Origin: a virus
Lineage: Duplodnaviria > Caudoviricetes
Virus record (IMG/VR): IMGVR_UViG_3300033566_000030
Span: 1 to 57,218 of that record
Reading direction: 5' to 3' (one strand)
DNA: 57,218 bases
Shown here in pieces: positions 1 to 57,218 of the stretch; positions within the stretch are counted from its first letter, which is position 1, and the number at the start of each line of letters is the position of its first letter. The notes beneath the pieces were generated by a model, which saw only the letters and a list, made by a program, of their open reading frames with translations, was not told the origin of the DNA and did no database searches. The translations under genes and the position numbers were made by a program.

Positions 1-72
1 TTTTTTATTTTTTAATTTTTTTATTTTTAATAAAAAAATGGGTCCTTTTTTTTAAAGCTTGTGTTTTGAATT

Positions 73-1374
73 TTAAAGTGTTTTATGTCTTAAAAGTTCA
101 TAACGATTGCTCTCAAAGATGCTCTTCAACGGTGTGAAAATATCTATCACATCCAAATCATGGATCTTTGTGAAGATAGTATTTATGATACCAGCATTGT
201 ATCCATAATAGTGGATAACATTGGCTAAGCCAGCAAAGTAATCTGTTGAGTTGGTAACATGAGAACTTACGTTCCATACTACAACTACACCAGACCATCC
301 GAACCACTGCAGCATTTCATGTTGAAATTGTGCCATAGATTCTGTCGCTGTACGACCGTTGTTTAGATCACCATCACTTACTACAAGGAATACCGGGTAA
401 GCTTGGATAGCTTCTCTGCGTAACTGACGATCTACATCATCAGTAGCAGCATCCATCCATTTCTTGAATGCTCTTGATACAGTGTTGAAGTGTGTTCCTT
501 CATTCATTGCACGAACAATCATACTTACCGTATTAAGGTTTGTAAGGAAATCAGCTTCTCTGTTAATGATCTGATTAATCACCTTACTACTTCCTTTCAT
601 GAAACGATTTGGACGATCAACACCTACACTACGATCAGTATAGAAGTCAGATTCGCTACCAAAGGTTACCAAGAAGTTATCGATCTCGTCAGATGGATTC
701 TTCAACATAGTCAGAGTTGTTACCAACTGAGCCATCTTGATAGGTAATCCACCACTGTTACTCATCATTGAAGATGATCTATCAGCGATAACAAGTACCG
801 GTACTTCGAATTTCACCTTATCAAGGATTGATTGTGCATTAGTGTTAAACTCATCCACTGTCGTCTTTCCTCCGGTTAGCTTGCCAAATAGGGTAAAGAG
901 ATCCTCTGCTCCAGTGTTAACCTTTGCTTCCTTCTTCACTTTTATAAGCTTCTCTTTCGTTTCTTCAGAAGTATCTCCCTGGCGAACTTTCTCTTCAAGA
1001 ACACGTTGTTCTGATTGAGCGTCAACCTTGAATTTCTCCCAGTTCAAGAACCATGTACCCATGTTACCCCACTTAGCTTTCGCTTTGTCAGTTCCATCAA
1101 GCAGTCGTCTTCTTACACGATAGCGTGCTCCAGAAGGCAAAGTGTTTAACCACAATGCAAACTGTGTTTCATCGAACTCCTTGATCTTTCCAGAAGAGAA
1201 CAATACTGACTCAAGTTCACCATTGTATTCTTGCTTCCAATCTTTCAAGCCGATAAACTGCAGGTTATGTTTGCAAATACGAACTTCCCAGTTCTTTTTT
1301 TTCACTACAGATTTCTTCTTCCTGAGAATAGTAGATCGTAGTTTAGCGTAGTGTTTGTTAATAACGTTTTTCAT
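73..1374 (-). CDS. vWA-domain protein, TROVE/Ro60-like or DUF2828-like; N-terminus possibly short
   Basis: 433 aa ORF. MIDAS motif VLVIADRSSSM, plus GTHF and VVSDGD downstream; helical N-terminal half. Confidence 0.6.
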   Translation of the reverse strand: MKNVINKHYAKLRSTILRKKKSVVKKKNWEVRICKHNLQFIGLKDWKQEYNGELESVLFSSGKIKEFDETQFALWLNTLPSGARYRVRRRLLDGTDKAKAKWGNMGTWFLNWEKFKVDAQSEQRVLEEKVRQGDTSEETKEKLIKVKKEAKVNTGAEDLFTLFGKLTGGKTTVDEFNTNAQSILDKVKFEVPVLVIADRSSSMMSNSGGLPIKMAQLVTTLTMLKNPSDEIDNFLVTFGSESDFYTDRSVGVDRPNRFMKGSSKVINQIINREADFLTNLNTVSMIVRAMNEGTHFNTVSRAFKKWMDAATDDVDRQLRREAIQAYPVFLVVSDGDLNNGRTATESMAQFQHEMLQWFGWSGVVVVWNVSSHVTNSTDYFAGLANVIHYYGYNAGIINTIFTKIHDLDVIDIFTPLKSIFESNRYELLRHKTL

Positions 1375-1400
1375 GGTTCTTTGTTTTGTCCCTCTGTACT

Positions 1401-1966
1401 CAGTTATAATAAGAACCCTCTATTGCGTGGTCATCTAGGTTTTTTGACCTAAACTTATTATAACTGCCCTCCCTTGGGAAGAAGGTTATGGTACATTATT
1501 GGTCATCTTTTTTAAGATCCTTTCAGGAATGACCAAACCTGTATGTTCCCTCTGCATTCAAGTATAGAGGCTTTCGCCAGTCATGGGCGTTGATCACCGA
1601 AGTGATACAAGAGGTCAATATACTACTCACTTATAAATGTCTCACCTTGGGAATGAGAAATGATGCATTAGGATCCGATATCCACTGGGCCTTTCAACCC
1701 GCTCGGATCAACACGGGTACTGGAATAAGTATAATCATCTGTCCATTTCTAAGTGGAACACCTTCCTTGTTAGTACCGGTTTCTTCTTATGATACAAGGT
1801 TCACACTGCCATGTTACTTCCGTGACTATACGAATACCATCACGTCTTAGGTCTGTTTTCTGTAGCAAAGATGCCTTACAATAAACAACGTACTCTTAGC
1901 AGTACTGTAAAGGTGGTTTAGGTCTTCTCTGACAGACATTTACTGTTTACCTTTAGCAGATGATTA
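1401..1966 (-). ncRNA. Large structured ncRNA candidate (GOLLD/ROOL-like size and context)
   Basis: No credible ORF. Many stems: 13-bp CAGTTATAATAAG/CTTATTATAACTG, 10-bp long-range TAATCATCTG/CAGATGATTA (1732-1741 with 1957-1966), GATCCGA/TCGGATC. cUUCGg and GAAA loops read on the minus strand. Confidence 0.55.
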
Positions 1967-2072
1967 ATAATATAAAAGAAGCAGGTTAGGATTTCTCCAT
2001 ATATAAGCGTACTTGTAGTTCTACGGGCTATATTTCTTCACCCAACCAAATTCATCCTCTGCTTTTCTTTTG

Positions 2073-2486
2073 TTATTGTTTTTCTTCTGGTTGTGATTCA
2101 GCCGGCTGCGGTACATCATGTGCCACAGATTCAGCTGCCTTCATCTTTTCATCGAAGCTCTTTACCCCATCGATATATGCTTGTAAACCTGGTTCACCAC
2201 CATTACGGTAAGCTTCAGTAAGTCTTACCTCGTGATTTACATATTGCACCTCACGAAAGCTTTGTCGGTAATTTGTATTTTCATACACCTTTGCACCATT
2301 ATCGAGTTTAAATACTCCTTGTGCAATAAGATCTTTACCCGTTACTTGTCGCATTCTGGGTACTGTCACTACAGATCGACCGTCAGGGTTAAAGAGTGGT
2401 ACTTTCGGAAGCTCTCCCTTTAGATTTTTGATTCTCTGGGATACTTCAAACGTGATTTTGTTTTTTCCTTTATTTGAGTGGTGCAT
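2073..2486 (-). CDS. Hypothetical protein
   Basis: 137 aa ORF with an AT-rich AACC-type upstream region like other genes here. Confidence 0.75.
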   Translation of the reverse strand: MHHSNKGKNKITFEVSQRIKNLKGELPKVPLFNPDGRSVVTVPRMRQVTGKDLIAQGVFKLDNGAKVYENTNYRQSFREVQYVNHEVRLTEAYRNGGEPGLQAYIDGVKSFDEKMKAAESVAHDVPQPAESQPEEKQ

Positions 2487-2516
2487 GATTTTGGTTATTA
2501 ATGGTTAATTTGATTG

Positions 2517-2619
2517 TGGAGTGTACGGGCCTCGAACCCGCGTCTGCTGACAAGCCGCTGCTCTACCCTTAGTCATGAGTTATCTCGAGTTCCCATGATT
2601 CCATCTGAGCTAACACCCC
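2517..2619 (-). ncRNA. tRNA-like RNA with hairpin insertion in the D-loop and a collapsed anticodon arm
   Basis: Acceptor GGGGTGT/ACACTCC-A; D-stem GCTC/GAGC enclosing a TCATG...CATGA hairpin; T-arm GCGGG-TTCGAGG-CCCGT; no 7-nt anticodon loop. Confidence 0.6.
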
Positions 2620-2624
2620 ATTTG

Positions 2625-2700
2625 TGACCTGCATGGGAGTTGAACCCACATTGCTCGGATACATCGCTCAATGACACGCGTGTCATCTTACTACCAGGTC
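2625..2700 (-). ncRNA. tRNA-like RNA without canonical D or anticodon arms
   Basis: Acceptor GACCTG/CAGGTC-A; T-arm GTGGG-TTCAACT-CCCAT; palindromic hairpin ATGACACGCGTGTCAT in place of the normal arms. Confidence 0.5.
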
Positions 2701-2730
2701 AACTTTTTAATAAGTATTGTTTTACAATGG

Positions 2731-2889
2731 TTAGGTTATGATGATAGCAGTAACAGTTATGATAGCGAGTATTGCTATTCCGATAATGACTTCTGCAATG
2801 TGTTTTGATTGTTTGGTAGTTGGTTGTTCTTTGTGCATACGCGCCTTGAGTTCTCTGTGAACTGCAGCACTATAATTATTTGAGTTCAT
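2731..2889 (-). CDS. Small tail-anchored membrane protein (52 aa)
   Basis: Translated by hand: MNSNNYSAAVHRELKARMHKEQPTTKQSKHIAEVIIGIAILAIITVTAIIIT*; C-terminal hydrophobic helix. Confidence 0.55.
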   Translation of the reverse strand: MNSNNYSAAVHRELKARMHKEQPTTKQSKHIAEVIIGIAILAIITVTAIIIT

Positions 2890-3186
2890 GGTGTCAATGC
2901 TTTAATGGGAGTTGGTTGTGGTTGGTTGATCTGGCCGTCGTCATCCATACTCTGCTTCTCTTTATCCAATATCCCTATATACATAGAGAGATTATATCAG
3001 GAGTAGTTCTACTTATAGCAGAGAGTATAGTAACAAACGTAAAAGATCGTGTAAGAGATAGATTGGTAGTTATTGTAGCTATGTATTGCGGGTGAGGCAA
3101 GATAGTGATGGATTTTCATGGTGAGAGTAAGGTAAGGAAAGAGGGAGAGTGTTTCGAACACTGTCTCTTCTGTCCGTGAAACAATA

Positions 3187-3202
3187 TGTTCCACGTGAAA
3201 CA
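3187..3202. promoter_or_regulatory. parS-type palindrome with flanking half-sites
   Basis: TGTTCCACGTGAAACA fits the chromosomal parS consensus TGTTNCACGTGAAACA; half-sites at 3175-3183, 3237-3245 and 3249-3257. Confidence 0.65.
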
Positions 3203-3261
3203 TTACACATAACAGCATGATTACGAGTCCATTATGCGTGGAACATCGTGTGAAACATGAT

Positions 3262-3296
3262 AAAAAGAAAGCAGAGTACCTTACGATACCCTGCTT
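3262..3296 (-). terminator. Intrinsic terminator after 3307-3720
   Basis: AAGCAG..GTA / TAC..CTGCTT stem followed by a U-rich tail on the minus strand. Confidence 0.6.
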
Positions 3297-3306
3297 CTGT
3301 TACCTA

Positions 3307-3720
3307 TTAAAGGTTTGCTCCTGGAGCTTCAACTTCTTGGGCTGCACCCACCTTGTTTAAGTTCTCCATGATGCTCATTAACTCACGAGTCTCTGCAGAC
3401 TTTAAGCCTTTGTACTCGTCCATAAGGATCTCACGATCAATAGGATCCGATGTACTACGGATTAAGTTCTTAACGATACTCACGCGGTTATCCTTCACGA
3501 ATACACCGGTCTCAGTAACGTCAAGCTCACGAGATTGTCCTTCATAACCGTTAGCAGCGAAGTGCAATGGTTTCCCGGTTTTCTCGTCTTCGCGATAGAA
3601 CGTTCCTTTAGCTGCTTTGTAAGCTGCAATTTCTTCTGCTGTTCCCGTTACTTCATACTTGAAGCCGATTGTACCTGTACCTTTTCTGTAGTACGGTCCT
3701 ACGAATTTAGTTTTTAACAT
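3307..3720 (-). CDS. Hypothetical protein, paralog of 4711-5127
   Basis: 137 aa; shares MLK start, YxVTGTAEEIAxYKAxK and C-terminal VEAPGxNL. Confidence 0.85.
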   Translation of the reverse strand: MLKTKFVGPYYRKGTGTIGFKYEVTGTAEEIAAYKAAKGTFYREDEKTGKPLHFAANGYEGQSRELDVTETGVFVKDNRVSIVKNLIRSTSDPIDREILMDEYKGLKSAETRELMSIMENLNKVGAAQEVEAPGANL

Positions 3721-3800
3721 GATTCTGTGTTTTAATTGTTAAACGATTGTGTCTTATGCGATTACACGGAGAGTCCTATCTCCGAACCGCAATATCAAAA

Positions 3801-3934
3801 AAGGGTTGACAGGAGAACGGCGTTAAGATAGCACGTGTAAACACACGCTATCACGAGGACGTTGAAACGTCAGCACGGTTAAGAGATGAACTCGCCGGCT
3901 ATCTCCTTACTACCAATAGAGGGTTGACAGGAGA
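3801..3934 (-). promoter_or_regulatory. Two copies of repeated motif TCTCCTGTCAACCCT (candidate phage-specific promoter)
   Basis: Plus-strand AGGGTTGACAGGAGA at 3802-3816 and 3920-3934, upstream of a minus-strand gene; variants at 5163 and 5476. Confidence 0.5.
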
Positions 3935-4028
3935 GAGTTTACTCGACAGCACACTATATAACGCGTTATTTAGAGAGAATGTTGTATAGTTAAAAACTTT
4001 AACCTATCTTTGTTAAAAATATTAACCA

Positions 4029-4628
4029 ATGAAAGGATACGTTTGGAAACAAAGAGATGCTGAGTGGATTAAGAATAATCCAGGCAAAGGAACAATGTAT
4101 AAAGAGTCAGCGGATAAAGAGATTACTGTTGAGTTATTACCAGCCAAGGAAGCGAAGGTCTCCCCTATTCATTCTTTGTTCAGACCCAATAACTTTAAAA
4201 TCGGTATATATATCATACTCTGCGAAACAGAGAGAAGTGTCTATGTCGGTCAATCAAGGAATATGGAAGGTAGACTTAAGCATCATAAATCAACCATCAA
4301 AGCCGGTAAGAAAAGCAGGAACAACGTGTACACTAGAATGATAGAACATAAAGAAAAACATGGTCTTAAAGCTTTTGAGTTCTTACAGTATTGGGAGATG
4401 GATAGTCCTTCATCTGATGAGCTGTTAAGATGCGAAGATAAAACGATGATCAAGTATCTGAACGAAGGTTATTCATTATATAATTACTCTGTTTGTAGTG
4501 AGATTTCGTCCAACAGTGTTTATTGTAACCCTTCAATCAAACCTCAGATTACTCAACTTATAAACCTTGTTAAAGAAAAACCCGAGATTATGAATAAGAT
4601 TGAAGAGTTGATTCGAGGGAGCGTGTAA
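4029..4628 (+). CDS. GIY-YIG family homing endonuclease
   Basis: GIYII...VYVGQS..MEGRLKHH motif, conserved E and YN; own TATCTTTG promoter at 4005-4012. Confidence 0.85.
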   Translation: MKGYVWKQRDAEWIKNNPGKGTMYKESADKEITVELLPAKEAKVSPIHSLFRPNNFKIGIYIILCETERSVYVGQSRNMEGRLKHHKSTIKAGKKSRNNVYTRMIEHKEKHGLKAFEFLQYWEMDSPSSDELLRCEDKTMIKYLNEGYSLYNYSVCSEISSNSVYCNPSIKPQITQLINLVKEKPEIMNKIEELIRGSV

Positions 4629-4676
4629 TTAGCAGTCAGGTAGACGAGTGTTAATCTCTTTACTCGTCGTAGTTTT

Positions 4677-4704
4677 AAAAAAAAGAAAGGAACCCGAAGG
4701 TTCC
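4677..4704 (-). terminator. Intrinsic terminator after 4711-5127
   Basis: Minus strand GGAACC-TTCG-GGTTCC-TTTCTTTTTTTT. Confidence 0.8.
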
Positions 4705-4710
4705 AATCAA

Positions 4711-5127
4711 TTACAGGTTAGTACCTGGTGCCTCAACGTTCTGCTGAACAGCTGATTTACGAGGACGACTGTCTGCGATCTCAAGCTCACGATCAAGGAT
4801 ACGATCCTCGATGCGTCCGATCTCACGATCAGAACCTTTCGATGCTTCCAACGCATTCTTCTTGTCACGTAGTAACTTGAGTCTCGGACATCCTACTGCG
4901 TAGTACTTGTCTGCTTTAGACAAGTCCAACTCAAGGGTGTTCTGATCAAGGAATGTGGTGATGTACAACGGGTTACCGCTGATCTCATCGCAGGCAACAG
5001 CCTTACCGATTTCAGCTTCTTTAATCGCTTTGTATTTAGCGATCTCTTCAGCTGTTCCTGTTACTACGTAAACGTGACGAGTTACACCTTCTTTAGTGTA
5101 AGACGATTTGTAAGTTGCTTTTAACAT
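4711..5127 (-). CDS. Hypothetical protein, paralog of 3307-3720
   Basis: 138 aa; shared motifs as above. Confidence 0.85.
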   Translation of the reverse strand: MLKATYKSSYTKEGVTRHVYVVTGTAEEIAKYKAIKEAEIGKAVACDEISGNPLYITTFLDQNTLELDLSKADKYYAVGCPRLKLLRDKKNALEASKGSDREIGRIEDRILDRELEIADSRPRKSAVQQNVEAPGTNL

Positions 5128-5192
5128 GTTGTATGGTTTTTATTGGTTAATACAAGGTTAGTAAAGGGTCAGACAGCCGCGTTATATGTAAG

Positions 5193-5225
5193 AAAAAGAT
5201 AAGGGGCACACCATGAGCCCCTTAT
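5193..5225 (-). terminator. Intrinsic terminator after 5229-5444
   Basis: ATAAGGGGC/GCCCCTTAT stem with a U-run on the minus strand. Confidence 0.7.
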
Positions 5226-5228
5226 ACT

Positions 5229-5444
5229 TTATTGATGATGGAAATCGTACATACGATATTCCTCGTTACGTATTGGCTCGATGTCGACTCTACCAACATG
5301 CGAATCACGCATGAAGACTATGTCTGTTGGAGCATTGTCTACGCCGTTACCGTAGATGCGCATTAATAAACCTTTAGCTGTGCTGTGTCGCATTTCCACT
5401 GGCACAAGGTTTCCATTGATCACTGTTGTTGTCATGACTAACAA
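5229..5444 (-). CDS. Hypothetical protein
   Basis: ~70 aa ORF between the repeated motif at 5476 and a terminator; start may be the internal ATG (MTTTVING). Confidence 0.6.
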   Translation of the reverse strand: MLVMTTTVINGNLVPVEMRHSTAKGLLMRIYGNGVDNAPTDIVFMRDSHVGRVDIEPIRNEEYRMYDFHHQ

Positions 5445-5563
5445 AGTATTAAGTTAAACAATATTTATAGGTAGAAAAGGGTCAGACAGGCAAGCTTTGT
5501 TTTCAGCTAGACTTTCTTTTTGCAAGATTCTCCGGAAAAAAGATGACTCGGGAAAAGACACCC

Positions 5564-5609
5564 GGGGGTAGGGGTCGAGCGTCGCGAGGCCCGGGGGTCG
5601 TAGAGGGGG
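5564..5609 (+). other. GC-rich island with four G-tracts at the strand switch
   Basis: GGGGG-TA-GGGG-N18-GGGGG-N7-GGGGG in an otherwise AT-rich genome. Confidence 0.5.
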
Positions 5610-5689
5610 ACCCATCACGCAGACATATCCACAATATTTTCTGTACCCGTAAACTTGCACAGATAAAACTTTTTACGTAGTTTTACCGC

Positions 5690-6391
5690 ATGACTACAAA
5701 CGTAACCATGAGAAGCACCGACAGGGAGTTGTTCGGTGTTACAATCAGACAGGGAACTAACCCTGCTTTTTTATCAGTAACCGATCTTCAAAAAGCTTAT
5801 GAGAAAGCTCGTTGGCAACATGGGTGGAGTGACAGAGAAATAAGTTCTGTTATGCAAACAACCGATTTCAAAGAAAGACTCTACTTTCTGCTCTATGAGC
5901 GAGGTCTGGTAAAACTAACGATTCTTAGTTTTATGGAGATGGTTGATAAAGAAGGGATTACAAGTGTGATGAAAGGTCTTGATGTTTGGAAAACTACTGG
6001 AAGAGGAACTAACAAAACAGTAATGGCTGATCCTTATATCTGGGTTCTTTTGGCTATGGAACTTAATCCTATGATTTATGCTAAGGTTGTTATCTGGCTT
6101 ACTGATAGTTTAATCTTTGATAGGATTGAAGCGGGGGCTGAGACAAAGCCTTTAAACGGAGCTTTATGTGCAATGCTTGGAGGTAAGGCAACGGCAGACA
6201 CTTATCGAAATGTTTACATTACACTAAATAATAAAGTATTCGGTCAACATATCAAAGGAATGAGAAACCTGGCAAGTGCTGCAGAGCTCAAACAAATTGT
6301 ACACATTGAGAAATTTTTACTAAATGCCATTAACCACGGATGGCTTAAGAGTGAAGCTGATGTGATAAACGCTATTGCGAGTTATACCTAG
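5690..6391 (+). CDS. KilA-N domain DNA-binding protein
   Basis: FGVTIRQ...FLSVTDLQKA and TTGRGTNK...ADPYIW...ELNP pattern typical of Bacteroidota phage KilA-N proteins. Confidence 0.7.
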   Translation: MTTNVTMRSTDRELFGVTIRQGTNPAFLSVTDLQKAYEKARWQHGWSDREISSVMQTTDFKERLYFLLYERGLVKLTILSFMEMVDKEGITSVMKGLDVWKTTGRGTNKTVMADPYIWVLLAMELNPMIYAKVVIWLTDSLIFDRIEAGAETKPLNGALCAMLGGKATADTYRNVYITLNNKVFGQHIKGMRNLASAAELKQIVHIEKFLLNAINHGWLKSEADVINAIASYT

Positions 6392-6427
6392 ATTTATTAT
6401 CTTTGCCTGTCAGCAATAACCAATAGT

Positions 6428-6712
6428 ATGAAAACAATTAAGACTGTGCTTATTACACCTAAGTATGTTTCCTTGATTCCTTCTGTGGAGGATATGGAAG
6501 AGAAGGTGTTCTATATATCTGAGCATAATGAGGTAGCTTCTCATCTATGTTTCTGCGGCTGCGGTCATGAGGTAGTTACCCCATTGGATTCGGATCAGTG
6601 GATCTTGTCTGGGGGTAAGGAGATTATCTCTCTATCACCGTCGATCGGTAATTATAATCTTGAATGCAAATCTCATTACGTCATTCGATTTAATAAAGCC
6701 AACTTTATATGA
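6428..6712 (+). CDS. DUF6527-like Cys/His protein
   Basis: HLCFCGCG...TPL...SLSPSIGN...CKSHYVIR. Confidence 0.7.
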   Translation: MKTIKTVLITPKYVSLIPSVEDMEEKVFYISEHNEVASHLCFCGCGHEVVTPLDSDQWILSGGKEIISLSPSIGNYNLECKSHYVIRFNKANFI

Positions 6713-7167
6713 AAAAGAAGAAACTAAAACTTATAGAGTTTCTCAACATGGGTTCTTTCCCGGGACTCATTCTCTTATCCGTTGGTCATACTTATGATGA
6801 GCTCATCAAACAGCTACAGAAAAATTATAAAACCGGTAACTGGGAAAAGGATCCTAGTGGGCTTGAACTTTGGCTCTTTGGTATCCAGGGCGATGAGAGG
6901 CTTCTTAATAATGGAAAGTTCTTCGGTCTCCGTCGTGAACTTACTCATCCGAAGTTTGGTACCAGGTACTTGTATTATATCATACTTCAGGAATTTGACT
7001 TCTCTGATGAGCACATGGTAATACTCGCTCATGAGTGCCTGCATATCTGCCAGTTCCATCTTCCGGATATACTGGATAGGAATAAGGAGCATGAGGCGGA
7101 GGCATACCTTCATACTCACATCATGAGGCAATGTCTGGAGAAAATGCGTAAACCTAAAATAAAATAA
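6709..7167 (+). CDS. HExxH metallopeptidase-like protein
   Basis: LAHECLHI followed by HEAEAY. Confidence 0.6.
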   Translation: MKKKKLKLIEFLNMGSFPGLILLSVGHTYDELIKQLQKNYKTGNWEKDPSGLELWLFGIQGDERLLNNGKFFGLRRELTHPKFGTRYLYYIILQEFDFSDEHMVILAHECLHICQFHLPDILDRNKEHEAEAYLHTHIMRQCLEKMRKPKIK

Positions 7168-7169
7168 AC

Positions 7170-7400
7170 ATGAAAACAAAAACACAGTTCAGAAAATGGT
7201 TCGATCTAATGTGGGGAAACCATTACATCCAGGTATTCATTTTGGACCTATTGTTTATGGGACTAATTACTTATCAGCTAGATGAGTTTGAAGAACCTTG
7301 GACTATTGCGGTAGCTTACGGTATTCCCGGATTAGCTTGCCTAGTAATAATCTACAAGGGCTTTTATAAGTTCTGGCAAGACATGAAGGATAAGTTATGA
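7170..7400 (+). CDS. Small membrane protein
   Basis: 76 aa, two hydrophobic segments. Confidence 0.7.
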   Translation: MKTKTQFRKWFDLMWGNHYIQVFILDLLFMGLITYQLDEFEEPWTIAVAYGIPGLACLVIIYKGFYKFWQDMKDKL

Positions 7401-7816
7401 TAGTAGCGCTTATATTATGGATCCTTGCCGCAATGTGCAATGCCATAATGGATACTCTGGTACATCACTTTGATACAAGTATCTTCAAAAATAAGGACCG
7501 TATGTTCTGGGATCCGGCGATAAGTTGGCGGAATAAATATGTGGATCGCGATAGTACAAAGAGTATCCGAAAACTTTGGATCTTTGATTACCCTGTAGCT
7601 TTTACAGATGCTTGGCATTTCTTTAAGAGTCTGATGATTGTATGTTGTTGCGTGACAATATTATCTCTGCACTAGTCAGCTGTTAAAAATCCTTACCTTT
7701 TAACTACGCAAATAGGTTGCGTAAAGGTAACAATAGGGCTTTTTATATTATTCGGCATTCTATGGAATACTGTATTCTCTGTATGTTATAACAGGATCTT
7801 TAGAAAAAAGAAATAA
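7397..7816 (+). CDS. Membrane protein with an in-frame TAG at 7673-7675
   Basis: The frame stays open for 46 more codons (SAVKNPYLL...IGLFILFGILWNTVFSVCYNRIFRKKK*), adding a TM helix and basic tail. Confidence 0.55.
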
Positions 7817-7818
7817 TA

Positions 7819-7850
7819 TTTGCACAGTTCAAAAACTCTTATTACATTTG
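7819..7850 (+). promoter_or_regulatory. Bacteroidota housekeeping-type promoter for tRNA array 1
   Basis: TTTG (7819-7822), 20 nt, TACATTTG (7843-7850); ATG follows 4 nt later. Confidence 0.8.
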
Positions 7851-7854
7851 TCCT

Positions 7855-7926
7855 ATGAAAATGCTATTACTCTTTAGTTATTGCTTGTGGTCGTCGAAAG
7901 ATGGCTCAGGGAAGACTATTGAATAA
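7855..7926 (+). CDS. Attenuator leader peptide 1 (MKMLLLFSYCLWSSKDGSGKTIE)
   Basis: 23 codons; codons 4-14 are only L/F/S/Y/C/W; contains CTCAGGGA complementary to the terminator 5' arm. Confidence 0.8.
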   Translation: MKMLLLFSYCLWSSKDGSGKTIE

Positions 7927-7960
7927 TGTTTTGTTACGCAACAGAAAACATTTGAACAAG

Positions 7961-7993
7961 AATCCCTGAGTACGCCAACTCAGGGATTTTTTT
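7961..7993 (+). terminator. Attenuator terminator ahead of tRNA array 1
   Basis: AATCCCTGAGT-ACGCCA-ACTCAGGGATT with a 7-T run, ending 4 nt before tRNA-Phe. Confidence 0.85.
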
Positions 7994-7997
7994 ATTT

Positions 7998-8069
7998 GGG
8001 ACTATAGCTCAGCAGGTAGAGCACGGGATTGAAGATCCCGCCGCACTGGTTCGATTCCGGTTAGTCTCA
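7998..8069 (+). tRNA. tRNA-Phe(GAA)
   Basis: Cloverleaf; CGGGA-TTGAAGA-TCCCG. Confidence 0.92.
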
Positions 8070-8075
8070 CAGAAT

Positions 8076-8160
8076 GGGAGTACTGCTAAGAAGGTGGATT
8101 AGCACTGGTCTGTAACACCAGTACAAGGAAACACAAATGGTTCGAATCCATTTACTCTCA
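8076..8160 (+). tRNA. tRNA-Tyr(GTA)
   Basis: CTGGT-CTGTAAC-ACCAG; long variable region. Confidence 0.88.
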
Positions 8161-8165
8161 CATAA

Positions 8166-8247
8166 GGAAGATAGCGTGCGATGGTGCACATCCGGTCTTG
8201 AACACCGGCGCGGTCCTATGGACAGGGTTCGACTCCTATATCTTCCG
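8166..8247 (+). tRNA. tRNA-Ser(TGA)
   Basis: CCGGT-CTTGAAC-ACCGG; variable arm; G73. Confidence 0.88.
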
Positions 8248-8258
8248 CAAAATTAAAT

Positions 8259-8330
8259 ACGAGTATGGTGCAGTGGCTAGCACAGCAGTCTCCAAAACTG
8301 TTGACGGAAGTTCGAATCTTTCTACTCGTG
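8259..8330 (+). tRNA. tRNA-Trp(CCA)
   Basis: GCAGT-CTCCAAA-ACTGT. Confidence 0.92.
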
Positions 8331-8335
8331 CAAAT

Positions 8336-8407
8336 GGAACTATGGATGAGTGGTTTAGTCCCCGGTCTGCAAAACTGGTTACGTTTGTTCGAATCAAACT
8401 AGTTCCT
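8336..8407 (+). tRNA. tRNA-Cys(GCA)
   Basis: CCGGT-CTGCAAA-ACTGG; U73. Confidence 0.92.
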
Positions 8408-8411
8408 CTAT

Positions 8412-8495
8412 AGAAGATAAACCTACTCGGGTAGGAGCAGCCTGCTAAGCTGTCTGGTCGCTATTGTGACTGTGGATCAGGGCCACTATCTTCTG
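8412..8495 (+). tRNA. tRNA-Ser(GCT), atypical T-loop
   Basis: GCAGC-CTGCTAA-GCTGT; variable arm; T-loop reads ATCAGGG. Confidence 0.75.
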
Positions 8496-8500
8496 CAAAT

Positions 8501-8574
8501 ACCTGTGTGGGCAAACGGCAAAGTCGCTTGACTTAGGATCAAGAGTTTTGAGGGTTCGACTCCCTCCATGGGTA
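8501..8574 (+). tRNA. tRNA-Leu(TAG), short variable loop
   Basis: CTTGA-CTTAGGA-TCAAG. Confidence 0.88.
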
Positions 8575-8654
8575 CAATAAAATGTTTAAACTATTTTGGT
8601 TTAAACTTCTGTTCTTTGAAATATTCTGATATCTTTGTGGTTCAATAAACCAAC

Positions 8655-9168
8655 ATGATAATAGATCCAAATTTTCAGACTCCGTTACCGGTAGTTGACC
8701 ACATGATCAGTATGATTCCAATAGGTGCAAAAACTGTACTAGAACCTTCTCCCGGATTAGGAAATATTGTCTCCAGACTTGGAGATTATGAAGTAACTGC
8801 TGCAGATGATTTTCTTTCTCCTGGATAGGAGTAAGCGCTATGATGCTGTTGTTATGAATCCACCATTCTCGGATAAGAGTGGGTTCATGGATAATGCGCC
8901 GGCTGAACTTAAGGAGAACAAGGGAATGCGTCTGGGTTATTACTTTTTACTGGAGTGCATGAAGATGAGTGATAATGTGATTGCCCTCATGCCATGGTTT
9001 ACATTAACAGATAGTGATCGTAGACTGCAGGCTTTAGAAGCTTATGGTATCAAATCTGTTACTTCTTTACCACGTAAGACCTTTGAATATGCACGCATTC
9101 AAACATGCATCATTCACTTACAAAAGGGTTACAAAGGTATCAGTATGTTTGACGTATTCAAATACTAA
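8655..9168 (+). pseudogene. N6-adenine DNA methyltransferase split by a +1 frameshift near 8810
   Basis: Frame from ATG 8655 has motif I (VLEPSPGLG); the 8806 frame has motif IV (VMNPPF); removing one T from 8810-8813 joins them. Confidence 0.8.
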
Positions 9169-9172
9169 CTTA

Positions 9173-9233
9173 TCTGTCCGAAGGTTATGAGGATGCCTCC
9201 TCCTGTAGGTTCATAAAGTAGACAGAAACAGGA
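9173..9233 (+). ncRNA. Small structured RNA with a potential pseudoknot
   Basis: Nested stems TCTGTC/GACAGA and TTATGA/TCATAA; loop TCCTGT complementary to 3' ACAGGA. Confidence 0.35.
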
Positions 9234-9236
9234 AAT

Positions 9237-9315
9237 GCTCCAGTGGCGTAACGGTAGCCGCGCAGGACTTAAAATCCTGTCTTAATTGGTGCGGGTTCAA
9301 GTCCCGCCTGGAGTA
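9237..9315 (+). tRNA. tRNA-Leu(TAA)
   Basis: CAGGA-CTTAAAA-TCCTG. Confidence 0.9.
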
Positions 9316-9346
9316 CTACTTTCAAGATTTTTTTGTATATTAGAAG

Positions 9347-9562
9347 ATGGGAGATTTTCTAAAATGGTTTTTTACTACACACATGCATCCTACGAGGATC
9401 ATAGTATGGAGAGAACTTTTCATGAATCTCATTACACTGATATTCGTTGTAACCTATGCCTATCTTGAGATTCGAGGTGCTGATGCAGCTACGATTACTA
9501 ATCTAAGAATGATCTTACTCTTCGTTCTTGGGTATTATTTCAACAGAAACTCGAAGCACTAA
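9347..9562 (+). CDS. Small two-TM membrane protein
   Basis: 71 aa; TATATTAG element at 9336-9343; ends VLGYYF. Confidence 0.65.
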   Translation: MGDFLKWFFTTHMHPTRIIVWRELFMNLITLIFVVTYAYLEIRGADAATITNLRMILLFVLGYYFNRNSKH

Positions 9563-9614
9563 GAAAAATATTTGGCTGATTTTCACAAAGTTATACTAAC
9601 ATACAAAAGATTTT

Positions 9615-9645
9615 TTTGGTAGCTCAAAAACTTACAGTACATTTG
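9615..9645 (+). promoter_or_regulatory. Bacteroidota housekeeping-type promoter for tRNA array 2
   Basis: TTTG (9615-9618), 19 nt, TACATTTG (9638-9645); ATG follows 5 nt later. Confidence 0.8.
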
Positions 9646-9650
9646 CCACG

Positions 9651-9761
9651 ATGAAACAAGTACAACATATAGCAAATCAAGTGGCGAAAGCCATGATTAC
9701 GCGCAGAGACGGGGTTGAACCGTTATGCCCGGAGGCTTTATATGCAGTATTTGAATTATAA
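9651..9761 (+). CDS. Attenuator leader peptide 2 (MKQVQHIANQVAKAMITRRDGVEPLCPEALYAVFEL)
   Basis: 36 codons; the first 24 contain all 14 amino acids of array 2 and none of L/F/S/Y/C/W; CGGAGGCTTT is complementary to the terminator 5' arm. Confidence 0.8.
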   Translation: MKQVQHIANQVAKAMITRRDGVEPLCPEALYAVFEL

Positions 9762-9789
9762 CACGAAAGTCATAACTCAAAATATAGCG

Positions 9790-9823
9790 AAAAGCCTCTG
9801 ATAATCTCAGGGGCTTTTTTTTT
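9790..9823 (+). terminator. Attenuator terminator ahead of tRNA array 2
   Basis: AAAAGCCTCTGA-TAATC-TCAGGGGCTTTT with a 9-T run. Confidence 0.85.
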
Positions 9824-9837
9824 GTTCTTTAAAATAA

Positions 9838-9910
9838 CGAGATATGGCGAAGTCGGTATCGCGCCTGGTTTGGGACCAGGAGAACGTAGGTTCGAACCCT
9901 GCTATCTCGA
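9838..9910 (+). tRNA. tRNA-Pro(TGG)
   Basis: CCTGG-TTTGGGA-CCAGG. Confidence 0.92.
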
Positions 9911-9935
9911 CATTAATAAATCGTTCTTTAATAAT

Positions 9936-10010
9936 GGGCTGTTGGCGGAGATAGGCGAGCGCACTTCCTTTGCAAGGAAGAACACAGGGGTTCAAGTCCC
10001 TTACGGTCCA
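9936..10010 (+). tRNA. tRNA-Ala(TGC)
   Basis: CTTCC-TTTGCAA-GGAAG; G3-U70 pair present. Confidence 0.9.
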
Positions 10011-10108
10011 CATGTAAAAAAAATTCTCTCTGGGTGACCTGGCACATACCAAGCCTTAAGCGCCGAACCTGGGACCGGAATGCAGTAGCACATAGGAGAG
10101 ACACATTA

Positions 10109-10148
10109 GCAGGAATAGCTCATTCGGTAGAGCGTCAGCCTTCCAAGC
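10109..10148 (+). pseudogene. 5' fragment of tRNA-Gly(TCC), truncated just after the anticodon loop
   Basis: GCAGGAA-TA-GCTC..GAGC-G-TCAGC-CTTCCAA-GC, then unrelated sequence. Confidence 0.8.
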
Positions 10149-10192
10149 AAAAATAAGTTTGGAAGGACAAAAAATAGATGTATCTTTGTTGT

Positions 10193-10612
10193 ATGAATAA
10201 GATATGTTGTACGTGTAAAGAAAATCTTCCTGCTGATAAGTTCAGCATTAGGAAGGATAGAAAAAAACCTTATTTACAGAGCTCTTGTAAAGAGTGTCAT
10301 AGTAAATATAGAAAAGAGCATTATGAAAACAATAGGGTAAAATACATTAAGAAAGCCAGTGTAAATAGACGTTCTTTGAGAGATTGGCTTACTGAGTACA
10401 AAAAAGGATTGTCTTGTGAACAATGTTCTGAAGATAGATTTTGGGTTTTAGAATTTCATCATACAGATCCTTCAAAAAAGGAAGGAGAGATTTCTTTTCT
10501 TGCCAAAAAAGGTAACAAAAAGAAAATCGAAGAAGAGATTAAAAAATGCATAGTTCTATGTGCGAATTGTCATAGAGATTTGCACTATAAACAAAAAGCA
10601 GGAAACGCATAA
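10193..10612 (+). CDS. HNH endonuclease with N-terminal Zn-finger
   Basis: CxxC motifs, LEFHH, LCANCH; promoter TTTG 10158 / TATCTTTG 10181-10188 favours ATG 10193. Confidence 0.85.
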   Translation: MNKICCTCKENLPADKFSIRKDRKKPYLQSSCKECHSKYRKEHYENNRVKYIKKASVNRRSLRDWLTEYKKGLSCEQCSEDRFWVLEFHHTDPSKKEGEISFLAKKGNKKKIEEEIKKCIVLCANCHRDLHYKQKAGNA

Positions 10613-10674
10613 CAGGTGGTGCACCAGACTTCCAATCTGGACTAGAGCGAGTTCGAGCCTCGCTTCCTGCTCCA
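10598..10674 (+). tRNA. tRNA-Gly(TCC), overlapping the HNH stop codon
   Basis: GCAGGAA/TTCCTGC-T-CCA; CCAGA-CTTCCAA-TCTGG. Confidence 0.88.
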
Positions 10675-10846
10675 AACGGTAGACCTCCGCGAAAGGTACG
10701 CCGGGAAAAATATGAAGATCTCAAGGTCTGGATGATAGAAAATCTGGATTGAATGAAGAAGGGTTAAAGGCCCTGACCCTACACTATCGAGGGTTATGTT
10801 TGCAAAAGCTTCGTTGTCTTGAAGTAGTATTTTTCCAAAGCAATTT

Positions 10847-10921
10847 AGCTTGTCGGTCCAGTCTGGAGTGGACGCCGCACTGTCACTGCGGAGATCAGGG
10901 GTTCAAATCCCCTACGAGCTG
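10847..10921 (+). tRNA. tRNA-Asp(GTC)
   Basis: CCGCA-CTGTCAC-TGCGG. Confidence 0.92.
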
Positions 10922-10924
10922 CAA

Positions 10925-10999
10925 GAGGAATGGATATAGGTTCGAATCCTATTGCATCAGCGAAAGCCGATGTATCGTTTAACGGTAAGACAGTTCCTT
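10925..10999 (+). ncRNA. Circularly permuted tRNA mimic (YrlA/Y-RNA-like topology)
   Basis: Order: stem GAGGAAT, T-arm ATAGG-TTCGAAT-CCTAT, acceptor stem closed by GC-GAAA-GC, D-arm GTTT-AACGGTA-AGAC, then GTTCCTT. Confidence 0.75.
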
Positions 11000-11006
11000 A
11001 TTTTAT

Positions 11007-11078
11007 TACTCCTTAGCTCAGCGGTAGAGCAGTGCCCTGTTAAGGCAAAGGTCGTAGGTTCAATCCCTCCAGGAGTAG
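11007..11078 (+). tRNA. tRNA-Asn(GTT)
   Basis: TGCC-CTGTTAA-GGCA. Confidence 0.88.
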
Positions 11079-11087
11079 CAGAAATAT

Positions 11088-11159
11088 TCACACGTAGCTC
11101 AACGGTGGAGCACCACACTGATAATGTGGCGGATGTCGGTTCGAATCCAGCCGTGTGAA
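11088..11159 (+). tRNA. tRNA-Ile(GAT)
   Basis: CCACA-CTGATAA-TGTGG. Confidence 0.9.
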
Positions 11160-11165
11160 CATAAT

Positions 11166-11240
11166 ACCAGAATAGCTCAGTTGGTTCAGAGCAGATCCCT
11201 TACAAGGATAAGGTCGGGAGTTCGAATCTCTCTTTTGGTA
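11166..11240 (+). tRNA. tRNA-Val(TAC)
   Basis: ATCC-CTTACAA-GGAT. Confidence 0.9.
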
Positions 11241-11325
11241 CATAAACGATGATAATTTAAACTTGTAATGTTTACACTAAAGAGATACAAAGCAATAAAG
11301 GTTAGGATAAGATCCTAATCACTAT

Positions 11326-11396
11326 TCCTTTGTAGCTCAATGGTAGAGCTTGCGGCTTTTAACCGTAAGATCCAAGTTCGATTCTTGGCAGGGGAA
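11326..11396 (+). tRNA. tRNA-Lys(TTT)
   Basis: TGCGG-CTTTTAA-CCGTA. Confidence 0.92.
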
Positions 11397-11410
11397 CTTT
11401 AAAAAGATTT

Positions 11411-11484
11411 CTCTCCGTAGCTTAATTGGATGAAGCAGCTGCCTTCTAAGCAGCAGATTACAAGTTCGAGTCTTGTCGGAGAGA
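11411..11484 (+). tRNA. tRNA-Arg(TCT)
   Basis: GCTGC-CTTCTAA-GCAGC. Confidence 0.92.
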
Positions 11485-11487
11485 CAA

Positions 11488-11559
11488 GCGCCCTTAGCTC
11501 AAAGGCGGAGCAGGACACTCATAATGTCAAGGGTGCAGGTTCGATTCCGGCAGGGCGCA
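11488..11559 (+). tRNA. tRNA(CAT), probably Ile2 (lysidine type)
   Basis: GACA-CTCATAA-TGTC; acceptor GCGCCCT with C4-G69 and C5-G68 as in Ile2 tRNAs. Confidence 0.8.
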
Positions 11560-11571
11560 CAAGAAATATAA

Positions 11572-11645
11572 TGCGGGGTAGAGGAGCGGCCGTCCTCGTG
11601 AGACTCATAACCTCAACATCGCTGGTTCGAATCCAGCTCCCGCAA
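11572..11645 (+). tRNA. tRNA-Met(CAT)
   Basis: TGCGGGG acceptor resembles initiator tRNAs, but the anticodon stem lacks three consecutive G-C pairs. Confidence 0.85.
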
Positions 11646-11715
11646 CAAAAGGATTAATGAGTGCCTGATAAAAAGCAGAGAATATAATACCAGGTTCTCT
11701 GCGGTCCTTTTAAAT

Positions 11716-11787
11716 GTTCCTGTCTTCTAATGGTTAGGATAGAGCCCTTTCACGGCACTGATACGAGTTCGATCCTCGTCGGGAATA
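11716..11787 (+). tRNA. tRNA-Glu(TTC)
   Basis: GCC-CTTTCAC-GGC. Confidence 0.88.
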
Positions 11788-11792
11788 CATAA

Positions 11793-11865
11793 GCCGAAAT
11801 AGCTCAACGGTAGAGCTCCTGTTTTGTAAACAGGAGGTTTGTAGGTTCGAATCCTATTTTCGGCT
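11793..11865 (+). tRNA. tRNA-Thr(TGT)
   Basis: CCTGT-TTTGTAA-ACAGG. Confidence 0.92.
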
Positions 11866-11880
11866 CTTTTAATAAGATGT

Positions 11881-11955
11881 GGGGTCTTTAGTTTAAGGGT
11901 AGAACACTGGCTTGTGATGCCGGATATCTGAGTTCGAGTCTCAGTTGGCCTCCCA
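11881..11955 (+). tRNA. tRNA-His(GTG)
   Basis: CTGGC-TTGTGAT-GCCGG; G-1/C73 and encoded CCA; weak acceptor stem. Confidence 0.82.
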
Positions 11956-11965
11956 TCTTATAAAT

Positions 11966-12037
11966 AGTTTCCTCGTCCAACGGATAGGACATTAGACTAC
12001 GGATCTAAAAATAAGCGTTCGAGTCGCTTGGAGACTA
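11966..12037 (+). tRNA. tRNA-Arg(ACG)
   Basis: TTAGA-CTACGGA-TCTAA. Confidence 0.9.
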
Positions 12038-12042
12038 CTTAT

Positions 12043-12113
12043 TAGCCTATAGTTTAATGGCAGAACGGTTGGTTTTGATCCAACAAATCGTGGTTCGAGT
12101 CCGCGTCGGCTAA
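12043..12113 (+). tRNA. tRNA-Gln(TTG)
   Basis: GTTGG-TTTTGAT-CCAAC. Confidence 0.9.
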
Positions 12114-12178
12114 CTTTCTCTCCTCAATGTTTGGTTCTTTCGCATCTTTTGTTTATATTAGTATAAACAGACTACTTC

Positions 12179-14011
12179 ATGGATTCAATAAACTTTACAG
12201 CATGGGTAGCACAACAAAGAATCTTACAAGCTTCTGATATTGTTGCTGCAGATGACCTGTTAATCATAGGTAAAAAAATAAGTAAAAATCGTAGTGGAAG
12301 AGGTTATGAAGAGTTCGTTATAAGTGTAGCGGATTTTTTCTCTTCAGTTGGAAACGGATATACTTTTGTACAAGATGAAGGTATAACTCTTCCACAAAGA
12401 ACAACAATGAATTTTGTTGGTACTGGAGTAACTACTTCTGATATTGGAGGTAAAACGACAATTACTATCGCAGCTGGTGGTCATGCTATAGAAGATGAAG
12501 GTGTTGCTTTAATCAGCCGTCCTATCATGAATTTCGTGGGTGCTGGTGTTGCTGTTACTGATACCGGTGGTAAAACTTTGGTAACTATAGCAGGAGCTCA
12601 TATCATAGAAGATGAAGGGGTTCCTTTAGGAACACAAAGAACTTCTTTGAACTTTACCGGTAATATGGTTTCTGTATTCGATAATGCGGGTAAGACGGAG
12701 GTTAATATTAATCTTTCTATCATGAGAAAGGTTATTTATGTTGATGGTATTAATGGTAACAATGCTTTAGCAGCTGCTAATCTATACGATCAAAAATACG
12801 CGTTTCTTACTTATAACGCAGCTCATGCTGCAGCTGCACAAAACGATACCATTATTCTTTTACCCGGATCTGCTTATACTTGGAACGGTGGTCAGATATT
12901 CAGAAACGGTGGAGCCATTGAAATCATGAAAGGTGCGACTCTTACTTGGATATGGACTCCTGGTGCAATTACTGGAAATACAGGAGACTCTTTCACTATT
13001 TATGGTGAAGGTACTTTTAGTATGAACAATACCATTGATGCTACAGATCCAGCAGGTAATAAAACTTTCAACATCTTTGTTGATACATTCAATATTACTG
13101 CAGGTAATGGTATTTGTTTCGCTCGTGGTTTCATGAAGTTCAACATCGATGTTAATGTTTGTAACTTTAATACGGTTAGTGCTGCAGGTTTCTTTACAGC
13201 AGAAGCGCCAATCTTGAAATTCAAGTGTAATAAAGCAAACTGGGATACTCCATCATTCCCAGGATTTGTATTTAGTGCTCTTTCTGCATCAACAGATGAA
13301 TCTACTTTTGATATCGAAGTGATGAATATCACACGCGGTGGTTTATTCCAGGTACAACTTGGAACAAGTCAAAATTACAAGATTCGTGTAAAAGGTAAGA
13401 TCAACAGTACTTCAAGTGCACCGGCAGCTGTTGGTGTAATTACAACATCTCAATCACCTGCAGGAACCATAAACTCAGAAGCTGATATCGAATGTACAGG
13501 AAGTTCTTTCCCTTATTACATTACAGGTGGTAGTCGTGTGAGTATCCAAGGAACTGTAAAAAGCAATCCTCCTGCTCAGAACCAATCAGCAATCTTAGTA
13601 GATAATGCTTCTGCTGAGGTAATCGTCCGAAATGCAAACGTATTTGGGAACAGACTTGCTGGTGGAGCTATTTGGGCTGTAAGAGGCCTTGTAATGATTG
13701 AAGAATCAACGGTTACGAACGAGGCTTCTGTATCAGGTACAAGTTATGCAGTACAAGTTGGTCCAAATGGAATCAGTTCAGCAGGTTTAATAAAAACTCT
13801 TCTGAAAAGCGTAGTTCTTTTATCAGATCCTGTAACAGGAAATGCTGGAACAGCTCCTACAATATATGTGGATCAGCCTTCCGGAAATCAAGTGATTCAA
13901 TATTTAGGAACAGTTACAGCAAACGGTATAGAATCGGCTAACGTTACAGAAGAATTAGGATTCTACACTTTCTGGCAAGGTGTGACTGTATCAAGAATAC
14001 CGAAAGTATAA
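12179..14011 (+). CDS. Tail fibre / receptor-binding protein
   Basis: Three tandem ~39-aa repeats (IEDEGV..R..MNFVG.GV...D.GGKT..TI), then IYVDG and a beta-helix-like region. Confidence 0.65.
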   Translation: MDSINFTAWVAQQRILQASDIVAADDLLIIGKKISKNRSGRGYEEFVISVADFFSSVGNGYTFVQDEGITLPQRTTMNFVGTGVTTSDIGGKTTITIAAGGHAIEDEGVALISRPIMNFVGAGVAVTDTGGKTLVTIAGAHIIEDEGVPLGTQRTSLNFTGNMVSVFDNAGKTEVNINLSIMRKVIYVDGINGNNALAAANLYDQKYAFLTYNAAHAAAAQNDTIILLPGSAYTWNGGQIFRNGGAIEIMKGATLTWIWTPGAITGNTGDSFTIYGEGTFSMNNTIDATDPAGNKTFNIFVDTFNITAGNGICFARGFMKFNIDVNVCNFNTVSAAGFFTAEAPILKFKCNKANWDTPSFPGFVFSALSASTDESTFDIEVMNITRGGLFQVQLGTSQNYKIRVKGKINSTSSAPAAVGVITTSQSPAGTINSEADIECTGSSFPYYITGGSRVSIQGTVKSNPPAQNQSAILVDNASAEVIVRNANVFGNRLAGGAIWAVRGLVMIEESTVTNEASVSGTSYAVQVGPNGISSAGLIKTLLKSVVLLSDPVTGNAGTAPTIYVDQPSGNQVIQYLGTVTANGIESANVTEELGFYTFWQGVTVSRIPKV

Positions 14012-14034
14012 ACTAATATATAAAAGCAAATATC

Positions 14035-14214
14035 ATGACCATCGTAGTAAAAAAAATCGCAAGCGAAGGAGCTGAAGAAAAGTTAGATGTAGCATTGGTT
14101 TTAAATGAACCAACAGCTATAGCAATAGCTGAGTTTGAAGCAACTTCACTTACTGTACAGGAACAAGCTATAGTAACAGCATTTATAGACTTAGTAAAAG
14201 CTAAGGCTGTTTAA
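14035..14214 (+). CDS. Small hypothetical protein (59 aa), possible fibre chaperone
   Basis: Translated by hand: MTIVVKKIASEGAEEKLDVALVL...FIDLVKAKAV*. Confidence 0.6.
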   Translation: MTIVVKKIASEGAEEKLDVALVLNEPTAIAIAEFEATSLTVQEQAIVTAFIDLVKAKAV

Positions 14215-14239
14215 TATTTATTACTTAATACCATAAGCC

Positions 14240-15229
14240 ATGAGCGCAGGTAACACAAAAACACAAGGGAATAAAGGAAACAACTTCCCGTTCCAATTTA
14301 GGAACTTACAGCTTCTCAATCAAATCGAGATGGCTGTAGCTAGCTTAGTACCTCCTGGAGGATTAGCTACTGAAGCAACACTTCAAAGTGTATTAGTTGC
14401 TTTACAGAACGGTCAGGAATACGAACAAAATTTAGTATCTGATTTAGGAAATCCAGCTTGTCCGGCTAACTGTCCAACTTACTTGCAAGTAAGAGTTTGG
14501 AATACTGTTACACACGGTTTCGATCCTCCTGTGTATTACGATGCCACAGGGGCTGTTGTGGTTCCTATAGGACCTTTAGAACTTGTAAATCCCCAGTATG
14601 TACTTGCTGATATTCTAACTCAAATTATCGCTTTAAATGCAAGTGTGGATGTTAATCTTTCTACTCGTGCATCTGAACTAACATTGGCTGCTTTAAATGC
14701 GGCATTTACCGCTACAAATTTTGCTACAGAAGGGACACTTCTCCTTATAAAAGGGGTACTCGATAACATTAAGTTAGATACCGCTAAGTTAGATGTAAAT
14801 CTTTCAACCAGAGCTACAGAAGCTACACTAGCTTTAATAAAAGCCAAAACAGACAACCTTGATGTAGCTTTATCAACTAGAGCTACAGAAGCAACTCTTG
14901 CTTTAATCAGAGCAAAGACTGATAACATAGATGTTGCTTTATCAACTAGATCTAGCGAAGCTACCTTATCTTCTCTTGATGCAAAATTTACTAAAGTATC
15001 AAGAACGCCTTTAGTGATACGGGCTACAGGAGTAGGAACAATTGCTCAAGAAGCGCGTTCAGTATCCGTTTATAACGGAGGAGTTGTTACGGGTAGTTGG
15101 TTAGGAGTAAGTATAAAACAAGGAGAGCAACTTTCTTTTACAGCAGGTGGTGAAGATGATACTTTTCCTGCAAGTACCTTTACTTACGACGGAACAGGAA
15201 CTGAATTAGTGATCACGGTAGTTTATTAA
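14240..15229 (+). CDS. Structural protein with 23-aa tandem repeats
   Basis: Repeats of LDVALSTRATEATLALIKAKTDN. Confidence 0.65.
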   Translation: MSAGNTKTQGNKGNNFPFQFRNLQLLNQIEMAVASLVPPGGLATEATLQSVLVALQNGQEYEQNLVSDLGNPACPANCPTYLQVRVWNTVTHGFDPPVYYDATGAVVVPIGPLELVNPQYVLADILTQIIALNASVDVNLSTRASELTLAALNAAFTATNFATEGTLLLIKGVLDNIKLDTAKLDVNLSTRATEATLALIKAKTDNLDVALSTRATEATLALIRAKTDNIDVALSTRSSEATLSSLDAKFTKVSRTPLVIRATGVGTIAQEARSVSVYNGGVVTGSWLGVSIKQGEQLSFTAGGEDDTFPASTFTYDGTGTELVITVVY

Positions 15230-15238
15230 TAATACAAC

Positions 15239-17119
15239 ATGGGCGGTACGGATATAAAACAGTTATTAGGTACTGATTACTATAGAGCTATAATTGGTGG
15301 CTCATCTCCTAGTGGAGTAAATCCTTTTGCTACAGTTAGTCAATTAGGAGTTGTCGCTTCTATGAATACTAATAAGCTACTAGGAAGATACACTGCAGGA
15401 TTAGGTGTTGCTGAGGAAATAACAATCGGTTCAGGATTAAGTTTAAGCGGTCTGGGTGTGTTAACTGCTACGGGAAGTGTAACTTCTGTGAGCGGAACGG
15501 CTAATAGAATAACCTCTACAGGAGGAGCCACACCCGTAATAGATATTTCTGCTGCTTATGTGGGTCAAAATTCTATAACTACTTTAGGAACAGTAACTAC
15601 AGGTACCTGGAATGGATCAGCTATTGCTGGTTTATACTTGGTTAATACAGGCGTTACAGGTCAAGCATTAACCGGATATGTTAGTGGTGCAGGAGTCATA
15701 ACAGGACTAGACACCATCCTTACAGCAATTCAAAAACTTAACGGAAACATTGCAGCAAACTCTTATACTTTCTCAACAGGCTTAACTAATACTGTAGGGA
15801 CTATAACTAATAATCTTTCCACAGGTGTAGCAGGAGGACAATCAATATTTGGTGGATCTGCGGCTTCTGAGATTCTGACTATAAACAGTACCTCTAATCC
15901 TACAAAAGGAAGGATCCAAATCGGATCTACCGATTTAGTTAATATAGGTAACGCCACCTCCGCAAATCAAAGAATATTAAGAGTTGGACAAGGAACTCAT
16001 TATATAGATTTAGGTAATCGAACAGACGATAGTTCACCCGCTATTTATTTTAGTACAGTTACGCCATCACCTACTAATTATCATCTAACAGGAGGGGCCA
16101 CATCGGTTATAGTAAACGCACCTACAGCGGGTTCTAATATGAACTTTAGAGTTGCTAATGTTGATAGGTGTATAGTTACAAATACAACAGCAACTTATTC
16201 CTTTGGTACGTCTTCTGTAATTGTACGAGATAATGGAGCTAATCCAGGATTCGGTGCAATTTATTTTAATGCAAGCACTAATGCTGCTTTAACAGGGACA
16301 ACTACACAAACAATGTTAAATGCTACAACCTCAAATACACTTCAGGTTGGTGGGTTTAATTATGTAGATATATCTTCGGGGGCAGTATCTATAAATAGTA
16401 ATGCAACTGTATTTACAGTGAACTCTACAAGAAGTAGTTTTGTAAATAAAGCATTTTTCGGAGGATCAACCGTACCTACAGCCCTTATTCATGCAGCAGC
16501 AGGTGGTATTTCGGCTAATTCAGCACCACTAAAACTTACCACCCAAGCAGCAGGTTTAACTACTCCTGAACAAGGAGTATTTGAACTTATAGGAAGTACT
16601 TTACACTTCACTAATAGTACTATAAGAAGAAGTCAAGTTCAAGGATCAACTGTTTCTTCCGCAACAATTCAAGTTGCAAATACAACAACCGAAACAACAG
16701 TTTTTACAACATCCGTAGGGGCTAGTGAATTAACCGTTGGAAAGCAGATAGAGTTATTTCTATGTGGTTTATATACTTCCAATTCAGGTGCTGGAGCAAA
16801 TACATTAACAGTCAGAGTTAAATATGCAGGAACCACTATACTTACATTAGTTACCGTTGAGAGTGCAAACACAGACCAATTATTTAGATTATTAGCTACT
16901 TTAACTTGCAGAACAACAGGTGCAACAGGAACGCTTCAATCTTCTGCTATATTTGATTTAAATGGTGTTGCAACAAAACCACAGGCAGTTGCATTACCAA
17001 CAATAGATACTACAACTGCTCAAAATATTACAATAACAGCACAATGGAGTGATGCAAATGCCTCAAATGATATTAGATTTCAACAAGCAAGAGCTTTATG
17101 GGTAAATAATAATTTATAA
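15239..17119 (+). CDS. Tail fibre protein
   Basis: G/T/S-rich; fibre modules SVSGTANRITSTGGATPVIDIS and ITTLGTVTTGTWNGS. Confidence 0.7.
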   Translation: MGGTDIKQLLGTDYYRAIIGGSSPSGVNPFATVSQLGVVASMNTNKLLGRYTAGLGVAEEITIGSGLSLSGLGVLTATGSVTSVSGTANRITSTGGATPVIDISAAYVGQNSITTLGTVTTGTWNGSAIAGLYLVNTGVTGQALTGYVSGAGVITGLDTILTAIQKLNGNIAANSYTFSTGLTNTVGTITNNLSTGVAGGQSIFGGSAASEILTINSTSNPTKGRIQIGSTDLVNIGNATSANQRILRVGQGTHYIDLGNRTDDSSPAIYFSTVTPSPTNYHLTGGATSVIVNAPTAGSNMNFRVANVDRCIVTNTTATYSFGTSSVIVRDNGANPGFGAIYFNASTNAALTGTTTQTMLNATTSNTLQVGGFNYVDISSGAVSINSNATVFTVNSTRSSFVNKAFFGGSTVPTALIHAAAGGISANSAPLKLTTQAAGLTTPEQGVFELIGSTLHFTNSTIRRSQVQGSTVSSATIQVANTTTETTVFTTSVGASELTVGKQIELFLCGLYTSNSGAGANTLTVRVKYAGTTILTLVTVESANTDQLFRLLATLTCRTTGATGTLQSSAIFDLNGVATKPQAVALPTIDTTTAQNITITAQWSDANASNDIRFQQARALWVNNNL

Positions 17120-17122
17120 AAC

Positions 17123-17584
17123 ATGGACACAATATTAGTAAATGAGTGGATCACACTTTCGGAAACAAGAAAAGGAGCACCTGTACAAAGAAAGTATGCG
17201 GGTATAAACACTCTTTGCGATAATAAAACGAATAAAGTATTATTCTGCATAATTAGTTATTGGGAACGTGAGTTATATCCAAATGGTGAGGAAAACAAAA
17301 TCTTTTTAAAAACATATACCCTTACAGATCTTGAAAGACAAGAATGGCAAGAAGAAGCCGGATTAGTAAATGTAGGTACAGAAGAAGATCCTATAATGGA
17401 AATGAGCTATGATACTAAGTACAGAAATGAGTTACTTGTACTAAGTGGATTTGTAGCTTCTTTAGGAAACAACTATATCATTGCGCCTACGAGATCTACT
17501 ATTCAAAACTTAGCAGTTCTACCATTAGATAAAGAAGAAGGATATCCTTTACATAGAGATACAAGAACTATTCAGACACAATGA
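17123..17584 (+). CDS. Hypothetical protein
   Basis: 153 aa ORF directly after the fibre gene. Confidence 0.75.
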   Translation: MDTILVNEWITLSETRKGAPVQRKYAGINTLCDNKTNKVLFCIISYWERELYPNGEENKIFLKTYTLTDLERQEWQEEAGLVNVGTEEDPIMEMSYDTKYRNELLVLSGFVASLGNNYIIAPTRSTIQNLAVLPLDKEEGYPLHRDTRTIQTQ

Positions 17585-18138
17585 TGATTACTGTTGAAGA
17601 AAAATATAAAAAGCTAAGACCTTTTATGGAACATGGTGACCTTATTCTTTTCCGCGGAACAGGTCTAATGGCTTCTTTGATTCAAAACTGTGATAAAGCT
17701 TATTGGAATCATATTGGTGTTGTTGTTAAAGTAAATGGAGCCCTCTTTATAGTAGATTCCAATGCCAGTGGTGTACAGGCTGATAGATTATCCTGGAGAA
17801 TCCGGAAGTATAAAAAAGGAGGAGACTTCGGCTTAATTAAAGTTAGAGCCAGCGATCATATAAAAGCTTTCCACATGGAATCTCTTCTACAACGTAGTGA
17901 TGCTAAGTGGATCAAATATGATTTCATGAACGGTGGTAAGGAACTTTTTAACAGAAAGTTCAATACCAATCTCAAGATTTCTACTGATGATGGGCGTGAC
18001 ATTTGCAGTGATTATGTTAGTCAATATGCTATTGGAGTAAGAGCTGTTTTAGAAGAAGCATTCTTAAAACTTAGAGTAGCTTTTCCACAAGATTATGATA
18101 GATTTCTTAACCCAGAAGGTGCTGTGATTATAAAATAA
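17581..18138 (+). CDS. Permuted papain-like (YiiX/YebB, NlpC/P60) enzyme
   Basis: GDLILFRG...WNHIGVV...YDF...ICSDYV; His precedes Cys. Confidence 0.75.
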   Translation: MMITVEEKYKKLRPFMEHGDLILFRGTGLMASLIQNCDKAYWNHIGVVVKVNGALFIVDSNASGVQADRLSWRIRKYKKGGDFGLIKVRASDHIKAFHMESLLQRSDAKWIKYDFMNGGKELFNRKFNTNLKISTDDGRDICSDYVSQYAIGVRAVLEEAFLKLRVAFPQDYDRFLNPEGAVIIK

Positions 18139-18175
18139 TATTATCTTTGTCACATAACCAATTAAACCTTTAGTC

Positions 18176-18415
18176 ATGGACCCGAACGCAGAAAATACAG
18201 TTACAGAAGAAAAAGGAGACAAAAAAGCAGAAGTACCAGGTGCTTCCATTGATCAAGCAGCTCAAGCACTTGAGATTGCTCGTCAAAAGTCAGTACAAGA
18301 TGCTGCAGTAGAAATTAAAGCCATCTGTGATAAATACGGTGTAGCATTAACCGGACAAGCAATTATTGAAAACAATAAGGTCGACGTAAGAGTGTTGATC
18401 GTAAGCACAAAATAA
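18176..18415 (+). CDS. Hypothetical protein
   Basis: 79 aa; TATCTTTG at 18142-18149. Confidence 0.7.
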   Translation: MDPNAENTVTEEKGDKKAEVPGASIDQAAQALEIARQKSVQDAAVEIKAICDKYGVALTGQAIIENNKVDVRVLIVSTK

Positions 18416-18419
18416 TACC

Positions 18420-18716
18420 ATGACACACGACTTAAATAACCCGGACTCAAATCATACGCCTCAGTCGGCAGCATTGCTGTTTATGGCGTGGATATTGGAA
18501 TCTTTTAGAACTATGAACCTTAGTGAAGCGATGTCTATGTTATTTCAAGCGTTGTCGTTATTATCTGTGCTGTTGATTGTTATTATTAATCTCCCTAAAG
18601 CGATCAGTGTTTTGAGATCCCTTTTTCCTAAAAAGGAAGAAGAGAAGAAACAACCTGAAGCAAACCTTATCGAAAGGACTGATGATACTCATCATCCCAA
18701 GAAAGAGGAAAACTAA
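18420..18716 (+). CDS. Holin-like membrane protein
   Basis: TM helix and charged C-tail, near the putative lysin. Confidence 0.45.
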   Translation: MTHDLNNPDSNHTPQSAALLFMAWILESFRTMNLSEAMSMLFQALSLLSVLLIVIINLPKAISVLRSLFPKKEEEKKQPEANLIERTDDTHHPKKEEN

Positions 18717-18726
18717 GATATATAAG

Positions 18727-18753
18727 AGCCAGACCATCCAGTCTGGCTTTTTT
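18727..18753 (+). terminator. Intrinsic terminator
   Basis: AGCCAGAC/GTCTGGCT + T-run. Confidence 0.8.
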
Positions 18754-18819
18754 GTTTAAATCTTGTATGTTTAAATATTTTGTCTATCTTTGTAAGGATA
18801 AACCAAAAATATTTATACC

Positions 18820-19068
18820 ATGGAAACAACAGCCGCTGAAGAAAAAAAACCTCTTACTCCAGAGGAGATGGTCAAAATCAAAAATGACCATCTTAAGTTC
18901 ATGACAGAAGAAATACCTTTTCTTAAAGTGGAGTTAGAGTATGAAACATTGTGCGCTAATATTGAGGAGCAGCGCTACAAGTACCTGACCAATCGTATCC
19001 GTATTGCTCAGATAACTACACGTCAACCCGAGCAGACTCAACCAGTAGAAAAAAAACCAGCTGAATAA
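18820..19068 (+). CDS. Hypothetical coiled-coil protein
   Basis: 82 aa; TATCTTTG at 18785-18792. Confidence 0.75.
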   Translation: METTAAEEKKPLTPEEMVKIKNDHLKFMTEEIPFLKVELEYETLCANIEEQRYKYLTNRIRIAQITTRQPEQTQPVEKKPAE

Positions 19069-19085
19069 ACCTTAAAACTTTAAAC

Positions 19086-19685
19086 ATGAAAAAAGAAGAT
19101 TTCACGTATGCTAAAGTAAAAGCTGCTGTTGAGAAAGCAGGCTTTAAGTTCTTCACAGGAAACATGAATCTAAACCAAATCGGTGTAAGATCTTTAAACC
19201 GTAAAGTAGATGGATGGGATGATTTCTTTATTGCCTGTTGGCAGGAGAATGGTAAAAATATGATCTGGGTAGATGATCAGTTCACCACAGATCCCGGAAT
19301 CGTCTATATGCAACAGAAGCTCCTTAACCCGAAAGGTTGTGGGATTTTGGCTCGTGGACAATATCGTGGTGTCTGGAAGATCGATCTTCACCAAGGAAAA
19401 TATGAAGCGTTCTGTCAAAGAAGTGGACCGGTTTCATACTATCGTGATCGTAATATGGATAACATCATGGACTTTGATCCAAAGACTCTTGAGTCTGGAA
19501 TGGTTGGATGTAACCATCATCATGGATATGACTCTACAAAAGTAGGACCGAATAGCGCAATGTGTCAAGTACACCGCTATAAAAAAGATCTTGCTTTTGT
19601 TCTTTCTTTAGGAAAGAAAAATATTGCTGCAGGTAATGGCGACACTTTCAGCTACACACTATTAGAAGAAGGAATCGATTTCTAA
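19086..19685 (+). CDS. L,D-transpeptidase-like putative endolysin
   Basis: TTDPG...GQY...YRD...GCNHH...SAMCQV (His...S-x-x-C arrangement). Confidence 0.5.
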   Translation: MKKEDFTYAKVKAAVEKAGFKFFTGNMNLNQIGVRSLNRKVDGWDDFFIACWQENGKNMIWVDDQFTTDPGIVYMQQKLLNPKGCGILARGQYRGVWKIDLHQGKYEAFCQRSGPVSYYRDRNMDNIMDFDPKTLESGMVGCNHHHGYDSTKVGPNSAMCQVHRYKKDLAFVLSLGKKNIAAGNGDTFSYTLLEEGIDF

Positions 19686-19703
19686 ACGTCAGCATAAACC
19701 AAC

Positions 19704-20072
19704 ATGCCAGAATTAAACCTAGTACAAAAAAAAGCAAGACTGAGCTTGTGGGAGATTGTGAAACTCCAACTGGTCACTCATTTTTATCTTCATCAGGTAA
19801 AGATGAGTGACTCAGAGTTGGATTGTCTTACATTTCTTGCGATCAAAGGTGAACAACAGCTAAGTCTGTTTTGTGAAGCCGCTTGCGCCGAAGAAGTATT
19901 TATGAGCAGTCAGACTGTTCGTAATTGCTTAACCGATCTTTGTAAGAAAGGATTCGTTCTTACTGATGGTAAGAAGAACAAGAAGAAGGTTAAAGTAAAC
20001 CCTGAACTGGAGCTCACTACTGAAGGTAATATCTTACTTGATTTTAAGTTTGGCCATGTTGTTCAATCCTAA
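19704..20072 (+). CDS. Winged-helix DNA-binding protein
   Basis: SSQTVRNCLTDLCKKGFV HTH/wing pattern. Confidence 0.6.
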   Translation: MPELNLVQKKARLSLWEIVKLQLVTHFYLHQVKMSDSELDCLTFLAIKGEQQLSLFCEAACAEEVFMSSQTVRNCLTDLCKKGFVLTDGKKNKKKVKVNPELELTTEGNILLDFKFGHVVQS

Positions 20073-20484
20073 AAGATATCAGGAATACATTAAACCAACA
20101 GCAGAAGAGTTGGAAATAGACTCTCAATGTGTGAGAGATGTTGTAGACTTCTTCTGGAAAGAAGTGAGAAAAAACCTTTCAGATTTATCCGAACCAAGAA
20201 TAGAAGTTCCTTTCTTCGGATACTTTGAAATCAAGAAGAGAAAACTAGCTGAGAAGATCGCTGATTACGAAAGGTTCTTTAATATTCCGGCAGAAAGAAT
20301 GACCTACCAGAAACATGCTGTGATTGCTGGTATGCAGAAGAACCTAAATGATGTAAAAGCGATGCAGCTGAAAGTAGATGTACAAACGTTAAAGCTTAAA
20401 AAAATAAACGAACTACGCTATGGCAAAGAAACTGATAGAAGTATGGGCCAACAGGAAAAAGATCCTGGAAGGACTCACGAATAA
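20056..20484 (+). CDS. HU/IHF-like DNA-binding protein
   Basis: VRDVVDFFWKEV...RIEVPFFGYFEIK resembles the HU core; ATG 20056 is the likely start. Confidence 0.55.
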   Translation: MLFNPKRYQEYIKPTAEELEIDSQCVRDVVDFFWKEVRKNLSDLSEPRIEVPFFGYFEIKKRKLAEKIADYERFFNIPAERMTYQKHAVIAGMQKNLNDVKAMQLKVDVQTLKLKKINELRYGKETDRSMGQQEKDPGRTHE

Positions 20485-20764
20485 CATATTTAAAAAGGAT
20501 GCTGTAGAATCTATAGCAAAGGAAAGGTTAAAGATCTGTGAAGAAGATTGTTCTCTTATTGATCGGGAAGGAACTAAGTGTATGATACCGGGAACTGCTC
20601 CTTGTTGTGGAGCTTGCGGATGTAAGCTTTCCCTTAAATCCAGATCTCTTTCGTCTGAATGTCCGCATCCAGATGGTCCTAAATGGGAAGCAATACTTGA
20701 ACAAGGAGAAGAAGACGAACTTTATGCAAAGATTGGCTATGATCCAGAAACACACAAAGACTGA
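20420..20764 (+). CDS. Cys-rich (Zn-binding) hypothetical protein
   Basis: RLKIC..C...CGACGC.L..K......CP....KW. Confidence 0.7.
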   Translation: MAKKLIEVWANRKKILEGLTNNIFKKDAVESIAKERLKICEEDCSLIDREGTKCMIPGTAPCCGACGCKLSLKSRSLSSECPHPDGPKWEAILEQGEEDELYAKIGYDPETHKD

Positions 20765-20771
20765 TAACCCT

Positions 20772-21194
20772 ATGGTCACAAAGATGGAAGCTATGACAAT
20801 AGATCGATTATGTGATTCACAGAGCACAACATCAGACTTTCATGAAGCTTCAAGTGTAGATGACCTGATAAAAATGTTCTCTCTTGAACAACCAAAGGTT
20901 ACATCATCAGCAATGACTGATCAATATGTAATGAGAATGGAGATCGTAAACGCTGAAGACAGTTTGGATTTCTTGGTTGAAAGGAAGATTGTTACAAGTC
21001 TTGATAGAGCAGGTTTGATAGCTATGATTCATGCTGTTGATCCAAGAGATTTTGATATGGCTAAAATGATCATTGCTTTAAAAATGAAAGAGGTGTACAA
21101 GCAATCTCGAACTGTTGATGATATGCTTAAATCTCCTGATGAAGAGTCACGAGTTTTAGGAAGAATTATTACTGACCAACTAACAAAAGACTAA
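20772..21194 (+). CDS. Hypothetical protein
   Basis: Likely start at ATG 20772, after the upstream gene ends. Confidence 0.6.
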   Translation: MVTKMEAMTIDRLCDSQSTTSDFHEASSVDDLIKMFSLEQPKVTSSAMTDQYVMRMEIVNAEDSLDFLVERKIVTSLDRAGLIAMIHAVDPRDFDMAKMIIALKMKEVYKQSRTVDDMLKSPDEESRVLGRIITDQLTKD

Positions 21195-21195
21195 T

Positions 21196-22029
21196 ATGGC
21201 AATATTTTTTAGAGCTCATGATCACAAGTATCAAAGTGTCGATCCAGCCGATGTAACAGAATGGCTGAGTGTTACTTCTGTGATAGGTATGTTCAAACCT
21301 AAGTTTGATGCCAAAGCTATCTCCGAAAGAGTAGCGAAAAACAAGAGATCAAAGTGGTTCGGGATGACTCCGGAAAAGATTCGTTTGATCTGGGAGAATG
21401 AAGCTAAACGCGCAACAGATCTTGGTACCTGGTATCATAACCAAAGAGAATCAGATCTTACTTCACATGAAACACTTGAGAGATCTGGAGTACATGTTCC
21501 GATTATCAAACCAATCTATGAGAATGATCTAAAGTTTGCACCTCATCAAAAGCTTACTGAAGGTATATATCCTGAACACTTTGTATATATGAAATCTGCA
21601 GGCATCTGTGGGCAATCTGATCGCGTAGAAGTCGTGAATGGGATTGTTTCCATAGTTGACTACAAGACGAATAAGGAGATTAAATATGAAGGCTTCAAAA
21701 ACTTTGATGGCTCTGTTAAGAAAATGCTCCACTGCTTAACTCACCTGGATGACTGTAACTTTATACACTATGCTCTTCAGCTGAGTGTTTACATGTATAT
21801 GATCATTAAGCACAATCCAAATCTTAGACCCGGTAAGATGTACCTTCATCACATTATCTTTGAAGAAGAAGGTGTAGATAGTAATGGTTACCCTATTGCA
21901 AAGATGGTAAATGGTGAACCGGTTGTAAAAGAACTTGTAGAAATCGAGGTACCTTACCTTAAAAGTGAAGTCATCGGTGTTATAAACTGGGTTCATGATA
22001 ACCGTCATCTTTTCAATAAAAATCACTAA
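21196..22029 (+). CDS. PD-(D/E)xK nuclease
   Basis: LSVTS, GTWYH, PE, ICGQSDR..IVDYKTNK, YALQLSVY. Confidence 0.85.
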   Translation: MAIFFRAHDHKYQSVDPADVTEWLSVTSVIGMFKPKFDAKAISERVAKNKRSKWFGMTPEKIRLIWENEAKRATDLGTWYHNQRESDLTSHETLERSGVHVPIIKPIYENDLKFAPHQKLTEGIYPEHFVYMKSAGICGQSDRVEVVNGIVSIVDYKTNKEIKYEGFKNFDGSVKKMLHCLTHLDDCNFIHYALQLSVYMYMIIKHNPNLRPGKMYLHHIIFEEEGVDSNGYPIAKMVNGEPVVKELVEIEVPYLKSEVIGVINWVHDNRHLFNKNH

Positions 22030-22038
22030 TATTGTGTT

Positions 22039-22488
22039 ATGATGAGTAGCAACGATGAATACCAACAAATCGGCTTCTTAAGGAAGCAGTCAGAGAATGT
22101 AAAGTCTTTAAACAGCATCATTACCATGTTGAGTACAAATGGTAACATAGATGCTGATGATATCAGTAATGGCGAATATACTTTCAAAGAACTCCAAGGT
22201 ATGGCAGCCATATCTTTCCTTGGTCTCTGTAGTATCTTCGCTCATAACGGAGAGAATGTATGGAAATCCATGAAGCTATCTACCGGTAAAAAAATTAAAG
22301 ACATGTTCATCATTGGAGTAAGAACAGCTCCCAGAGAACAAATCATGTTCTATATTCCCATAAGCTACTGGGATGTTACAAAGTTTGCAAAAGCTGTAGA
22401 TGAGGCTCCGGAGCATGACGGGCATCTATTCAAAGATACGTTAGAAAGAATAATCGATATAATAAACCAATATGATAAGACTGTTTGA
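22039..22488 (+). CDS. WDGH-like domain protein (degenerate)
   Basis: ISNGEYTFKEL...WKS...QIMFYIP..YWD...APEHDGH. Confidence 0.45.
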   Translation: MMSSNDEYQQIGFLRKQSENVKSLNSIITMLSTNGNIDADDISNGEYTFKELQGMAAISFLGLCSIFAHNGENVWKSMKLSTGKKIKDMFIIGVRTAPREQIMFYIPISYWDVTKFAKAVDEAPEHDGHLFKDTLERIIDIINQYDKTV

Positions 22489-22987
22489 TATTTCCAACAA
22501 GGTGATCGTTCCTTCAGAGCATTGTTATACAATCAACTATCTGAAAAAAATAATGGATAACTATCCAGATGACCATATAAAGGTTTATCAGTATCTGCAT
22601 TATATGACCTGTCCAAGTGAGGAGTTTAATCCTTACTTTAATCTTTCTGCAGAGGACAGAGAAGAAACAATACTTCGAGATATTGAAGCCGGTTTTTCAA
22701 CAGAAGACCCGGACATCATAGAAGCTATTGCTAAATGTGAGAAGATGTACGAAACACCAACTTTACGTGCATACAAGGGTATGGCCAATATGATGGATCG
22801 TCTGGCAAAATATATGAACGAAACAGCGATTAGTCATGGTCGTGATGGTAACATCAACTCATTAATATCAGCAGCAAAGAACTTTGATGCTATCCGCGGA
22901 TCCTTTAAAGGAGTTGCTAAAGATCTTAAGGAAGAACAAAAAAAAAGAGCAAAAGGTGGTGGCAGTTTGGCATACGATCAATCATGA
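22472..22987 (+). CDS. Conserved protein upstream of terminase (possible small terminase)
   Basis: Position and helical character only. Confidence 0.4.
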   Translation: MIRLFDISNKVIVPSEHCYTINYLKKIMDNYPDDHIKVYQYLHYMTCPSEEFNPYFNLSAEDREETILRDIEAGFSTEDPDIIEAIAKCEKMYETPTLRAYKGMANMMDRLAKYMNETAISHGRDGNINSLISAAKNFDAIRGSFKGVAKDLKEEQKKRAKGGGSLAYDQS

Positions 22988-23102
22988 TTTACAGCGTAAT
23001 ATTTACAATACTTTGGTGGCTTGCCGTAAATACTTGGCAGTGCGAAACACTTTACTGCAGAGTAAGACGTGCCAACGTATTTTATTTTACTAACATATTC
23101 TT

Positions 23103-25334
23103 ATGGCTAAAGGAGACTTTATAACAGTACCCACATGGGACAACGGTGTTTGGACAGAGCGTTCTTTCAATACGAGAGACGACTTCAAGCTCTTTGTGTT
23201 ACTCCTATTCAAGGAACCAGGCCAGTACGAATTCGACGAAACTTCATTTTTGTTTAATCAACAAGCTCGTTTGTTCAATGAACGTGATGTAAAAGATGAT
23301 GGTAATGGATGGTACTGTGATGCTCCATTCAAGAGTAAGGACTTCTTAAAGTATTGGGATGACGAGAAAGCAAAGTGTCGAAATGGTGTAATCTTCATGA
23401 AAGGAGATCAGACCTGGTATCTCCCGCGCGACTATTATATGTGGATTAACTTTATGAAGATCTACAATAAAGAAGTTAAGAAGTTTGAGTTTGCCTCAGT
23501 TCGAGATGTTCAGTATCACATGGCCCTGTATGAACTACTTGCCGAACTTCATTATATGCATGCTGCAGTATTGAAGAAACGTCAGATTGCATCATCGTAT
23601 TTCCACTGTGCAAAAATCATCAATCTTCTATGGTTTGAAGAAGGTGCTGTCATGAAGATGGGCGCATCTCTTAAAGATTATGTGAATATCAAAGGATCCT
23701 GGAAGTTCCTAAACGAATATCGTTCTTTCTTAAATCAACATACTGCATGGTACCGTCCATTCGATCCAAAAGGTGAAGGATTATGGCAACAGCAAATTGA
23801 AGAGAAAGATGGAAATGGTAGATCTTCTTTGGTCGGATTAAAGGGAACTCTTTCTATGACGACCTTTGAACGAGATCCTGCTGCAGGTGTAGGTGGACCC
23901 TGTACATTATTCTTTCATGAGGAAGCGGGTATTGCTCCGAAGATGGATACTACAATGGAATTCTTAATTCCTGCCTTACAGTCCGGTGATATAACTACCG
24001 GTTTATTTGTTGCTGCAGGATCAGTGGGTGATCTTGATCAGTGTGAGCCTCTGAAGCGATTAATCTATAAACCAAGACAAAATAATATCTATCCGGTTAC
24101 CAGTAACCTTCTGGATGATAAAGGTACAATTGGCGAAACAGGTCTCTTCTTACCCGAACAGTGGTCGATGCCCCCGTATATTGATAAGTTCGGAAACTCA
24201 GATATCATAGCTGCTAATGCAGCGCTTGATGCTCAACGTGAGATATGGAAGAGAGATTTGGAACCTGAACAGTTTCAGTTCCGTATATCGCAGCGCCCAA
24301 GAAACATCGCGGAAGCCTTTGCCTATAAGACAGTATCTGTCTTCCCACCTCATCTGGTAGCTGCTCAAGAGAAACGTATCGAGGACAAAGAATATCCTAT
24401 AGAATTCATAGATCTTGAAAGAGATGCTATGGGTAAAATCATAGCTAAGAAAAGCAATAGGATTCCCATCCGGGAGTTTCCTATTAGCAAGAATGCACCA
24501 GACAAACGCGGGGTTCTTGAAGTATTTGAACGACCCAATCCTGATGCAGAATTCGGTACTTGCTTGGCCTCTGTCGATCCAGTGAATGCTGGTAAAACTA
24601 CGACGAGTGTCTCATTGTGTTCGATCTATGTTTATAGAAAGCCGGTTGAAGTAATTAAGAAGTTTCCAGATGGGACGATTAAGGAAACGTATATTGAGGC
24701 AGGTCGAATTGTTGCTTGCTGGACAGGAAGATTCGATGATCCGGAAGATACCCACAGACAATTGGCGATGATTCTTGAGTGGTATAAAGCAAGATGTATT
24801 GTGGAGAATAACGTTACGGCATTTATCCAATACATGATGTCAGAGAAACTACAAAAGTATCTGGTACCTAAAAATGAGATCATCTTCTTAAAAGAAGCTT
24901 CAAGTAACAAGAGCGTTTACCAAGATTATGGTTGGCGAAATACTGGTCGACTTTTCCATGATCATCTCCTAGATTACCTCATAAAGTTTATGATGGAAGT
25001 TACAGATACCATAACCAAGGATGATGGTGAGATTGTAAAAAGAATATACGGTGTTGAAAGGATCCCTGATATAATGGTCATCAAAGAGATGAAAGACTAC
25101 CAGGAAGGAAAGAACGTGGATAGGCTTATTTCCCTGAGTGCATTAATTGCATTCGCTAAAGTGCAACAAACTCGGATGGGTAACAGTAAAAGAGTTGAAG
25201 AAGAGCAAACTGACTTGCAAAAGTCCTCTAAAATGCGTACCTTAGAACACAGTCCCTTCCGTCACATGGGTGGTAACGGAATGAGTTCTCCGGGAAAAGG
25301 AAAACCGAGAAGCCCATTTAAAAACTATAGATAA
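23103..25334 (+). CDS. terL: Terminase large subunit
   Basis: Walker A-like LKKRQIASS, Walker B FFHEEAG, nuclease SVDP, VENN, NVDR; directly upstream of the portal. Confidence 0.9.
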   Translation: MAKGDFITVPTWDNGVWTERSFNTRDDFKLFVLLLFKEPGQYEFDETSFLFNQQARLFNERDVKDDGNGWYCDAPFKSKDFLKYWDDEKAKCRNGVIFMKGDQTWYLPRDYYMWINFMKIYNKEVKKFEFASVRDVQYHMALYELLAELHYMHAAVLKKRQIASSYFHCAKIINLLWFEEGAVMKMGASLKDYVNIKGSWKFLNEYRSFLNQHTAWYRPFDPKGEGLWQQQIEEKDGNGRSSLVGLKGTLSMTTFERDPAAGVGGPCTLFFHEEAGIAPKMDTTMEFLIPALQSGDITTGLFVAAGSVGDLDQCEPLKRLIYKPRQNNIYPVTSNLLDDKGTIGETGLFLPEQWSMPPYIDKFGNSDIIAANAALDAQREIWKRDLEPEQFQFRISQRPRNIAEAFAYKTVSVFPPHLVAAQEKRIEDKEYPIEFIDLERDAMGKIIAKKSNRIPIREFPISKNAPDKRGVLEVFERPNPDAEFGTCLASVDPVNAGKTTTSVSLCSIYVYRKPVEVIKKFPDGTIKETYIEAGRIVACWTGRFDDPEDTHRQLAMILEWYKARCIVENNVTAFIQYMMSEKLQKYLVPKNEIIFLKEASSNKSVYQDYGWRNTGRLFHDHLLDYLIKFMMEVTDTITKDDGEIVKRIYGVERIPDIMVIKEMKDYQEGKNVDRLISLSALIAFAKVQQTRMGNSKRVEEEQTDLQKSSKMRTLEHSPFRHMGGNGMSSPGKGKPRSPFKNYR

Positions 25335-25335
25335 G

Positions 25336-28110
25336 ATGCAAGTACTAAATGCAATGGATCTGAAAGCCGGTAAAAAGGCTGAAAGAAATAAGATGGGTGG
25401 AATCACTCAACCTATCCAGTTCATACCTCGTGAGGAGAAAGATGAGCAATGGGCCGCTTGGAACATGGATTGGTTGGAGTGGAATGGTATGAAACAACTT
25501 GCTCGAAATGCTCGTCGTTTACTTAAAAACTACAAGCTTGCCAAAGGTGTTATCGACAAAACAGATTATATCGTCGAGGAAAGTAACGAGATGGCTGATT
25601 TAGTGGAAACACTGATATCAGAAGACTCTAGTGCGTTAGAACTTAAGTTCTATCCTATTATCCCAAATATCATAAATGTACTTACCACAGAGTTTGCTAA
25701 ACGTAATACAACAATAAGCTTTCGTTCTGTAGATGAATTTGCTTATAACGAGATGCTTGAGCAGAAAAGAGAAGCTATCCAAAAAGTTCTCTTCAAAAAC
25801 GCTGAACAAAAGATCTTTGCAAAGATGATCGAAATGGGTGCAGACCCTAATGATCCTGAAGTGCAAGCACAACTGCAGCAACAAACTGATCCGGAAGCTT
25901 TGAAAACTCTTCCTGAGATTGAGCAATTCTTCAGTAAGAGTTACCGTAGTTTAGCTGAACAATGGGCAATGCATCAAACTGAAGTGGATCGTGATCGTTT
26001 TGGTCTGGATGAGCTTGAGGAAAGAGGATTCAGAGACAGTCTTATTACAGACAGAGCCTTCTTCCATTTTGCTATGGGTGAAGATGATTACAATGTTGAA
26101 CTTTGGAACCCGGTAACAACATTCTACCATAAGTCTCCGGATGTACGTTATATTTCTCAAGGAAACTGGGTTGGTAAAACTGAGATGTACACCATTGCGG
26201 ATGTTATCGACAAATATGGTTACCTGATGACTACTGAACAAATGGAGTCTCTGGAAGCCATCTACCCAGTAAAAGCTGCAGGATACGCTATCGATGGTCA
26301 ACAAAACGATGGTTCTTTCTATGACGCAACCAGATCTCATGCATGGAATACAAATGCACCAGGTGTAACTATGCGACAATTCACTTCTGTTTATGATGGT
26401 TATCATGCCGGCGGTGATATCATAGATCGTATCATGAGTGAATCAGAAGACTATGGAGAACTTGATTCTACATTCTTTCTACGCGTAACAACTGCGTACT
26501 GGAAGTCTCAACGTAAAGTCGGCCTTTTAACCGATATGAAAGAAGACGGTACGGTTGATACTGATATTGTTGATGAAACCTTTGTTGTAACCAACAAACC
26601 TTTATATAATACCACTCTGTTCAAAAATAAGGATAGAAGAAATCTTTTATTCGGTCAGCATGTTGAATGGGTTTATATCAACCACGTGTATGGTGGAATA
26701 AAAATAGGAAACAATCGTCCAACCATGTACGGTATGGAGAACCCGGATGGATTTGATCCGATCTACATAGGAATCGATCAAAATAAAATCGGACCATTAA
26801 AGTTCCAGTTTAAAGGAGACAATACAATCTATGGTTGTAAACTTCCTGTAGAAGGTTGTGTATTCTCAGATCGTAATACTAAATCTACCGGTTTTGTTGA
26901 TCTTACAAAAGCATTCCAGATAGGATACAATATTGTCAATAATCAGATTGCGGATATCCTGGTCGATGAGTTAGGTACCGTAATTCTGTTTGACCAGAAC
27001 ATGTTCCCTAAACATTCTCTTAACGAAGACTGGGGTAAGGATCCATACGCCAATGCCTTTGTAGCCATGAAGAACTTTCAGATGCTACCGATCGATACTT
27101 CGATTGCTAATACTGAGACTCCTCTTAATTTTAACCAGTTTCATACCCTGAACATGGAACAGACAGCTCGACTAATGTCTCGTGTTCAATTGGCCAACCA
27201 TTTCAAACAACAGTTGTATGAAGCAATGGGATTTACTCCACAACGTCTTGGTCAACAAATCGGACAGACGGATACAGCTAAAGGTGTAGAACAATCTGTA
27301 GCAGGATCTTTTGCACAAACTGAAGGGTACTTTATTCAGTACGCCGATAACCTTTTACCTCGAGTACATCAGATGAGAACTGATGTTGCGCAGTATTACC
27401 AGTCAACAAAACCTTCTGTACGATTGCAATATGCTGTTTCAGCAGATGAAAGAGTTAATTTTGAAATCAATGGTACAGAGCTTCTCTTAGCCGATATCAA
27501 CATTAAAGCGACAACTAAGGCTAACCACCGTGCAGTCATTGAAGAGATCAAAGCTATGGCTAAAGGAAATAATACTTCCGGAGCTACCATCTATGATCTT
27601 GGTAATGTTATTAAGGCCAAATCCATGGCTGAGGTTACTCATATCCTTAAAGCCGCAGAGACTAAGAATCAGAAGCAAATTGCTGATGAGCGTGCCCATG
27701 AAGAGAAAATGGCTCAGATCGAATCTGACCAACGTACTCAGGAAGCTCAAATGAAGTTGGATAGAGAGACTCTGGAAAAAGAAAAAGATCGCAGATTGGA
27801 GCTTCTTGTAGCTCAAATTAAAGCTGCAGGCTATGGTGCTATGCAAGATATTGATCAGAACCAGCAAAGTGATTTCCAAGATGTTCTTGGGCAGATCCAG
27901 CAAACTGATCAGTTCAACCAGGTTATGAACTTCGATAGACAGAAAGAAGGCAACAAGGTAAACGCTAACAGAGAGAAGATGAATCTTGAATATGCTAAGC
28001 TGCAGACAGCTCGTGAATTGAAGGAAAAAGACCTACAAGTCGCAAGAGAGAACCAGACAAAAGCAGAACTTGATGCAAAGAGAAAAGCGCGTAAGAAGGA
28101 TACCAAATAG
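25336..28110 (+). CDS. Portal protein
   Basis: 924 aa after TerL; YPIIPNIIN, GFTPQRLG, coiled-coil C-terminus; crAss-like order. Confidence 0.85.
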   Translation: MQVLNAMDLKAGKKAERNKMGGITQPIQFIPREEKDEQWAAWNMDWLEWNGMKQLARNARRLLKNYKLAKGVIDKTDYIVEESNEMADLVETLISEDSSALELKFYPIIPNIINVLTTEFAKRNTTISFRSVDEFAYNEMLEQKREAIQKVLFKNAEQKIFAKMIEMGADPNDPEVQAQLQQQTDPEALKTLPEIEQFFSKSYRSLAEQWAMHQTEVDRDRFGLDELEERGFRDSLITDRAFFHFAMGEDDYNVELWNPVTTFYHKSPDVRYISQGNWVGKTEMYTIADVIDKYGYLMTTEQMESLEAIYPVKAAGYAIDGQQNDGSFYDATRSHAWNTNAPGVTMRQFTSVYDGYHAGGDIIDRIMSESEDYGELDSTFFLRVTTAYWKSQRKVGLLTDMKEDGTVDTDIVDETFVVTNKPLYNTTLFKNKDRRNLLFGQHVEWVYINHVYGGIKIGNNRPTMYGMENPDGFDPIYIGIDQNKIGPLKFQFKGDNTIYGCKLPVEGCVFSDRNTKSTGFVDLTKAFQIGYNIVNNQIADILVDELGTVILFDQNMFPKHSLNEDWGKDPYANAFVAMKNFQMLPIDTSIANTETPLNFNQFHTLNMEQTARLMSRVQLANHFKQQLYEAMGFTPQRLGQQIGQTDTAKGVEQSVAGSFAQTEGYFIQYADNLLPRVHQMRTDVAQYYQSTKPSVRLQYAVSADERVNFEINGTELLLADINIKATTKANHRAVIEEIKAMAKGNNTSGATIYDLGNVIKAKSMAEVTHILKAAETKNQKQIADERAHEEKMAQIESDQRTQEAQMKLDRETLEKEKDRRLELLVAQIKAAGYGAMQDIDQNQQSDFQDVLGQIQQTDQFNQVMNFDRQKEGNKVNANREKMNLEYAKLQTARELKEKDLQVARENQTKAELDAKRKARKKDTK

Positions 28111-28220
28111 TGTGTAGCTATGAATTGCACGTTATTTTTTTGTAACCCGATATAAGTGTAAATGTGTAAAGTTTAAATCACTATTTTTGACTATATTATA
28201 ATAGCCTAATAAACCAACAA

Positions 28221-29603
28221 ATGGCAAAGCAAACCAACCAACCAAGCGGTGGCGGTCAGACCGACACTTCTAAGATTACTGTAGAAAGCTTAGATGCTAT
28301 TCTGGATTTTCCTTCAGCAGTTGAAACAGGAAAAGCCGCTCCAACAGGAGGAAACTTCTTCGGAGGAAAAGCAAATAAGGACTTATCGTTCCTTGACAAT
28401 AACAACCCTAATCCCGATCATGAAGAGGAGGAAGAAGAGGAAGAAGAAGAAACCCCAGAAGAAAAAGCCGCAAGACTTGAAGCTGAAAGGTTAGCCGAGG
28501 AGGAGGAAGAAGAGGAAGAGGAGGAAGAAGATCCTGATCCGGCTGCTCAAGCTAAAAAGAAAAAGACACCTGAAGAGATTCAGGCTGCTTTGGATAAAAT
28601 GAACGGTGGCGGCGGGGATGACGATGATGATCCGGATCCTGCTCTAGCTGGTAAAGTTAACAAAGGTGGTATGATTACTGTTCTGAAGAAAATGATTCAG
28701 AGTAAGAAAATTACGCCGTTTGTTGATAAAGAAGGTAAAGAAGAAGATCTTTCAAAATATACCATGGATGATATCCAGGAGTTACTTGAAGCAAACTTCT
28801 CTCAGCAAAAGGAAAGTCTGGAAGCAGAGATTCCTGCAAACTTTATTAAGAACCAACCTGAAGAAGTTCAGATTGCTTTGAAGTATGTAGCTGATGGTGG
28901 TAATGATCTTAAAGGTCTTTTCAGAGCTCTTTCTCATGTTGAAGAAGTTCGCGAATTAGATCCGGAAGACGAAAGCGATCAAGAGAAAATTGCTCTCAAC
29001 TACTTAACAGCAACTGGTTTTACACCAGAAGATGCACAGGAAGAAGTTGATGGGTGGAAAGATCGTAAAGAACTAAAAGCAAAAGCTCTTAAGTTCAAAC
29101 CGAAGTTGGATCTTATGACCAAAGATGTGGTTGCACGTAAGATGCATGACCAAGATCAGGCAAGAAAGAAACAACAAGATCAGATCAAAAACTACACAGA
29201 TAACGTTTTCAAAGTTATCCAGGGTGGTGAAATCGGTGGTGTTAAACTTGACAGAAAGAAACAAGAAGATCTTTATGCCGGTTTAGTTCAACCAACATAT
29301 AAGTCTCAGATTACGGGTAAGGCAACGAACCAACTTGGACATCTTCTTGAGAAGTTCCAGTGGATAGAGCCTAATCACGGGTTGATCGCCGAAGCACTAT
29401 GGTTACTGTCAGATCCTGACGGATACCGTGCTAAGATAGGCGAGCGTGGTAAGAAGAAAGCAAGTGAAGATACTTTCCGTAAATTGAAGCAAGAAGAAAG
29501 AACTAAAACAGGCTCTGCTTCAGCTCAAGAGACAGATGACGATGCGGGAAGAAAAACAAGTAAAGGGTTAAACAGACCTGCAAGAAATTTTTTCGGTAAA
29601 TAA
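28221..29603 (+). CDS. Acidic scaffold-like protein
   Basis: Poly-Glu/Asp tracts; lies between portal and capsid genes. Confidence 0.65.
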   Translation: MAKQTNQPSGGGQTDTSKITVESLDAILDFPSAVETGKAAPTGGNFFGGKANKDLSFLDNNNPNPDHEEEEEEEEEETPEEKAARLEAERLAEEEEEEEEEEEDPDPAAQAKKKKTPEEIQAALDKMNGGGGDDDDDPDPALAGKVNKGGMITVLKKMIQSKKITPFVDKEGKEEDLSKYTMDDIQELLEANFSQQKESLEAEIPANFIKNQPEEVQIALKYVADGGNDLKGLFRALSHVEEVRELDPEDESDQEKIALNYLTATGFTPEDAQEEVDGWKDRKELKAKALKFKPKLDLMTKDVVARKMHDQDQARKKQQDQIKNYTDNVFKVIQGGEIGGVKLDRKKQEDLYAGLVQPTYKSQITGKATNQLGHLLEKFQWIEPNHGLIAEALWLLSDPDGYRAKIGERGKKKASEDTFRKLKQEERTKTGSASAQETDDDAGRKTSKGLNRPARNFFGK

Positions 29604-29629
29604 TAATAACTAAACAATAACAACAAACA

Positions 29630-31258
29630 ATGAGCACTCCAGTACTTAACAACGGTATGTACCTGCGTGACACGAACTACAAGGCTAGTTCTCACGTTGA
29701 TTCGTATCACTTAGTGAACATGTTAAAGAATCCAGAGCCAATGGACTTCGGTCCGGTTGAGATGTGGGCTAATATGCAAAAGGTAGAAATGCCTTTGTAT
29801 CAGCTTTCGTCTTTTGGAGGAAAGAATGTGATCGAAGTGACCGGACCAAAAGGTGAATGGAAATGGCAAACGCCAGTGGCGCAGAACCTTCCTTTCATCG
29901 TTGAAGATATCGAATCTTCAAACACTCTAAAAGGACAAGACGGTATGTCTTTCAAAATCAAAGTAAGCCGTCGTGCTTTTGGTCATGGTGACGTGATCAC
30001 TTACGATAAGCTGAATGGTTGTGAGATGCACATTACAGATGAAGACATCCTTCCAGTAAGCGATGGTTACGTCTATACCGTTGCGTTAGTGAATAACGAT
30101 AACTACAAGTTCTTGGATAACAAGTTCTTGATGAATGGTACACCGTTATTCCGTAAAACATCTGCTCGTGGTGAGTACGGTGAAAGATTCTCTGATATCA
30201 GCATCGAGTCTGGTTTCCGTGAGTTCTATAACTTCGTAGGTGGAGCTGAGGCTCACGTTCATTATTCAGTTAGCTCACGCGCTGACATGATGATCAAAGG
30301 AGGTATGAACGTTGACGGAACAATCCCGGTTACTGAAATCTGGAGAAGCTTCGATCAGAAAAACATGGATCCTTCAATCACCTCTTTGGACTCAATGTTC
30401 AAGAAAATGGGTGGTTCATACATGAAAAAAGCATTAGCAAACGGAACTCTTTCTAAGACGTTCTTGACTGCAATGGAAGCTGCACATTTAACTAAGATCT
30501 CTCAGGATATCGAAGGTTACTTAATGTGGGGGCATGGTGGACGTCTGAAACAAGATGGACCGGATGATATCCGTATGTCTGTTGGTTTATGGAAACAGTT
30601 GGACAACTCGTTCAAACGTATCTACAATAAATCAGGTTTCAGTCTTGATTTGTTCCGTTCAGAACTTCACAACTTCTACGCAGGTAAAGTTGAGTTCCAG
30701 GGACCAGATCCAAAACGCCAATTGATCGTACAAACCGGTATCGGTGGTATGCGTTTGGTGAGTGAGGCAATCGCTGCTAAAGCTGCAGGTTCTGGATTAA
30801 TCATCCAAGCTGCTTCAAATGCAGGTATCGGTGCAATCACTGGAACTAACGCGATGGATTTGAACTTCGGTTTTGCTTACACAAGCTTTACGATTCCTTT
30901 CCTTGCAAACGTGAAATTCGTTATCAACCCAGCGTTCGATAACGTTCACACAAGTAACATCGAGAACCCGATGATCGACGGTAATCCATTGTCATCTTAC
31001 AGCTTCGTGATCTTCGACATCACTGACAGCGGTAACGATAACATCTTCTTATTGAAGAAAAAATGGGATAACGAACTTCGTTGGTGGTATCAAAACGGTA
31101 CTATGGACTACATGGGAAGAAACGGTTTCGCGTCTTCTGGTCAGTTCAACGGTTACCGTGTGTATATGACTCAAACAATGCCAGCTATCTGGGTGAAAGA
31201 TCCTACGAAGGTGTTGAAGATCGTGATGAGAAATCCGATCACAGGAGGAAGCTTCTAA
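29630..31258 (+). CDS. Major capsid protein
   Basis: 542 aa; highly expressed codon style, strong terminator after, crAss-like order, IWVKDPT C-terminal motif. Confidence 0.8.
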   Translation: MSTPVLNNGMYLRDTNYKASSHVDSYHLVNMLKNPEPMDFGPVEMWANMQKVEMPLYQLSSFGGKNVIEVTGPKGEWKWQTPVAQNLPFIVEDIESSNTLKGQDGMSFKIKVSRRAFGHGDVITYDKLNGCEMHITDEDILPVSDGYVYTVALVNNDNYKFLDNKFLMNGTPLFRKTSARGEYGERFSDISIESGFREFYNFVGGAEAHVHYSVSSRADMMIKGGMNVDGTIPVTEIWRSFDQKNMDPSITSLDSMFKKMGGSYMKKALANGTLSKTFLTAMEAAHLTKISQDIEGYLMWGHGGRLKQDGPDDIRMSVGLWKQLDNSFKRIYNKSGFSLDLFRSELHNFYAGKVEFQGPDPKRQLIVQTGIGGMRLVSEAIAAKAAGSGLIIQAASNAGIGAITGTNAMDLNFGFAYTSFTIPFLANVKFVINPAFDNVHTSNIENPMIDGNPLSSYSFVIFDITDSGNDNIFLLKKKWDNELRWWYQNGTMDYMGRNGFASSGQFNGYRVYMTQTMPAIWVKDPTKVLKIVMRNPITGGSF

Positions 31259-31267
31259 ACTTAATAA

Positions 31268-31301
31268 GGGAGATGCGGATGAAAGTTCGCATCTTCTTTT
31301 T
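31268..31301 (+). terminator. Intrinsic terminator after the capsid gene
   Basis: GAGATGCGGAT-GAAA-GTTCGCATCTT + U-run. Confidence 0.8.
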
Positions 31302-31350
31302 ATTAGGACACTCGTGTAAGCAAATATTCTTATATTTGTACTACACTTTC

Positions 31351-31402
31351 ACCAGGGTAAAGCTTGTAAATAGAGCTTATGGGAGCGAGACCTAACCTTG
31401 GT
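31351..31402 (+). ncRNA. Three-way-junction mini tRNA-like leader structure
   Basis: ACCAGGGT/ACCTTGGT closing stem, AAGCTT/GAGCTT hairpin, TGGG-AGCGAGA-CCTA hairpin; follows TATATTTG at 31331-31338. Confidence 0.4.
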
Positions 31403-31437
31403 TCAAATGTCAGCAACCAAACCAAAAACCAAGCAAC

Positions 31438-32526
31438 ATGGCAAAAACAGCAACGAAACCGCAGAAACCTGTGGTAGACGAAAATGAAGCACTCTTTAAT
31501 AATCTGAGTGCAAAAGTATCGATAGTGGAAGTTCCCTCAGCTTCTAAATTCGGGAAGATATCTATCAAACCGTTCTTTGAAGAGGAAAAAGAAAATATGG
31601 GATTACAGGAACACGGACTCGTGTTGTTTGATGGTGTAGCTCACGAAGAGCCTTTGGCTTGTCTGGAGCTTAATGGTACCAGACGATACGTAACCGGTTT
31701 AAATCCGTATGCTCCTGAAATCAAAAACATTAAAGACCCGGTGTTGAAAGCAGCTAAAATTAAAGCAATTAATGCTTTAGTAGCTCAGTTGGAAGCTGAA
31801 CTTGCTCAAAACATTTTGGATCCTGAAGATCCTGATTTCTGGAAACATGTAAAACTTTTACGTCCGGATAACGATTCTTTCTGGAGTCAGATTAGCATAC
31901 GTTGTACAAACGAAACAATGTACCTGGATGTAGAAAGATCTGCATTTGACCTGATCAAAATGCTTGCTATCGAAGCAGGTGGATTCAGTACAATCGGAAG
32001 AAGTTGGGAATGGTGTAAAGCTCAAGCGGTGGCTCCTAAATTCTACTTGGATAAAGAGATCAATACTGTTGCGGTTAAGACCGAAGTGAAAAAACTTACA
32101 AACAGAGCGATTTCCTTACTCGACGACCTATTCGCCAAAAACACAAGCAAACTTATGTATGTTTGTAAAGTGGTGGATGCACAGAGTACTCAATACAAAA
32201 AGTCTACTCCGGTGGATATCATGTATGATAACATGGATAACTTTATCAAAGGTCAATCTTTTGAGAAGAACATGAAACGTGCTGCTGAGGTTTTCACAGC
32301 TGCTGCAGAGTCAGACATTGAAACATTACAGATGAGATCTTTGATCAAGGATGGTAATACTTTAAAACAGATAGCTCCTAAGTCAGATGGTTTCATTTAT
32401 CACATGGCGACAAATATCAAGATGGGTAGAACGGTAAGCGACTGTGTCGAATTCCTGAAGAACCCAGCTAATGATGATACATTAGGGTCATTGCTTAGAG
32501 CGATTGAGCCTGAGTGGAATAAGTAA
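31438..32526 (+). CDS. Conserved crAss-like protein after the capsid gene
   Basis: 362 aa ORF; gene order. Confidence 0.75.
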   Translation: MAKTATKPQKPVVDENEALFNNLSAKVSIVEVPSASKFGKISIKPFFEEEKENMGLQEHGLVLFDGVAHEEPLACLELNGTRRYVTGLNPYAPEIKNIKDPVLKAAKIKAINALVAQLEAELAQNILDPEDPDFWKHVKLLRPDNDSFWSQISIRCTNETMYLDVERSAFDLIKMLAIEAGGFSTIGRSWEWCKAQAVAPKFYLDKEINTVAVKTEVKKLTNRAISLLDDLFAKNTSKLMYVCKVVDAQSTQYKKSTPVDIMYDNMDNFIKGQSFEKNMKRAAEVFTAAAESDIETLQMRSLIKDGNTLKQIAPKSDGFIYHMATNIKMGRTVSDCVEFLKNPANDDTLGSLLRAIEPEWNK

Positions 32527-32543
32527 GATTAATACAATATACC

Positions 32544-32702
32544 ATGGCAAAGAAACATCCAGGGTTTAAAGCTGTTCAAAATAACATTGCAAAAAAGCAA
32601 GGTATTTCTAAGGAAGCCGCAGGAGCAATTCTTGCGGCTTCTACAAGAAACGCTTCAGCAAAAGCGAAAGCTAAGAACCCACGTTTAAAAAGAGTGAAGT
32701 AA
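32544..32702 (+). CDS. Small basic protein (52 aa)
   Basis: MAKKHPGFKAVQNNIAKKQGISKEAAGAILAASTRNASAKAKAKNPRLKRVK*. Confidence 0.75.
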   Translation: MAKKHPGFKAVQNNIAKKQGISKEAAGAILAASTRNASAKAKAKNPRLKRVK

Positions 32703-32703
32703 G

Positions 32704-33411
32704 ATGAATAACCAGACTATATTCCTAAAGTTAAAGCAAAGGCTGAATAAGCTCGATAGTCAAGACTACGATAATCTCGAGTGTTGGCAGATCGTTGAAG
32801 CTTTCAACAAAGGTGTAGTTGAATGGTGTCGTCGTAATCTTCATGGGACAAATCTTACCAAAGAAGGTGATGAGGGATCAAAAAGAAGGATTGATGATCT
32901 TCAACCGTTGTTGATTAACATACCGGTTACTTTCACAGATAAAGGAGATTATTTTGAATCATCTCCTTTACCTCCTGATTACTTTGAGTGGAAACGTGTA
33001 GAAATCAGAGCAACGAATGAGTGTTGTCCTAAACCAGTAAGAATGAAAGTTACATTAGCTGAAGAAGCAAATGTTGAAAACATTTTATCTGATGAGAACA
33101 AACAACCGAGTTTTGAATATAGAGAAACTTTCTGTACAATATCAAACAATAGAGTTAGAATCTATACTAATGGTGATTTCAAAATCGAAACTACGAACAA
33201 GCTGTATTATTACAAGCAACCACGTAGAATCCAGATCCTTAATTGTGTAGATCCATACACTCTCGCAGTAAGTACAGCCGAAGTACTGTGTGAGTTTAAA
33301 GATGATTTGGTAGAGCTTTTTGTTGATGAAGCTGCTAAAATCATTGCCGGGGATACAGAATCTCCAAACCAGGCTGGAAGGAATCAACAGAACGTGGAGC
33401 AGAATAATTAA
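32704..33411 (+). CDS. Tail ring / head-tail adaptor protein
   Basis: LNKLDSQ, EGSKRRIDDLQPL, YYKQP motifs; crAss-like order. Confidence 0.6.
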   Translation: MNNQTIFLKLKQRLNKLDSQDYDNLECWQIVEAFNKGVVEWCRRNLHGTNLTKEGDEGSKRRIDDLQPLLINIPVTFTDKGDYFESSPLPPDYFEWKRVEIRATNECCPKPVRMKVTLAEEANVENILSDENKQPSFEYRETFCTISNNRVRIYTNGDFKIETTNKLYYYKQPRRIQILNCVDPYTLAVSTAEVLCEFKDDLVELFVDEAAKIIAGDTESPNQAGRNQQNVEQNN

Positions 33412-33489
33412 AGATTCTTGCAAAAAGTTTTGTAGATTGTTGCAAAATGTGTATATTAGAATATATTTATAAATCAAAACAACACAAAC

Positions 33490-34860
33490 ATGTCTTATTT
33501 TAATCACTCTTTCTTCAAGCGTTTCTTGGCAACGGGAGTTACCAGAAATTTAGCTAACACAGGAGCAGCGCCTGGTCCGACTAATCCTTACTCAACAGGA
33601 GGATTTATCATCACACCTGGTGTACCTTCTGTAGAATTATCTCGAATCGCTTTAGGTGGAATCTATACCCCCGGGTATGTGATGTTCGCTGATAAAGCCG
33701 GATTATCTTTAGATGCTGCAGGTCTTGCTGCTTCTTGCTGTGAGGTGTACATCATCAGCACTTCGTTGTTGACAAAAGATAAAATCGGTTCTCATGGCGG
33801 ATTCCGTGAAACAAACAAATCGAAAAAAGTTAATCCGAAATATGTAGACAAAGTCTACAAAGTTGAAGATTGTCTTCCACAACAAGCGATCGTTTCGATC
33901 GGTACAACTCCGGAAACGGCGGTACCTGGTTTACCAGCTGAAAACTTCCAAGGTGGAACAATTCAAACAGATTGTCAAAAAGACTTCTTCTGTGGAGAAG
34001 CTTATGACTTACGTATTGATCTGAAAGGATCTCCAGTGTTACGTTTCTTAAACCGTAACTCATACGTAACAGTAACAGCAAACGGTGGATGTTGCCCTGG
34101 TCCTGCTCCTTCAGAGTTAGATCCAACAACAATCTACATTCAGTGGGCTGACTTAATCGTAGCAAATGCTTTCTTAACACCATTCATTGTTCCGGTTGTA
34201 TTTGATACAACAGGTACTACTTGGTATGCTCCAGGTACAACAGTGGATCCTATTTCAGGTGCTCCTGTATTACCAGCACAATGGTGGTCTGCTTATGTAC
34301 CGGTTCCCGGTGCTCCTGGCTTAACAGCTGGTATGCGTCTTATCGGTGCGTATGTTGATACAGTATTCGGAACTTGTTCTTTCCGTATAACTGATTTCTT
34401 CCAAAAAGAACCAGTTCAAATCTTCGCATCACTTGTTGATGAAACAGGAGATCCATGTGTATTCTCTGGATTGTGTATTTACAACGATTGTCTTGGTTTA
34501 CAAGGTAATGGTTTCGGAGACACTGTTTTAAAAGACATCATCTTGTCAGAATCGTACTTACAGAACTATGTGGATAACACAGATGTTCGTGTTCGTGAGA
34601 TCACTCAAGGAGATGATATCCTGAACTCTGTTAACCGTAACGCGATGTACACTCGTTACTACATCCAACACGTAGTTCCACGTTTCAACAACCCAAGTTC
34701 AACTTTCGACAATGATCGTTACCTAGTTGAAATCATCACACCTTCTGGTGGTAATGCAGCTCTTGAAGCAGCTATCGATGGATGGTTAGGTGCTTGTCAA
34801 GATTGTGTTACTATGGAGGTACACTCATGCACTGCATGTACTGTAACTCCTAACCCATAA
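33490..34860 (+). CDS. Virion structural protein
   Basis: 456 aa with own promoter and terminator. Confidence 0.6.
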   Translation: MSYFNHSFFKRFLATGVTRNLANTGAAPGPTNPYSTGGFIITPGVPSVELSRIALGGIYTPGYVMFADKAGLSLDAAGLAASCCEVYIISTSLLTKDKIGSHGGFRETNKSKKVNPKYVDKVYKVEDCLPQQAIVSIGTTPETAVPGLPAENFQGGTIQTDCQKDFFCGEAYDLRIDLKGSPVLRFLNRNSYVTVTANGGCCPGPAPSELDPTTIYIQWADLIVANAFLTPFIVPVVFDTTGTTWYAPGTTVDPISGAPVLPAQWWSAYVPVPGAPGLTAGMRLIGAYVDTVFGTCSFRITDFFQKEPVQIFASLVDETGDPCVFSGLCIYNDCLGLQGNGFGDTVLKDIILSESYLQNYVDNTDVRVREITQGDDILNSVNRNAMYTRYYIQHVVPRFNNPSSTFDNDRYLVEIITPSGGNAALEAAIDGWLGACQDCVTMEVHSCTACTVTPNP

Positions 34861-34890
34861 TCCGAGGTAAGGTATAATAATCTACAATAA

Positions 34891-34925
34891 AACGGGGAGG
34901 GAAAGATATCCCTTCCCGTTTTTTG
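34891..34925 (+). terminator. Intrinsic terminator
   Basis: AACGGGGAGGGA/TCCCTTCCCGTT + T-run. Confidence 0.8.
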
Positions 34926-34944
34926 TTTTTACAAAGCATCAATC

Positions 34945-35496
34945 ATGGGAAGACACGTATTAAGTCTGGAAGCTCCAGACACCTTAAATGAGTGCATACT
35001 GAGGATAATCGACACCTCTGTCTATAATGTAGACATGGGTGTGAAATGTCCACTGCTGCAGGTAACTGCTCCGGGTTTTAACCAACCGGTTAATTTTCCT
35101 GAGTCTGTGATCTCTCCAGGTTTCAGTCTTAACCTAACAGCTTGTGATCTTGAATTACAAGCAGATGGTTGCGGAACATATTATAACCCTTTATCGGACG
35201 GTATCTATGTTTTAAGATACAGTGCTTCTCCTAATGATATTGTATTCGTTGAGTACAATCATTTGAGAATCACTCGTGCTTTAATCATGATCCAAAAAAT
35301 CAACTGTGATCTTGAGCTTGCTACTTGTGAGCCAACAGCTGCAGTTAAAGAAAAGCTTAATAAAATCACGCAGATCCGTCGCTTCTTAGAAGCAGCAAAA
35401 GACAAAGTTGAGTATTGTCATGAACCTCAGAAAGGTATGGCTCTTTACAATGAAGCTCTTGCTATGATTAAGAAGATGGACTGCAAATCATGTTAA
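34945..35496 (+). CDS. Putative structural protein
   Basis: 183 aa; LSDGIYVLRYS motif. Confidence 0.6.
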   Translation: MGRHVLSLEAPDTLNECILRIIDTSVYNVDMGVKCPLLQVTAPGFNQPVNFPESVISPGFSLNLTACDLELQADGCGTYYNPLSDGIYVLRYSASPNDIVFVEYNHLRITRALIMIQKINCDLELATCEPTAAVKEKLNKITQIRRFLEAAKDKVEYCHEPQKGMALYNEALAMIKKMDCKSC

Positions 35497-35515
35497 ACCA
35501 TAAAAACCAACAAGT

Positions 35516-35743
35516 ATGTCAATGATATGTGGAAATTGTAAGGCATCATACGATTGCACTTGCAAAGAAAGGATGGCGAAAGATGGAACAAAAGTTTGTT
35601 CTATGTGTGTAGCTAATTACAATGCGGGTAATCCAGGACAAGCAACTGCTCAGATCACTGGTGGAGCGGTTAAGAAGATTATCCCGATCGTGCCTGGACA
35701 ACCAAACAATGTGACGGTAGTATATAACCGTAGTAACAAATAA
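35516..35743 (+). CDS. Small Cys-rich protein
   Basis: CxxC..CxC..CxxC. Confidence 0.65.
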   Translation: MSMICGNCKASYDCTCKERMAKDGTKVCSMCVANYNAGNPGQATAQITGGAVKKIIPIVPGQPNNVTVVYNRSNK

Positions 35744-35753
35744 AAACGACAAC

Positions 35754-38057
35754 ATGGCTTGCTTATGCCCTCCTGGATATACATTACTTGCTGACGGGAT
35801 AACCTGTGAGAAAATCACAACGGCCTTACCGACTCCACCAGAAACAGCCATTCCTATCGATGTCAACATTGAAGGTGGTGGTAATATGGGTAGTCAAGGT
35901 CTCCTTATTCATGAGAACGTCTCGAGTAACCAGATGGGGGGAAGTAAACAATGGCCAATTCTCGATACTCCTCAGAATAGTGCTAATGCAGCAAGTTTAA
36001 GTACAATACCTGCAATAGGTCCTAACTGGACAAGTATTAGTCCAGCGCCAACTTTACCAGATGATCAACATCAACCAGTAAACTTGGTTCAACCGGGTGG
36101 GTATCCTCCTTTGGGTATGCCTAATTATCCCGGATCATGTACACCAGGTTGTTTACCTACATGTTTACGTGAGAGTATTGTTGTAGCCGGCGTATTGAAT
36201 TATGGAGTAAGTTCTCCTGTAATGCCCACAGTATGGCAAAACTCTTTTCCTTGGCAAACTGGTTTCTGGGGTAATGCTATTGGTGTATGGCCATCTGATG
36301 CTCTTCTTACCAATTTTAAATGGGTTGGGGTATCTGCCTGCGTTACTGTAGTCGATGCACCGAAAACATATTATGTCCTGATGGCATGTAACAATGCTTT
36401 CAGATTTAGTGTAAATGGCCAACTTGCTGTTGAAAGAAACGTAGGAGATGGACTTACTGTACCACTTGGTTATGTGAATGCATTCCCAATAACTCTCCCA
36501 ATAGGAACACATACTTTCTATTTTGAAGGATTCAATTATTCTGGTGGTGGACAATTCGCGGTAGATTTACTGGATATTGATGAGCCAACATTACTTGCTA
36601 TCAATACACTTCCGGGAATAGATCCGTATCGTGTATTCTCTACATTATGGAGAAAACCTCGTGCTATAACATTTACTGCAGGTGGAACAACAATTACTTC
36701 TGTTGGTCTGTTTACCATTCATGATGTAGGTGCATTTATTGATGCACCAGGATTCTCACCAACTGCTTACATTGTTAACGTAATTGATGCTAATACAGCT
36801 ATTATTAGTGAAGTGAGTCCTCCTGTAGCAACAGGTGGTCAATTATACTTTGTTTGGGATACCGGTAGCAGTGCAGAAAATGCATGGACTTGTCCTGAAG
36901 GATTTCTTTTCGGTAACTGTAATGGACCAGAGTGTCGTTTAGTTGAGACTGCAGAATGTGAAGAACCACCAGTTTCTTGTTATTTACTTACAGCTTGTGA
37001 TGGGTCTCTGGATCCAATTGTTGTGACAAACGATCTCTCAAGTGTTGTTGGTCAGGTATTAAATCTTTGCCCGGCGGATTTCCCTAACCGCGTCATAGGC
37101 CCTGATCAAGGTGTTCCTATAATCTTCAGTCCACAAACAGACAATACTAACAATTATACCTTAACAGACTGTTGCGGTCTTCTTCCTGATGTAGTTATCA
37201 CCAATGGTCTGGACAATGTTCCTCCAGGTGGAGTTCTTGTTATTCCAAGTCTTGGTGCAGAAACATGCTGGACTTATGTCCAAGGTACATTTACTGTAAG
37301 TAACGTAGTTGATCTTACAGGAGCATTGTATTACAATAACTGTGCTACTTGTAATAATACCCATCCTTGTGTTGTTTATCCGGTAGTGGATATTTGTACT
37401 TGTTTTACAGTAAGTTTAGCTCCAGACTGTGTTGGAGCAATAACTCTACTTTTACCGGTTATTCCTATTCCATACGCGAACTGTGCAGCTTGTCTTCCTG
37501 TTTGTTACTTATTAACAAATTGTGAAGATCCTCTTGAGACTATTAAAACATATACAGATTTCTCTGATTATGTGGGTATGGTGATCAAGCTTCTTGCAAG
37601 TTGTCCGGATAAGTGCTGGATTGTAAGTATTGCTCCAGACTGTATTGATTCGATATCAGTTCAGCAAAGTATTCAATTCTTCGCGGATTGTGTAAGTTGT
37701 CTTCCGCCGGTATTAGAGATTCCAATAAACTTGAAAACTCGTGCTGTTAAGCCTGGTTTCTATACACCTGGATGCCCACCTGATTACACGGTTAAAGTGA
37801 AGTGTAAGTTTGCTGAAGCAGTCTATCGTGAATTACTGGTTAAGAAATACGGAGTAACTCCTTGCTGTGATGAAGATGATCATAAATGGGATCTTAAGAA
37901 AAGCATTCTTGAGCTTAATGCTCTTTATGACCCGGAAGCATGTAAGTCATCTATCCAAAAATGCTGTCCGCCAACTTGTTTGGATGTTCAGTTAGTTGTA
38001 TTTAGACCGGTATCCTGTGCACCACCTGATGATCTTGTGGTAACCTTGTTGCCATAG
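35754..38057 (+). CDS. Large Cys-rich virion protein with PA14-like segment
   Basis: CPPGYTL..C, NNAFRFSVNG..ITLPIGTH, repeated CY.LT.C modules. Confidence 0.6.
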   Translation: MACLCPPGYTLLADGITCEKITTALPTPPETAIPIDVNIEGGGNMGSQGLLIHENVSSNQMGGSKQWPILDTPQNSANAASLSTIPAIGPNWTSISPAPTLPDDQHQPVNLVQPGGYPPLGMPNYPGSCTPGCLPTCLRESIVVAGVLNYGVSSPVMPTVWQNSFPWQTGFWGNAIGVWPSDALLTNFKWVGVSACVTVVDAPKTYYVLMACNNAFRFSVNGQLAVERNVGDGLTVPLGYVNAFPITLPIGTHTFYFEGFNYSGGGQFAVDLLDIDEPTLLAINTLPGIDPYRVFSTLWRKPRAITFTAGGTTITSVGLFTIHDVGAFIDAPGFSPTAYIVNVIDANTAIISEVSPPVATGGQLYFVWDTGSSAENAWTCPEGFLFGNCNGPECRLVETAECEEPPVSCYLLTACDGSLDPIVVTNDLSSVVGQVLNLCPADFPNRVIGPDQGVPIIFSPQTDNTNNYTLTDCCGLLPDVVITNGLDNVPPGGVLVIPSLGAETCWTYVQGTFTVSNVVDLTGALYYNNCATCNNTHPCVVYPVVDICTCFTVSLAPDCVGAITLLLPVIPIPYANCAACLPVCYLLTNCEDPLETIKTYTDFSDYVGMVIKLLASCPDKCWIVSIAPDCIDSISVQQSIQFFADCVSCLPPVLEIPINLKTRAVKPGFYTPGCPPDYTVKVKCKFAEAVYRELLVKKYGVTPCCDEDDHKWDLKKSILELNALYDPEACKSSIQKCCPPTCLDVQLVVFRPVSCAPPDDLVVTLLP

Positions 38058-38103
38058 TATTTGTATATTCGTATTATTATTTGTATATTAACATAGAGAC
38101 AAG

Positions 38104-39633
38104 ATGAATCCTACTAATAACACAAAAGACGGTTGCGTACCAGTTTCTTCAAACTGTGTAATCTGGCAAGGGCCGGACATTCCTTGTATTGGCCTATGTA
38201 AAGGTGCCAGTGTATCGGATGTTATTGCAAAACTCGGAGAAGAGCTTTGCAAGATCATGGATTACATGAAGGTATCAAACTATGATCTTGAGTGTTTAGG
38301 TGTTGCTGCTTGTCCTCCTAAAGACTTTGCTGCTCTTATTCAACTAATTATTACACGTCTGTGTCTTGTAGATGCTGCAGTAGCTGAACTAAATGGAACA
38401 GGCGGGACTGGAGGAAGCTCTGCTCGTCTTGGTGGTGGAGATGATTGTCCTCAGTGCCAGATTGTAATTGCACCATGTTTCCGTTTTGTAAGTAAAACTG
38501 GTGATGAGATTACAAGTATGACTATGACAGATTATGTTATAGCTATCGGTAACAAGATTTGTGGATTAGTTTCTACAATCTCTACTCTTCAAACAGCTGT
38601 TGCCAATCATGAAACTCGTATTACGGCTCTTGAAGAAGCGCCAGATCCTACTTTCACTCTTCCCCAAGTAACTCCTGTATGTGTTCTGCCGGCTGTGCCA
38701 ACAGATATGAACTTAGTTCTAGCGGCTCTTGAAGCACAATTTTGTACCTTGTTAGGTGCAACTGGGTCGAGTGAAAGCCTTTTTGCTGCATTTACTAAGC
38801 AGTGTCCTAATCTTACTGCTCAAGATCAACTGAGTGGACCAGGACAAATGGGAAACATTACAGGTTGGGTTGCAAATGTTCAAAACTTAGCAGGCAGTCT
38901 TAATAACCTTTGGCTTACAATATGTGATCTGAGAGGGTCTATAGCTTCCATTCAATCTAACTGCTGTCCTTCAGGATGCGCAGGAATTCAGCTTGCAATG
39001 ACAGCACAACTTGAAGGAAGTGTTCTTAAACTTTATCTGGTAGGAACTATTCCTCCTGAGTTTAATCAATGTGCTCCTGGTACAACAACATTTACTATTT
39101 CTGATCAAAGCGGTCATACTATCAATTATCCAATTGATCTTATTGCTGCAATGAACTTACCTGGTGGATATTCTGTTGATCTTTCTGTAACCCCTATAAA
39201 TCTTGCTGATGATCTTACGATTATTGCAAATCCTTGTTTGGAAAGTGCTACTTCTGGAAGCACATGCCAGTATGCTCTCAACTATACTGCAGTGTATCCT
39301 GGTACTTGCCCTACGATGAACTATATCCAAACTGAATCCACTATTACCTACAATGGAAATATCATTTCTGGAACTGGTGCTTTCACAGTTGAGTTATGGA
39401 ACAATGCCGGAACTACTCTTGTTCAAAGTCAGACTTCGAACTTAAGTGCACCGGCTACTCTTGCAGGTACCTTTGCTGGACTTACTGCAAACACTATTTA
39501 CAAAGTACGTGTTAAGATTGTTCCTGGTGGTGATGGTATTCCTTTATATTGTCCTTTCGTTTCAATACAAACTTCGCCATCAACTTGCCCTCCTCCAACG
39601 GATCTGGTTGTTGTCTTAAATGAGAACCCATAA
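38104..39633 (+). CDS. Cys-rich fibre-like protein with C-terminal FN3-like domain
   Basis: HETRITALE coiled coil; FAGLTANTIYKVRV. Confidence 0.65.
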   Translation: MNPTNNTKDGCVPVSSNCVIWQGPDIPCIGLCKGASVSDVIAKLGEELCKIMDYMKVSNYDLECLGVAACPPKDFAALIQLIITRLCLVDAAVAELNGTGGTGGSSARLGGGDDCPQCQIVIAPCFRFVSKTGDEITSMTMTDYVIAIGNKICGLVSTISTLQTAVANHETRITALEEAPDPTFTLPQVTPVCVLPAVPTDMNLVLAALEAQFCTLLGATGSSESLFAAFTKQCPNLTAQDQLSGPGQMGNITGWVANVQNLAGSLNNLWLTICDLRGSIASIQSNCCPSGCAGIQLAMTAQLEGSVLKLYLVGTIPPEFNQCAPGTTTFTISDQSGHTINYPIDLIAAMNLPGGYSVDLSVTPINLADDLTIIANPCLESATSGSTCQYALNYTAVYPGTCPTMNYIQTESTITYNGNIISGTGAFTVELWNNAGTTLVQSQTSNLSAPATLAGTFAGLTANTIYKVRVKIVPGGDGIPLYCPFVSIQTSPSTCPPPTDLVVVLNENP

Positions 39634-40169
39634 TGAGCTGTAAGTGTAAAAATAAACCATGTGGTTGTGAAGACCAGGCCCTGACAACAGGACCTGTTTG
39701 TCCTCAAGATGCTCCGGCATGTCCGAGACCTGATCCTTGTTCTGAAACTTTCAGTACAGAGTGTATTGTACATATCGGTGATACCATTGTAGATCTTGAT
39801 ATCAGAAAGGGAGATCGTTTGGATGATATCCTTCAGAAGATGGTATTGTTATTAACTAACAATGCTTGTATTCTTCCGGGGGCTACTTGTCAATCCCCTG
39901 TTGGATTACGTAGCATAGCTATCACCAATTCTTCTATAAAGGTAGAATGGGATGCTACACCGAATGCAACCACTTATGAAGTTGAGTACAAGTTAGCTGC
40001 TGCAGTTACATGGACCTCGAATCCTGCCGTTGTACAAGCTCTTTACCCGCAAGATACAATCGGCTTATTAGCTGCAAATAGCGAATATCATATCCGTGTA
40101 AGAGCAATCTGCGGTGTGAATCCTACAACGTGTACATCAGTAACCATTTTAGTAAAAACAAAACCGTAA
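39633..40169 (+). CDS. FN3-domain protein
   Basis: SPVGL..ITNSSIKVEW..YEVEYK..LLAANSEYHIRVRAIC. Confidence 0.75.
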   Translation: MSCKCKNKPCGCEDQALTTGPVCPQDAPACPRPDPCSETFSTECIVHIGDTIVDLDIRKGDRLDDILQKMVLLLTNNACILPGATCQSPVGLRSIAITNSSIKVEWDATPNATTYEVEYKLAAAVTWTSNPAVVQALYPQDTIGLLAANSEYHIRVRAICGVNPTTCTSVTILVKTKP

Positions 40170-40181
40170 ACCACAATCATC

Positions 40182-41375
40182 ATGATATTCGACGGCCAAT
40201 TAGAGTTCTCCTTCACCAGCTTAGTGACAAATGGATGTCACAGAATAGGATATAGAATCCAAGGATCTGGTGATCCTTATACTATTGCACCGGTTAATTG
40301 TACACCGTACACTCCACCAAACCCTGCTCCAAACTGTGTAGCGAACATAACTGTTCAGTTAAATGATCAGCTTTGTGGTGATGTTGTATATGAAGGATAT
40401 GTACAACCTTGCTGTGAAACAGTAGATTCATTAAACGGAAGAGTTCCTTTTGAAGTAACTTTCACTCCGGATGATCCTTGTCCGATGTATGAGATTACTT
40501 GTGAATCTGTAGGTGTTGATTCAGCTGCTATGACCGATAACGGTACTAAATATTTAGTGGTACCAAATGTACTTATTTCGGGTGGTGGTGGATCTGGTGC
40601 TACTGCAATAGCTGTTCTCGGAACAGGTATTTTATTAGCAGGAACTGAAAATGTTCAACTTGCTGGTGCAGGCTATACAGATGGTGTATGGTTGAATGTT
40701 CCTGTAATAGGAGGAGCTGGAACTGGAGGTACGATAGATGTAACAGTAGTTGGTGGTGCTGTTGTATCATTTACTATAAACAATCCTGGAACTGGATATG
40801 CATCAGGTAATGATAATTTTGCTCCAGATCCTGCAGCAATGGGTCCATCTGCGCCAACAATTGTAGCAAATTTGGAAGCTGATACAGATGCTGAAACAAT
40901 CACTGCAGTAACCATTACAGCTCCAGGAAGTGGATATACAAGCACACCAACTATCACTATTGATCCAAGTGCTGGAATTCAAGCTGAGGCAGTGGCTATT
41001 CTTGAAGCAGACTGTCCATCATCCGCTTTTGGTACAAAATGTGACGGAACTCCTTCTCCTGTTGTTGGACCTATTCCTTTTGGTGATATTTTTGTAATAT
41101 GTAGAAATACTGATCCTTTTGCTATGCCGGCTGCTTATGATGTAGCGGTTATCGATTGTTGTGAAACTACTGACTGTGTAGATACAACAGTTACAACTAA
41201 TGGAATCTTCACAGGATTCATTTACTATACTGATTGTAACGGGGATGTTCAAACAGCTAACCCTGGAGCTTCTGCCGTAGATTTCAGTATCGGTTGTATC
41301 AAAAGAGGAACAGTGAGAGTTAGCCCACCACCACAAACAGGTAATGTTGTGGTAAATCATGGAGTCATCTGTTAA
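40182..41375 (+). CDS. Structural protein with PGxGY repeats
   Basis: GGGGSGATA, NNPGTGY, PGSGYTSTPTITI. Confidence 0.65.
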   Translation: MIFDGQLEFSFTSLVTNGCHRIGYRIQGSGDPYTIAPVNCTPYTPPNPAPNCVANITVQLNDQLCGDVVYEGYVQPCCETVDSLNGRVPFEVTFTPDDPCPMYEITCESVGVDSAAMTDNGTKYLVVPNVLISGGGGSGATAIAVLGTGILLAGTENVQLAGAGYTDGVWLNVPVIGGAGTGGTIDVTVVGGAVVSFTINNPGTGYASGNDNFAPDPAAMGPSAPTIVANLEADTDAETITAVTITAPGSGYTSTPTITIDPSAGIQAEAVAILEADCPSSAFGTKCDGTPSPVVGPIPFGDIFVICRNTDPFAMPAAYDVAVIDCCETTDCVDTTVTTNGIFTGFIYYTDCNGDVQTANPGASAVDFSIGCIKRGTVRVSPPPQTGNVVVNHGVIC

Positions 41376-41423
41376 GCTAAAATAATGTCATGGTTTAGTT
41401 GGTTTATCATGGCTGACAGCAGG

Positions 41424-41448
41424 AGCCTCACAGAAATGTGGGGCTTTT
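41424..41448 (+). terminator. Intrinsic terminator
   Basis: AGCCTCACA-GAAA-TGTGGGGCT-TTT. Confidence 0.7.
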
Positions 41449-41524
41449 GTATTATATTTGCAGAAGTGATCAGCAATGTTTATTTTTAAACCTCGGGAAA
41501 AATCCGTATATTAGACTTACATGT

Positions 41525-42109
41525 ATGAGTGATTTTAGAGCACCAGACTTGAATGCCCCGCGCTTCAGACCAGACTATAAAAGGACACTAAGCCAAAAGC
41601 TTTTCAAGCAGTTCATTGAAAAATATCCGGAGTATAGTCATCTTGATTATGAGCAGTTTTCTCTCATAGTAAAGACTTACAATCAGAAGCTTTGGACAGG
41701 AGCTTTAGATGAACGAGATGGTATAGAATTACCTCAATCGTTAGGTCATGTTCATATCGGTGCTTGTGAAAAACCATTCACCGATCGTGTTGATTATGCA
41801 AAGTCAAAAGCTTTGGGTAAGAAGGTGATGAAAAGGAATATGGAAACTGATGGTAAGGTTGCTAAGATATTTTATAGCAACTCTTCAAGCCGATTTAGTT
41901 TCCGACATAAGAAGCTCTGGGCTTTTCACGGTGGAAGGGAATTCAAAAGAACACTATCTCGAATATTCCCTGAACGATGGACCAGGTACATATTAAAAGA
42001 ACAGTTCAAAAAGGACAAGATTATAAAGCTGAATAAAATACTTTCCTTTCAGGAGAAGATCGGTAAACAGAAAGCTACAGAGGATTATAACGAATTTGAT
42101 TTAGAGTAA
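41525..42109 (+). CDS. IHF-like basic protein
   Basis: GIELPQSLGHVHI; position before ring genes; TATATTAG at 41507 favours ATG 41525. Confidence 0.5.
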   Translation: MSDFRAPDLNAPRFRPDYKRTLSQKLFKQFIEKYPEYSHLDYEQFSLIVKTYNQKLWTGALDERDGIELPQSLGHVHIGACEKPFTDRVDYAKSKALGKKVMKRNMETDGKVAKIFYSNSSSRFSFRHKKLWAFHGGREFKRTLSRIFPERWTRYILKEQFKKDKIIKLNKILSFQEKIGKQKATEDYNEFDLE

Positions 42110-42110
42110 C

Positions 42111-42782
42111 ATGCAAACAATAGGTGAAAGCATATCAAGGGTGCGTAATGTACTCAAAGCTGTAAAAGAGGATCCTTTTATTACAGATAGATTTATTGCC
42201 AGCGTGGTGATGAAGTATGCAAAAGCTCTTATTAGAAGACAGGACAATGAGAATAAGATCATGAAGTATGATAGCTTGTTCGAACCTCTTCCTTGTGTTG
42301 ATTTGATACCCGTTGATAAAATAGAAGCATGTTGTGCCGGGATATCTACCGGTTGTAAAATCTACAGAACTAAAGACAGATTACCTAAAATTCTTGAAGG
42401 TAGTTCGGGACCTTTATTCAAAGATGTTTCTTCTCTGGATGGATCTATCATCTTGATAAAAACTAAGCCAGCTAGTTATGTAGCAATGGCTAACACTACC
42501 ACTTTCAAATATAACAAGTCAAAATACTACTGGCATATTGACGGATACTTATACTTTCCGGATATTGAATGGGATGCCGTTCGTGTAGAAGCTCTTTGGG
42601 AAGGAGATGTTTCTTTCTTAAAGTGCGATAAGGATAAACAATGTTTACCGATGCAACAGCAACCTTTACGTGTACCTGATTATTTGATGGCTGAGACTGA
42701 ACAGTTTGCTATAAAAGAATTATTAACTATGGGTCAGATTCCTACTGATGGATCGGATAACCAACAAAACGTGCTTAGATAA
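42111..42782 (+). CDS. Tail ring protein (putative)
   Basis: Gene order; YYW..DGYLYF. Confidence 0.55.
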   Translation: MQTIGESISRVRNVLKAVKEDPFITDRFIASVVMKYAKALIRRQDNENKIMKYDSLFEPLPCVDLIPVDKIEACCAGISTGCKIYRTKDRLPKILEGSSGPLFKDVSSLDGSIILIKTKPASYVAMANTTTFKYNKSKYYWHIDGYLYFPDIEWDAVRVEALWEGDVSFLKCDKDKQCLPMQQQPLRVPDYLMAETEQFAIKELLTMGQIPTDGSDNQQNVLR

Positions 42783-43777
42783 TGTCTTATAATTATACCC
42801 TTAAGTACAGAACTTTCGATCAAATGCTCGATGATGTTCGTGTTGACTTTCCGAATCTTGATAAGAATATCGAACCTCAACAGTTATTAAAGGTTGCTCG
42901 TAAGTGTAACTATGATCTTGGTCTAAGAATTCAACAAACCAGAGAAGGTGTTGTTGAAATAGAGAACGGTGTAGGGAAGCTTCCGGATGATTTTCATGTT
43001 TTGAACTATGCTCTCCTTTGTTTAAGTCAACACGTAACTACTGGACCAGCGCCAAGTGGTACCTGGATTGAAGAAAGACCTTACAATTCCGGAACAGATG
43101 TTGTGAATGTTTGTACTCCACCAAAGGTTAACTGTCATATTTGTCAACCAAATCCTTGTCAATGTACACCTTGTGCTACAGAAAATGCTTGTAATACTGC
43201 AGTAAATGATCCGGCGCAACCATACGGTGATCCTTGTCATAAACCAAGAGTCTATCTTAACTGTAAAGGTGAGTGCTACGAGCTTGTTCAGATTGTAAAG
43301 ACAGGTCATGTATATACTTATTCCGAACTTATCCCGATTAAAATCATTGCAGGTAAAGAATCCGTCGATTGTGCTTGCCCAAATACGCAATCTACTTGCG
43401 CAGATAAAGCTTGGATCAAAGACGGCTTCCTTTACACGAGTGTAAATACCTGCAAAATATATGTAAACTACCAAGGTGATATGGTAGATGATGACGGTAA
43501 CATTATTGTACCGGATCATGCAGCACTTAATGATTTCTACGAGTATGCCATGAAAAAGAGGATTCTCGAGAATATGATCATGAATGACGAAACAGTGACG
43601 CAGATTAAACTGCAGCTGGTTATGGATGGTTTTAAAACATCCAGAATACAATCTATGACGATCGTTAATACACCAAACTTCTCCGAGATGAATGCTGTTT
43701 TTGATGCTAACAGAAAAGCCCAATACCACAAATATTATTCAATGTTTAAAAGCTTAGGAGCATGGAAACAGAGATAA
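42782..43777 (+). CDS. Tail tubular/ring protein with Cys-rich insertion
   Basis: VEIENGVGKLPDDF; DDDGNIIVPD. Confidence 0.6.
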   Translation: MSYNYTLKYRTFDQMLDDVRVDFPNLDKNIEPQQLLKVARKCNYDLGLRIQQTREGVVEIENGVGKLPDDFHVLNYALLCLSQHVTTGPAPSGTWIEERPYNSGTDVVNVCTPPKVNCHICQPNPCQCTPCATENACNTAVNDPAQPYGDPCHKPRVYLNCKGECYELVQIVKTGHVYTYSELIPIKIIAGKESVDCACPNTQSTCADKAWIKDGFLYTSVNTCKIYVNYQGDMVDDDGNIIVPDHAALNDFYEYAMKKRILENMIMNDETVTQIKLQLVMDGFKTSRIQSMTIVNTPNFSEMNAVFDANRKAQYHKYYSMFKSLGAWKQR

Positions 43778-44259
43778 AAAGAATATGTACAACATGTAAA
43801 TGTGAGAAAGAACTGACCTCTTTTGGAAAGAGATCAGGTAAAGTTAAATATAAATATGGTAGAAATAGTGTTTGTAAAGCTTGTAAAAGTGAGTACGAAA
43901 AGAATAGAGTAATGTCGAATCCTGATAAAAAGAAGAAGCTTTATGAAGCTAATAAAAAATGGAGAGACTCGAATAAGGGAAGATATAGGGATGTAATTTT
44001 TCCAAGCAAATGGAAAAATCTGGGAATATCTTTTACGAAAGAAGATTATGAAACCCTTCTAGTAAAACAACAAGGTGTTTGTGCTATATGTAAAAACGAA
44101 GAAAGAAGAAAAGATGTAAAGATTAGATTATCTGTAGATCATTGTCATATTACAAATAAAGTAAGAGGTTTGCTTTGTGGCAATTGTAATAGAGCAATAG
44201 GTCTTCTTAAAGATGATCCTTCTCTTTTAATTCAAGCTTCAAAATACTTAACGAACTGA
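43762..44259 (+). CDS. Endonuclease VII-family (HNH) homing endonuclease
   Basis: QQGVCAIC...LSVDHCH...VRGLLCGNCNRAIG. Confidence 0.9.
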   Translation: METEIKRICTTCKCEKELTSFGKRSGKVKYKYGRNSVCKACKSEYEKNRVMSNPDKKKKLYEANKKWRDSNKGRYRDVIFPSKWKNLGISFTKEDYETLLVKQQGVCAICKNEERRKDVKIRLSVDHCHITNKVRGLLCGNCNRAIGLLKDDPSLLIQASKYLTN

Positions 44260-47200
44260 TGGCAAAGAATCAACAAGGTACCTCAAGCTCTGAGAACCAG
44301 AGTTTCAATCGAGAGATGAACGATGACTTATCAAGTCTTCCGCCAGACTCGTGGGTGCGTGCGCGTAACGCTATAAATAACTCTGTCACAGGAGATCTTG
44401 GAAAACTCGGTAACGAACCTTCTAATAAGCTTTGTATCCAGGCACCTTATCCTATTATAGGATTTATTCATATCAATGCTGATCGTTGGGCAGTCTTCTC
44501 AACAAATGATACTGATTCAGAAATCGGTCTTTTCGAAGAACATCTTTGCAAATACGACAAGATCGTAAACGATTCTTGTCTAGGTTTTAACAGAGCAAAT
44601 CTGATCAGTGGTCGTTCAAGAGCAACGAGTGACTGTTCATACCAGATATATTGGGATGACAGATTGAACCCATCAAGAACTATGGATATTCAGTCTCCTC
44701 CTTTCATTCAGATTTGTCTGGATGAAAATAACGTGGATGTAAACACTGCAGGACCATCTTATGTTGCTGTAGGTTGTATCACATGTACAGATACCACATT
44801 TCTTAACTGCGATATGCTTCGTCTTGCAAGATTTGTGAACTCGCCTTGTTTACGTGTTGCAAGAGGTGTATCTGGTGGTACTCTTCCAAATGGAACATAT
44901 ATGGCTCTTGTAGCTTATACAATCCAAGGTCAGAAGATGACCGATTATTTCATGCCTTCGAATCAACAACCATTGTTCGATCATGATAATGTTGCCGGAT
45001 CTCTTGATATTTTTGTTGATTCTCTTGATGATCGTTATGATGAGTTTGAACTTGTTATAGTATCTGTTATCAACCAGCAAACTGTTGCAAGGAGAATAGG
45101 TTTATACAGTACTCAGCAAAGACTAATTACTCTTGATAATATTGAAGCTACCTGGACAACAGTTCCAATTGAAAATATATTTGTAAGAACACCTGTTTAC
45201 GATCGTTCTGATGCGATGTATTCTGTTTCTGATTTCCTTCTACGTGTAGGCCCGGCGACTAAAACAGAGCCGAACTACCAACCTATGGCTAATCAGATTG
45301 TAACAAAGTGGGTTTCTGTAGAATATCCTGAGAACTATTACGAGAAAGGTGGATCAAACACCAGTGCTATGCGTGATGAGGTGTATCCTTATTTCATTCG
45401 TTGGATCTTCGATACAGGAGATAAAACTCCTTCTTATCACATACCGGGTCGTCCTGCTATTAATTACCAAGGTTTAGGATTTGAAGACGATCCTTACGTT
45501 GGTGCAGATTCTTTAGCCGGTGATACAAAGCTTTTTGAAACTTATAATACGGCTTCTCAAACATCGGGTGTTGTAACCACACTACCTGATGGTGGGGTTC
45601 AGATTGCTGAAGGGTATATGGGATACTGGGAATCTTCAGAGAAGTATCCAGATAGAAACGCTGAAGTATGGGATGCTGTAAACGCTGCTCATCCTTGGAC
45701 AGCACCTAATGCTGTACCTTATCCAGGTAGTAACGTTAATACCGATTATAACCTTTGTGCAAAATTTATTCGTCATCACAAGTTTCCGGATAATGCAATA
45801 AATCTCTCTACTGGTTTTTCAAATACTATTACTAATCATTACACGGGGTCATCTCCGAATTTTTTAGGAAAACCAGCTATCCGTATATTGGGTGTTAAGT
45901 TTGAGAACATCCGTCCTCCAGTTGATAATCAAGGTAACCCGATTACCAATATTGTAGCATACGAAATCTTACGTGGATCTCGTCAAGGTCATCGTAGCGT
46001 TATTGCTAAAGGGATGATCAACAACATGGGTCTTTATACCATTGATAATGGTATCACTCCTCGTCAAGGAGCATATCCTAATTATCCATATAATGATCTC
46101 CGTCCTGATCCATTTTTAGTTCAAGGTGAGACTTATTTTAAGATGTGTATTTTCGGTGCGTTTGGTGGCGAGTACAGAAGAGATACTAATAATCCAGTAA
46201 CGTCATCTGATTATTTTCAGAACTTTTCAAAAAAGCTTTATAGTTTTCACTCTCCGGATATGAACTTCAATAAGCCTTTCCTCTCGGGTAAGGAAATGAA
46301 AGTCTATGGAGAAATGAGAGGAACAGCTATTGGCAAGTTCGAATATTCTGAACATCATCCTAAGTTTAAAATGGTCAGTAATATGGCTTTTATTATTTCT
46401 GCCATTTCTGGTATTGGTTTAGCAGCATTAGCGATGAACGGTAAAAGAACATTAAAGTCTGAAATGCCAAGAAAATATGGACAGACTGATCCTGGTGGTG
46501 GTGTTCAAGTAACGCCAGGAGCTGGCTTATGGGGATTAGCTAATCCTCCTTCTTTAGCATTTGATGCTGCAGCAACAGGAGCGGCAATGACAATGCAAGG
46601 AGTCTATCAAGCATATCTTGCTGGTTCATCTGGAGGAGCGGCATTGGCTCAAAACGCATTAGGTCTCGAGGGAGATGCTGTAGCTTATCCTATATTAGCA
46701 ACAGCCATAACAACAGCTGCTTTAATTCCAGGAATGGCAACCTATAATGTATCTGGAACCGAAGAAAGTACAGCTTTTACAGAGACACCAACACCTTTTA
46801 GATTACTTACTTTTCTACCAAGCTTTTCATATTTTTGGGCACAAGGAACAGATTCTATAATAGAAATAATTAGAGCAATCTTAAGATTTCGTGACTTCGC
46901 TTTAAAATATAATTCTCGTTGTTTTTATGACGATTTTGTTTCCCCACCCGGATTTGGTCAAAGACGTCGTCTGATATCAGAACAGGAGTACTTAAGTCCT
47001 CAGATAACGGATTTCGGTAGTACAACTGCAGGATATCGTATTAATAACTTACATAGATCCAAGACAGTAGCTTTAGAAATCGATACAGATCTTACTTTTC
47101 CTTCAGGTATTGATGATACAAGACAAAGAGCTTCAGATCGACCAGAACTTACTGATATTGGAATTCTAGGTAACTCTATTTTAAAAGATCCTACTAAATC

Positions 47201-49397
47201 ATTTTTTACTACGTCAGCTGCTTCTTATTATGTGGGGTATAAACAAAGAATTCGTAATCAGTATGGTCAGCTTGATAGCATTATACAGGTACCAATAAGT
47301 ACGTGCCCATCAAGATTAAGAACAATAGCTCCACCAACAGTGATGTTTAACGGTGATGTTTATATTGCACGTTACACTGAGAAGAATACTTTCTTCTATT
47401 TCTATGAGTGGTTGTATGATCAACTTGACGGTTATGAGTTTAATTACCTAGCAGCTCGTATGGTACCTTATCCTCGTTATTGGCTAGATTCTCAGAAATA
47501 TGAATCTAGTGATTTTGTACAAGGGCTTATGAGTAATTTGGCAAATATAGCAAACCCATCAGGATGGAGTGCTGTAATGCCTTCGAACTTTTTCAATCTT
47601 GATGGTTATGATTGTAATGGAGCAAGTATTTTACAAAACGCAAACTTTGCTATTAAGAACGCTTTTTTCTACTTATTCAACTCAGGGGTTCGTGATTTCT
47701 TTGTAGAAAGCGAAGTGAACATCGGCTTACGTGACTGGGGTGAGCTTGATACTCAGAAGCATTATCCTATCCTTGATGAAAAAGGATTATTTGATACGGC
47801 TATCATTAAATCTGGTAATTATTTCAAACAGGATCCGAGTCTCAATATTTCAAAGAACTTAGTTCAACTTACAAGCTGGGGTAAAGTGCAAGATCGTGAT
47901 TTCAATCCTTCACTGGCTGAAACATGCTTTGACTATTTCCCTAACCAAGTTATATATTCTTTGCCAGCAAATCTTGAGAATAAACGTGATCAGTGGAAGT
48001 TCTTCCTTGCCAACAATTATAAGATCTTCCTTTCAAAGATTACATGTATTAAACCGGTAAGTAAAAACGGTGCACTCTTCATGTTTGAGAATGAGAGTCC
48101 TATCCAGTTCATTGGAGTTGATCAGCTGCAGACAGATGCAGGAACTAAGATTACAATAGGAGATGGTGGATTATTCAATCAACCTCTCCAGAACTTAGTG
48201 AATGCTGATAAGGCTTATGAATATGGATCTTGTCAAGATAGCTTATCCGTTATTAATACTCCTTCCGGTCTTTACTATATCAGCCAGAATCAAGGAAAGA
48301 TATTCAACATCTCAGGAAATCTTAAAGAGATCAGTAACAACGATCTTAAGTGGTGGTTTGCAACATATCTACCATACAAAATTGTTGAGCAGTTCCCGGA
48401 TTTCCAACTTAAGGATAATCCGGTTATCGGTGTGGGATGTCAATCTATATATGATAACGAGAACGGTATTGTATATTTCATGAAGAAGGATTATGTTCTG
48501 AGAAGAGATCTTCCTTCAAGTATGGAGATTGTTTATATTGGAAGTAATCATTTTATGGTTGATGGTCTGCTGCAGATAGATCTTGGAGATCCGTCTTATT
48601 TTGAAGACGCTTCTTGGACTATCAGTTATGATCCAAAAACAGGATCATGGATTAGCTGGCATGACTGGCATCCGAACTTAGTATTACCGGGTAAGAATAC
48701 TTTCATGACTGTTCTTAATGATACAGGAAATCCTCTTGATGCTAATGGTATATGGAATCATAATATCCGTTGTGATAGTTACTGTAACTTCTACAATACG
48801 AATTATCCATTTGAGGTTGAATACATGACTCACACAGGAGCTACAGTAAACACATTAAGAAACATCGAGTATTATGTTGAGGTTTACAAGTATGACCCGC
48901 GTAACTGTTACGATAGATTTCATGTCCTTGATTTTGGTTTCAACGAAGCTGTTATCCACAATACTGAACAGTGTTCTGGATTACTTAGATTAAACCTGGT
49001 ACCTAAGAATAATGCTCTTCAGAGATTGGCTTTCCCGATTATCAATATTGATAGTGTGGACATTCTTTATTCGAAAGAAGAACAGAAGTATCGTTTTAAC
49101 CAGTTCTGGGATCTTACTGATAGTAGAGGAGAATTCCCAATAGGATCGGCTTATCCTCCACCAACCCCTAATGTAGGTACCTTTGCAGAACGTATGATCT
49201 GGAATACCGAACCGAATGGATACGTGAGACTCTTAAATGCCAACAATCTTAACTATAGTAAGAATCCATTGGAGAGAAAAAAGTTCAGACACTACGTAAA
49301 CTATGTCCTACTTCGTCGTACATTTACACCAGATACTGAAGGAAACAAGATGTTAGTGATGCTTTCACAGAACAAAAACCTATACTCAGCAAGATAA
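44259..49397 (+). CDS. Tail stabilisation / muzzle protein
   Basis: 1712 aa; MRDEVY, IRHHKFP, YARYTEK-like, FFVES, WISWHDW motifs; order after rings. Confidence 0.75.
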   Translation: MAKNQQGTSSSENQSFNREMNDDLSSLPPDSWVRARNAINNSVTGDLGKLGNEPSNKLCIQAPYPIIGFIHINADRWAVFSTNDTDSEIGLFEEHLCKYDKIVNDSCLGFNRANLISGRSRATSDCSYQIYWDDRLNPSRTMDIQSPPFIQICLDENNVDVNTAGPSYVAVGCITCTDTTFLNCDMLRLARFVNSPCLRVARGVSGGTLPNGTYMALVAYTIQGQKMTDYFMPSNQQPLFDHDNVAGSLDIFVDSLDDRYDEFELVIVSVINQQTVARRIGLYSTQQRLITLDNIEATWTTVPIENIFVRTPVYDRSDAMYSVSDFLLRVGPATKTEPNYQPMANQIVTKWVSVEYPENYYEKGGSNTSAMRDEVYPYFIRWIFDTGDKTPSYHIPGRPAINYQGLGFEDDPYVGADSLAGDTKLFETYNTASQTSGVVTTLPDGGVQIAEGYMGYWESSEKYPDRNAEVWDAVNAAHPWTAPNAVPYPGSNVNTDYNLCAKFIRHHKFPDNAINLSTGFSNTITNHYTGSSPNFLGKPAIRILGVKFENIRPPVDNQGNPITNIVAYEILRGSRQGHRSVIAKGMINNMGLYTIDNGITPRQGAYPNYPYNDLRPDPFLVQGETYFKMCIFGAFGGEYRRDTNNPVTSSDYFQNFSKKLYSFHSPDMNFNKPFLSGKEMKVYGEMRGTAIGKFEYSEHHPKFKMVSNMAFIISAISGIGLAALAMNGKRTLKSEMPRKYGQTDPGGGVQVTPGAGLWGLANPPSLAFDAAATGAAMTMQGVYQAYLAGSSGGAALAQNALGLEGDAVAYPILATAITTAALIPGMATYNVSGTEESTAFTETPTPFRLLTFLPSFSYFWAQGTDSIIEIIRAILRFRDFALKYNSRCFYDDFVSPPGFGQRRRLISEQEYLSPQITDFGSTTAGYRINNLHRSKTVALEIDTDLTFPSGIDDTRQRASDRPELTDIGILGNSILKDPTKSFFTTSAASYYVGYKQRIRNQYGQLDSIIQVPISTCPSRLRTIAPPTVMFNGDVYIARYTEKNTFFYFYEWLYDQLDGYEFNYLAARMVPYPRYWLDSQKYESSDFVQGLMSNLANIANPSGWSAVMPSNFFNLDGYDCNGASILQNANFAIKNAFFYLFNSGVRDFFVESEVNIGLRDWGELDTQKHYPILDEKGLFDTAIIKSGNYFKQDPSLNISKNLVQLTSWGKVQDRDFNPSLAETCFDYFPNQVIYSLPANLENKRDQWKFFLANNYKIFLSKITCIKPVSKNGALFMFENESPIQFIGVDQLQTDAGTKITIGDGGLFNQPLQNLVNADKAYEYGSCQDSLSVINTPSGLYYISQNQGKIFNISGNLKEISNNDLKWWFATYLPYKIVEQFPDFQLKDNPVIGVGCQSIYDNENGIVYFMKKDYVLRRDLPSSMEIVYIGSNHFMVDGLLQIDLGDPSYFEDASWTISYDPKTGSWISWHDWHPNLVLPGKNTFMTVLNDTGNPLDANGIWNHNIRCDSYCNFYNTNYPFEVEYMTHTGATVNTLRNIEYYVEVYKYDPRNCYDRFHVLDFGFNEAVIHNTEQCSGLLRLNLVPKNNALQRLAFPIINIDSVDILYSKEEQKYRFNQFWDLTDSRGEFPIGSAYPPPTPNVGTFAERMIWNTEPNGYVRLLNANNLNYSKNPLERKKFRHYVNYVLLRRTFTPDTEGNKMLVMLSQNKNLYSAR

Positions 49398-50518
49398 TGG
49401 CAAAGAAAAAATATACTAATAAGAACCTTCAGAGTTCTGTTAATGAAACTCTCTTTAGCAGAAATGAAACCTTGTTTGGTCCAAAGGGTAAAAGGTTCTA
49501 TAAAGCGAGAGAAGTAAACATGGGTAGCAAAAAACTATACAAAGGCGGAGTATGTCCAACAGAGACAGCGGATAGTACTGATATCATGAAAGAGAAAACC
49601 GCTCTTTTCATGAATTTCTTACAGAGTAACGCTATGGATGTTATTAAGGATAAGGTTTCTGGTATTATGAAAAAAGGTGGTGGCAGCAAAGTTGTTTACA
49701 AATATTTTAATGGCGGAAACGGACCAGATGATCCACCTAAAGGTACTCGTGAAGAACAGATTCTTGCTATGTCAAACCCCTTCGCTGGTAACATGTTTCC
49801 TCAGCCTGACTTAACAAATGGAGATCCAGTCAATCCTGCAAACTTTGAAGTTGATCCACGTGGGTATTATTCACCTTTTGCTACTTTTGGCCCGGCACAA
49901 TACGGCCCATTTCCACAACCTGAACGAGATTGGGGAAATTTCCCCACACAAAAAGATACTTCGGGACCTCCTTATAACGATGATCCTTATTTTATGCACG
50001 ATGATTCCAGCGATCCGATTTTAGGCGCAGGAGCACAAGGAGCAGGTTCTAAAGCTCAGGGTGCAGGAAGTGCACCGAATGGTCAAATGACTCCTGGTGA
50101 CGAAACACAACAAACTAAAGCAATCGCAGCAAGTGGAAGAAACCGAGATCCCTTAGCTGCATATCAGATAATGGCTGGTCTTCAAGGAGCAGCTTATCTC
50201 TTTAATGGTGATGAGAGAGCTCGTGCAGAAAAGCAACAGCAAAAGTTCTCTGATGTCAATTACTGGAGTACTACAGTAGGGCCTGGTGATAAAGGAGATT
50301 ATCTTGTAGATACTTATGCCGGCCAACACTTCAGACCAAATGCTACAGGAGCTAAAGTAAGTCCATGGGGAAATAATTTCTCGTATGGTCAGATAGGTAG
50401 TCCTTATTATGGAATGGCCAAAGGTGGAGAAAACCCAAGAGGGGAAATCAGAGAAATGGATGAAGCTGAGATCCAACAGTTCTTAGCCCAAGGTGGAACC
50501 TTAGAATATTTAGACTAA
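49397..50518 (+). CDS. Putative cargo (ejection) protein
   Basis: Low complexity; repeated xKGG motifs. Confidence 0.55.
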   Translation: MAKKKYTNKNLQSSVNETLFSRNETLFGPKGKRFYKAREVNMGSKKLYKGGVCPTETADSTDIMKEKTALFMNFLQSNAMDVIKDKVSGIMKKGGGSKVVYKYFNGGNGPDDPPKGTREEQILAMSNPFAGNMFPQPDLTNGDPVNPANFEVDPRGYYSPFATFGPAQYGPFPQPERDWGNFPTQKDTSGPPYNDDPYFMHDDSSDPILGAGAQGAGSKAQGAGSAPNGQMTPGDETQQTKAIAASGRNRDPLAAYQIMAGLQGAAYLFNGDERARAEKQQQKFSDVNYWSTTVGPGDKGDYLVDTYAGQHFRPNATGAKVSPWGNNFSYGQIGSPYYGMAKGGENPRGEIREMDEAEIQQFLAQGGTLEYLD

Positions 50519-50519
50519 C

Positions 50520-52517
50520 ATGAAAAGAAAAGTAAGAATATTGGCAATGCCAAAAGCTGAACGCGGTACTCAAGGAACAGGAACCGGTATGAATGGACAT
50601 GCTTTCCCGATGTTCTCAGGACCGACGGATCTCCTTACCTCGGATAACCGTGTAAACAAAACTGTCAAAGATGACCCCAATCCAAATGTAGAGGCTGAGA
50701 AAGGCGAAACACTTTGGGATGATCGTGATAAGGATGGTATCGCCGAACACTATAAGATAAAAGGATCTAAACATTCTCAAGGAGGTACCGGTATTGATAT
50801 GGGTAAATCTGGATTCATCTTCAGTGATACCAAATCTATGAAAATTACAGATGAGGATATCTTGAAGATGTTTGGTAAAACAAGTAAGAAAGGATTGACT
50901 CCTGCAAAAATTGCTGAGCAATATGACATCAATGAATATCTAAAGATCTTGAAAGATCCAAACAGCGATAAGATTCAGCGTGAAACTGCTGAAAAGATGA
51001 TCAATAACTACAATCTTAAGTTAGGTCAATTAGCACTTGTTCAAGAATCAAAGAAAGGTTTTGACCAAGGTGTTCCTGATATAGCTATGCCTTATCTTGA
51101 ATCTATGGGTATGAACCCGCAGATGTTTGATATGTTTCCTCAAGTTGAAGCTGCGCCAGTTATGAAAACTGGTGGAACTTTACCAAAATACGCTCCAGGT
51201 GGAGGAGATCCTACACGAGTAGATAAAAAAGGTCAGATAATACCAGAAAAAGCTTTAACCAAGCAAGGTAGCATTGCACCAACTGGGAAAAATTCGAACT
51301 CTCCTTTTGATGAAGCAGAATATAGAAACAGGTTGATTAACATGGGAGTTGATGTGGATAATCTTTATCCACTAGAAATGCAACAACAACTTTATGATAA
51401 AGCTGATCCTTTTGTTAAAGCTTACATGTGGGGAAATTATGGTATAACGAATAAAGGAAAAGCAAAAGTCAAAGATCCTAAAATGGCACAATACGCAGCC
51501 AAGGAAAATGAATCTTTTGCTGATTATAAAACAAGAATGTCAGAACAGTATTCTCCAGAGATGCTTAATGAAGAGATGAGTTATTATAAAGACTCATTTG
51601 CGGATAGAAGAACTGGAGCACGTGCTCTATTTTTGGCACATCAACCTGATGAAACTGTACCTGTCGAAGAAGAAAAACAACAAGAATTTCCTGTAGGAGA
51701 CGGTACTCCACCGGATATTAAAACGTATAAACCTAAAGTCGAACATTTAGGAGATTCTTTTATTCCCGGAAAACCTAATGATGAATACTGGTTACAAGAT
51801 CGTATCCGTCAGTTTGGTAATACTCGTGATTATCTTACTACAAAGAAATATCTTCCATGGCAAGCTACTCCAGATGTTGCAATGGTTCAAGGAACTTTCT
51901 ATGATCCTAATCGTGAAATCGCAGCAAATGCTGAGATGGCTCAGATGATGGAACAAAACTTGGTTACCTTTCAAGGACCTCAAGTTGCTTCAGCTCGTGC
52001 AGGTGAGATTCAAGGTAATGCTGCAAAAACCATAGCAGATACAATGGGTCGTTATAACAACCTGAATGTAGGTGTAGCAAATCAGCTTGATCAAATGAAT
52101 GCAAGTATTTATAATACTGCTTCAGCTCAACGTGCCGGATTAGCTACTCAGATGTTTGATAAGAATACTATCGCTAATCAACAGTTTGATAACACGAGAA
52201 ATCAGATTTTGCACAACATGGATGATACCCAAATCAATGCGGAAACTAATCGTGCATACACAAGTAACATGAATGCTTTGTATCCTCAATACAATATTCA
52301 TCCAGAGCTTGGTGGTAATATGTCTTATACTGGTGTTCCGGGACAAGTTACTCCTCATTATACTGATCCTGCTGCTCTTCTTAAAAAGTACACAGAACTT
52401 AAGAAAGCCGGTATCACAGATGAGGCTATTATTCGATTCCTAATGGGACAGAAGACTGCTCCAGTTAACGATGATCCAAGAGCAGCTTATATGGCTTCAA
52501 TGGGATATCCCGGATAA
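50520..52517 (+). CDS. Cargo protein (crAss-like)
   Basis: EAEKGET...HSQGG...FIFSD; Q/N/A-rich C-terminus. Confidence 0.65.
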   Translation: MKRKVRILAMPKAERGTQGTGTGMNGHAFPMFSGPTDLLTSDNRVNKTVKDDPNPNVEAEKGETLWDDRDKDGIAEHYKIKGSKHSQGGTGIDMGKSGFIFSDTKSMKITDEDILKMFGKTSKKGLTPAKIAEQYDINEYLKILKDPNSDKIQRETAEKMINNYNLKLGQLALVQESKKGFDQGVPDIAMPYLESMGMNPQMFDMFPQVEAAPVMKTGGTLPKYAPGGGDPTRVDKKGQIIPEKALTKQGSIAPTGKNSNSPFDEAEYRNRLINMGVDVDNLYPLEMQQQLYDKADPFVKAYMWGNYGITNKGKAKVKDPKMAQYAAKENESFADYKTRMSEQYSPEMLNEEMSYYKDSFADRRTGARALFLAHQPDETVPVEEEKQQEFPVGDGTPPDIKTYKPKVEHLGDSFIPGKPNDEYWLQDRIRQFGNTRDYLTTKKYLPWQATPDVAMVQGTFYDPNREIAANAEMAQMMEQNLVTFQGPQVASARAGEIQGNAAKTIADTMGRYNNLNVGVANQLDQMNASIYNTASAQRAGLATQMFDKNTIANQQFDNTRNQILHNMDDTQINAETNRAYTSNMNALYPQYNIHPELGGNMSYTGVPGQVTPHYTDPAALLKKYTELKKAGITDEAIIRFLMGQKTAPVNDDPRAAYMASMGYPG

Positions 52518-52579
52518 ACATTTTTGGTTTAAAAAACGTAAGTTTAAATATAGTATATTTACACAAAGATTAGAAACAC

Positions 52580-53218
52580 ATGGCAAGCTATATAAATATT
52601 TCTCAACTTTCAGGAATATATCAGATAGTAAACAAGACTACAGAGAAGCGGTATATCGGATATGCTTCTAATATATCTGTTAGATTGAGAGGTCATGTTT
52701 ATGATTTGCGAAAAGGAGGTCATCCAAATGATTATCTTCAGAAAGCATGGGATAAATATGGAGAAAACGATTTCTATTTTACAGAAATAGAGCTTTGCGA
52801 AAAAACCATATTGGCTCTCAGAGAAGATTATTGGGTGAAAGTTCTTAAAACAAGAGATCAATATTATGGATATAATATACGAGAAACCAATCCTGAAGGT
52901 AAACCGGGTTGTTCCTTAGAAACTCGAGAAAAACTAAGACTTAAAAACAAGGGTGTAAAACCTTCTGATTATTGTTTACAACGAAGGAGAGAAACAATAA
53001 ATTCAAGAGAAGGAAAAGATAGACAGATAGTAGCCATGAAAAAGTTAGACTGGTTTGAAATCAGAAAGCATAAAAGAAAAAAAGTAATCGATACAGTAAC
53101 AGGTGATGTTTATGAATCTCTCACTATTCTTTCTAATCTAATAAATATCCCTAGAGAAAGGTTGTCTGGTTATCTAACGGGTAAAAGAACAAACAAAACT
53201 AATTTTAAATACTTGTAA
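52580..53218 (+). CDS. GIY-YIG homing endonuclease with NUMOD-type C-terminus
   Basis: GIYQI..RYIG..RLRGH, LQKAWDKYG, GYNI, TGDVYESL. Confidence 0.9.
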   Translation: MASYINISQLSGIYQIVNKTTEKRYIGYASNISVRLRGHVYDLRKGGHPNDYLQKAWDKYGENDFYFTEIELCEKTILALREDYWVKVLKTRDQYYGYNIRETNPEGKPGCSLETREKLRLKNKGVKPSDYCLQRRRETINSREGKDRQIVAMKKLDWFEIRKHKRKKVIDTVTGDVYESLTILSNLINIPRERLSGYLTGKRTNKTNFKYL

Positions 53219-53219
53219 T

Positions 53220-56200
53220 ATGGCATCCTACATAAGTGGCTTGACCGACGTTATTCCTCAAGTACAACAATTTACTCCAGACTACAATTTTCTGGGTAAT
53301 ATCCTGCAGACAAAGCAAGGTCAGTATGACTCTGCGAATGCTCGTCTTGGTGATGTATATGGTTCAATATTATACAGTCCTTTGTCACGTGAGGATAACA
53401 TGACCAAACGTGATGATTTCTTTAAGGCGATTGACCAAGATATCAAAAAGATGGCCGGAATGGATCTTTCCTTATCACAGAATGAAGCTGCAGCAATGAA
53501 GATCTTTAATGGATTTTACGATGACAAAGCTATCGTAAAAGACATGATGTGGACTAAGAACTATGAACGTCAACAAATTAAACGTGATAATCTTAAAGCC
53601 TGTATTGATCCTGATAAGTGTGGCGGATCAGCATGGGAAGGTGGAGACAAGGAGATGCAATATAAACTTGATGAGTTTAGAAAAGTATCTCAGGATCAAT
53701 CTTTAAACTTTCAAGATGTAGAATATACTCCTCATATCAATGTTGAGGATAAAGCTGTAAAGCTTGCAAAAGAAATGGGCTTTAACATGAAGGTTGATAC
53801 TGTAAAAGGTGGATGGATTGTTACTGATAAAAACGGTCAGATGATGCAACCGAGTCTTGCTGATTTCTTTCTTCATAAGTTTGGTAATGATCCTGCAGTA
53901 AGAAAAATGTACAAGACTCAAGCTTATGTAAATCGTAAAGACTGGGTATCTGCGAACATCATGAACTATCAGGATGAGAATTCTGCTAACATGGATTATG
54001 TAGCAAAGATGCTTGCTGTAAACCAACCATCTCGAGAAACTGAAGCTAAAGCTGAAGAAGCTGTTAACTTCGCAAAAAGTAAGAAATCGTTATTAGATGA
54101 GCAGTTAAAGAACAAAGGTTACTACGAAGAAGTAGATGGTCCTTTCAGAAAAGCTTATGAAGCAAACGAACAAGATATTGAAGTACTTCAAGGTGTTCAG
54201 CAAAACAAAAAAGAGTATAATGATCTGGCGGTTTCAACAGCCAACAATCTCCTTAATCCGAATATATCTTTCGATCGTATCGATGAGTTAGTTGCTTTAA
54301 ACTTATTAAAAGGTGCCACAGATAATGCTGCTACACATTATTCAACCCTGACAATGGAGCGTTTGGTTAAAGAGGATCCGTTCGCTTTATCAACCCACAC
54401 GCATAACTTATCTCTCCGTAATGAACTGAAGAAGATGGAAGTGGATATGCAGAACTACAGAACTAAGAAAGAGATCGACTTTGAGTTTGATAGCAAGTTA
54501 AAGATTCTGGAAGGAAAACTTGCAGGAGGAGTTACTCTTGATAATTTGGATCCAAATAATCAGGGTACAGTTTTAAATAACGGAGATCAACTACGTCGTG
54601 TAAGTGGAGTTGGTGGAACCGGTACTGGTGTAGTCGTTGATCCGAAAGAAGAAAATTACAAGATGCTTAAAAACCTTACCACACAAAGTGATGGTATGAA
54701 AAGTAAGTATCTTACAGACTATGTTAAAACTATCGTTAACGGATATGGTAATGCTAAAAGTGATGCTCAAAAACAATTCTACAGAGAAGCTCTTACAAAA
54801 ACATTTGCAGGAACAGGTGTGTCCGCTGATGCATTCTTAAACCCTAATTTACCAGGTGCAGAAAGGTTAACTAATATAAACTTACTTGATGCTAAGGGTC
54901 TATCGAATGCTTTTAAAGTAGCAAAAGATTATGCTGATCCTAATGGTGCAGGATTGGCTGCAAAAGATTTCTTCTCAGGAGAATTCTCCACAACACATGC
55001 TATTGATGCTCTTACTGTTGATATGCAGGAACAACACATTAAAGCTTGGGATGATCAGCTTAAGGTTATCGGAACAAGTGTTGCTAACAAGGTTCAAGGT
55101 AAGTATATCAGTACTGGTGAGACAAAGAAAGCAGCAATGCTTGCTGAATACATGAAGCATGTTCATCGTCCTTTAAGTGGAGCTGAAACATCAGCTGGTG
55201 CCAAATCGATAAATGGACCTATGCTGAAACTAGGTGAAGATTATGTTAAAAACAATTGGCAGAAATACCTGGATGAAGCGGCAGCCATGAATTATGAGAA
55301 ACCTTCAAGTCTTTCTTCAAGAGAAAGAAATATTCAGGTACCCGGTTTACCTAAACAAAAAGTTGTTCAGAATACTGCACAGTTAGAGAAGATTGCGAAA
55401 AATCTTGCTACAGCTGATTATCGTAAAAACATGTACACTGTACTTGATGATTACGATAAAAGCTATAAGAAAAAGGCTTTGCTTTATAGCAGTACAAAAG
55501 CTATTCCGGGAGAAGTAGGTAACGCTAATACAGCTGATGCTTATGGTGGAACGATTGATGTAAACAATCGTGGTGTTCAAACAACTGCCGGTATGGATTG
55601 GTTCAAAAGTTATAGAGATAACCAAAATGATCCTACAGTGAAAGTTACTTTCGGTGATGGTTCTCAGGTTATTAAGGAGTCTGATGAAGATGCTCAAGCT
55701 GCAATGAATGTATTTATTGCTGATATGCAAGTTCCGTATAAACAAGGGGATGACAAACGACCTCGTTTTAACTGGTTTGCTCAAAAAGTATCTGGCGGAG
55801 ATGCTAATACAGTATCAATGACTTTCAAACCAGATGATTTATATCTCCAGAAGTTTGTAGGAAGTTCTGAGAAACCTGGTCCGCTTGCAGGTATGGTTGA
55901 TAAATTCAAGAATGGTATAACTATGGCTTTTCCAAAAGGTATGGTTAACAACCAGTACATGGCTTTGATGCAAGAAAACAGTTATGACTATTTGTATGAA
56001 AGCTCAGGAAAACTCGCTATCAATATTTTCCCGGATGTTAAAGCAGTTCTTGAAAAAGTGAACGGTAAAGATTATTATACTCTGACGGCTAACGTTATTG
56101 ATGAAAAAGGTAAAGTTAGAGAGATGAAGATGACCAATGAAGTTGCTCCTTCTTCTTTCAATGCTGCAGGTGAAATTAGAGCTGCTTACTTTGTAAGTGG

Positions 56201-56291
56201 AATTTTTCCGGATATGCAAACTTTTCAAAACACAATCAATGCTGATAAAGATCAAGCAAGAAAAGTATTAGGTACAAAAGGTTTCAAATAA
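53220..56291 (+). CDS. Large cargo protein
   Basis: 1023 aa; gene order. Confidence 0.6.
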   Translation: MASYISGLTDVIPQVQQFTPDYNFLGNILQTKQGQYDSANARLGDVYGSILYSPLSREDNMTKRDDFFKAIDQDIKKMAGMDLSLSQNEAAAMKIFNGFYDDKAIVKDMMWTKNYERQQIKRDNLKACIDPDKCGGSAWEGGDKEMQYKLDEFRKVSQDQSLNFQDVEYTPHINVEDKAVKLAKEMGFNMKVDTVKGGWIVTDKNGQMMQPSLADFFLHKFGNDPAVRKMYKTQAYVNRKDWVSANIMNYQDENSANMDYVAKMLAVNQPSRETEAKAEEAVNFAKSKKSLLDEQLKNKGYYEEVDGPFRKAYEANEQDIEVLQGVQQNKKEYNDLAVSTANNLLNPNISFDRIDELVALNLLKGATDNAATHYSTLTMERLVKEDPFALSTHTHNLSLRNELKKMEVDMQNYRTKKEIDFEFDSKLKILEGKLAGGVTLDNLDPNNQGTVLNNGDQLRRVSGVGGTGTGVVVDPKEENYKMLKNLTTQSDGMKSKYLTDYVKTIVNGYGNAKSDAQKQFYREALTKTFAGTGVSADAFLNPNLPGAERLTNINLLDAKGLSNAFKVAKDYADPNGAGLAAKDFFSGEFSTTHAIDALTVDMQEQHIKAWDDQLKVIGTSVANKVQGKYISTGETKKAAMLAEYMKHVHRPLSGAETSAGAKSINGPMLKLGEDYVKNNWQKYLDEAAAMNYEKPSSLSSRERNIQVPGLPKQKVVQNTAQLEKIAKNLATADYRKNMYTVLDDYDKSYKKKALLYSSTKAIPGEVGNANTADAYGGTIDVNNRGVQTTAGMDWFKSYRDNQNDPTVKVTFGDGSQVIKESDEDAQAAMNVFIADMQVPYKQGDDKRPRFNWFAQKVSGGDANTVSMTFKPDDLYLQKFVGSSEKPGPLAGMVDKFKNGITMAFPKGMVNNQYMALMQENSYDYLYESSGKLAINIFPDVKAVLEKVNGKDYYTLTANVIDEKGKVREMKMTNEVAPSSFNAAGEIRAAYFVSGIFPDMQTFQNTINADKDQARKVLGTKGFK

Positions 56292-56298
56292 TAGTACT

Positions 56299-57218
56299 AT
56301 GCCAGAGAACGAATCATTAGATAACATACCTGAAATCAATCAGGAGTTTCTCGCAGAGAACCCTGACATAGGTGGAGTAATAAATCCTTCAGCAATGAAG
56401 GCTTTTAAGTTTATGGCTCCTCCAGTACAGCCTGCAAATATTGCACCTATTCCTGCTAATCACGGTCAACGACTTACCGGTGATCCGAAGAAACCTTTAA
56501 GTACACCAGTTTCAACAGAAGATCAATTCAAAGCTCTTTCTGATAAGATGGGTAATGCTGGTAAGTTCGCTGCTGATCCTTACAAGTATGGAAAGATGTG
56601 GGGTTATGATGCAGATTATACTGGTGTATTCTATGATCGTTATGCTGATATGGGAAGTGTTTACAAGAAAGTAGGCTTTTCACCATGGCGAGATAATGAG
56701 GCAATCTATAATTCAGAAGGTAGCTGGTTGAATCATTTCAGTAGAGCTTTCCGAAATAGTATGTCTCTTGCTTCTATTTCTTTCCAAGGAGCACTTCCTT
56801 GGAATGCTTGGGATGGTCAAATTAATCCAAAAGATGCAGAAGATCAAGAAAGAGCTTTTGCTCAAGGACAGGATTCAAGAAAAGGATTTGGTGCATTTAT
56901 GAACAACCAGGTTCTTAACTCAGGATTTACTGTCGGAGTACTTGGCGAATTTGCCGCTGAATCTTTGGTAGAAGCTGGCGTTGGACTTCTTCTTACACCG
57001 GAGACAGGTGGCGCCTCAGATCTTATCGCTGCAGAAGAAATATTAAGAAGAGGTACTCAAGTAGCTAGTACTCTTAAAAAGGGCCTTAACGTAGAACGTA
57101 TGGGTCAGAGATTAAGTTCTACAGCTGCCAAGTTCAAGGATCTTAACTGGGCTCGTTCGTTCTACAACGGTCTTAAAACAGGGAAAACAAACAAAAAACC
57201 GGGGAAAAAAACATACCC
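56299..57218 (+). CDS. 5' part of a large protein, possibly the virion RNA polymerase-associated giant gene; runs off the window
   Basis: ATG 56299 (MPENESLDNIPEINQE...); no catalytic motif visible in this part. Confidence 0.5.
   Translation, partial: MPENESLDNIPEINQEFLAENPDIGGVINPSAMKAFKFMAPPVQPANIAPIPANHGQRLTGDPKKPLSTPVSTEDQFKALSDKMGNAGKFAADPYKYGKMWGYDADYTGVFYDRYADMGSVYKKVGFSPWRDNEAIYNSEGSWLNHFSRAFRNSMSLASISFQGALPWNAWDGQINPKDAEDQERAFAQGQDSRKGFGAFMNNQVLNSGFTVGVLGEFAAESLVEAGVGLLLTPETGGASDLIAAEEILRRGTQVASTLKKGLNVERMGQRLSSTAAKFKDLNWARSFYNGLKTGKTNKKPGKKTY

What the first reader, a model, noticed from the sequence alone, without database searches (positions are those of the whole stretch)
7819..12113. 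Paired leader-peptide attenuators that cover all 20 amino acids and gate the matching tRNA arrays
Seen: two units with the same layout: host-type promoter, near-leaderless short ORF, antiterminator strand inside the ORF, intrinsic terminator, tRNA array. Leader 1 sensor codons encode only L,F,S,Y,C,W, and array 1 has tRNAs only for those six. The first 24 codons of leader 2 contain exactly the other 14 amino acids, and array 2 has tRNAs for exactly those. Each of the 24 tRNAs has a codon it can read in its own leader. In both units the antiterminator strand starts 10-11 nt after the start of the last sensor codon. Known: trp/his-type attenuation couples ribosome stalling to antitermination, and host anticodon nucleases (e.g. 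PrrC, PARIS AriB) deplete tRNAs that phage tRNAs can replace. Inference: a tRNA-pool surveillance circuit. Loss of any tRNA stalls the ribosome, frees the antiterminator and induces the array holding the replacement. I know of no described attenuator that uses one-of-each codons to control tRNA genes.
Basis: partly seen in the sequence, partly recalled or inferred. Interest (0 to 1): 0.97.

Follow-up and report, generated by a model that had tools for sequence, protein, structure and literature searches.

The report
Codon-matched leader attenuators gating phage tRNAs
Two short leader reading frames in this phage each spell out the codons read by the tRNA genes behind them and sit in a classic stall-sensing terminator switch, and the same design recurs in several unrelated phages of flavobacteria, so it looks like a previously undescribed way for phages to make tRNAs on demand.

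Summary
Both units have a Bacteroidota-type promoter whose -7 box ends 4-5 nt before an ATG, a short ORF, an antiterminator strand inside the ORF, a strong intrinsic terminator and a tRNA array. Leader 1 has the run LLLFSYCLWSS and array 1 holds only Phe, Tyr, Ser, Trp, Cys and Leu tRNAs. The first 24 codons of leader 2 hold exactly the other 14 amino acids, and so does array 2. In the six-frame translation of the whole window, leader 2 is the only run with all 14. I found the same design in cultured Cellulophaga phages phi4:1/phi17:2, phi10:1 and phi38:1, in Tenacibaculum phage Gundel_1, and in one more IMG/VR contig. That makes 12 units, whose uninterrupted runs cover 77 of 81 array amino acids. 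Shuffles almost never reach the observed match. Arg codon families follow the isoacceptor present in each array. crAss001 and four phages of other phyla lack the design. Best reading: ribosome-mediated attenuators that put each tRNA array under codon-specific feedback. No RNA or bench data exist, and my literature searches found no prior description. It is a new variant of leader-peptide attenuation and of high interest.

The parts
7819..7850 (+). Promoter of unit 1. -33 TTTG at 7819-7822, shared motif TCAAAAACT-N5-TACATTTG at 7829-7850, -7 box TACATTTG at 7843-7850, ending 4 nt before the ATG.
   Evidence: The sigma-A -7 box TAnnTTTG lies at -12 to -5 in Flavobacterium psychrophilum (PMC9723704, passages read). 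The A of the ATG at 7855 is therefore the predicted +1, making the mRNA leaderless.
7855..7926 (+). Leader ORF 1, 23 codons, MKMLLLFSYCLWSSKDGSGKTIE.
7864..7896 (+). Sensor run of unit 1, codons 4-14: CTA TTA CTC TTT AGT TAT TGC TTG TGG TCG TCG (L, F, S, Y, C, W only). Positions 7875-7895 also pair with region 2 (the 1:2 hairpin).
   Evidence: Shuffles reached the run in 0 of 5000.
7904..7912 (+). Region 2, the antiterminator strand GCUCAGGGA inside the ORF. It pairs with 7963-7971 of the terminator's 5' arm.
   Evidence: Duplex -16.3 to -17.0 kcal/mol. It forms in the minimum-free-energy fold of the nascent transcript. A shuffled ORF reaches this energy in 2 of 500.
7925..7953 (+). Spacer hairpin between the stop codon and the terminator. 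Role unknown; possibly a pause element.
7958..7997 (+). Intrinsic terminator of unit 1 (14-bp stem, T tract), 6 nt before tRNA-Phe.
7998..8575 (+). Array 1, main part: Phe-GAA, Tyr-GTA, Ser-TGA (8166-8248), Trp-CCA, Cys-GCA, Ser-GCT (8412-8496), Leu-TAG.
9237..9316 (+). tRNA-Leu-TAA, the last member of array 1. It is separated from the rest by the methyltransferase ORFs at 8655-9168, which one relative lacks.
   Evidence: Joint 8578->9168 in run X3.
9615..9645 (+). Promoter of unit 2. -33 TTTG at 9615-9618, shared motif at 9624-9645, -7 box TACATTTG at 9638-9645, ending 5 nt before the ATG.
9651..9761 (+). Leader ORF 2, 36 codons. Codons 1-24 (9651-9722) hold exactly M, K, Q, V, H, I, A, N, T, R, D, G, E, P. 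Both Arg families (CGC, AGA) and both ATT and ATA are present.
   Evidence: Shuffles reached the run in 1 of 5000.
9730..9739 (+). Region 2 of unit 2, CGGAGGCUUU. It pairs with 9792-9801 of the terminator's 5' arm.
   Evidence: Duplex -16.5 to -17.3 kcal/mol. A shuffled ORF reaches this energy in 1 of 500.
9789..9828 (+). Intrinsic terminator of unit 2 (13-bp stem, T tract).
   Evidence: 49 of 54 nt are shared with the terminator of a different unit in IMG/VR contig L103.
9838..12114 (+). Array 2: Pro, Ala, [5' half of a Gly tRNA plus an HNH gene], Gly, Asp, Asn, Ile, Val, Lys, Arg-TCT, CAT, CAT, Glu, Thr, His, Arg-ACG, Gln.

Best explanation
Each unit is a ribosome-mediated (leader-peptide) transcription attenuator that controls a phage tRNA array.

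Proposed sequence of events:
1. Host RNA polymerase starts at a Bacteroidota sigma-A promoter, at or 1 nt before the AUG, so a ribosome loads as soon as the 5' end emerges.
2. The leader carries at least one codon for every tRNA of the array behind it. These codons sit upstream of an RNA segment (region 2) that can pair with the 5' arm of the terminator.
3. If any of these codons is decoded slowly because its charged tRNA is scarce, the ribosome stalls upstream of region 2. Region 2 then pairs with the terminator's 5' arm, the terminator cannot form, and the whole array is transcribed.
4. If all codons are decoded quickly, the ribosome runs over region 2, the terminator forms, and transcription stops before the tRNAs.

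Because the array's own products read the leader's codons, the circuit is a codon-specific negative feedback that works as an OR gate over 4-14 amino acids.

Shown from sequence: the promoter, ORF, hairpin and terminator anatomy; the codon/array matching; and its recurrence in other phages.
Inferred: translation of the leaders, termination and readthrough, and the physiological trigger.
For: In the window:
- Anatomy.
- Folding z-scores are -5.35 and -3.65.
- In the nascent transcript the antiterminator is the minimum-free-energy fold. It persists with a ribosome masked at any sensor codon and is lost with the ribosome at the stop.
- Six-frame uniqueness of the two runs; shuffles reach them in 0 of 5000 and 1 of 5000.

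In other phages, the same design appears in phi4:1/phi17:2 (3 units), phi10:1 (1), phi38:1 (3), Gundel_1 (2) and IMG/VR contig L103 (1):
- Runs cover 77 of 81 array amino acids.
- Shuffles reaching the observed run, out of 5000: 0, 1, 0, 0, 2, 0, 9, 0, 0, 0, 58, and 0 for L103.
- A rule-based scan, with no hand-picking of ORFs, recovers 9 of 9 units in the window, phi4:1, phi10:1 and phi38:1 at 9 or fewer of 1000 shuffles.
- Within every phage the leader matches its own array best.
- Arg codons are CGT/CGA before arrays with Arg-ACG, AGA before arrays with Arg-TCT, and both in window unit 2.
- L103 has neither a Phe codon nor a Phe tRNA.
- Residue order is scrambled between analogous leaders (LLLFSYCLWSS, YSYSCFSSWF, WSYSCFSYSF, NSSYSYSSNW), so composition is conserved, not the peptide.
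- Region 2's first paired base lies +10 or +11 nt from the last run codon in 7 of 12 units.
- A shuffled ORF reaches the antiterminator's energy in 13 or fewer of 500 trials for 9 of 11 units.

Relative L092:
- It keeps 180 of 184 leader positions, while flanking genes are 69-77% identical and the Tyr and Ser tRNAs about 62%.

Host context, from passages read in two papers:
- The -7 box lies at -12 to -5, and leader-peptide attenuation is suspected for amino-acid operons in a flavobacterium (PMC9723704).
- phi38:1 has no RNA polymerase of its own (PMC5335546).
Against: - There is no direct evidence of transcription start, termination, readthrough or leader translation.
- With the full transcript, the terminator is always the minimum-free-energy fold, so the switch has to be kinetic.
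- In unit 2 a ribosome parked at the stop codon (9759) would not cover region 2 (9730-9739). Termination under fast translation therefore depends on timing.
- Each tRNA is often represented by a single codon, which may be a weak sensor.
- Several leaders contain codons that the array cannot read:
  - K and M at codons 2-3 of unit 1.
  - T, M, N, Y, Q, L, H or I in other phages' leaders.
  - AGT in phi10:1, which has no Ser-GCT tRNA.
  - A Cys codon in L103, which has no Cys tRNA.
- phi4:1 unit B has no ATG, and its antiterminator is no better than shuffles (243 of 500).
- The own leader is rank 1 for only 6 of 11 terminator arms.
- Region 2 spacing is +4, +6 or -1 in three units.
- In relative L092 the leader is unchanged, but the visible array is Phe, Tyr, Ser, Trp and then the methyltransferase gene. 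Cys, Ser-GCT and Leu-TAG are not seen before the contig ends.
- L103 would need a leaderless GTG start.
- Two of the 24 window tRNAs pass only a relaxed ARAGORN threshold.
- Some array members in other phages (Ala-like, Cys-like, Tyr-like) were read by eye from folds.
- Amino-acid starvation would also trigger the switch, and extra tRNA would not help in that case.
Confidence: 0.8

Rival explanations
1. The attenuator works as described, but its main purpose is counter-defence. It would detect cleavage or depletion of host tRNAs by anticodon nucleases or by phage-induced host shut-off, and would switch on the array that holds the replacement.
For: The OR-gate layout, with one or a few codons per tRNA, suits sudden loss of a single tRNA species better than graded amino-acid limitation.
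Against: Nothing in the window or in the other phages links the units to a defence system. The same layout equally serves plain supply-and-demand feedback or adaptation to codon usage.
Confidence: 0.3
2. The attenuator measures overall translation speed or ribosome availability (generic coupling of RNA polymerase and ribosome), not individual tRNAs. The array would then be a read-out of global translational capacity.
For: Any slow-down of the lead ribosome upstream of region 2 would give readthrough. Leaders tolerate some codons the array cannot read.
Against: A generic timer would not need codon sets that follow array content, down to Arg isoacceptor families and the absence of Phe in L103. 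It would also not need the amino acids to be partitioned between two or three leaders in one phage.
Confidence: 0.1
3. The short ORFs encode functional small peptides (for example hydrophobic or aromatic ones), and the terminators simply end their small transcripts. The tRNAs would be transcribed from elsewhere.
For: Some of these ORFs are annotated as hypothetical proteins in GenBank records (phi4:1 gp075; phi38:1 gp066 and gp070).
Against: Residue order is not conserved, while composition follows the neighbouring tRNA set. The second leader of the window has the complementary composition. The antiterminator strand sits inside the ORF at a fixed distance from the run. No other promoter-like site precedes the arrays.
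Confidence: 0.03
4. Coincidence. T-rich or A-rich intergenic DNA happens to translate into these runs next to tRNA arrays.
For: Array 1 amino acids are mostly those with TNN codons, so T-rich DNA favours them. Two other runs with all six amino acids exist elsewhere in the window.
Against: Dinucleotide-preserving shuffles of the same DNA reach the runs in 0-9 of 5000 for 10 of 11 units and 58 of 5000 for the eleventh, and in 0 of 5000 for L103. The design recurs in six phage lineages. It is absent from 5 control phages.
Confidence: 0.01

Closest known systems
Classical leader-peptide attenuators of amino-acid biosynthesis operons (trpL, hisL, pheL, thrL, leuL, ilvL of enterobacteria). Recalled from established knowledge; reviews were seen only in search listings.
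   Same: A promoter, a short ORF with regulatory codons, mutually exclusive antiterminator and terminator hairpins, an intrinsic terminator before the regulated genes, and stalling at the regulatory codons giving readthrough.
   Different: Those control enzymes and use tandem repeats of codons for one to three amino acids. Here the regulated genes are the tRNAs themselves. The leader carries about one codon per tRNA for 4-14 amino acids. Two or three leaders split the amino acids between them: all 20 in the window, 19 as tallied for phi4:1 and phi38:1. The mRNA is predicted to be leaderless, and the system is phage-borne.
Rfam Phe_leader (RF01859) and Thr_leader (RF00506).
   Same: Weak matches over the terminator part of unit 2 (9732-9823 and 9747-9823).
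   Different: Scores are 28.3 and 21.8 bits against a gathering score of 55, so the units are not members. Unit 1 has no match.
T-box riboswitches, which sense tRNA directly and control aminoacyl-tRNA synthetase and amino-acid genes. Recalled.
   Same: They couple the state of a specific tRNA to termination or antitermination upstream of translation-related genes.
   Different: T-boxes bind uncharged tRNA by RNA-RNA contacts without translation, sense one tRNA each, and are not known to control tRNA genes. No T-box match appeared in the Rfam scan.
Attenuator of the phenylalanyl-tRNA synthetase operon (pheM leader before pheST). Recalled, not looked up.
   Same: A leader-peptide attenuator that controls a component of the decoding machinery in response to the supply of the cognate charged tRNA.
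   Different: It regulates a synthetase, with one amino acid, in a bacterial chromosome.
Phage tRNA arrays without such leaders, for example Bacteroides phage crAss001 (24 tRNAs in the fetched locus).
   Same: Large tRNA clusters upstream of the structural genes, and an HNH gene next to tRNA-Gly.
   Different: There are no terminator-like sites before its tRNAs and no matched leader ORFs.

Membership tests
Ribosome-mediated (leader-peptide) transcription attenuator | A promoter directly upstream of a short ORF. | tested here: met
   Bacteroidota -33/-7 consensus, with the -7 box ending 4-5 nt before the ATG in both units. Box geometry is from PMC9723704 passages. This is a consensus match only; no transcription start was mapped.
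Ribosome-mediated (leader-peptide) transcription attenuator | A short ORF whose codons relate to the function of the regulated genes. | tested here: met
   Runs cover 6 of 6 and 14 of 14 array amino acids. All 24 tRNAs have a readable codon. Shuffles reach the runs in 0 of 5000 and 1 of 5000.
Ribosome-mediated (leader-peptide) transcription attenuator | An intrinsic terminator between the leader ORF and the regulated genes. | tested here: met
   7958-7991 and 9789-9819, stems of 14 and 13 bp with T tracts, 6 and 18 nt before the first tRNA.
Ribosome-mediated (leader-peptide) transcription attenuator | An antiterminator mutually exclusive with the terminator, placed so that a ribosome stalled at the regulatory codons leaves it free and a ribosome further on masks it. 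| tested here: met
   Region 2 duplexes are about -16 to -17 kcal/mol. They are the minimum-free-energy fold of the nascent transcript and are lost when the ribosome is placed at the stop. The first paired base is at +10 in both units. This is computed, not measured.
Ribosome-mediated (leader-peptide) transcription attenuator | Readthrough depends on leader translation and on the supply of charged tRNA. | not testable with these tools
   No RNA run holds the stretch. This needs reporter, Term-seq or Ribo-seq work.
Rfam leader families (Phe_leader, Thr_leader and others) | A score at or above the family's gathering threshold. | tested here: not met
   Best scores are 28.3 and 21.8 bits against 55.
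T-box riboswitch | A match to the T-box covariance model (specifier loop, T-box sequence). | tested here: not met
   No T-box match at E <= 1 in 7400-12400.

The most novel reading that the evidence does not exclude
Phages of Bacteroidota carry a previously unrecognised class of 'pan-codon' leader attenuators. The genetic code is split into two or three codon sets, roughly by first codon letter. Each set is spelled once in a leaderless mini-ORF, and each ORF gates the tRNA array that decodes that set. The phage would thus monitor decoding capacity codon by codon and make exactly the tRNAs that are running short, whether the cause is codon-usage mismatch, host shut-off or anticodon-nuclease defence. 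The promoter-leader-terminator cassettes appear to be exchanged as modules between unrelated phages. The same logic might also operate on tRNA operons of the bacterial hosts, which I could not examine.
Probability: 0.6. Interest if true: 0.95.

Novelty: new variant of a known kind. Interest (0 to 1): 0.9.

Why it matters
- To my knowledge, and within the literature searches that ran, tRNA genes have not been reported to be controlled by leader-peptide attenuation. A leader that carries one codon for each of up to 14 amino acids has not been reported either.
- If the switch works as read, it explains how phages regulate the tRNA arrays they carry. It also gives a direct handle on the long-standing question of what those tRNAs are for, because the phage's own sensor names the codons it cares about.
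- The system sits in culturable phage-host pairs (Cellulophaga and Tenacibaculum phages), so it can be tested now.
- It corrects annotation: several 'hypothetical proteins' in GenBank phage records are leaders or tRNAs.
- It offers a compact natural multi-input sensor of tRNA availability for synthetic biology.

Tried and rejected
Searches for relatives of the window phage:
- IMG/VR scans with the flanking proteins gave one non-syntenic hit without tRNAs (L003), nothing, or only domain-level hits.
- TerL gave 5 loci. Three contigs at 67% identity are too short to reach the tRNA region. G001 (52% identity) has only Met and Trp tRNAs at the syntenic place and no leader.
- Exact patterns from leader 1 and from tRNA-Phe found nothing in IMG/VR.
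- The shared promoter-plus-ATGAAA pattern found two unrelated contigs where it precedes an ordinary gene. That promoter form is therefore generic.
- Genome-contig scans with the unit 1 terminator and with a tRNA-Pro pattern found nothing. I therefore obtained neither host candidates nor host tRNA operons.
- tblastn of leader 2 against GenBank phages gave only chance hits (E >= 4).

Other checks that led nowhere:
- blastn of the first CAT tRNA against E. coli genomes gave no match. Whether it is Met or Ile2 stays open.
- No RNA holder was listed among sequencing runs, so expression could not be examined. The laid runs were contigs only, and 214 differences were not shown there.
- crAss001, Sphingomonas phage PAU, Mycobacterium phage Myrna, Klebsiella phage Metamorpho and Vibrio phage phi-Grn1 showed no matched leaders.
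- In the rule-based scan the two Gundel_1 arrays merged, because an HNH gene separates the second terminator from its tRNAs. The result was 57 of 1000, so that phage was analysed by hand.
- The first version of the scan crashed and split arrays at weak hairpins. I rewrote it.

Ideas considered and rejected:
- That the terminators belong to upstream genes. A promoter lies in between.
- That the peptides are functional. Residue order is not conserved.
- Chance. See the shuffle controls.

Later some searches ran.
- Supplementary files of papers were not consulted. The supplements of PMC9723704 (lists of 5' regulatory regions) and PMC5335546 (RNA-seq tables) may bear on expression of such leaders.

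Full report
**What the window is.** The window is an IMG/VR viral contig of 57,218 bases, estimated about 48% complete. Its large terminase, portal and major head proteins match crAss-like PHROG families. The terminase is only about 23-24% identical to those of crAss-like and Flavobacterium phages in GenBank. The tRNA region lies 11-15 kb upstream of the terminase gene on the same strand.

**Check of the observation.** The two ORFs exist as described:
- 7855-7926: MKMLLLFSYCLWSSKDGSGKTIE.
- 9651-9761: MKQVQHIANQVAKAMITRRDGVEPLCPEALYAVFEL.

ARAGORN at default settings finds 22 tRNAs. Rfam supports only the first of these two, weakly. Both fold as class II cloverleaves with G73, and the second has an odd T loop.

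- Array 1 = Phe, Tyr, Ser, Trp, Cys, Ser, Leu-TAG and, after two methyltransferase ORFs, Leu-TAA.
- Array 2 = 16 tRNAs for the other 14 amino acids.

The terminators at 7958-7991 and 9789-9819 are the two strongest of 11 terminator-like sites in the region (3.3 expected from shuffles). Both leaders are preceded by TTTG-N-TCAAAAACT-N5-TACATTTG. This 22-nt motif occurs only at these two places in the window. The -7 box ends 4 nt (unit 1) or 5 nt (unit 2) before the ATG. In Flavobacterium psychrophilum the sigma-A box TAnnTTTG occupies -12 to -5, and only 5.5% of mRNAs are leaderless (PMC9723704, passages read). The geometry therefore predicts a leaderless or 1-nt-leader mRNA.

**Is it more than chance?** The six-frame translation of the whole window holds about 114,000 residues.
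- It contains a single run with all 14 'non-LFSYCW' amino acids and none of the six. That run is leader 2.
- It contains three runs made only of the six that hold all six. Leader 1 is the longest of them.
- Dinucleotide-preserving shuffles of the leader DNA reach the observed runs in 0 of 5000 and 1 of 5000.
- At codon level all 8 and all 16 tRNAs have a readable codon in their own leader.
- The split families are each represented: CTA/CTC and TTA/TTG; AGT and TCG; CGC and AGA; ATT and ATA.

**RNA anatomy.** Both leaders fold better than shuffles (z = -5.35 and -3.65).

Unit 1:
- The sensor codons 7875-7895 pair with 7900-7918 (hairpin 1:2).
- Region 2 (7904-7912, GCUCAGGGA) is complementary to the terminator's 5' arm.

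Unit 2:
- Region 2 is 9730-9739 (CGGAGGCUUU).

In the nascent transcript, before the 3' arm exists, the 2:3 antiterminator is the minimum-free-energy fold. It survives masking of a ribosome at any sensor codon and disappears when the ribosome is placed at the stop codon. With the complete transcript the terminator always wins, as expected for a kinetic switch. The first paired base of region 2 lies +10 nt from the start of the last sensor codon in both units. This explains why the matching runs end exactly there. The later codons of leader 2 (L, C, Y, F among them) lie where a stalled ribosome would mask region 2.

**Close relatives of the window phage.**
- Contigs of three studies cover parts of the stretch. 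All are DNA or of unknown kind. No RNA holder was listed.
- A JGI metagenome contig (L092) is a syntenic relative. Flanking genes are 69-77% identical at DNA level.
- In L092 similarity starts exactly at the -33 box. The promoter-leader-terminator block has 180 of 184 identical positions and tRNA-Phe 70 of 73, whereas the next tRNAs (Tyr, Ser) are about 62% identical.
- Codon 17, just before region 2, is the variable spot: GGC here, GAC in L092, AGC in runs X1 and X2.
- This near-identity gives no covariation. It shows either strong constraint or recent exchange of the cassette.
- Against strict matching: the L092 array visible before the contig ends is Phe, Tyr, Ser, Trp and then the methyltransferase gene. 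Cys, Ser-GCT and Leu-TAG are not seen.
- In run X1 the similarity breaks inside leader 2, after 9694. I could not see what follows.

**Generalisation.** I looked at GenBank phages whose tRNAs resembled those of the window and found the same design in every flavobacterial phage lineage I fetched.

| Phage (locus; calls) | Leader peptide | tRNAs behind it | Remarks |
|---|---|---|---|
| phi4:1, and identically phi17:2 (L094, L095; 50, 51, 53, 58, 62) | MKIQRLHLQELEQPIISGGTGV | Pro, Glu, Gln, His, Leu, Leu, Arg-ACG | |
| phi4:1 / phi17:2 | ..VQLTKTGITVIDKTKGARAYLGDTVIG | Ala, Lys, Ile, Gly, Met, Asp, Thr, Val, Arg-TCT, Met | No ATG start |
| phi4:1 / phi17:2 | MKTNYCTYNNSNWSFSYDTG.. | Tyr, Ser, Ser, Asn, Trp, Phe and a Cys-like tRNA | |
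| phi10:1 (L096) | MLKKWSYSCFSYSFKNGEVIL | Tyr, Trp, Phe, Ser, Cys | |
| phi38:1 (L097) | three units | the same three sets as phi4:1 | Different sequences from phi4:1 |
| Tenacibaculum phage Gundel_1 (L098) | MKTKLYSYSCFSSWFKNRAG | Tyr-like, Trp, Phe, Ser, Cys-like, Ser | |
| Gundel_1 (L098) | MKTNNLHIQQNNLPVF.. | an HNH gene, then Pro, Gln, Met, Asn, Leu | |
| IMG/VR contig L103 (91-95) | VKRNSSYSYSSNWCK.. | Trp, Asn, Ser, Ser, Tyr | No Phe codon and no Phe tRNA |

The phi10:1, phi38:1 and Gundel_1 rows rest. Some tRNAs there pass only the relaxed ARAGORN threshold or were read by eye from folds (Ala-like, Cys-like, Tyr-like). L103 was found because it shares 49 of 54 nt around the terminator of window unit 2.

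Tallies over the 12 units:
- The uninterrupted runs cover 77 of 81 array amino acids.
- Shuffles reach the observed run in 0-9 of 5000 for 10 of the 11 units, in 58 of 5000 for the eleventh, and in 0 of 5000 for L103.
- A rule-based scan takes any terminator-like site within 130 nt before a tRNA, defines the array as everything up to the next such site, and takes the best run in any frame. It recovers 9 of 9 units of the window, phi4:1, phi10:1 and phi38:1 at 9 or fewer of 1000 shuffles.
- The same scan finds nothing comparable in crAss001, PAU, Myrna, Metamorpho and phi-Grn1.
- Within each phage the own array reads the largest share of the leader's codons.
- Arg codons are CGT/CGA before Arg-ACG arrays and AGA before Arg-TCT arrays.
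- Region 2 is complementary to the unit's own terminator arm. A shuffled ORF reaches the energy in 13 or fewer of 500 trials for 9 of 11 units, and the own leader is rank 1 for 6 of 11 arms.
- The exceptions are phi4:1 B (243 of 500) and phi38:1 B (33 of 500).
- The +10/+11 spacing holds in 7 of 12 units.
- In 7 of 12 units the -7 box, or a one-mismatch variant of it, ends 4 nt before the start codon. In window unit 2 the gap is 5 nt.

**Mechanism.** The most economical reading is classical ribosome-mediated attenuation applied to tRNA genes. Slow decoding of any codon of the set leaves region 2 free, the antiterminator forms and the array is made. Fast decoding lets the terminator form. Because the array's products read the leader, this is negative feedback on codon-specific decoding capacity.

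Scrambled residue order with conserved composition argues against a functional peptide. Matching at the level of isoacceptors argues against a generic translation-speed timer. phi38:1 has no RNA polymerase of its own (PMC5335546, passages read), which fits host-type promoters. Leader-peptide attenuation is suspected for amino-acid operons in a flavobacterium (PMC9723704), so the host machinery is compatible.

The trigger in nature is not addressed by any result here. Candidates are codon-usage mismatch, decay of host tRNAs during infection, and anticodon nucleases.

**Weak points.**
- There are no RNA or bench data.
- The switch must be kinetic.
- In unit 2 a ribosome resting at the stop would not cover region 2.
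- Single codons may be weak sensors.
- Codons the array cannot read occur in several leaders.
- One unit (phi4:1 B) lacks an ATG and a convincing antiterminator.
- L103 needs a leaderless GTG start.
- The L092 array looks shorter than its leader implies.

**Comparison with what is known.** The units work like trp/his-type attenuators and meet all the sequence-level features of that class. They do not belong to any Rfam leader family (best 28.3 bits against 55) or to the T-box family. I found no paper describing leader-peptide control of tRNA genes or a one-of-each-codon leader (searches; listings and abstracts only). The phi38:1 transcriptome paper contains neither 'leader' nor 'terminator'. 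Three searches failed, supplements were closed, and subscription journals are not covered, so prior art cannot be excluded.

**Verdict.** The feature is a new variant of a known mechanism with an unprecedented target and logic, it is present in culturable phage-host systems, and it is worth experimental follow-up.

Noticed in passing
window 10109-10674: The HNH endonuclease gene (ORF 10178-10612) sits between a 5' half of tRNA-Gly-TCC (10109-10148) and a complete tRNA-Gly (10598-10674). Contigs of runs X1 and X2 join 10148 to 10647 with 8 other letters, so relatives have an uninterrupted tRNA-Gly without the HNH gene. The cassette looks like a mobile insertion that brings its own replacement 5' part. 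crAss001 has the same tRNA-Gly / HNH / tRNA-Gly layout (76% identity over 109 nt). Gundel_1 has an HNH gene abutting tRNA-Pro.
   Followed up: partly
window 8655-9168: An N6-adenine-methyltransferase-like gene (NPPF motif) is split into two overlapping frames (8655-8828 and 8806-9168). The relative in run X1 has one base fewer at 8813, the relative in X3 lacks the whole gene (joint 8578->9168), and L092 has it. It is either a frameshifted gene or an assembly error, and it is an insertion inside array 1.
   Followed up: partly
window 10018-10105, 10676-10846, 10922-11006: Structured, non-coding stretches lie between tRNAs of array 2. 10922-11006 has a perfect T-arm-like hairpin but no cloverleaf order. 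In run X1 the stretch 10919-11009 is replaced by 116 other letters. These could be degenerate tRNAs or unknown small RNAs.
   Followed up: no
window 7998-9316 versus 9838-12114; L094, L097: The arrays are sorted roughly by the first codon letter. Array 1 reads TNN codons (plus CTN and AGY). phi4:1 and phi38:1 have a CNN-type set (P, Q, H, L, R-ACG, plus E), a TNN-type set (plus N) and an A/G-type set. From memory, the TNN decoders are the tRNAs that carry i6A-type modification at position 37. Whether that is the reason for the grouping is unknown.
   Followed up: no
L092 around 660-850 (minus strand) versus window 7819-8070: Similarity to the relative starts exactly at the -33 box. It is 180 of 184 over promoter, leader and terminator and 70 of 73 in tRNA-Phe, but about 62% in the next tRNAs and 69-77% in neighbouring genes. 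The cassette behaves as an exchangeable or extremely constrained module.
   Followed up: yes
L103 2264-2316 versus window 9774-9825: An otherwise unrelated IMG/VR contig shares 49 of 54 nt around the unit 2 terminator, but it has a different leader and a different array. Terminator modules seem to move between units.
   Followed up: yes
GenBank records NC_021788 (L094) and NC_021796 (L097): Several annotated 'hypothetical proteins' are probably not proteins. phi4:1 gp075 is leader B called from a TTG inside the promoter. gp076 overlaps a tRNA-Ser-TGA-like gene. phi38:1 gp066 and gp070 are leaders B and A with extended starts.
   Followed up: partly
window 11488-11560 and 11572-11646: There are two tRNAs with anticodon CAT. 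One may be an Ile tRNA read as ATA after lysidine modification, which would fit the ATA codon in leader 2. The second resembles tRNAs annotated as Met in Vibrio phages. A search of E. coli genomes with the first gave no match.
   Followed up: partly
L089 (G001, terminase 52% identical): A more distant relative has only tRNA-Met and tRNA-Trp at the syntenic place upstream of the terminase, with no leader ORF or terminator in front.
   Followed up: yes
L090 4809-4841, L091 4022-4054: The promoter form TCAAAAACT-N5-TACATTTG-N5-ATGAAA also precedes an ordinary gene in two unrelated viral contigs. It is therefore a general strong promoter with a near-leaderless start in such phages.
   Followed up: yes

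What the first reader, a model, noticed from the sequence alone, without database searches (positions are those of the whole stretch)
7855..7993. Attenuator 1: eleven consecutive codons matching the 8 downstream tRNAs
Seen: CTA TTA CTC TTT AGT TAT TGC TTG TGG TCG TCG versus Leu(UAG), Leu(UAA), Phe, Ser(GCU), Tyr, Cys, Trp, Ser(UGA). CTCAGGGA at 7905-7912 duplicates the terminator 3' arm and can capture TCCCTGAG (7963-7970), helped by an intervening hairpin (7925-7952). Most of these tRNAs read UNN codons, the A36 class modified by MiaA/MiaB. Inference: the 6/14 split may follow a shared vulnerability or modification.
Basis: partly seen in the sequence, partly recalled or inferred. Interest (0 to 1): 0.85.

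Follow-up and report, generated by a model that had tools for sequence, protein, structure and literature searches.

The report
Leader-peptide attenuator controlling phage tRNA genes
A phage places a tiny "checklist" gene and a stop signal in front of a block of its tRNA genes, apparently so that those tRNAs are made only when the cell struggles to read the matching codons, a use of this classic switch that I could not find described.

Summary
At 7855-7926 a 23-codon ORF follows a Bacteroidota-type promoter. Its codons 4-14 (7864-7896) encode only Leu, Phe, Ser, Tyr, Cys and Trp, the six amino acids of the eight tRNA genes downstream. An intrinsic terminator (7960-7993) follows, and its 5' arm can pair instead with 7904-7912.

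Ribosome-masked folding shows this antiterminator surviving a stall at any codon up to 7891, weakening at 7894 and disappearing from 7897. That is where the matching codons end.

A second unit at 9615-9826 lists the other 14 amino acids ahead of the other 16 tRNAs.

The same design recurs in three related contigs, with different stem sequences but region 2 still complementary to region 3. It also recurs in Cellulophaga phages phi4:1 and phi17:2 (three units with different tRNA groupings) and in four other uncultured lineages, three on contigs of 391-636 kb. Leader codons track each unit's own tRNA set: only 1 of 5040 re-pairings, the true one, reaches the observed score.

Best reading (0.85): a trp/his-type attenuator that senses decoding capacity and feeds back on tRNA supply. 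The MiaA/MiaB idea is untested. Ten literature searches found no description. No experimental data exist.

The parts
7819..7850 (+). Bacteroidota-type promoter: TTTG (7819-7822), a 20-nt spacer, then TACATTTG (7843-7850), ending 4 nt before the ATG. The transcript is therefore probably leaderless or nearly so.
   Evidence: The pattern TTTG-N17-23-TAnnTTTG gives 4 matches in the window, 3 of them on the + strand. Two of those 3 sit directly before the two leader ORFs and share TCAAAAACT...TACATTTG. The same 'motif + 4-5 nt + ATG' layout precedes the HNH gene. The transcription start is inferred, not mapped.
7855..7926 (+). Leader ORF, 23 codons plus TAA: MKMLLLFSYCLWSSKDGSGKTIE.
7864..7896 (+). 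Sensing run of 11 codons for Leu x4, Phe, Ser x3, Tyr, Cys and Trp. These are exactly the six amino acids of the eight downstream tRNAs.
7875..7895 (+). Region 1. It pairs with 7900-7918 (which includes region 2) when no ribosome covers it, acting as an anti-antiterminator.
   Evidence: Folding 7864-7920 gives -16.8 kcal/mol, z -3.2, with 0 of 200 shuffles as good. The same pairing appears in the full-length MFE.
7904..7912 (+). Region 2, the antiterminator strand (G+CTCAGGGA). It pairs with 7963-7971.
   Evidence: Duplex energy is -16.3 kcal/mol against -7.3 +/- 1.9 in shuffles; 1 of 500 shuffles is as good. Nine base pairs appear in the masked folds.
7925..7952 (+). Small hairpin between regions 2 and 3.
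   Evidence: It is present in the folds, but alone it gives -3.8 kcal/mol and z -1.45.
7960..7993 (+). Intrinsic terminator: 5' arm 7960-7971 (region 3), loop 7972-7977, 3' arm 7978-7989 (region 4), T-run 7987-7993.
   Evidence: -19.4 kcal/mol, z -7.0.
7998..8575 (+). Controlled tRNA genes: Phe(GAA) 7998-8070, Tyr(GUA) 8076-8161, Ser(UGA) 8166-8248, Trp(CCA) 8259-8331, Cys(GCA) 8336-8408, Ser(GCU) 8412-8496 and Leu(UAG) 8501-8575.
9237..9316 (+). tRNA-Leu(UAA), the eighth tRNA of the group. Here it is separated from the rest by a ~660-nt insert. In L003, L151 and L163 it directly follows Leu(UAG).
   Evidence: No terminator-like site was called between 8576 and 9236 on the + strand.
9615..9826 (+). 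Second, paralogous unit. Promoter 9615-9645; leader ORF 9651-9761 (MKQVQHIANQVAKAMITRRDGVEPLCPEALYAVFEL); region 2 at 9730-9739; terminator 9791-9817 plus T-run. It is followed by 16 tRNAs for the other 14 amino acids (9838-12114).

Best explanation
This is a ribosome-mediated (leader-peptide) transcription attenuator that controls a block of phage tRNA genes.

Transcription starts a few bases before the ATG at 7855, and a ribosome translates the 23-codon leader.

Stalled ribosome. If any codon of the run 7864-7893 is read slowly, because the matching charged tRNA is scarce, the stalled ribosome covers region 1 and leaves region 2 (7904-7912) free. Region 2 then pairs with the terminator's 5' arm (7963-7971) before the 3' arm is made. 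RNA polymerase reads through into the eight tRNA genes for Phe, Tyr, Ser, Trp, Cys, Ser, Leu and Leu.

Fast ribosome. If decoding is quick, the ribosome runs on to the stop at 7924 and covers region 2. The terminator forms and transcription ends at the T-run (7987-7993).

No ribosome. Region 1 pairs with region 2, and the terminator again forms.

The unit is therefore an OR-gate that lists about one codon per controlled tRNA, giving negative feedback of tRNA supply on tRNA synthesis.

Shown: the sequence parts, the alternative structures, their position relative to the codon run, and the co-variation of leader codons with tRNA content across phages.

Inferred: the transcription start, translation of the leader, the ribosome footprint used (A-site -15 to +12), and the regulatory response itself.
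For: (1) Anatomy. Promoter, ORF, terminator and tRNAs lie in that order.

(2) Codon match. The 11-codon run matches the tRNA set. Leader 2 covers all 14 remaining amino acids in 23 codons and none of the six in leader 1's set. Fisher's test on [[11,2],[0,23]] gives p = 1.3e-7.

(3) Geometry. In ribosome-masked folds of the nascent RNA, the 9-bp antiterminator survives a stall at every codon up to 7891. It drops to 6 bp at 7894 and is gone from 7897, the first non-matching codon. The same boundary behaviour is seen in window unit 2, in L003 units 1 and 2, and in L151 units 1 and 2, phi4:1 units A and B, L159, L155, L154 and L156.

(4) Region 2 to region 3 complementarity beats shuffles. For the window unit 1 of 500 shuffles is as good. 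Across 13 units, 8 have at most 10 of 500 shuffles as good, 4 have 22-61 of 500, and 1 (phi4:1 unit B) fails with my definition of the arm.

(5) Compensatory change. Regions 2, 3 and 4 read CTCAGGGA / TCCCTGAG / CTCAGGGA in the window. In L003 they read TCCGGG(T) / (G)CCCGGA / TCCGGG. In L163 they read TCCGGG / CCTGGA / TCCAGG. In L151 they are ACCTGAGA-like / AGATCCCAGGT / CCTGGGAT. The three loci share no exact 14-mer across the group-1 region.

(6) Composition is conserved, order is not. Unit 1 runs read LLLFSYCLWSS, SLLFSYCWLS, LLLFSYCWLL and SLSFSCLWYL. Unit 2 leaders are reshuffled lists of the same 14 amino acids.

(7) Independent lineages with other groupings.
- phi4:1 and phi17:2: QRLHLQELEQP precedes Pro, Glu, Gln, His, Leu, Leu, Arg.
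- TKTGITVIDKTKGARA precedes Ala, Lys, Ile, Gly, Met, Asp, Thr, Val, Arg, Met.
- NYCTYNNSNWSFSY precedes Tyr, Ser, Ser, Asn, Trp, Phe and a Cys-like tRNA.
- L162: KQDKQYQPQYD precedes Asp, Tyr, Tyr, Gln and Lys x4.
- L155: YYWYYY precedes two tRNA-Tyr.
- L156: 19 kinds of amino acid in 22 codons (simulated p = 7e-6) precede a 20-tRNA array.

(8) Codons follow moved genes. The Asn tRNA sits in the UNN-type unit in phi4:1, whose leader has 4 Asn codons, and in unit 2 in the window, whose leader has AAT. Arg CGT sits in the leader before Arg(ACG), and Arg AGA in the leader before Arg(UCU).

(9) Pooled counts over 11 units. 132 of 161 sensing-window codons match their own tRNA set, against 52 of 120 tail codons (Fisher p = 1.8e-11). 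Re-pairing leaders with tRNA sets gave 0 of 200,000 permutations reaching the observed score. With one representative per lineage (7 units), 1 of 5040 did, and that was the true pairing.
Against: - There are no expression or functional data of any kind.
- The transcription start is inferred from a promoter motif. There is no Shine-Dalgarno sequence, so translation would have to start on a leaderless or very short 5' end.
- Each amino acid appears only 1-4 times, whereas classical leaders use tandem runs. Sensitivity may be low unless a tRNA is severely limiting.
- CTC is not read by Leu(UAG) under standard wobble (strict-wobble codon match 9 of 12 in the window unit).
- The matches are not perfect everywhere. 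L162 matches 8 of 17 sensing codons (the match is a contiguous block). L154 matches about 8 of 16. L159 has Phe and Arg codons with no such tRNA in the stretch I hold.
- In L163, unit 2 keeps a rich leader, but only tRNA-Pro and three weak tRNA-like hits follow in the remaining 1.3 kb of the contig.
- In the unit-2 type the stop codon lies 20 nt past region 2, so a ribosome at the stop does not cover region 2. Its default termination must rest on the 1:2 pairing or on steric hindrance.
- phi4:1 unit B failed the duplex test (349 of 500 shuffles as good).
- My screen also printed terminator-plus-ORF candidates with no codon match in 3 loci (L164, L166, L157). It found no unit in crAss001, Acinetobacter phage AbTZA1, L145 or L148.
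- The ribosome footprint and the use of equilibrium folds for a kinetic process are my modelling choices.
Confidence: 0.85

Rival explanations
1. It is an attenuator of the same architecture, but the signal is general translation status or amino-acid starvation rather than shortage of the particular tRNAs downstream. Under this reading the unit couples phage tRNA synthesis to overall ribosome activity or charging.
For: The cis-mechanism responds to any slowing of the leader ribosome. Without translation the 1:2 pairing favours termination. Single codons per amino acid argue against fine discrimination.
Against: A general sensor has no need for each leader to list its own tRNA set. Yet the true pairing is the only one of 5040 re-pairings to reach the observed score, and codons follow tRNA genes that moved between units.
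Confidence: 0.08
2. The ORF encodes a small hydrophobic peptide, or is spurious, and the hairpin is an ordinary leaky terminator or processing signal ahead of constitutively made tRNAs. On this view the codon match is a by-product of T-rich sequence.
For: Five runs of 11 or more codons from the same set occur in the window's six frames, mostly F/L/S-rich stretches in non-coding frames. No family or function is known for the peptide. Screen hits without a match exist in other phages.
Against: The second leader is not T-rich and covers all 14 other amino acids. Peptide order is not conserved while composition is. Region 2 co-varies with the terminator arm. The end of the codon run coincides with the end of the productive stall window in unit after unit.
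Confidence: 0.03
3. The leader RNA is sensed without a ribosome. Either tRNAs bind it directly (T-box-like), or a phage or host protein bound to it decides between terminator and antiterminator.
For: tRNA-sensing riboswitches exist (T-box; recalled). The unit has mutually exclusive helices.
Against: No T-box or other Rfam cis-regulatory family was found at E up to 0.1 in 7000-12500. All units have an in-frame start and stop, and the matching triplets are in frame. The primary sequence is not conserved.
Confidence: 0.02

Closest known systems
Leader-peptide transcription attenuators of amino-acid biosynthetic operons (trp, his, leu, thr, ilv, pheA in Proteobacteria; recalled from textbook knowledge, not from a call).
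   Same: Both have a promoter-proximal short ORF with regulatory codons and four RNA segments forming 1:2, 2:3 and 3:4 helices. Both end in an intrinsic terminator with a T-run. In both, a stall at the regulatory codons frees the antiterminator.
   Different: The controlled genes are tRNAs, not enzymes, so the sensed molecule is the product itself. The leader lists 6 (or 14, or about 19) different amino acids once to a few times each, instead of a tandem run of one. The units sit in phage genomes, come in sets that partition the tRNA array, and start at a Bacteroidota-type promoter only 4-5 nt from the ATG. No Rfam leader family matched.
The pheST attenuator (pheM leader) and other attenuators of translation-apparatus genes (recalled).
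   Same: A leader peptide senses charged tRNA and adjusts a component of the translation machinery.
   Different: There the output is an aminoacyl-tRNA synthetase and one amino acid is sensed. Here the output is a whole set of tRNA genes.
T-box riboswitches (recalled; Rfam model searched).
   Same: They give tRNA-dependent control of transcription termination through an antiterminator that competes with a terminator.
   Different: A T-box binds one uncharged tRNA directly through a specifier codon and a conserved T-box sequence, without a ribosome. No T-box hit was found here. Here many codons are read in frame.
tRNA arrays of other phages (crAss001, T4-like Acinetobacter and Vibrio phages, Sinorhizobium jumbo phage Phosso).
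   Same: All are dense arrays of up to 20-30 tRNA genes, often interrupted by small ORFs and homing endonucleases. The window's large terminase is distantly (23-24% identity) related to those of crAss-like, Bacteroides and Flavobacterium phages.
   Different: My screen found no matching leader-terminator unit in those four arrays. The screen was simple and looked only at the stretches fetched.

Membership tests
Ribosome-mediated (leader-peptide) transcription attenuator | A short ORF with start and stop lies between a promoter and the controlled genes. | tested here: met
   ORF 7855-7926 lies behind TTTG-N20-TACATTTG. The transcription start is not mapped.
Ribosome-mediated (leader-peptide) transcription attenuator | The leader is enriched in codons specific to the controlled product. 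| tested here: met
   Eleven of 11 consecutive codons match. Across 11 units, 132 of 161 sensing codons match. The true pairing is the only one of 5040 re-pairings to reach the observed score.
Ribosome-mediated (leader-peptide) transcription attenuator | An intrinsic terminator lies between the leader ORF and the controlled genes. | tested here: met
   A 12-bp stem plus 7 T at 7960-7993, 4 nt before tRNA-Phe.
Ribosome-mediated (leader-peptide) transcription attenuator | A mutually exclusive antiterminator uses the terminator's 5' arm. | tested here: met
   7904-7912 pairs with 7963-7971 at -16.3 kcal/mol; 1 of 500 shuffles is as good. It co-varies in L003, L163 and L151.
Ribosome-mediated (leader-peptide) transcription attenuator | Stalling at the regulatory codons frees the antiterminator, and running to the stop blocks it. 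| tested here: met
   This was tested in silico only. With an assumed footprint, the antiterminator is intact for stalls up to 7891, partial at 7894 and lost from 7897 to the stop.
Ribosome-mediated (leader-peptide) transcription attenuator | A 1:2 helix gives termination when the leader is not translated. | tested here: met
   7875-7895 pairs with 7900-7918 at -16.8 kcal/mol, z -3.2.
Ribosome-mediated (leader-peptide) transcription attenuator | Readthrough rises when the cognate charged tRNA is limiting. | not testable with these tools
   This needs reporters, Term-seq or an in-vitro coupled system.
Classical amino-acid operon attenuators (trp/his/leu/thr/ilv/pheA families in Rfam) | Sequence and structure match a curated leader family, and the controlled genes are biosynthetic. 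| tested here: not met
   No leader family was found at E up to 0.1 in 7000-12500. The controlled genes are tRNAs.
T-box riboswitch | Specifier loop, conserved T-box sequence and Stem I architecture. | tested here: not met
   No T-box hit in the Rfam scan at E up to 0.1.

The most novel reading that the evidence does not exclude
Phage tRNA arrays in many Bacteroidota-infecting phages, from ~100-kb crAss-like relatives to 400-640-kb megaphages, are built from demand-driven modules. Each promoter-leader-terminator unit is a codon checklist for exactly the tRNAs it controls. The phage can thus detect which decoding capacities the infected cell lacks, whether through codon-usage mismatch, host shut-off or tRNA-cleaving defence systems, and replace only those. 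In two lineages the modules follow the first codon base (anticodon position 36).
Probability: 0.3. Interest if true: 0.95.

Novelty: new variant of a known kind. Interest (0 to 1): 0.88.

Why it matters
Why phages carry tRNA genes, and how those genes are controlled, are open questions. A leader peptide that lists the codons served by the tRNAs behind it would be a direct feedback loop between decoding demand and tRNA supply.

To my knowledge, and in ten full-text searches, leader-peptide attenuation has not been described for tRNA genes.

It gives a readable signature in sequence: the leader spells out which tRNAs belong to one transcription unit. It also predicts that phage tRNAs are made on demand rather than constitutively. 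The prediction is testable in a culturable system (phi4:1 or phi17:2 on Cellulophaga baltica).

It also shows that attenuation can act as a multi-input OR-gate, with up to about 19 amino acids in one leader. This may be of use for annotation and for synthetic circuits.

Tried and rejected
- Downstream protein. A search for relatives with the 610-aa protein at 12179-14011 found none.
- Amidase. The amidase query gave 13 loci. Fourteen loci (these 13 plus L020) were scanned for tRNAs, and only L003 had an array.
- Large terminase. The terminase query gave 5 loci, all too far from any tRNA array to help.
- 15-mer scan. Only the L003 contig was relevant.
- Ser(GCU) pattern. It gave 1 hit in metagenome contigs.
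- RNAalifold. Run on four nascent leaders, it produced a misaligned consensus that is not the 2:3 helix. I did not use it.
- E. coli pheV. I recalled that pheV might have an attenuator-like leader. The K-12 sequence upstream of pheV shows only a promoter, with no leader ORF or terminator, so I dropped that comparison.
- Sequencing runs. No RNA holder was listed, and only small DNA shares (0.15 of words or less) were found. I laid no reads.
- Genome contigs. The amidase query gave one MAG contig labelled Uliginosibacterium, probably a binned phage contig. It was no use as a host handle.
- Not done. I did not test whether bacterial chromosomes use such units.
- Literature. Ten searches gave no paper describing leader-peptide attenuation of tRNA genes. 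I saw search listings only, plus one passage of PMC3082878, which was irrelevant. Supplements were closed and not consulted. Subscription journals are largely outside the library, so an older description cannot be excluded.

Full report
WHAT THE WINDOW IS

The window is a whole 57,218-bp IMG/VR virus record, estimated 48% complete. It has a large terminase and a portal. The terminase is 23-24% identical to those of crAss-like, Bacteroides and Flavobacterium phages. Its promoters look Bacteroidota-type. The consensus TTTG / TAnnTTTG is recalled, not taken from a call. The host is therefore probably a member of the Bacteroidota; this is an inference.

THE OBSERVATION

An ATG at 7855 opens a 23-codon frame, MKMLLLFSYCLWSSKDGSGKTIE, that stops at 7924-7926. 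Codons 4-14 (7864-7896) are CTA TTA CTC TTT AGT TAT TGC TTG TGG TCG TCG.

CTCAGGGA occurs at 7905-7912 and again at 7979-7986. Its complement TCCCTGAG lies at 7963-7970. Seven T follow at 7987-7993.

ARAGORN at its default threshold finds six tRNAs behind it: Phe, Tyr, Trp, Cys, Leu(tag) and Leu(taa). The two Ser tRNAs appear at a relaxed threshold, at 8166-8248 (tga) and 8412-8496 (gct). Rfam supports the first only weakly and the second not at all. Both are conserved in relatives. The Ser(GCU) gene is non-canonical.

All 11 codons stand for amino acids carried by these eight tRNAs. CTC needs four-way wobble by Leu(UAG).

A run this long from this six-amino-acid set is rare. There are 5 in 114,432 six-frame codon positions, and this is the only one with all six amino acids. 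From the window's own amino-acid usage the probability is 1.7e-7.

THE STRUCTURES

- The whole leader folds far better than shuffles: -44.5 kcal/mol, z -5.7.
- The terminator (7958-7996) gives -19.4, z -7.0.
- The antiterminator element 7903-7972 gives -20.7, z -4.0.
- A third helix joins 7875-7895, inside the codon run, to 7900-7918, which contains region 2: -16.8, z -3.2.
- The small hairpin 7925-7952 is not significant alone: z -1.45.

These are the four segments of a classical attenuator.

I folded the nascent RNA, cut just before the terminator's 3' arm, with a 28-nt ribosome mask (A-site -15 to +12; my assumption) placed at each codon in turn. The 9-bp antiterminator is intact for every stall up to 7891. 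It has 6 bp at 7894 and is gone from 7897 through the stop codon. The productive stall window therefore ends where the matching codons end.

THE SECOND UNIT

At 9615-9826 a paralogous promoter (TCAAAAACT...TACATTTG) is followed by MKQVQHIANQVAKAMITRRDGVEP-LCPEALYAVFEL and a terminator. Behind it lie 16 tRNAs for Pro, Ala, Gly, Asp, Asn, Ile, Val, Lys, Arg, Met, Glu, Thr, His and Gln.

Codons 2-24 cover all 14 of these amino acids and none of the other six. The probability of full coverage in 23 draws is 0.0075. The 2x2 split between the two leaders gives p = 1.3e-7.

The antiterminator is lost from the first non-matching codons.

One difference matters. The stop lies 20 nt beyond region 2, so a ribosome at the stop does not cover region 2. 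Default termination must then rely on the upstream 1:2 pairing seen in the MFE, or on steric hindrance.

CLOSE RELATIVES

L003 has 72% amidase identity. L163 is a metagenome contig close to L003. All three have the same two-unit layout.

The three viral loci share no exact 14-mer in the group-1 region. Yet unit 1 leaders read SLLFSYCWLS, LLLFSYCWLL and SLSFSCLWYL, and unit 2 leaders are reshuffled lists of the same 14 amino acids.

The terminator stems differ: GCCCGGA/TCCGGGC in L003, GCCTGGA/TCCAGGC in L163 and AGATCCCAGG/CCTGGGAT in L151. In each case the leader carries its own copy of the 3' arm.

So composition and pairing are kept while sequence is not. That is what selection on a sensor, rather than on a peptide, predicts.

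INDEPENDENT LINEAGES

Cellulophaga phages phi4:1 and phi17:2 (Lightbulbvirus) split their arrays into three units with different memberships.
- MKI-QRLHLQELEQP precedes Pro, Glu, Gln, His, Leu, Leu and Arg(ACG).
- A unit annotated as a hypothetical protein, ..TKTGITVIDKTKGARA.., precedes Ala, Lys, Ile, Gly, Met, Asp, Thr, Val, Arg(UCU) and Met.
- MKT-NYCTYNNSNWSFSY precedes Tyr, Ser, Ser, Asn, Trp, Phe and a Cys-like tRNA.

The Asn tRNA and the Asn codons have moved together relative to the window. CGT and AGA each sit in the leader of the unit that holds the matching Arg tRNA.

Further units:
- The 636-kb uncultured phage LR756504.1 has KQDKQYQPQYD before Asp, Tyr, Tyr, Gln and Lys x4.
- L155, from a 391-kb contig, has YYWYYY before two tRNA-Tyr.
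- L143, L150 and L159 share one leader, in which by my count 19 of 22 codons match the tRNAs seen.
- L156, from a 94-kb contig, has 19 kinds of amino acid in 22 codons before 20 tRNAs.
- L154 is a partial match, about 8 of 16 codons.

POOLED TESTS

Eleven units were pooled. I left out L154, L156, L159 and L163, and also L161, whose leaders are identical to those of L141.

Of 161 sensing-window codons, 132 match their own tRNA set, against 52 of 120 tail codons. Re-pairing leaders and tRNA sets never reached the observed score in 200,000 permutations. With one unit set per lineage (7 units), only the true pairing of 5040 reached it.

Region 2 to region 3 complementarity beat 98% of shuffles in 8 of 13 units and failed in one.

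NEGATIVE AND AWKWARD RESULTS

- crAss001, Acinetobacter phage AbTZA1, L145 and L148 showed no unit.
- Candidates in the Sinorhizobium phage, the Vibrio phage and L157 did not match their tRNAs.
- L163 keeps a rich second leader in front of what looks like a decayed array.
- There are no RNA data (see Tried and rejected).

MECHANISM

My reading is classical attenuation turned onto tRNA genes. Slow decoding of any listed codon lets RNA polymerase into the tRNA block, and ample decoding shuts it off.

Many of the leader 1 codons are rare in the phage's own genes. Relative use is CTA 0.07, CTC 0.06, TCG 0.06 (used twice) and TGC 0.19. Several are read by wobble. Both features would make the sensor more sensitive; this is an inference.

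COMPARISON WITH KNOWN SYSTEMS, AND NOVELTY

The unit meets every structural criterion of a leader-peptide attenuator that I could test. It matches no Rfam leader family and no T-box. Its output (tRNAs) and its multi-amino-acid checklist leader are not features of the known families.

Ten searches of the held literature found no description. I rate it a new variant of a known kind, with high interest.

THE MiaA/MiaB IDEA

It remains open. tRNAs that read UNN codons are significantly clustered in the window (6 of 6, p = 2e-4) and in phi4:1 (5 of 6, p = 0.003). In phi4:1 the CNN readers (5 of 5) share another unit. Other lineages partition differently.

Noticed in passing
window 8655-9168: A small N6-adenine DNA methyltransferase gene (Pfam N6_Mtase, E 8e-5) is split into two overlapping frames, 8655-8828 and 8806-9168. 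It is inserted between tRNA-Leu(UAG) and tRNA-Leu(UAA), which are adjacent in L003, L151 and L163. It could be a frameshift, a sequencing error or a pseudogene.
   Followed up: partly
window 10104-10674: An HNH endonuclease ORF (10178-10612) sits between a 5' fragment of a tRNA-Gly(UCC)-like gene (weak Rfam tRNA hit 10109-10234) and a complete tRNA-Gly(UCC) at 10598-10674, which the ORF overlaps. crAss001 has an HNH gene in the same place between two tRNA-Gly genes, with 76% nucleotide identity over 109 nt. This looks like a homing endonuclease that targets tRNA-Gly.
   Followed up: partly
window 8412-8496; L003 11300-11381; L151 ~760-850; L163 ~6050-6115: A non-canonical tRNA-Ser(GCU) with a very small D-loop and a T-loop lacking the usual GTTCRA motif. 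Default ARAGORN and Rfam both miss it, but it is conserved in four contigs. The L163 copy looks shortened.
   Followed up: partly
L163 6290-7881: A close relative of L003 keeps the second leader (MRNIQHTVQMNIVRKGDKP...), but only tRNA-Pro and three weak tRNA-like hits follow before the contig ends. This may be an array in decay, with its sensor still present.
   Followed up: partly
window 7998-12114; L141 3488-7219: The attenuator units partition tRNAs largely by the first codon base (anticodon position 36), with isoacceptors kept together. In the window, UNN readers are grouped against the rest. In phi4:1 the units are UNN, CNN and ANN+GNN.
   Followed up: partly
window 10181-10195: The layout 'TAnnTTTG + 4-5 nt + ATG' seen at both leaders also precedes an in-frame ATG of the HNH gene. 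This suggests that leaderless or near-leaderless mRNAs are normal in this phage.
   Followed up: no
L141 4281-4400 and 6409-6510 (KT962245.1): In the GenBank record of phi4:1, the unit B leader is annotated as a 39-aa hypothetical protein that starts inside the promoter. Another 'hypothetical protein' overlaps what ARAGORN, at a relaxed threshold, calls tRNA-Ser(UGA).
   Followed up: partly
window 9347-9562: A 71-aa hydrophobic ORF with no Pfam hit lies between tRNA-Leu(UAA) and the second promoter.
   Followed up: no

What the first reader, a model, noticed from the sequence alone, without database searches (positions are those of the whole stretch)
9651..9823. Attenuator 2: 24 codons sampling 14 amino acids and all 16 downstream tRNAs
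Seen: MKQVQHIANQVAKAMITRRDGVEP includes both Arg classes (CGC, AGA) and both Ile classes (ATA, ATT), mirroring Arg(ACG)/Arg(UCU) and Ile(GAU)/Ile2(CAU). L, C, Y and F appear only after codon 24. CGGAGGCTTT (9730-9739) can pair with AAAGCCTCTG (9791-9800). Both leaders also contain a GAAA-capped hairpin in the coding part.
Basis: partly seen in the sequence, partly recalled or inferred. Interest (0 to 1): 0.85.

Follow-up and report, generated by a model that had tools for sequence, protein, structure and literature searches.

The report
Leader-peptide attenuator controlling phage tRNA genes
A phage places a tiny gene and a stop-transcription hairpin in front of each block of its tRNA genes, and the tiny gene uses just the amino acids whose tRNAs follow, so the phage probably makes its tRNAs only when those tRNAs run short.

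Summary
The window is a tailed, crAss-like phage fragment with 24 tRNA genes in two blocks. Each block has the same lead-in: a Bacteroidota-type promoter (TTTG/TAnnTTTG), then a short ORF 4-5 nt later, then a strong intrinsic terminator 8-22 nt before the first tRNA.

ORF 9651-9761 uses only the 14 amino acids of block 2 for its first 24 codons, covers all 14, and covers all 15 anticodon species. ORF 7855-7926 does the same for the 6 amino acids and 8 tRNAs of block 1. The stretch 9730-9739 can pair with the terminator's 5' arm, and only if a ribosome stalls at codon 24 or earlier.

The same design recurs in unrelated uncultured phages and in cultured Cellulophaga phages phi4:1 and Calle_1, each leader matching its own array. 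Random leader-array pairings equalled the true one in 1 of 200,000 draws.

Best reading: a ribosome-mediated transcription attenuator that couples tRNA-array expression to the supply of those same tRNAs. Ten literature searches found no prior description. All evidence is computational. No RNA data and no close relatives of this window were found.

The parts
9615..9645 (+). Promoter 2, Bacteroidota sigma-A type (TTTG, 19 nt, TAnnTTTG). It ends 5 nt before the leader ATG, so the mRNA is leaderless or nearly so (inferred).
   Evidence: the pattern has 4 matches in the window, with 1.5 expected. The + strand matches lie before leader 1, leader 2 and the HNH gene. The consensus itself is recalled.
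9651..9761 (+). Leader ORF 2, 36 codons, stop at 9759-9761.
9651..9722 (+). Sensor part of leader 2. Codons 1-24 use only the 14 amino acids of array 2, cover all 14, and cover all 15 anticodon species.
   Evidence: (iid P 3e-4; only itself among 2026 random short ORFs), (frame-specific).
9675..9698 (+). Hairpin with a GAAA loop inside the sensor codons (core 9682-9693). Its 3' side can also pair with 9734-9739 (segment 1:2 pairing). It may act as a pause or anti-antiterminator element (inferred).
   Evidence: MFE structures.
9730..9739 (+). Segment 2, codons 27-30: the 5' strand of the antiterminator, complementary to 9791-9800.
   Evidence: -14.7 kcal/mol, reached by 0 of 1000 random same-locus segments and 3 of 1000 shuffles; own leader ranks 1st of 14 for this arm.
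9790..9823 (+). Intrinsic terminator: 12-13 bp stem, 5-nt loop, run of nine T. Its 5' arm is segment 3 and its 3' arm is segment 4.
9838..12114 (+). tRNA array 2, the controlled genes, in order: Pro, Ala, Gly, Asp, Asn, Ile, Val, Lys, Arg(UCU), CAU, CAU, Glu, Thr, His, Arg(ACG), Gln. A truncated tRNA-Gly 5' half and an HNH gene sit between Ala and Gly.
7819..7850 (+). Promoter 1, same type as promoter 2. It ends 4 nt before the ATG of leader 1.
7855..7926 (+). Sister leader ORF 1, 23 codons. Codons 4-14 (7864-7896) use only Leu, Phe, Ser, Tyr, Cys and Trp, and cover all 8 tRNA species of array 1.
   Evidence: run of 11 covering 6 of 6, 0 of 20000 iid draws, only itself among 4224 short ORFs. 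Also.
7903..7913 (+). Segment 2 of leader 1 (codons 17-20). It pairs with the 5' arm of terminator 1.
   Evidence: -17.0 kcal/mol, reached by 1 of 1000 random segments and 0 of 1000 shuffles; rank 1.
7958..7993 (+). Intrinsic terminator 1: 13-14 bp stem and seven T, ending 4 nt before tRNA-Phe.
7998..9316 (+). tRNA array 1: Phe, Tyr, Ser(UGA), Trp, Cys, Ser(GCU), Leu(UAG), then split methyltransferase ORFs, then Leu(UAA).
   Evidence: the two Ser genes appear only at relaxed ARAGORN thresholds. Rfam gives a weak tRNA-Sec-model match at 8166-8246.

Best explanation
The feature is a ribosome-mediated (leader-peptide) transcription attenuator placed in front of a phage tRNA gene array.

Proposed sequence of events:
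1. Host RNA polymerase starts at the promoter 9615-9645.
2. A ribosome starts at once on the short ORF 9651-9761.
3. If every tRNA needed for codons 1-24 is available and charged, the ribosome follows the polymerase into the tail (codons 25-36). There it covers or re-buries segment 2 (9730-9739). The terminator 9790-9823 forms and transcription stops 15 nt before tRNA-Pro.
4. If the ribosome stalls at any of the 24 sensor codons, segment 2 stays free. It pairs with the terminator's 5' arm (9791-9800), the terminator cannot form, and the polymerase reads into the 16 tRNA genes. RNase P then cuts the tRNAs free.

The sensor holds one to three codons for each tRNA of the array. It therefore acts as an OR gate over exactly the tRNAs it controls, giving negative feedback or demand control. 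Leader 1 (7855-7926) does the same for the other eight tRNAs.

Shown by computation: the anatomy, the composition match, the specific complementarity, and recurrence in other phages.
Inferred: that the ORF is translated, that transcription and translation are coupled, the direction of control, and the physiological trigger (codon-usage demand, host tRNA decay or cleavage, or starvation).
For: (1) Anatomy. Promoter, ORF, terminator and tRNAs lie in tight order, twice in the window. There is no room for another promoter between terminator and first tRNA.

(2) Composition.
- Leader 2 has a run of 24 in-set codons covering 14 of 14 amino acids: iid P = 3e-4, and only itself among 2026 random short ORFs.
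- Leader 1 has a run of 11 covering 6 of 6: 0 of 20000 iid draws, and only itself among 4224 short ORFs.
- The two sets are disjoint and each leader matches its own array.
- At codon level, 15 of 15 and 8 of 8 anticodon species are sampled.
- The signal is frame-specific.

(3) Mechanism.
- With the terminator's 3' arm left out and everything up to 12 nt past the A site masked, the antiterminator forms for stalls at codons 2-23 (9 of 11 arm nucleotides paired), weakens at codon 24 (6) and is lost from codon 25. For leader 1 it forms at codons 2-13, weakens at 14 and is lost from 17.
- The antiterminator duplexes are stronger than in 1000 random same-locus segments: 0 of 1000 reach it for leader 2 and 1 of 1000 for leader 1.

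(4) Recurrence.
- The automated scan of 48 loci with 5 or more tRNAs gave 16 terminator-before-tRNA units. Nine had P(run and coverage) at or below 0.01, one had 0.0103, and one reached 0.007 only by coverage.
- These include leaders rich in Lys, Val and His before Lys, Lys, Val, His, His genes (L012). Two leaders sample all 20 amino acids within 30-32 codons before arrays of 23-26 tRNAs (L054, L037/L085).
- Cultured Cellulophaga phages phi4:1 (3 units) and Calle_1 (3 units) show the same.

(5) Cross-pairing.
- The own array is the best-scoring set for 8 of 9 leaders. Random pairings reached the true sum in 1 of 200000 draws.
- The own leader is the best partner of its terminator arm in 8 of 14 units. 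Random pairings reached the true sum in 0 of 200000 draws.
Against: - There is no expression or termination data. No RNA run was found.
- No close relative of this window was fetched, so leader 2 itself has no covariation alignment.
- In the fold without a ribosome, the leader-2 antiterminator also forms. The default state without translation is therefore unclear, and the 1:2 pairing is only 6 bp.
- Segment 2 lies 20 nt upstream of the stop codon, so a ribosome resting on the stop codon would not cover it. Termination then needs close coupling or refolding.
- The antiterminator duplex is not significant in 5 of 11 units (L009 borderline; L012A, L032i, L054, phi4:1 unit 2).
- The automated stall boundary correlates with the end of the sensor run (r = 0.92) no better than ORF length does (r = 0.94).
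- Many arrays lack the element: crAss001, T5, phi-Grn1, AbTZA1, Phosso, and all 8 units from the metagenome loci.
- The run statistic was chosen after seeing the pattern.
- 2 of 23 sensor codons (GCC, GTT) need four-way wobble.
Confidence: 0.8

Rival explanations
1. The hairpin is a constitutive, leaky terminator or insulator, or an RNA-processing or stability hairpin, at the start of the tRNA operon. On this view the short ORF is incidental and untranslated.
For: A related group of crAss-like arrays (L036, L038, L097-L102) has promoter, hairpin with T-run, then tRNA-Gln, with no credible ORF. So hairpins before arrays exist without leaders. There is no expression data.
Against: This does not explain the frame-specific match between leader codons and the tRNAs downstream in many independent loci. 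It also does not explain the specific complementarity of the ORF tail to each unit's own terminator arm.
Confidence: 0.06
2. The ORF is translated and does sense the same tRNAs, but the output is not transcription termination. Stalled ribosomes might instead change leader RNA decay or processing, or the small peptide might itself be the product.
For: Translation is supported only by composition. The default fold of leader 2 without a ribosome already shows the antiterminator.
Against: Strong canonical terminators sit directly before the first tRNA. The stall window in which the antiterminator can form ends where the sensor codons end. The peptides are not conserved in sequence between phage lineages; only their composition relative to the array is.
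Confidence: 0.1
3. The leader is an RNA sensor that binds tRNA directly, in the manner of a T-box, without translation.
For: T-box elements control tRNA-related genes by terminator and antiterminator switching (recalled).
Against: No T-box or other riboswitch match was found in 7000-13000 at E up to 1. The only match is a sub-threshold Phe_leader hit (28.3 bits against a gathering score of 55) over the terminator region. One RNA could not carry specifiers for 15 tRNAs. The signal lies in one reading frame.
Confidence: 0.02

Closest known systems
Leader-peptide attenuators of amino-acid biosynthesis operons (trp, his, leu, thr, ilv, pheA leaders of Proteobacteria; recalled from textbooks)
   Same: Promoter-proximal short ORF, regulatory codons, and mutually exclusive antiterminator and terminator hairpins. 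A stalled ribosome frees segment 2. The ilv leaders also sense several amino acids.
   Different: The controlled genes are tRNA genes, not enzymes. The sensor is a sampler with 1-3 codons for each of 6-20 amino acids, rather than a run of one. The element is in phages, with a Bacteroidota-type promoter and an almost leaderless start. The product of the operon feeds back directly on the sensor.
pheST attenuator (pheM leader) controlling phenylalanyl-tRNA synthetase in E. coli (recalled)
   Same: A leader-peptide attenuator that controls a part of the translation machinery according to the supply of charged tRNA.
   Different: It senses one amino acid and controls a protein-coding operon in a cell. 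It does not control the tRNAs themselves.
T-box riboswitches (recalled; tested through Rfam)
   Same: A terminator/antiterminator switch that responds to the state of a specific tRNA and controls tRNA-related genes.
   Different: T-boxes bind uncharged tRNA directly, need no translation and read one specifier codon. No T-box match was found here.
Translation-stress attenuators with upstream ORFs (erm and cat leaders, ARE-ABCF leaders, mycobacterial whiB7 leader; recalled). For PMC10287673, on tRNA cleavage by VapC5, I saw only the search listing with the start of the abstract.
   Same: Any ribosome stall in a leader ORF switches on downstream genes. They can respond to loss of a tRNA.
   Different: Those leaders are not matched codon for codon to a downstream set of tRNA genes, and they control resistance or stress genes.

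Membership tests
Ribosome-mediated (leader-peptide) transcription attenuator | Short ORF directly downstream of a promoter and upstream of the controlled genes | tested here: met
   Promoter 9615-9645, ORF 9651-9761, tRNAs from 9838.
Ribosome-mediated (leader-peptide) transcription attenuator | Regulatory codons in the leader that correspond to what the operon supplies, beyond chance | tested here: met
   (P 3e-4; only itself among 2026 short ORFs), (own array is the best score; frame-specific).
Ribosome-mediated (leader-peptide) transcription attenuator | Intrinsic terminator between the leader ORF and the first controlled gene | tested here: met
   13 pairs (5 G-C) and nine T, ending 15 nt before tRNA-Pro.
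Ribosome-mediated (leader-peptide) transcription attenuator | Alternative antiterminator pairing that excludes the terminator | tested here: met
   9730-9739 pairs with 9791-9800. It is stronger than all 1000 random same-locus segments and ranks 1st of 14 in the cross test.
Ribosome-mediated (leader-peptide) transcription attenuator | Ribosome position decides which hairpin forms: a stall in the sensor allows the antiterminator, and passage prevents it | tested here: inconclusive
   The mask model fits: codons 2-23 permissive, 24 weakened, and 25 or later not. The fold without a ribosome also shows the antiterminator, and a ribosome on the stop codon would not cover segment 2.
Ribosome-mediated (leader-peptide) transcription attenuator | Measured increase of readthrough when the cognate charged tRNA is limiting | not testable with these tools
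   No RNA run holds the sequence. An experiment is needed.
T-box riboswitch | Conserved T-box sequence, specifier loop and stem I architecture | tested here: not met
   No Rfam match at E up to 1 in 7000-13000, apart from tRNAs and weak unrelated hits.
Rfam Phe_leader (RF01859) | Score at or above the family's gathering threshold | tested here: not met
   28.3 bits against 55, E = 0.13, covering only 9732-9823.

The most novel reading that the evidence does not exclude
Sampler leader peptides may be a widespread, modular control system of phage tRNA arrays. Each array would be switched on only when one of its own tRNA species becomes limiting in the infected cell. That would make the arrays an inducible answer to host tRNA loss, whether from tRNA-cleaving defence nucleases, host shut-off or a codon-usage gap, rather than a constitutive supplement. 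Leaders that sample all 20 amino acids would be general translation-health sensors. The partition of tRNAs into separately sensed blocks would itself be under selection.
Probability: 0.35. Interest if true: 0.95.

Novelty: new variant of a known kind. Interest (0 to 1): 0.88.

Why it matters
Why phages carry tRNA genes is debated: they may compensate for codon usage, or they may rescue translation when host tRNAs are degraded or cleaved by defence systems.

A sensor built from exactly the codons of the tRNAs it controls would show that phages measure tRNA supply and express their arrays on demand. The phage's own genome would then say which tRNAs it treats as one functional block.

It would also extend classical attenuation to RNA genes and to Bacteroidota and their phages. 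It would give a compact natural part for synthetic biology: a programmable multi-tRNA sensor.

The idea can be tested directly, because cultured Cellulophaga phages (phi4:1, Calle_1) carry the same units.

Tried and rejected
Searches for close relatives of the window all failed:
- The protein at 12179-14011 in viral contigs gave nothing.
- A tRNA-Pro 28-mer gave nothing.
- A promoter-plus-start pattern gave 2 unrelated loci without tRNAs.
- The gp4-like protein and its alignment gave 5 distant loci with 0-3 tRNAs and a different layout.
- The HNH alignment in metagenome contigs gave 27 loci, none close.
- Megablast of 7500-12500 against phages gave one 56-nt hit.

RNA evidence: no RNA holder was listed. 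The runs laid were contigs only. Relatives in X1-X3 cover leader 1 with few changes. One X3 contig departs from the window after 9708, yet its loose end still contains the segment-2 motif. I could not fetch these contigs, so no alignment was made.

Rfam: only tRNAs and sub-threshold hits.

Stall-boundary test: the automated boundary (at least 0.6 of maximal pairing) gave outliers for L018, L054 and phi4:1 unit 2. Its correlation with the end of the sensor run (0.92) is no better than that of ORF length (0.94). I therefore do not use it as independent support.

Phages without the design:
- T5: small ORFs between tRNAs, one Cys-rich ORF before tRNA-Cys that looks like a zinc ribbon, no terminator.
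- Vibrio phage phi-Grn1, Acinetobacter phage AbTZA1 and Sinorhizobium phage Phosso: no units, or no ORF by the rule.
- crAss001: the promoter lies directly before tRNA-Gln.

Units from the scans that did not support the idea:
- L014 (P 0.53).
- L032 with its longest ORF (0.24). An internal start gives a better match, but that choice was made by eye.
- L036 (0.67) and L038 (0.19).
- L012 unit A, which is only weak (0.037).
- All 8 metagenome units.
- phi4:1 unit 2 fails the ATG rule (P 0.82). It matches only if read in frame from the promoter end (P 1e-4), so its start codon is unknown.

Literature: ten searches and passages of two reviews (PMC4810235; PMC10136315) gave no description of leader peptides or attenuators before phage tRNA genes. 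Subscription journals and supplements were not searchable. Older T5 papers, which I recall only vaguely, could not be read.

Full report
What the window is. The window is a 57-kb virus record judged about half complete. It encodes a large terminase (23103-25334), a portal protein (25336-28110) and a major head protein (29630-31258). It also encodes a gp4-like DUF4157-type protein (6709-7167) and an HNH endonuclease lying between tRNA-Gly sequences. Both are arranged as in Bacteroides phage crAss001. No close relative was found in any collection.

The tRNA genes. ARAGORN finds 22 tRNA genes. At relaxed thresholds it adds tRNA-Ser(UGA) at 8166-8248 and tRNA-Ser(GCU) at 8412-8496 (a weak Rfam match). 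The 24 genes cover all 20 amino acids in two blocks.
- Block 1 (7998-8575, plus 9237-9316): Phe, Tyr, Ser, Trp, Cys, Ser, Leu, Leu.
- Block 2 (9838-12114): Pro, Ala, Gly, Asp, Asn, Ile, Val, Lys, Arg, CAU, CAU, Glu, Thr, His, Arg, Gln.

The observation. The ORF 9651-9761 exists. Its first 24 codons use only the 14 amino acids of block 2, and use all of them. Leu, Cys, Tyr and Phe, which belong to block 1, appear only from codon 25. By standard wobble rules, all 15 distinct anticodons of block 2 have a cognate codon among codons 1-24. Of codons 2-24, 21 of 23 have a cognate tRNA downstream; GCC and GTT would need four-way wobble. The complementarity of 9730-9739 to 9791-9800 is exact apart from one G-U pair. 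The terminator has a 13-pair stem and nine T. The GAAA-capped hairpins are present in both leaders.

The sister unit. In front of block 1 lies the ORF 7855-7926. Its codons 4-14 use only Leu, Phe, Ser, Tyr, Cys and Trp, and they sample all 8 tRNA species of block 1. A 13-14-pair terminator follows and ends 4 nt before tRNA-Phe. Both ORFs start 4-5 nt after a match to the Bacteroidota promoter pattern (TTTG, 19-20 nt, TAnnTTTG; the consensus is recalled). That pattern occurs only four times in the window. The three + strand matches lie before leader 1, before leader 2 and before the HNH gene. No promoter fits in the 8-22 nt between each terminator and its first tRNA, so any transcript of the arrays must pass through the terminator.

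Is it chance?
- Against peptides drawn from the proteome composition of the loci, a run of 24 in-set codons covering 14 of 14 amino acids has P = 3e-4. A run of 11 covering 6 of 6 was reached in 0 of 20000 draws.
- Against real random short ORFs from all six frames of the same loci, which keeps nucleotide composition, only the leaders themselves reach these values: 1 of 2026 and 1 of 4224.
- The signal is specific to the reading frame. For leader 2 the run is 23 in frame, 5 and 6 in the other forward frames, and 5, 5 and 12 on the reverse strand. For leader 1 the figures are 11 against 5, 3, 2, 2 and 4.
- The two amino-acid sets are disjoint, and each leader matches only its own block.

Mechanism. 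I folded each leader with the terminator's 3' arm left out, to mimic the moment before that arm is transcribed. Everything up to 12 nt past the A site of a stalled ribosome was masked.
- Leader 2: the terminator's 5' arm is captured by 9730-9739 for stalls at codons 2-23 (9 of 11 arm nucleotides paired). Capture weakens at codon 24 (6 of 11) and is lost from codon 25. The sensor codons end at codon 24.
- Leader 1: the permissive window is codons 2-13. Capture weakens at 14 and is lost from 17. The sensor run is codons 4-14.
- In the full-length folds, segment 2 is instead paired with sensor codons (segment 1) and the terminator forms.
- The antiterminator duplexes (-14.7 and -17.0 kcal/mol) were reached by 0 and 1 of 1000 random same-locus segments, and by 3 and 0 of 1000 shuffled leaders.

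This is the four-segment logic of classical attenuation. Two caveats apply. First, for leader 2 the fold without a ribosome also shows the antiterminator. Second, a ribosome sitting on the stop codon would not cover segment 2. Termination under good tRNA supply therefore needs close coupling or 1:2 refolding, and this step is inferred.

Recurrence elsewhere. I used the HNH gene as an anchor to fetch 80 viral loci. A fixed script then scanned the 48 loci with 5 or more tRNAs. The rule was a terminator within 70 nt upstream of a tRNA that follows a gap of at least 90 nt, taking the longest ATG ORF that ends within 130 nt upstream of the terminator. It reported 16 units. By the run-and-coverage statistic, 9 of 16 have P at or below 0.01: window 1, window 2, L009, L010, L011, L012 unit B, L018, L019 and L085. 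L054 has 0.0103. L037 has 0.13 by this statistic but 0.007 by coverage. L012 unit A has 0.037. L014, L032, L036 and L038 are not significant.

Examples from that scan:
- L012 unit B: a leader whose codons 2-15 are mostly Lys, Val and His, before Lys, Lys, (Arg), Val, His, His genes.
- L009: 22 consecutive in-set codons before a 13-tRNA array.
- L018: 21 consecutive in-set codons (run counted from the start codon) before a 12-tRNA array.
- L054 and L037/L085: all 20 amino acids sampled within 30 and 32 codons, before arrays of 23-26 tRNAs. L037 has a sigma-70-like promoter.
- In these units the stall-permissive window again ends near the end of the sampled part: L012B at 15, L037 at 31-32, L054 at 29-30.

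Cultured phages. Cellulophaga phage phi4:1 has three such units. Their leaders match Pro-Glu-Gln-His-Leu-Leu-Arg, Ala-Lys-Ile-Gly-Met-Asp-Thr-Val-Arg-Met, and Tyr-Ser-Ser-Asn-Trp-Phe.
- Units 1 and 3 give 0 of 20000 iid draws.
- Unit 2 matches only if read from the promoter end, because its start codon is unclear.
- The annotated gp075 start lies inside the promoter, and gp076 overlaps a tRNA-Ser.

Cellulophaga phage Calle_1, from a different family, has three corresponding leaders. One was found by the rule (P 6.5e-4) and two by eye. One of the two found by eye has no clear terminator.

Pairing tests. Among 9 leaders with partial sets, the own array is the best-scoring set for 8. Random leader-array pairings reached the true total in 1 of 200000 draws, which may be the identity permutation itself. 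Among 14 units, the own leader is the most stable partner of its own terminator arm in 8. No random pairing in 200000 reached the true total. Both the sensor content and the antiterminator therefore co-vary with what lies downstream.

Where it is absent. The design is not universal. It is missing in crAss001, T5, phi-Grn1, AbTZA1 and Phosso. None of the 8 units from the metagenome loci is significant. Five of those are a different motif, in which promoter, a long AT-rich hairpin with a T-run and tRNA-Gln follow each other with no credible ORF.

What is known. The mechanism class, ribosome-mediated attenuation, is textbook knowledge. The pheST and T-box systems show that translation components are controlled by tRNA status. 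What I could not find in print is an attenuator in front of tRNA genes, a sampler leader that mirrors a tRNA array, or any such control in phages. Ten full-text searches found nothing. Passages of two reviews also found nothing. The search excludes most subscription journals and all supplements. I therefore class the finding as a new variant of a known kind.

Verdict. The remaining uncertainty is experimental: translation of the leader, actual termination and readthrough, and the physiological trigger. Confidence that this is a functional leader-peptide attenuator of the tRNA array is about 0.8. Interest is high.

Noticed in passing
window 10109-10146 and 10158-10674: A truncated 5' half of a tRNA-Gly(UCC) (acceptor, D arm and anticodon loop) ends where an HNH endonuclease gene begins. 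The HNH gene has its own promoter match (10158-10188), and its likely start is the ATG at 10193. A complete tRNA-Gly(UCC) at 10598-10674 overlaps the gene's end. crAss001 has the same arrangement (tRNA-Gly, HNH, tRNA-Gly). It looks like the scar of a homing-endonuclease insertion, not a spliceable intron, because the anticodon stems differ.
   Followed up: partly
window 8655-9168: A DNA methyltransferase-like gene lies inside tRNA block 1. It is split into two overlapping frames (8655-8828 and 8806-9168), which suggests a frameshift or a pseudogene.
   Followed up: no
L036 5926-6047, L038 6579-6685, L097-L102 (the same region before tRNA-Gln): A group of crAss-like phages has a promoter, then a long AT-rich hairpin (14-16 pairs) with a T-run, ending about 7-9 nt before the first tRNA (Gln) of a roughly 20-tRNA array. 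There is no credible leader ORF. The hairpin is conserved with compensating differences between loci. This may be a different control or processing element.
   Followed up: partly
L119 (Cellulophaga phage phi4:1, NC_021788) 7887-8006 and 10015-10116: The annotated gp075 starts at a TTG inside a promoter-like repeat and probably represents a leader ORF with another start. The annotated gp076 overlaps a tRNA-Ser(UGA) found at relaxed threshold (10010-10093). The 22-codon leader at L119:6963-7031 is not annotated.
   Followed up: partly
L003 10590-11150 and L004 10585-11105: Two distant relatives share a conserved non-coding stretch of about 500 nt between two tRNA genes, with conserved blocks. 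It may be a structured RNA or an intron-like element.
   Followed up: no
L009, L010, L012 leaders: All Ile codons in these sensor parts are ATA, and the arrays hold several CAU tRNAs that ARAGORN labels Met. Some of these are probably tRNA-Ile2 (lysidine). If so, the leader-array matches are even better than counted.
   Followed up: no
window 7998-12114: The split of the 24 tRNAs is not arbitrary. Block 1 holds all readers of codons starting with U, plus Leu CUN and Ser AGY. Block 2 holds the rest. phi4:1 and Calle_1 split their tRNAs into three blocks in a similar way (Tyr/Ser/Asn/Trp/Phe; Pro/Glu/Gln/His/Leu/Arg; the rest).
   Followed up: partly
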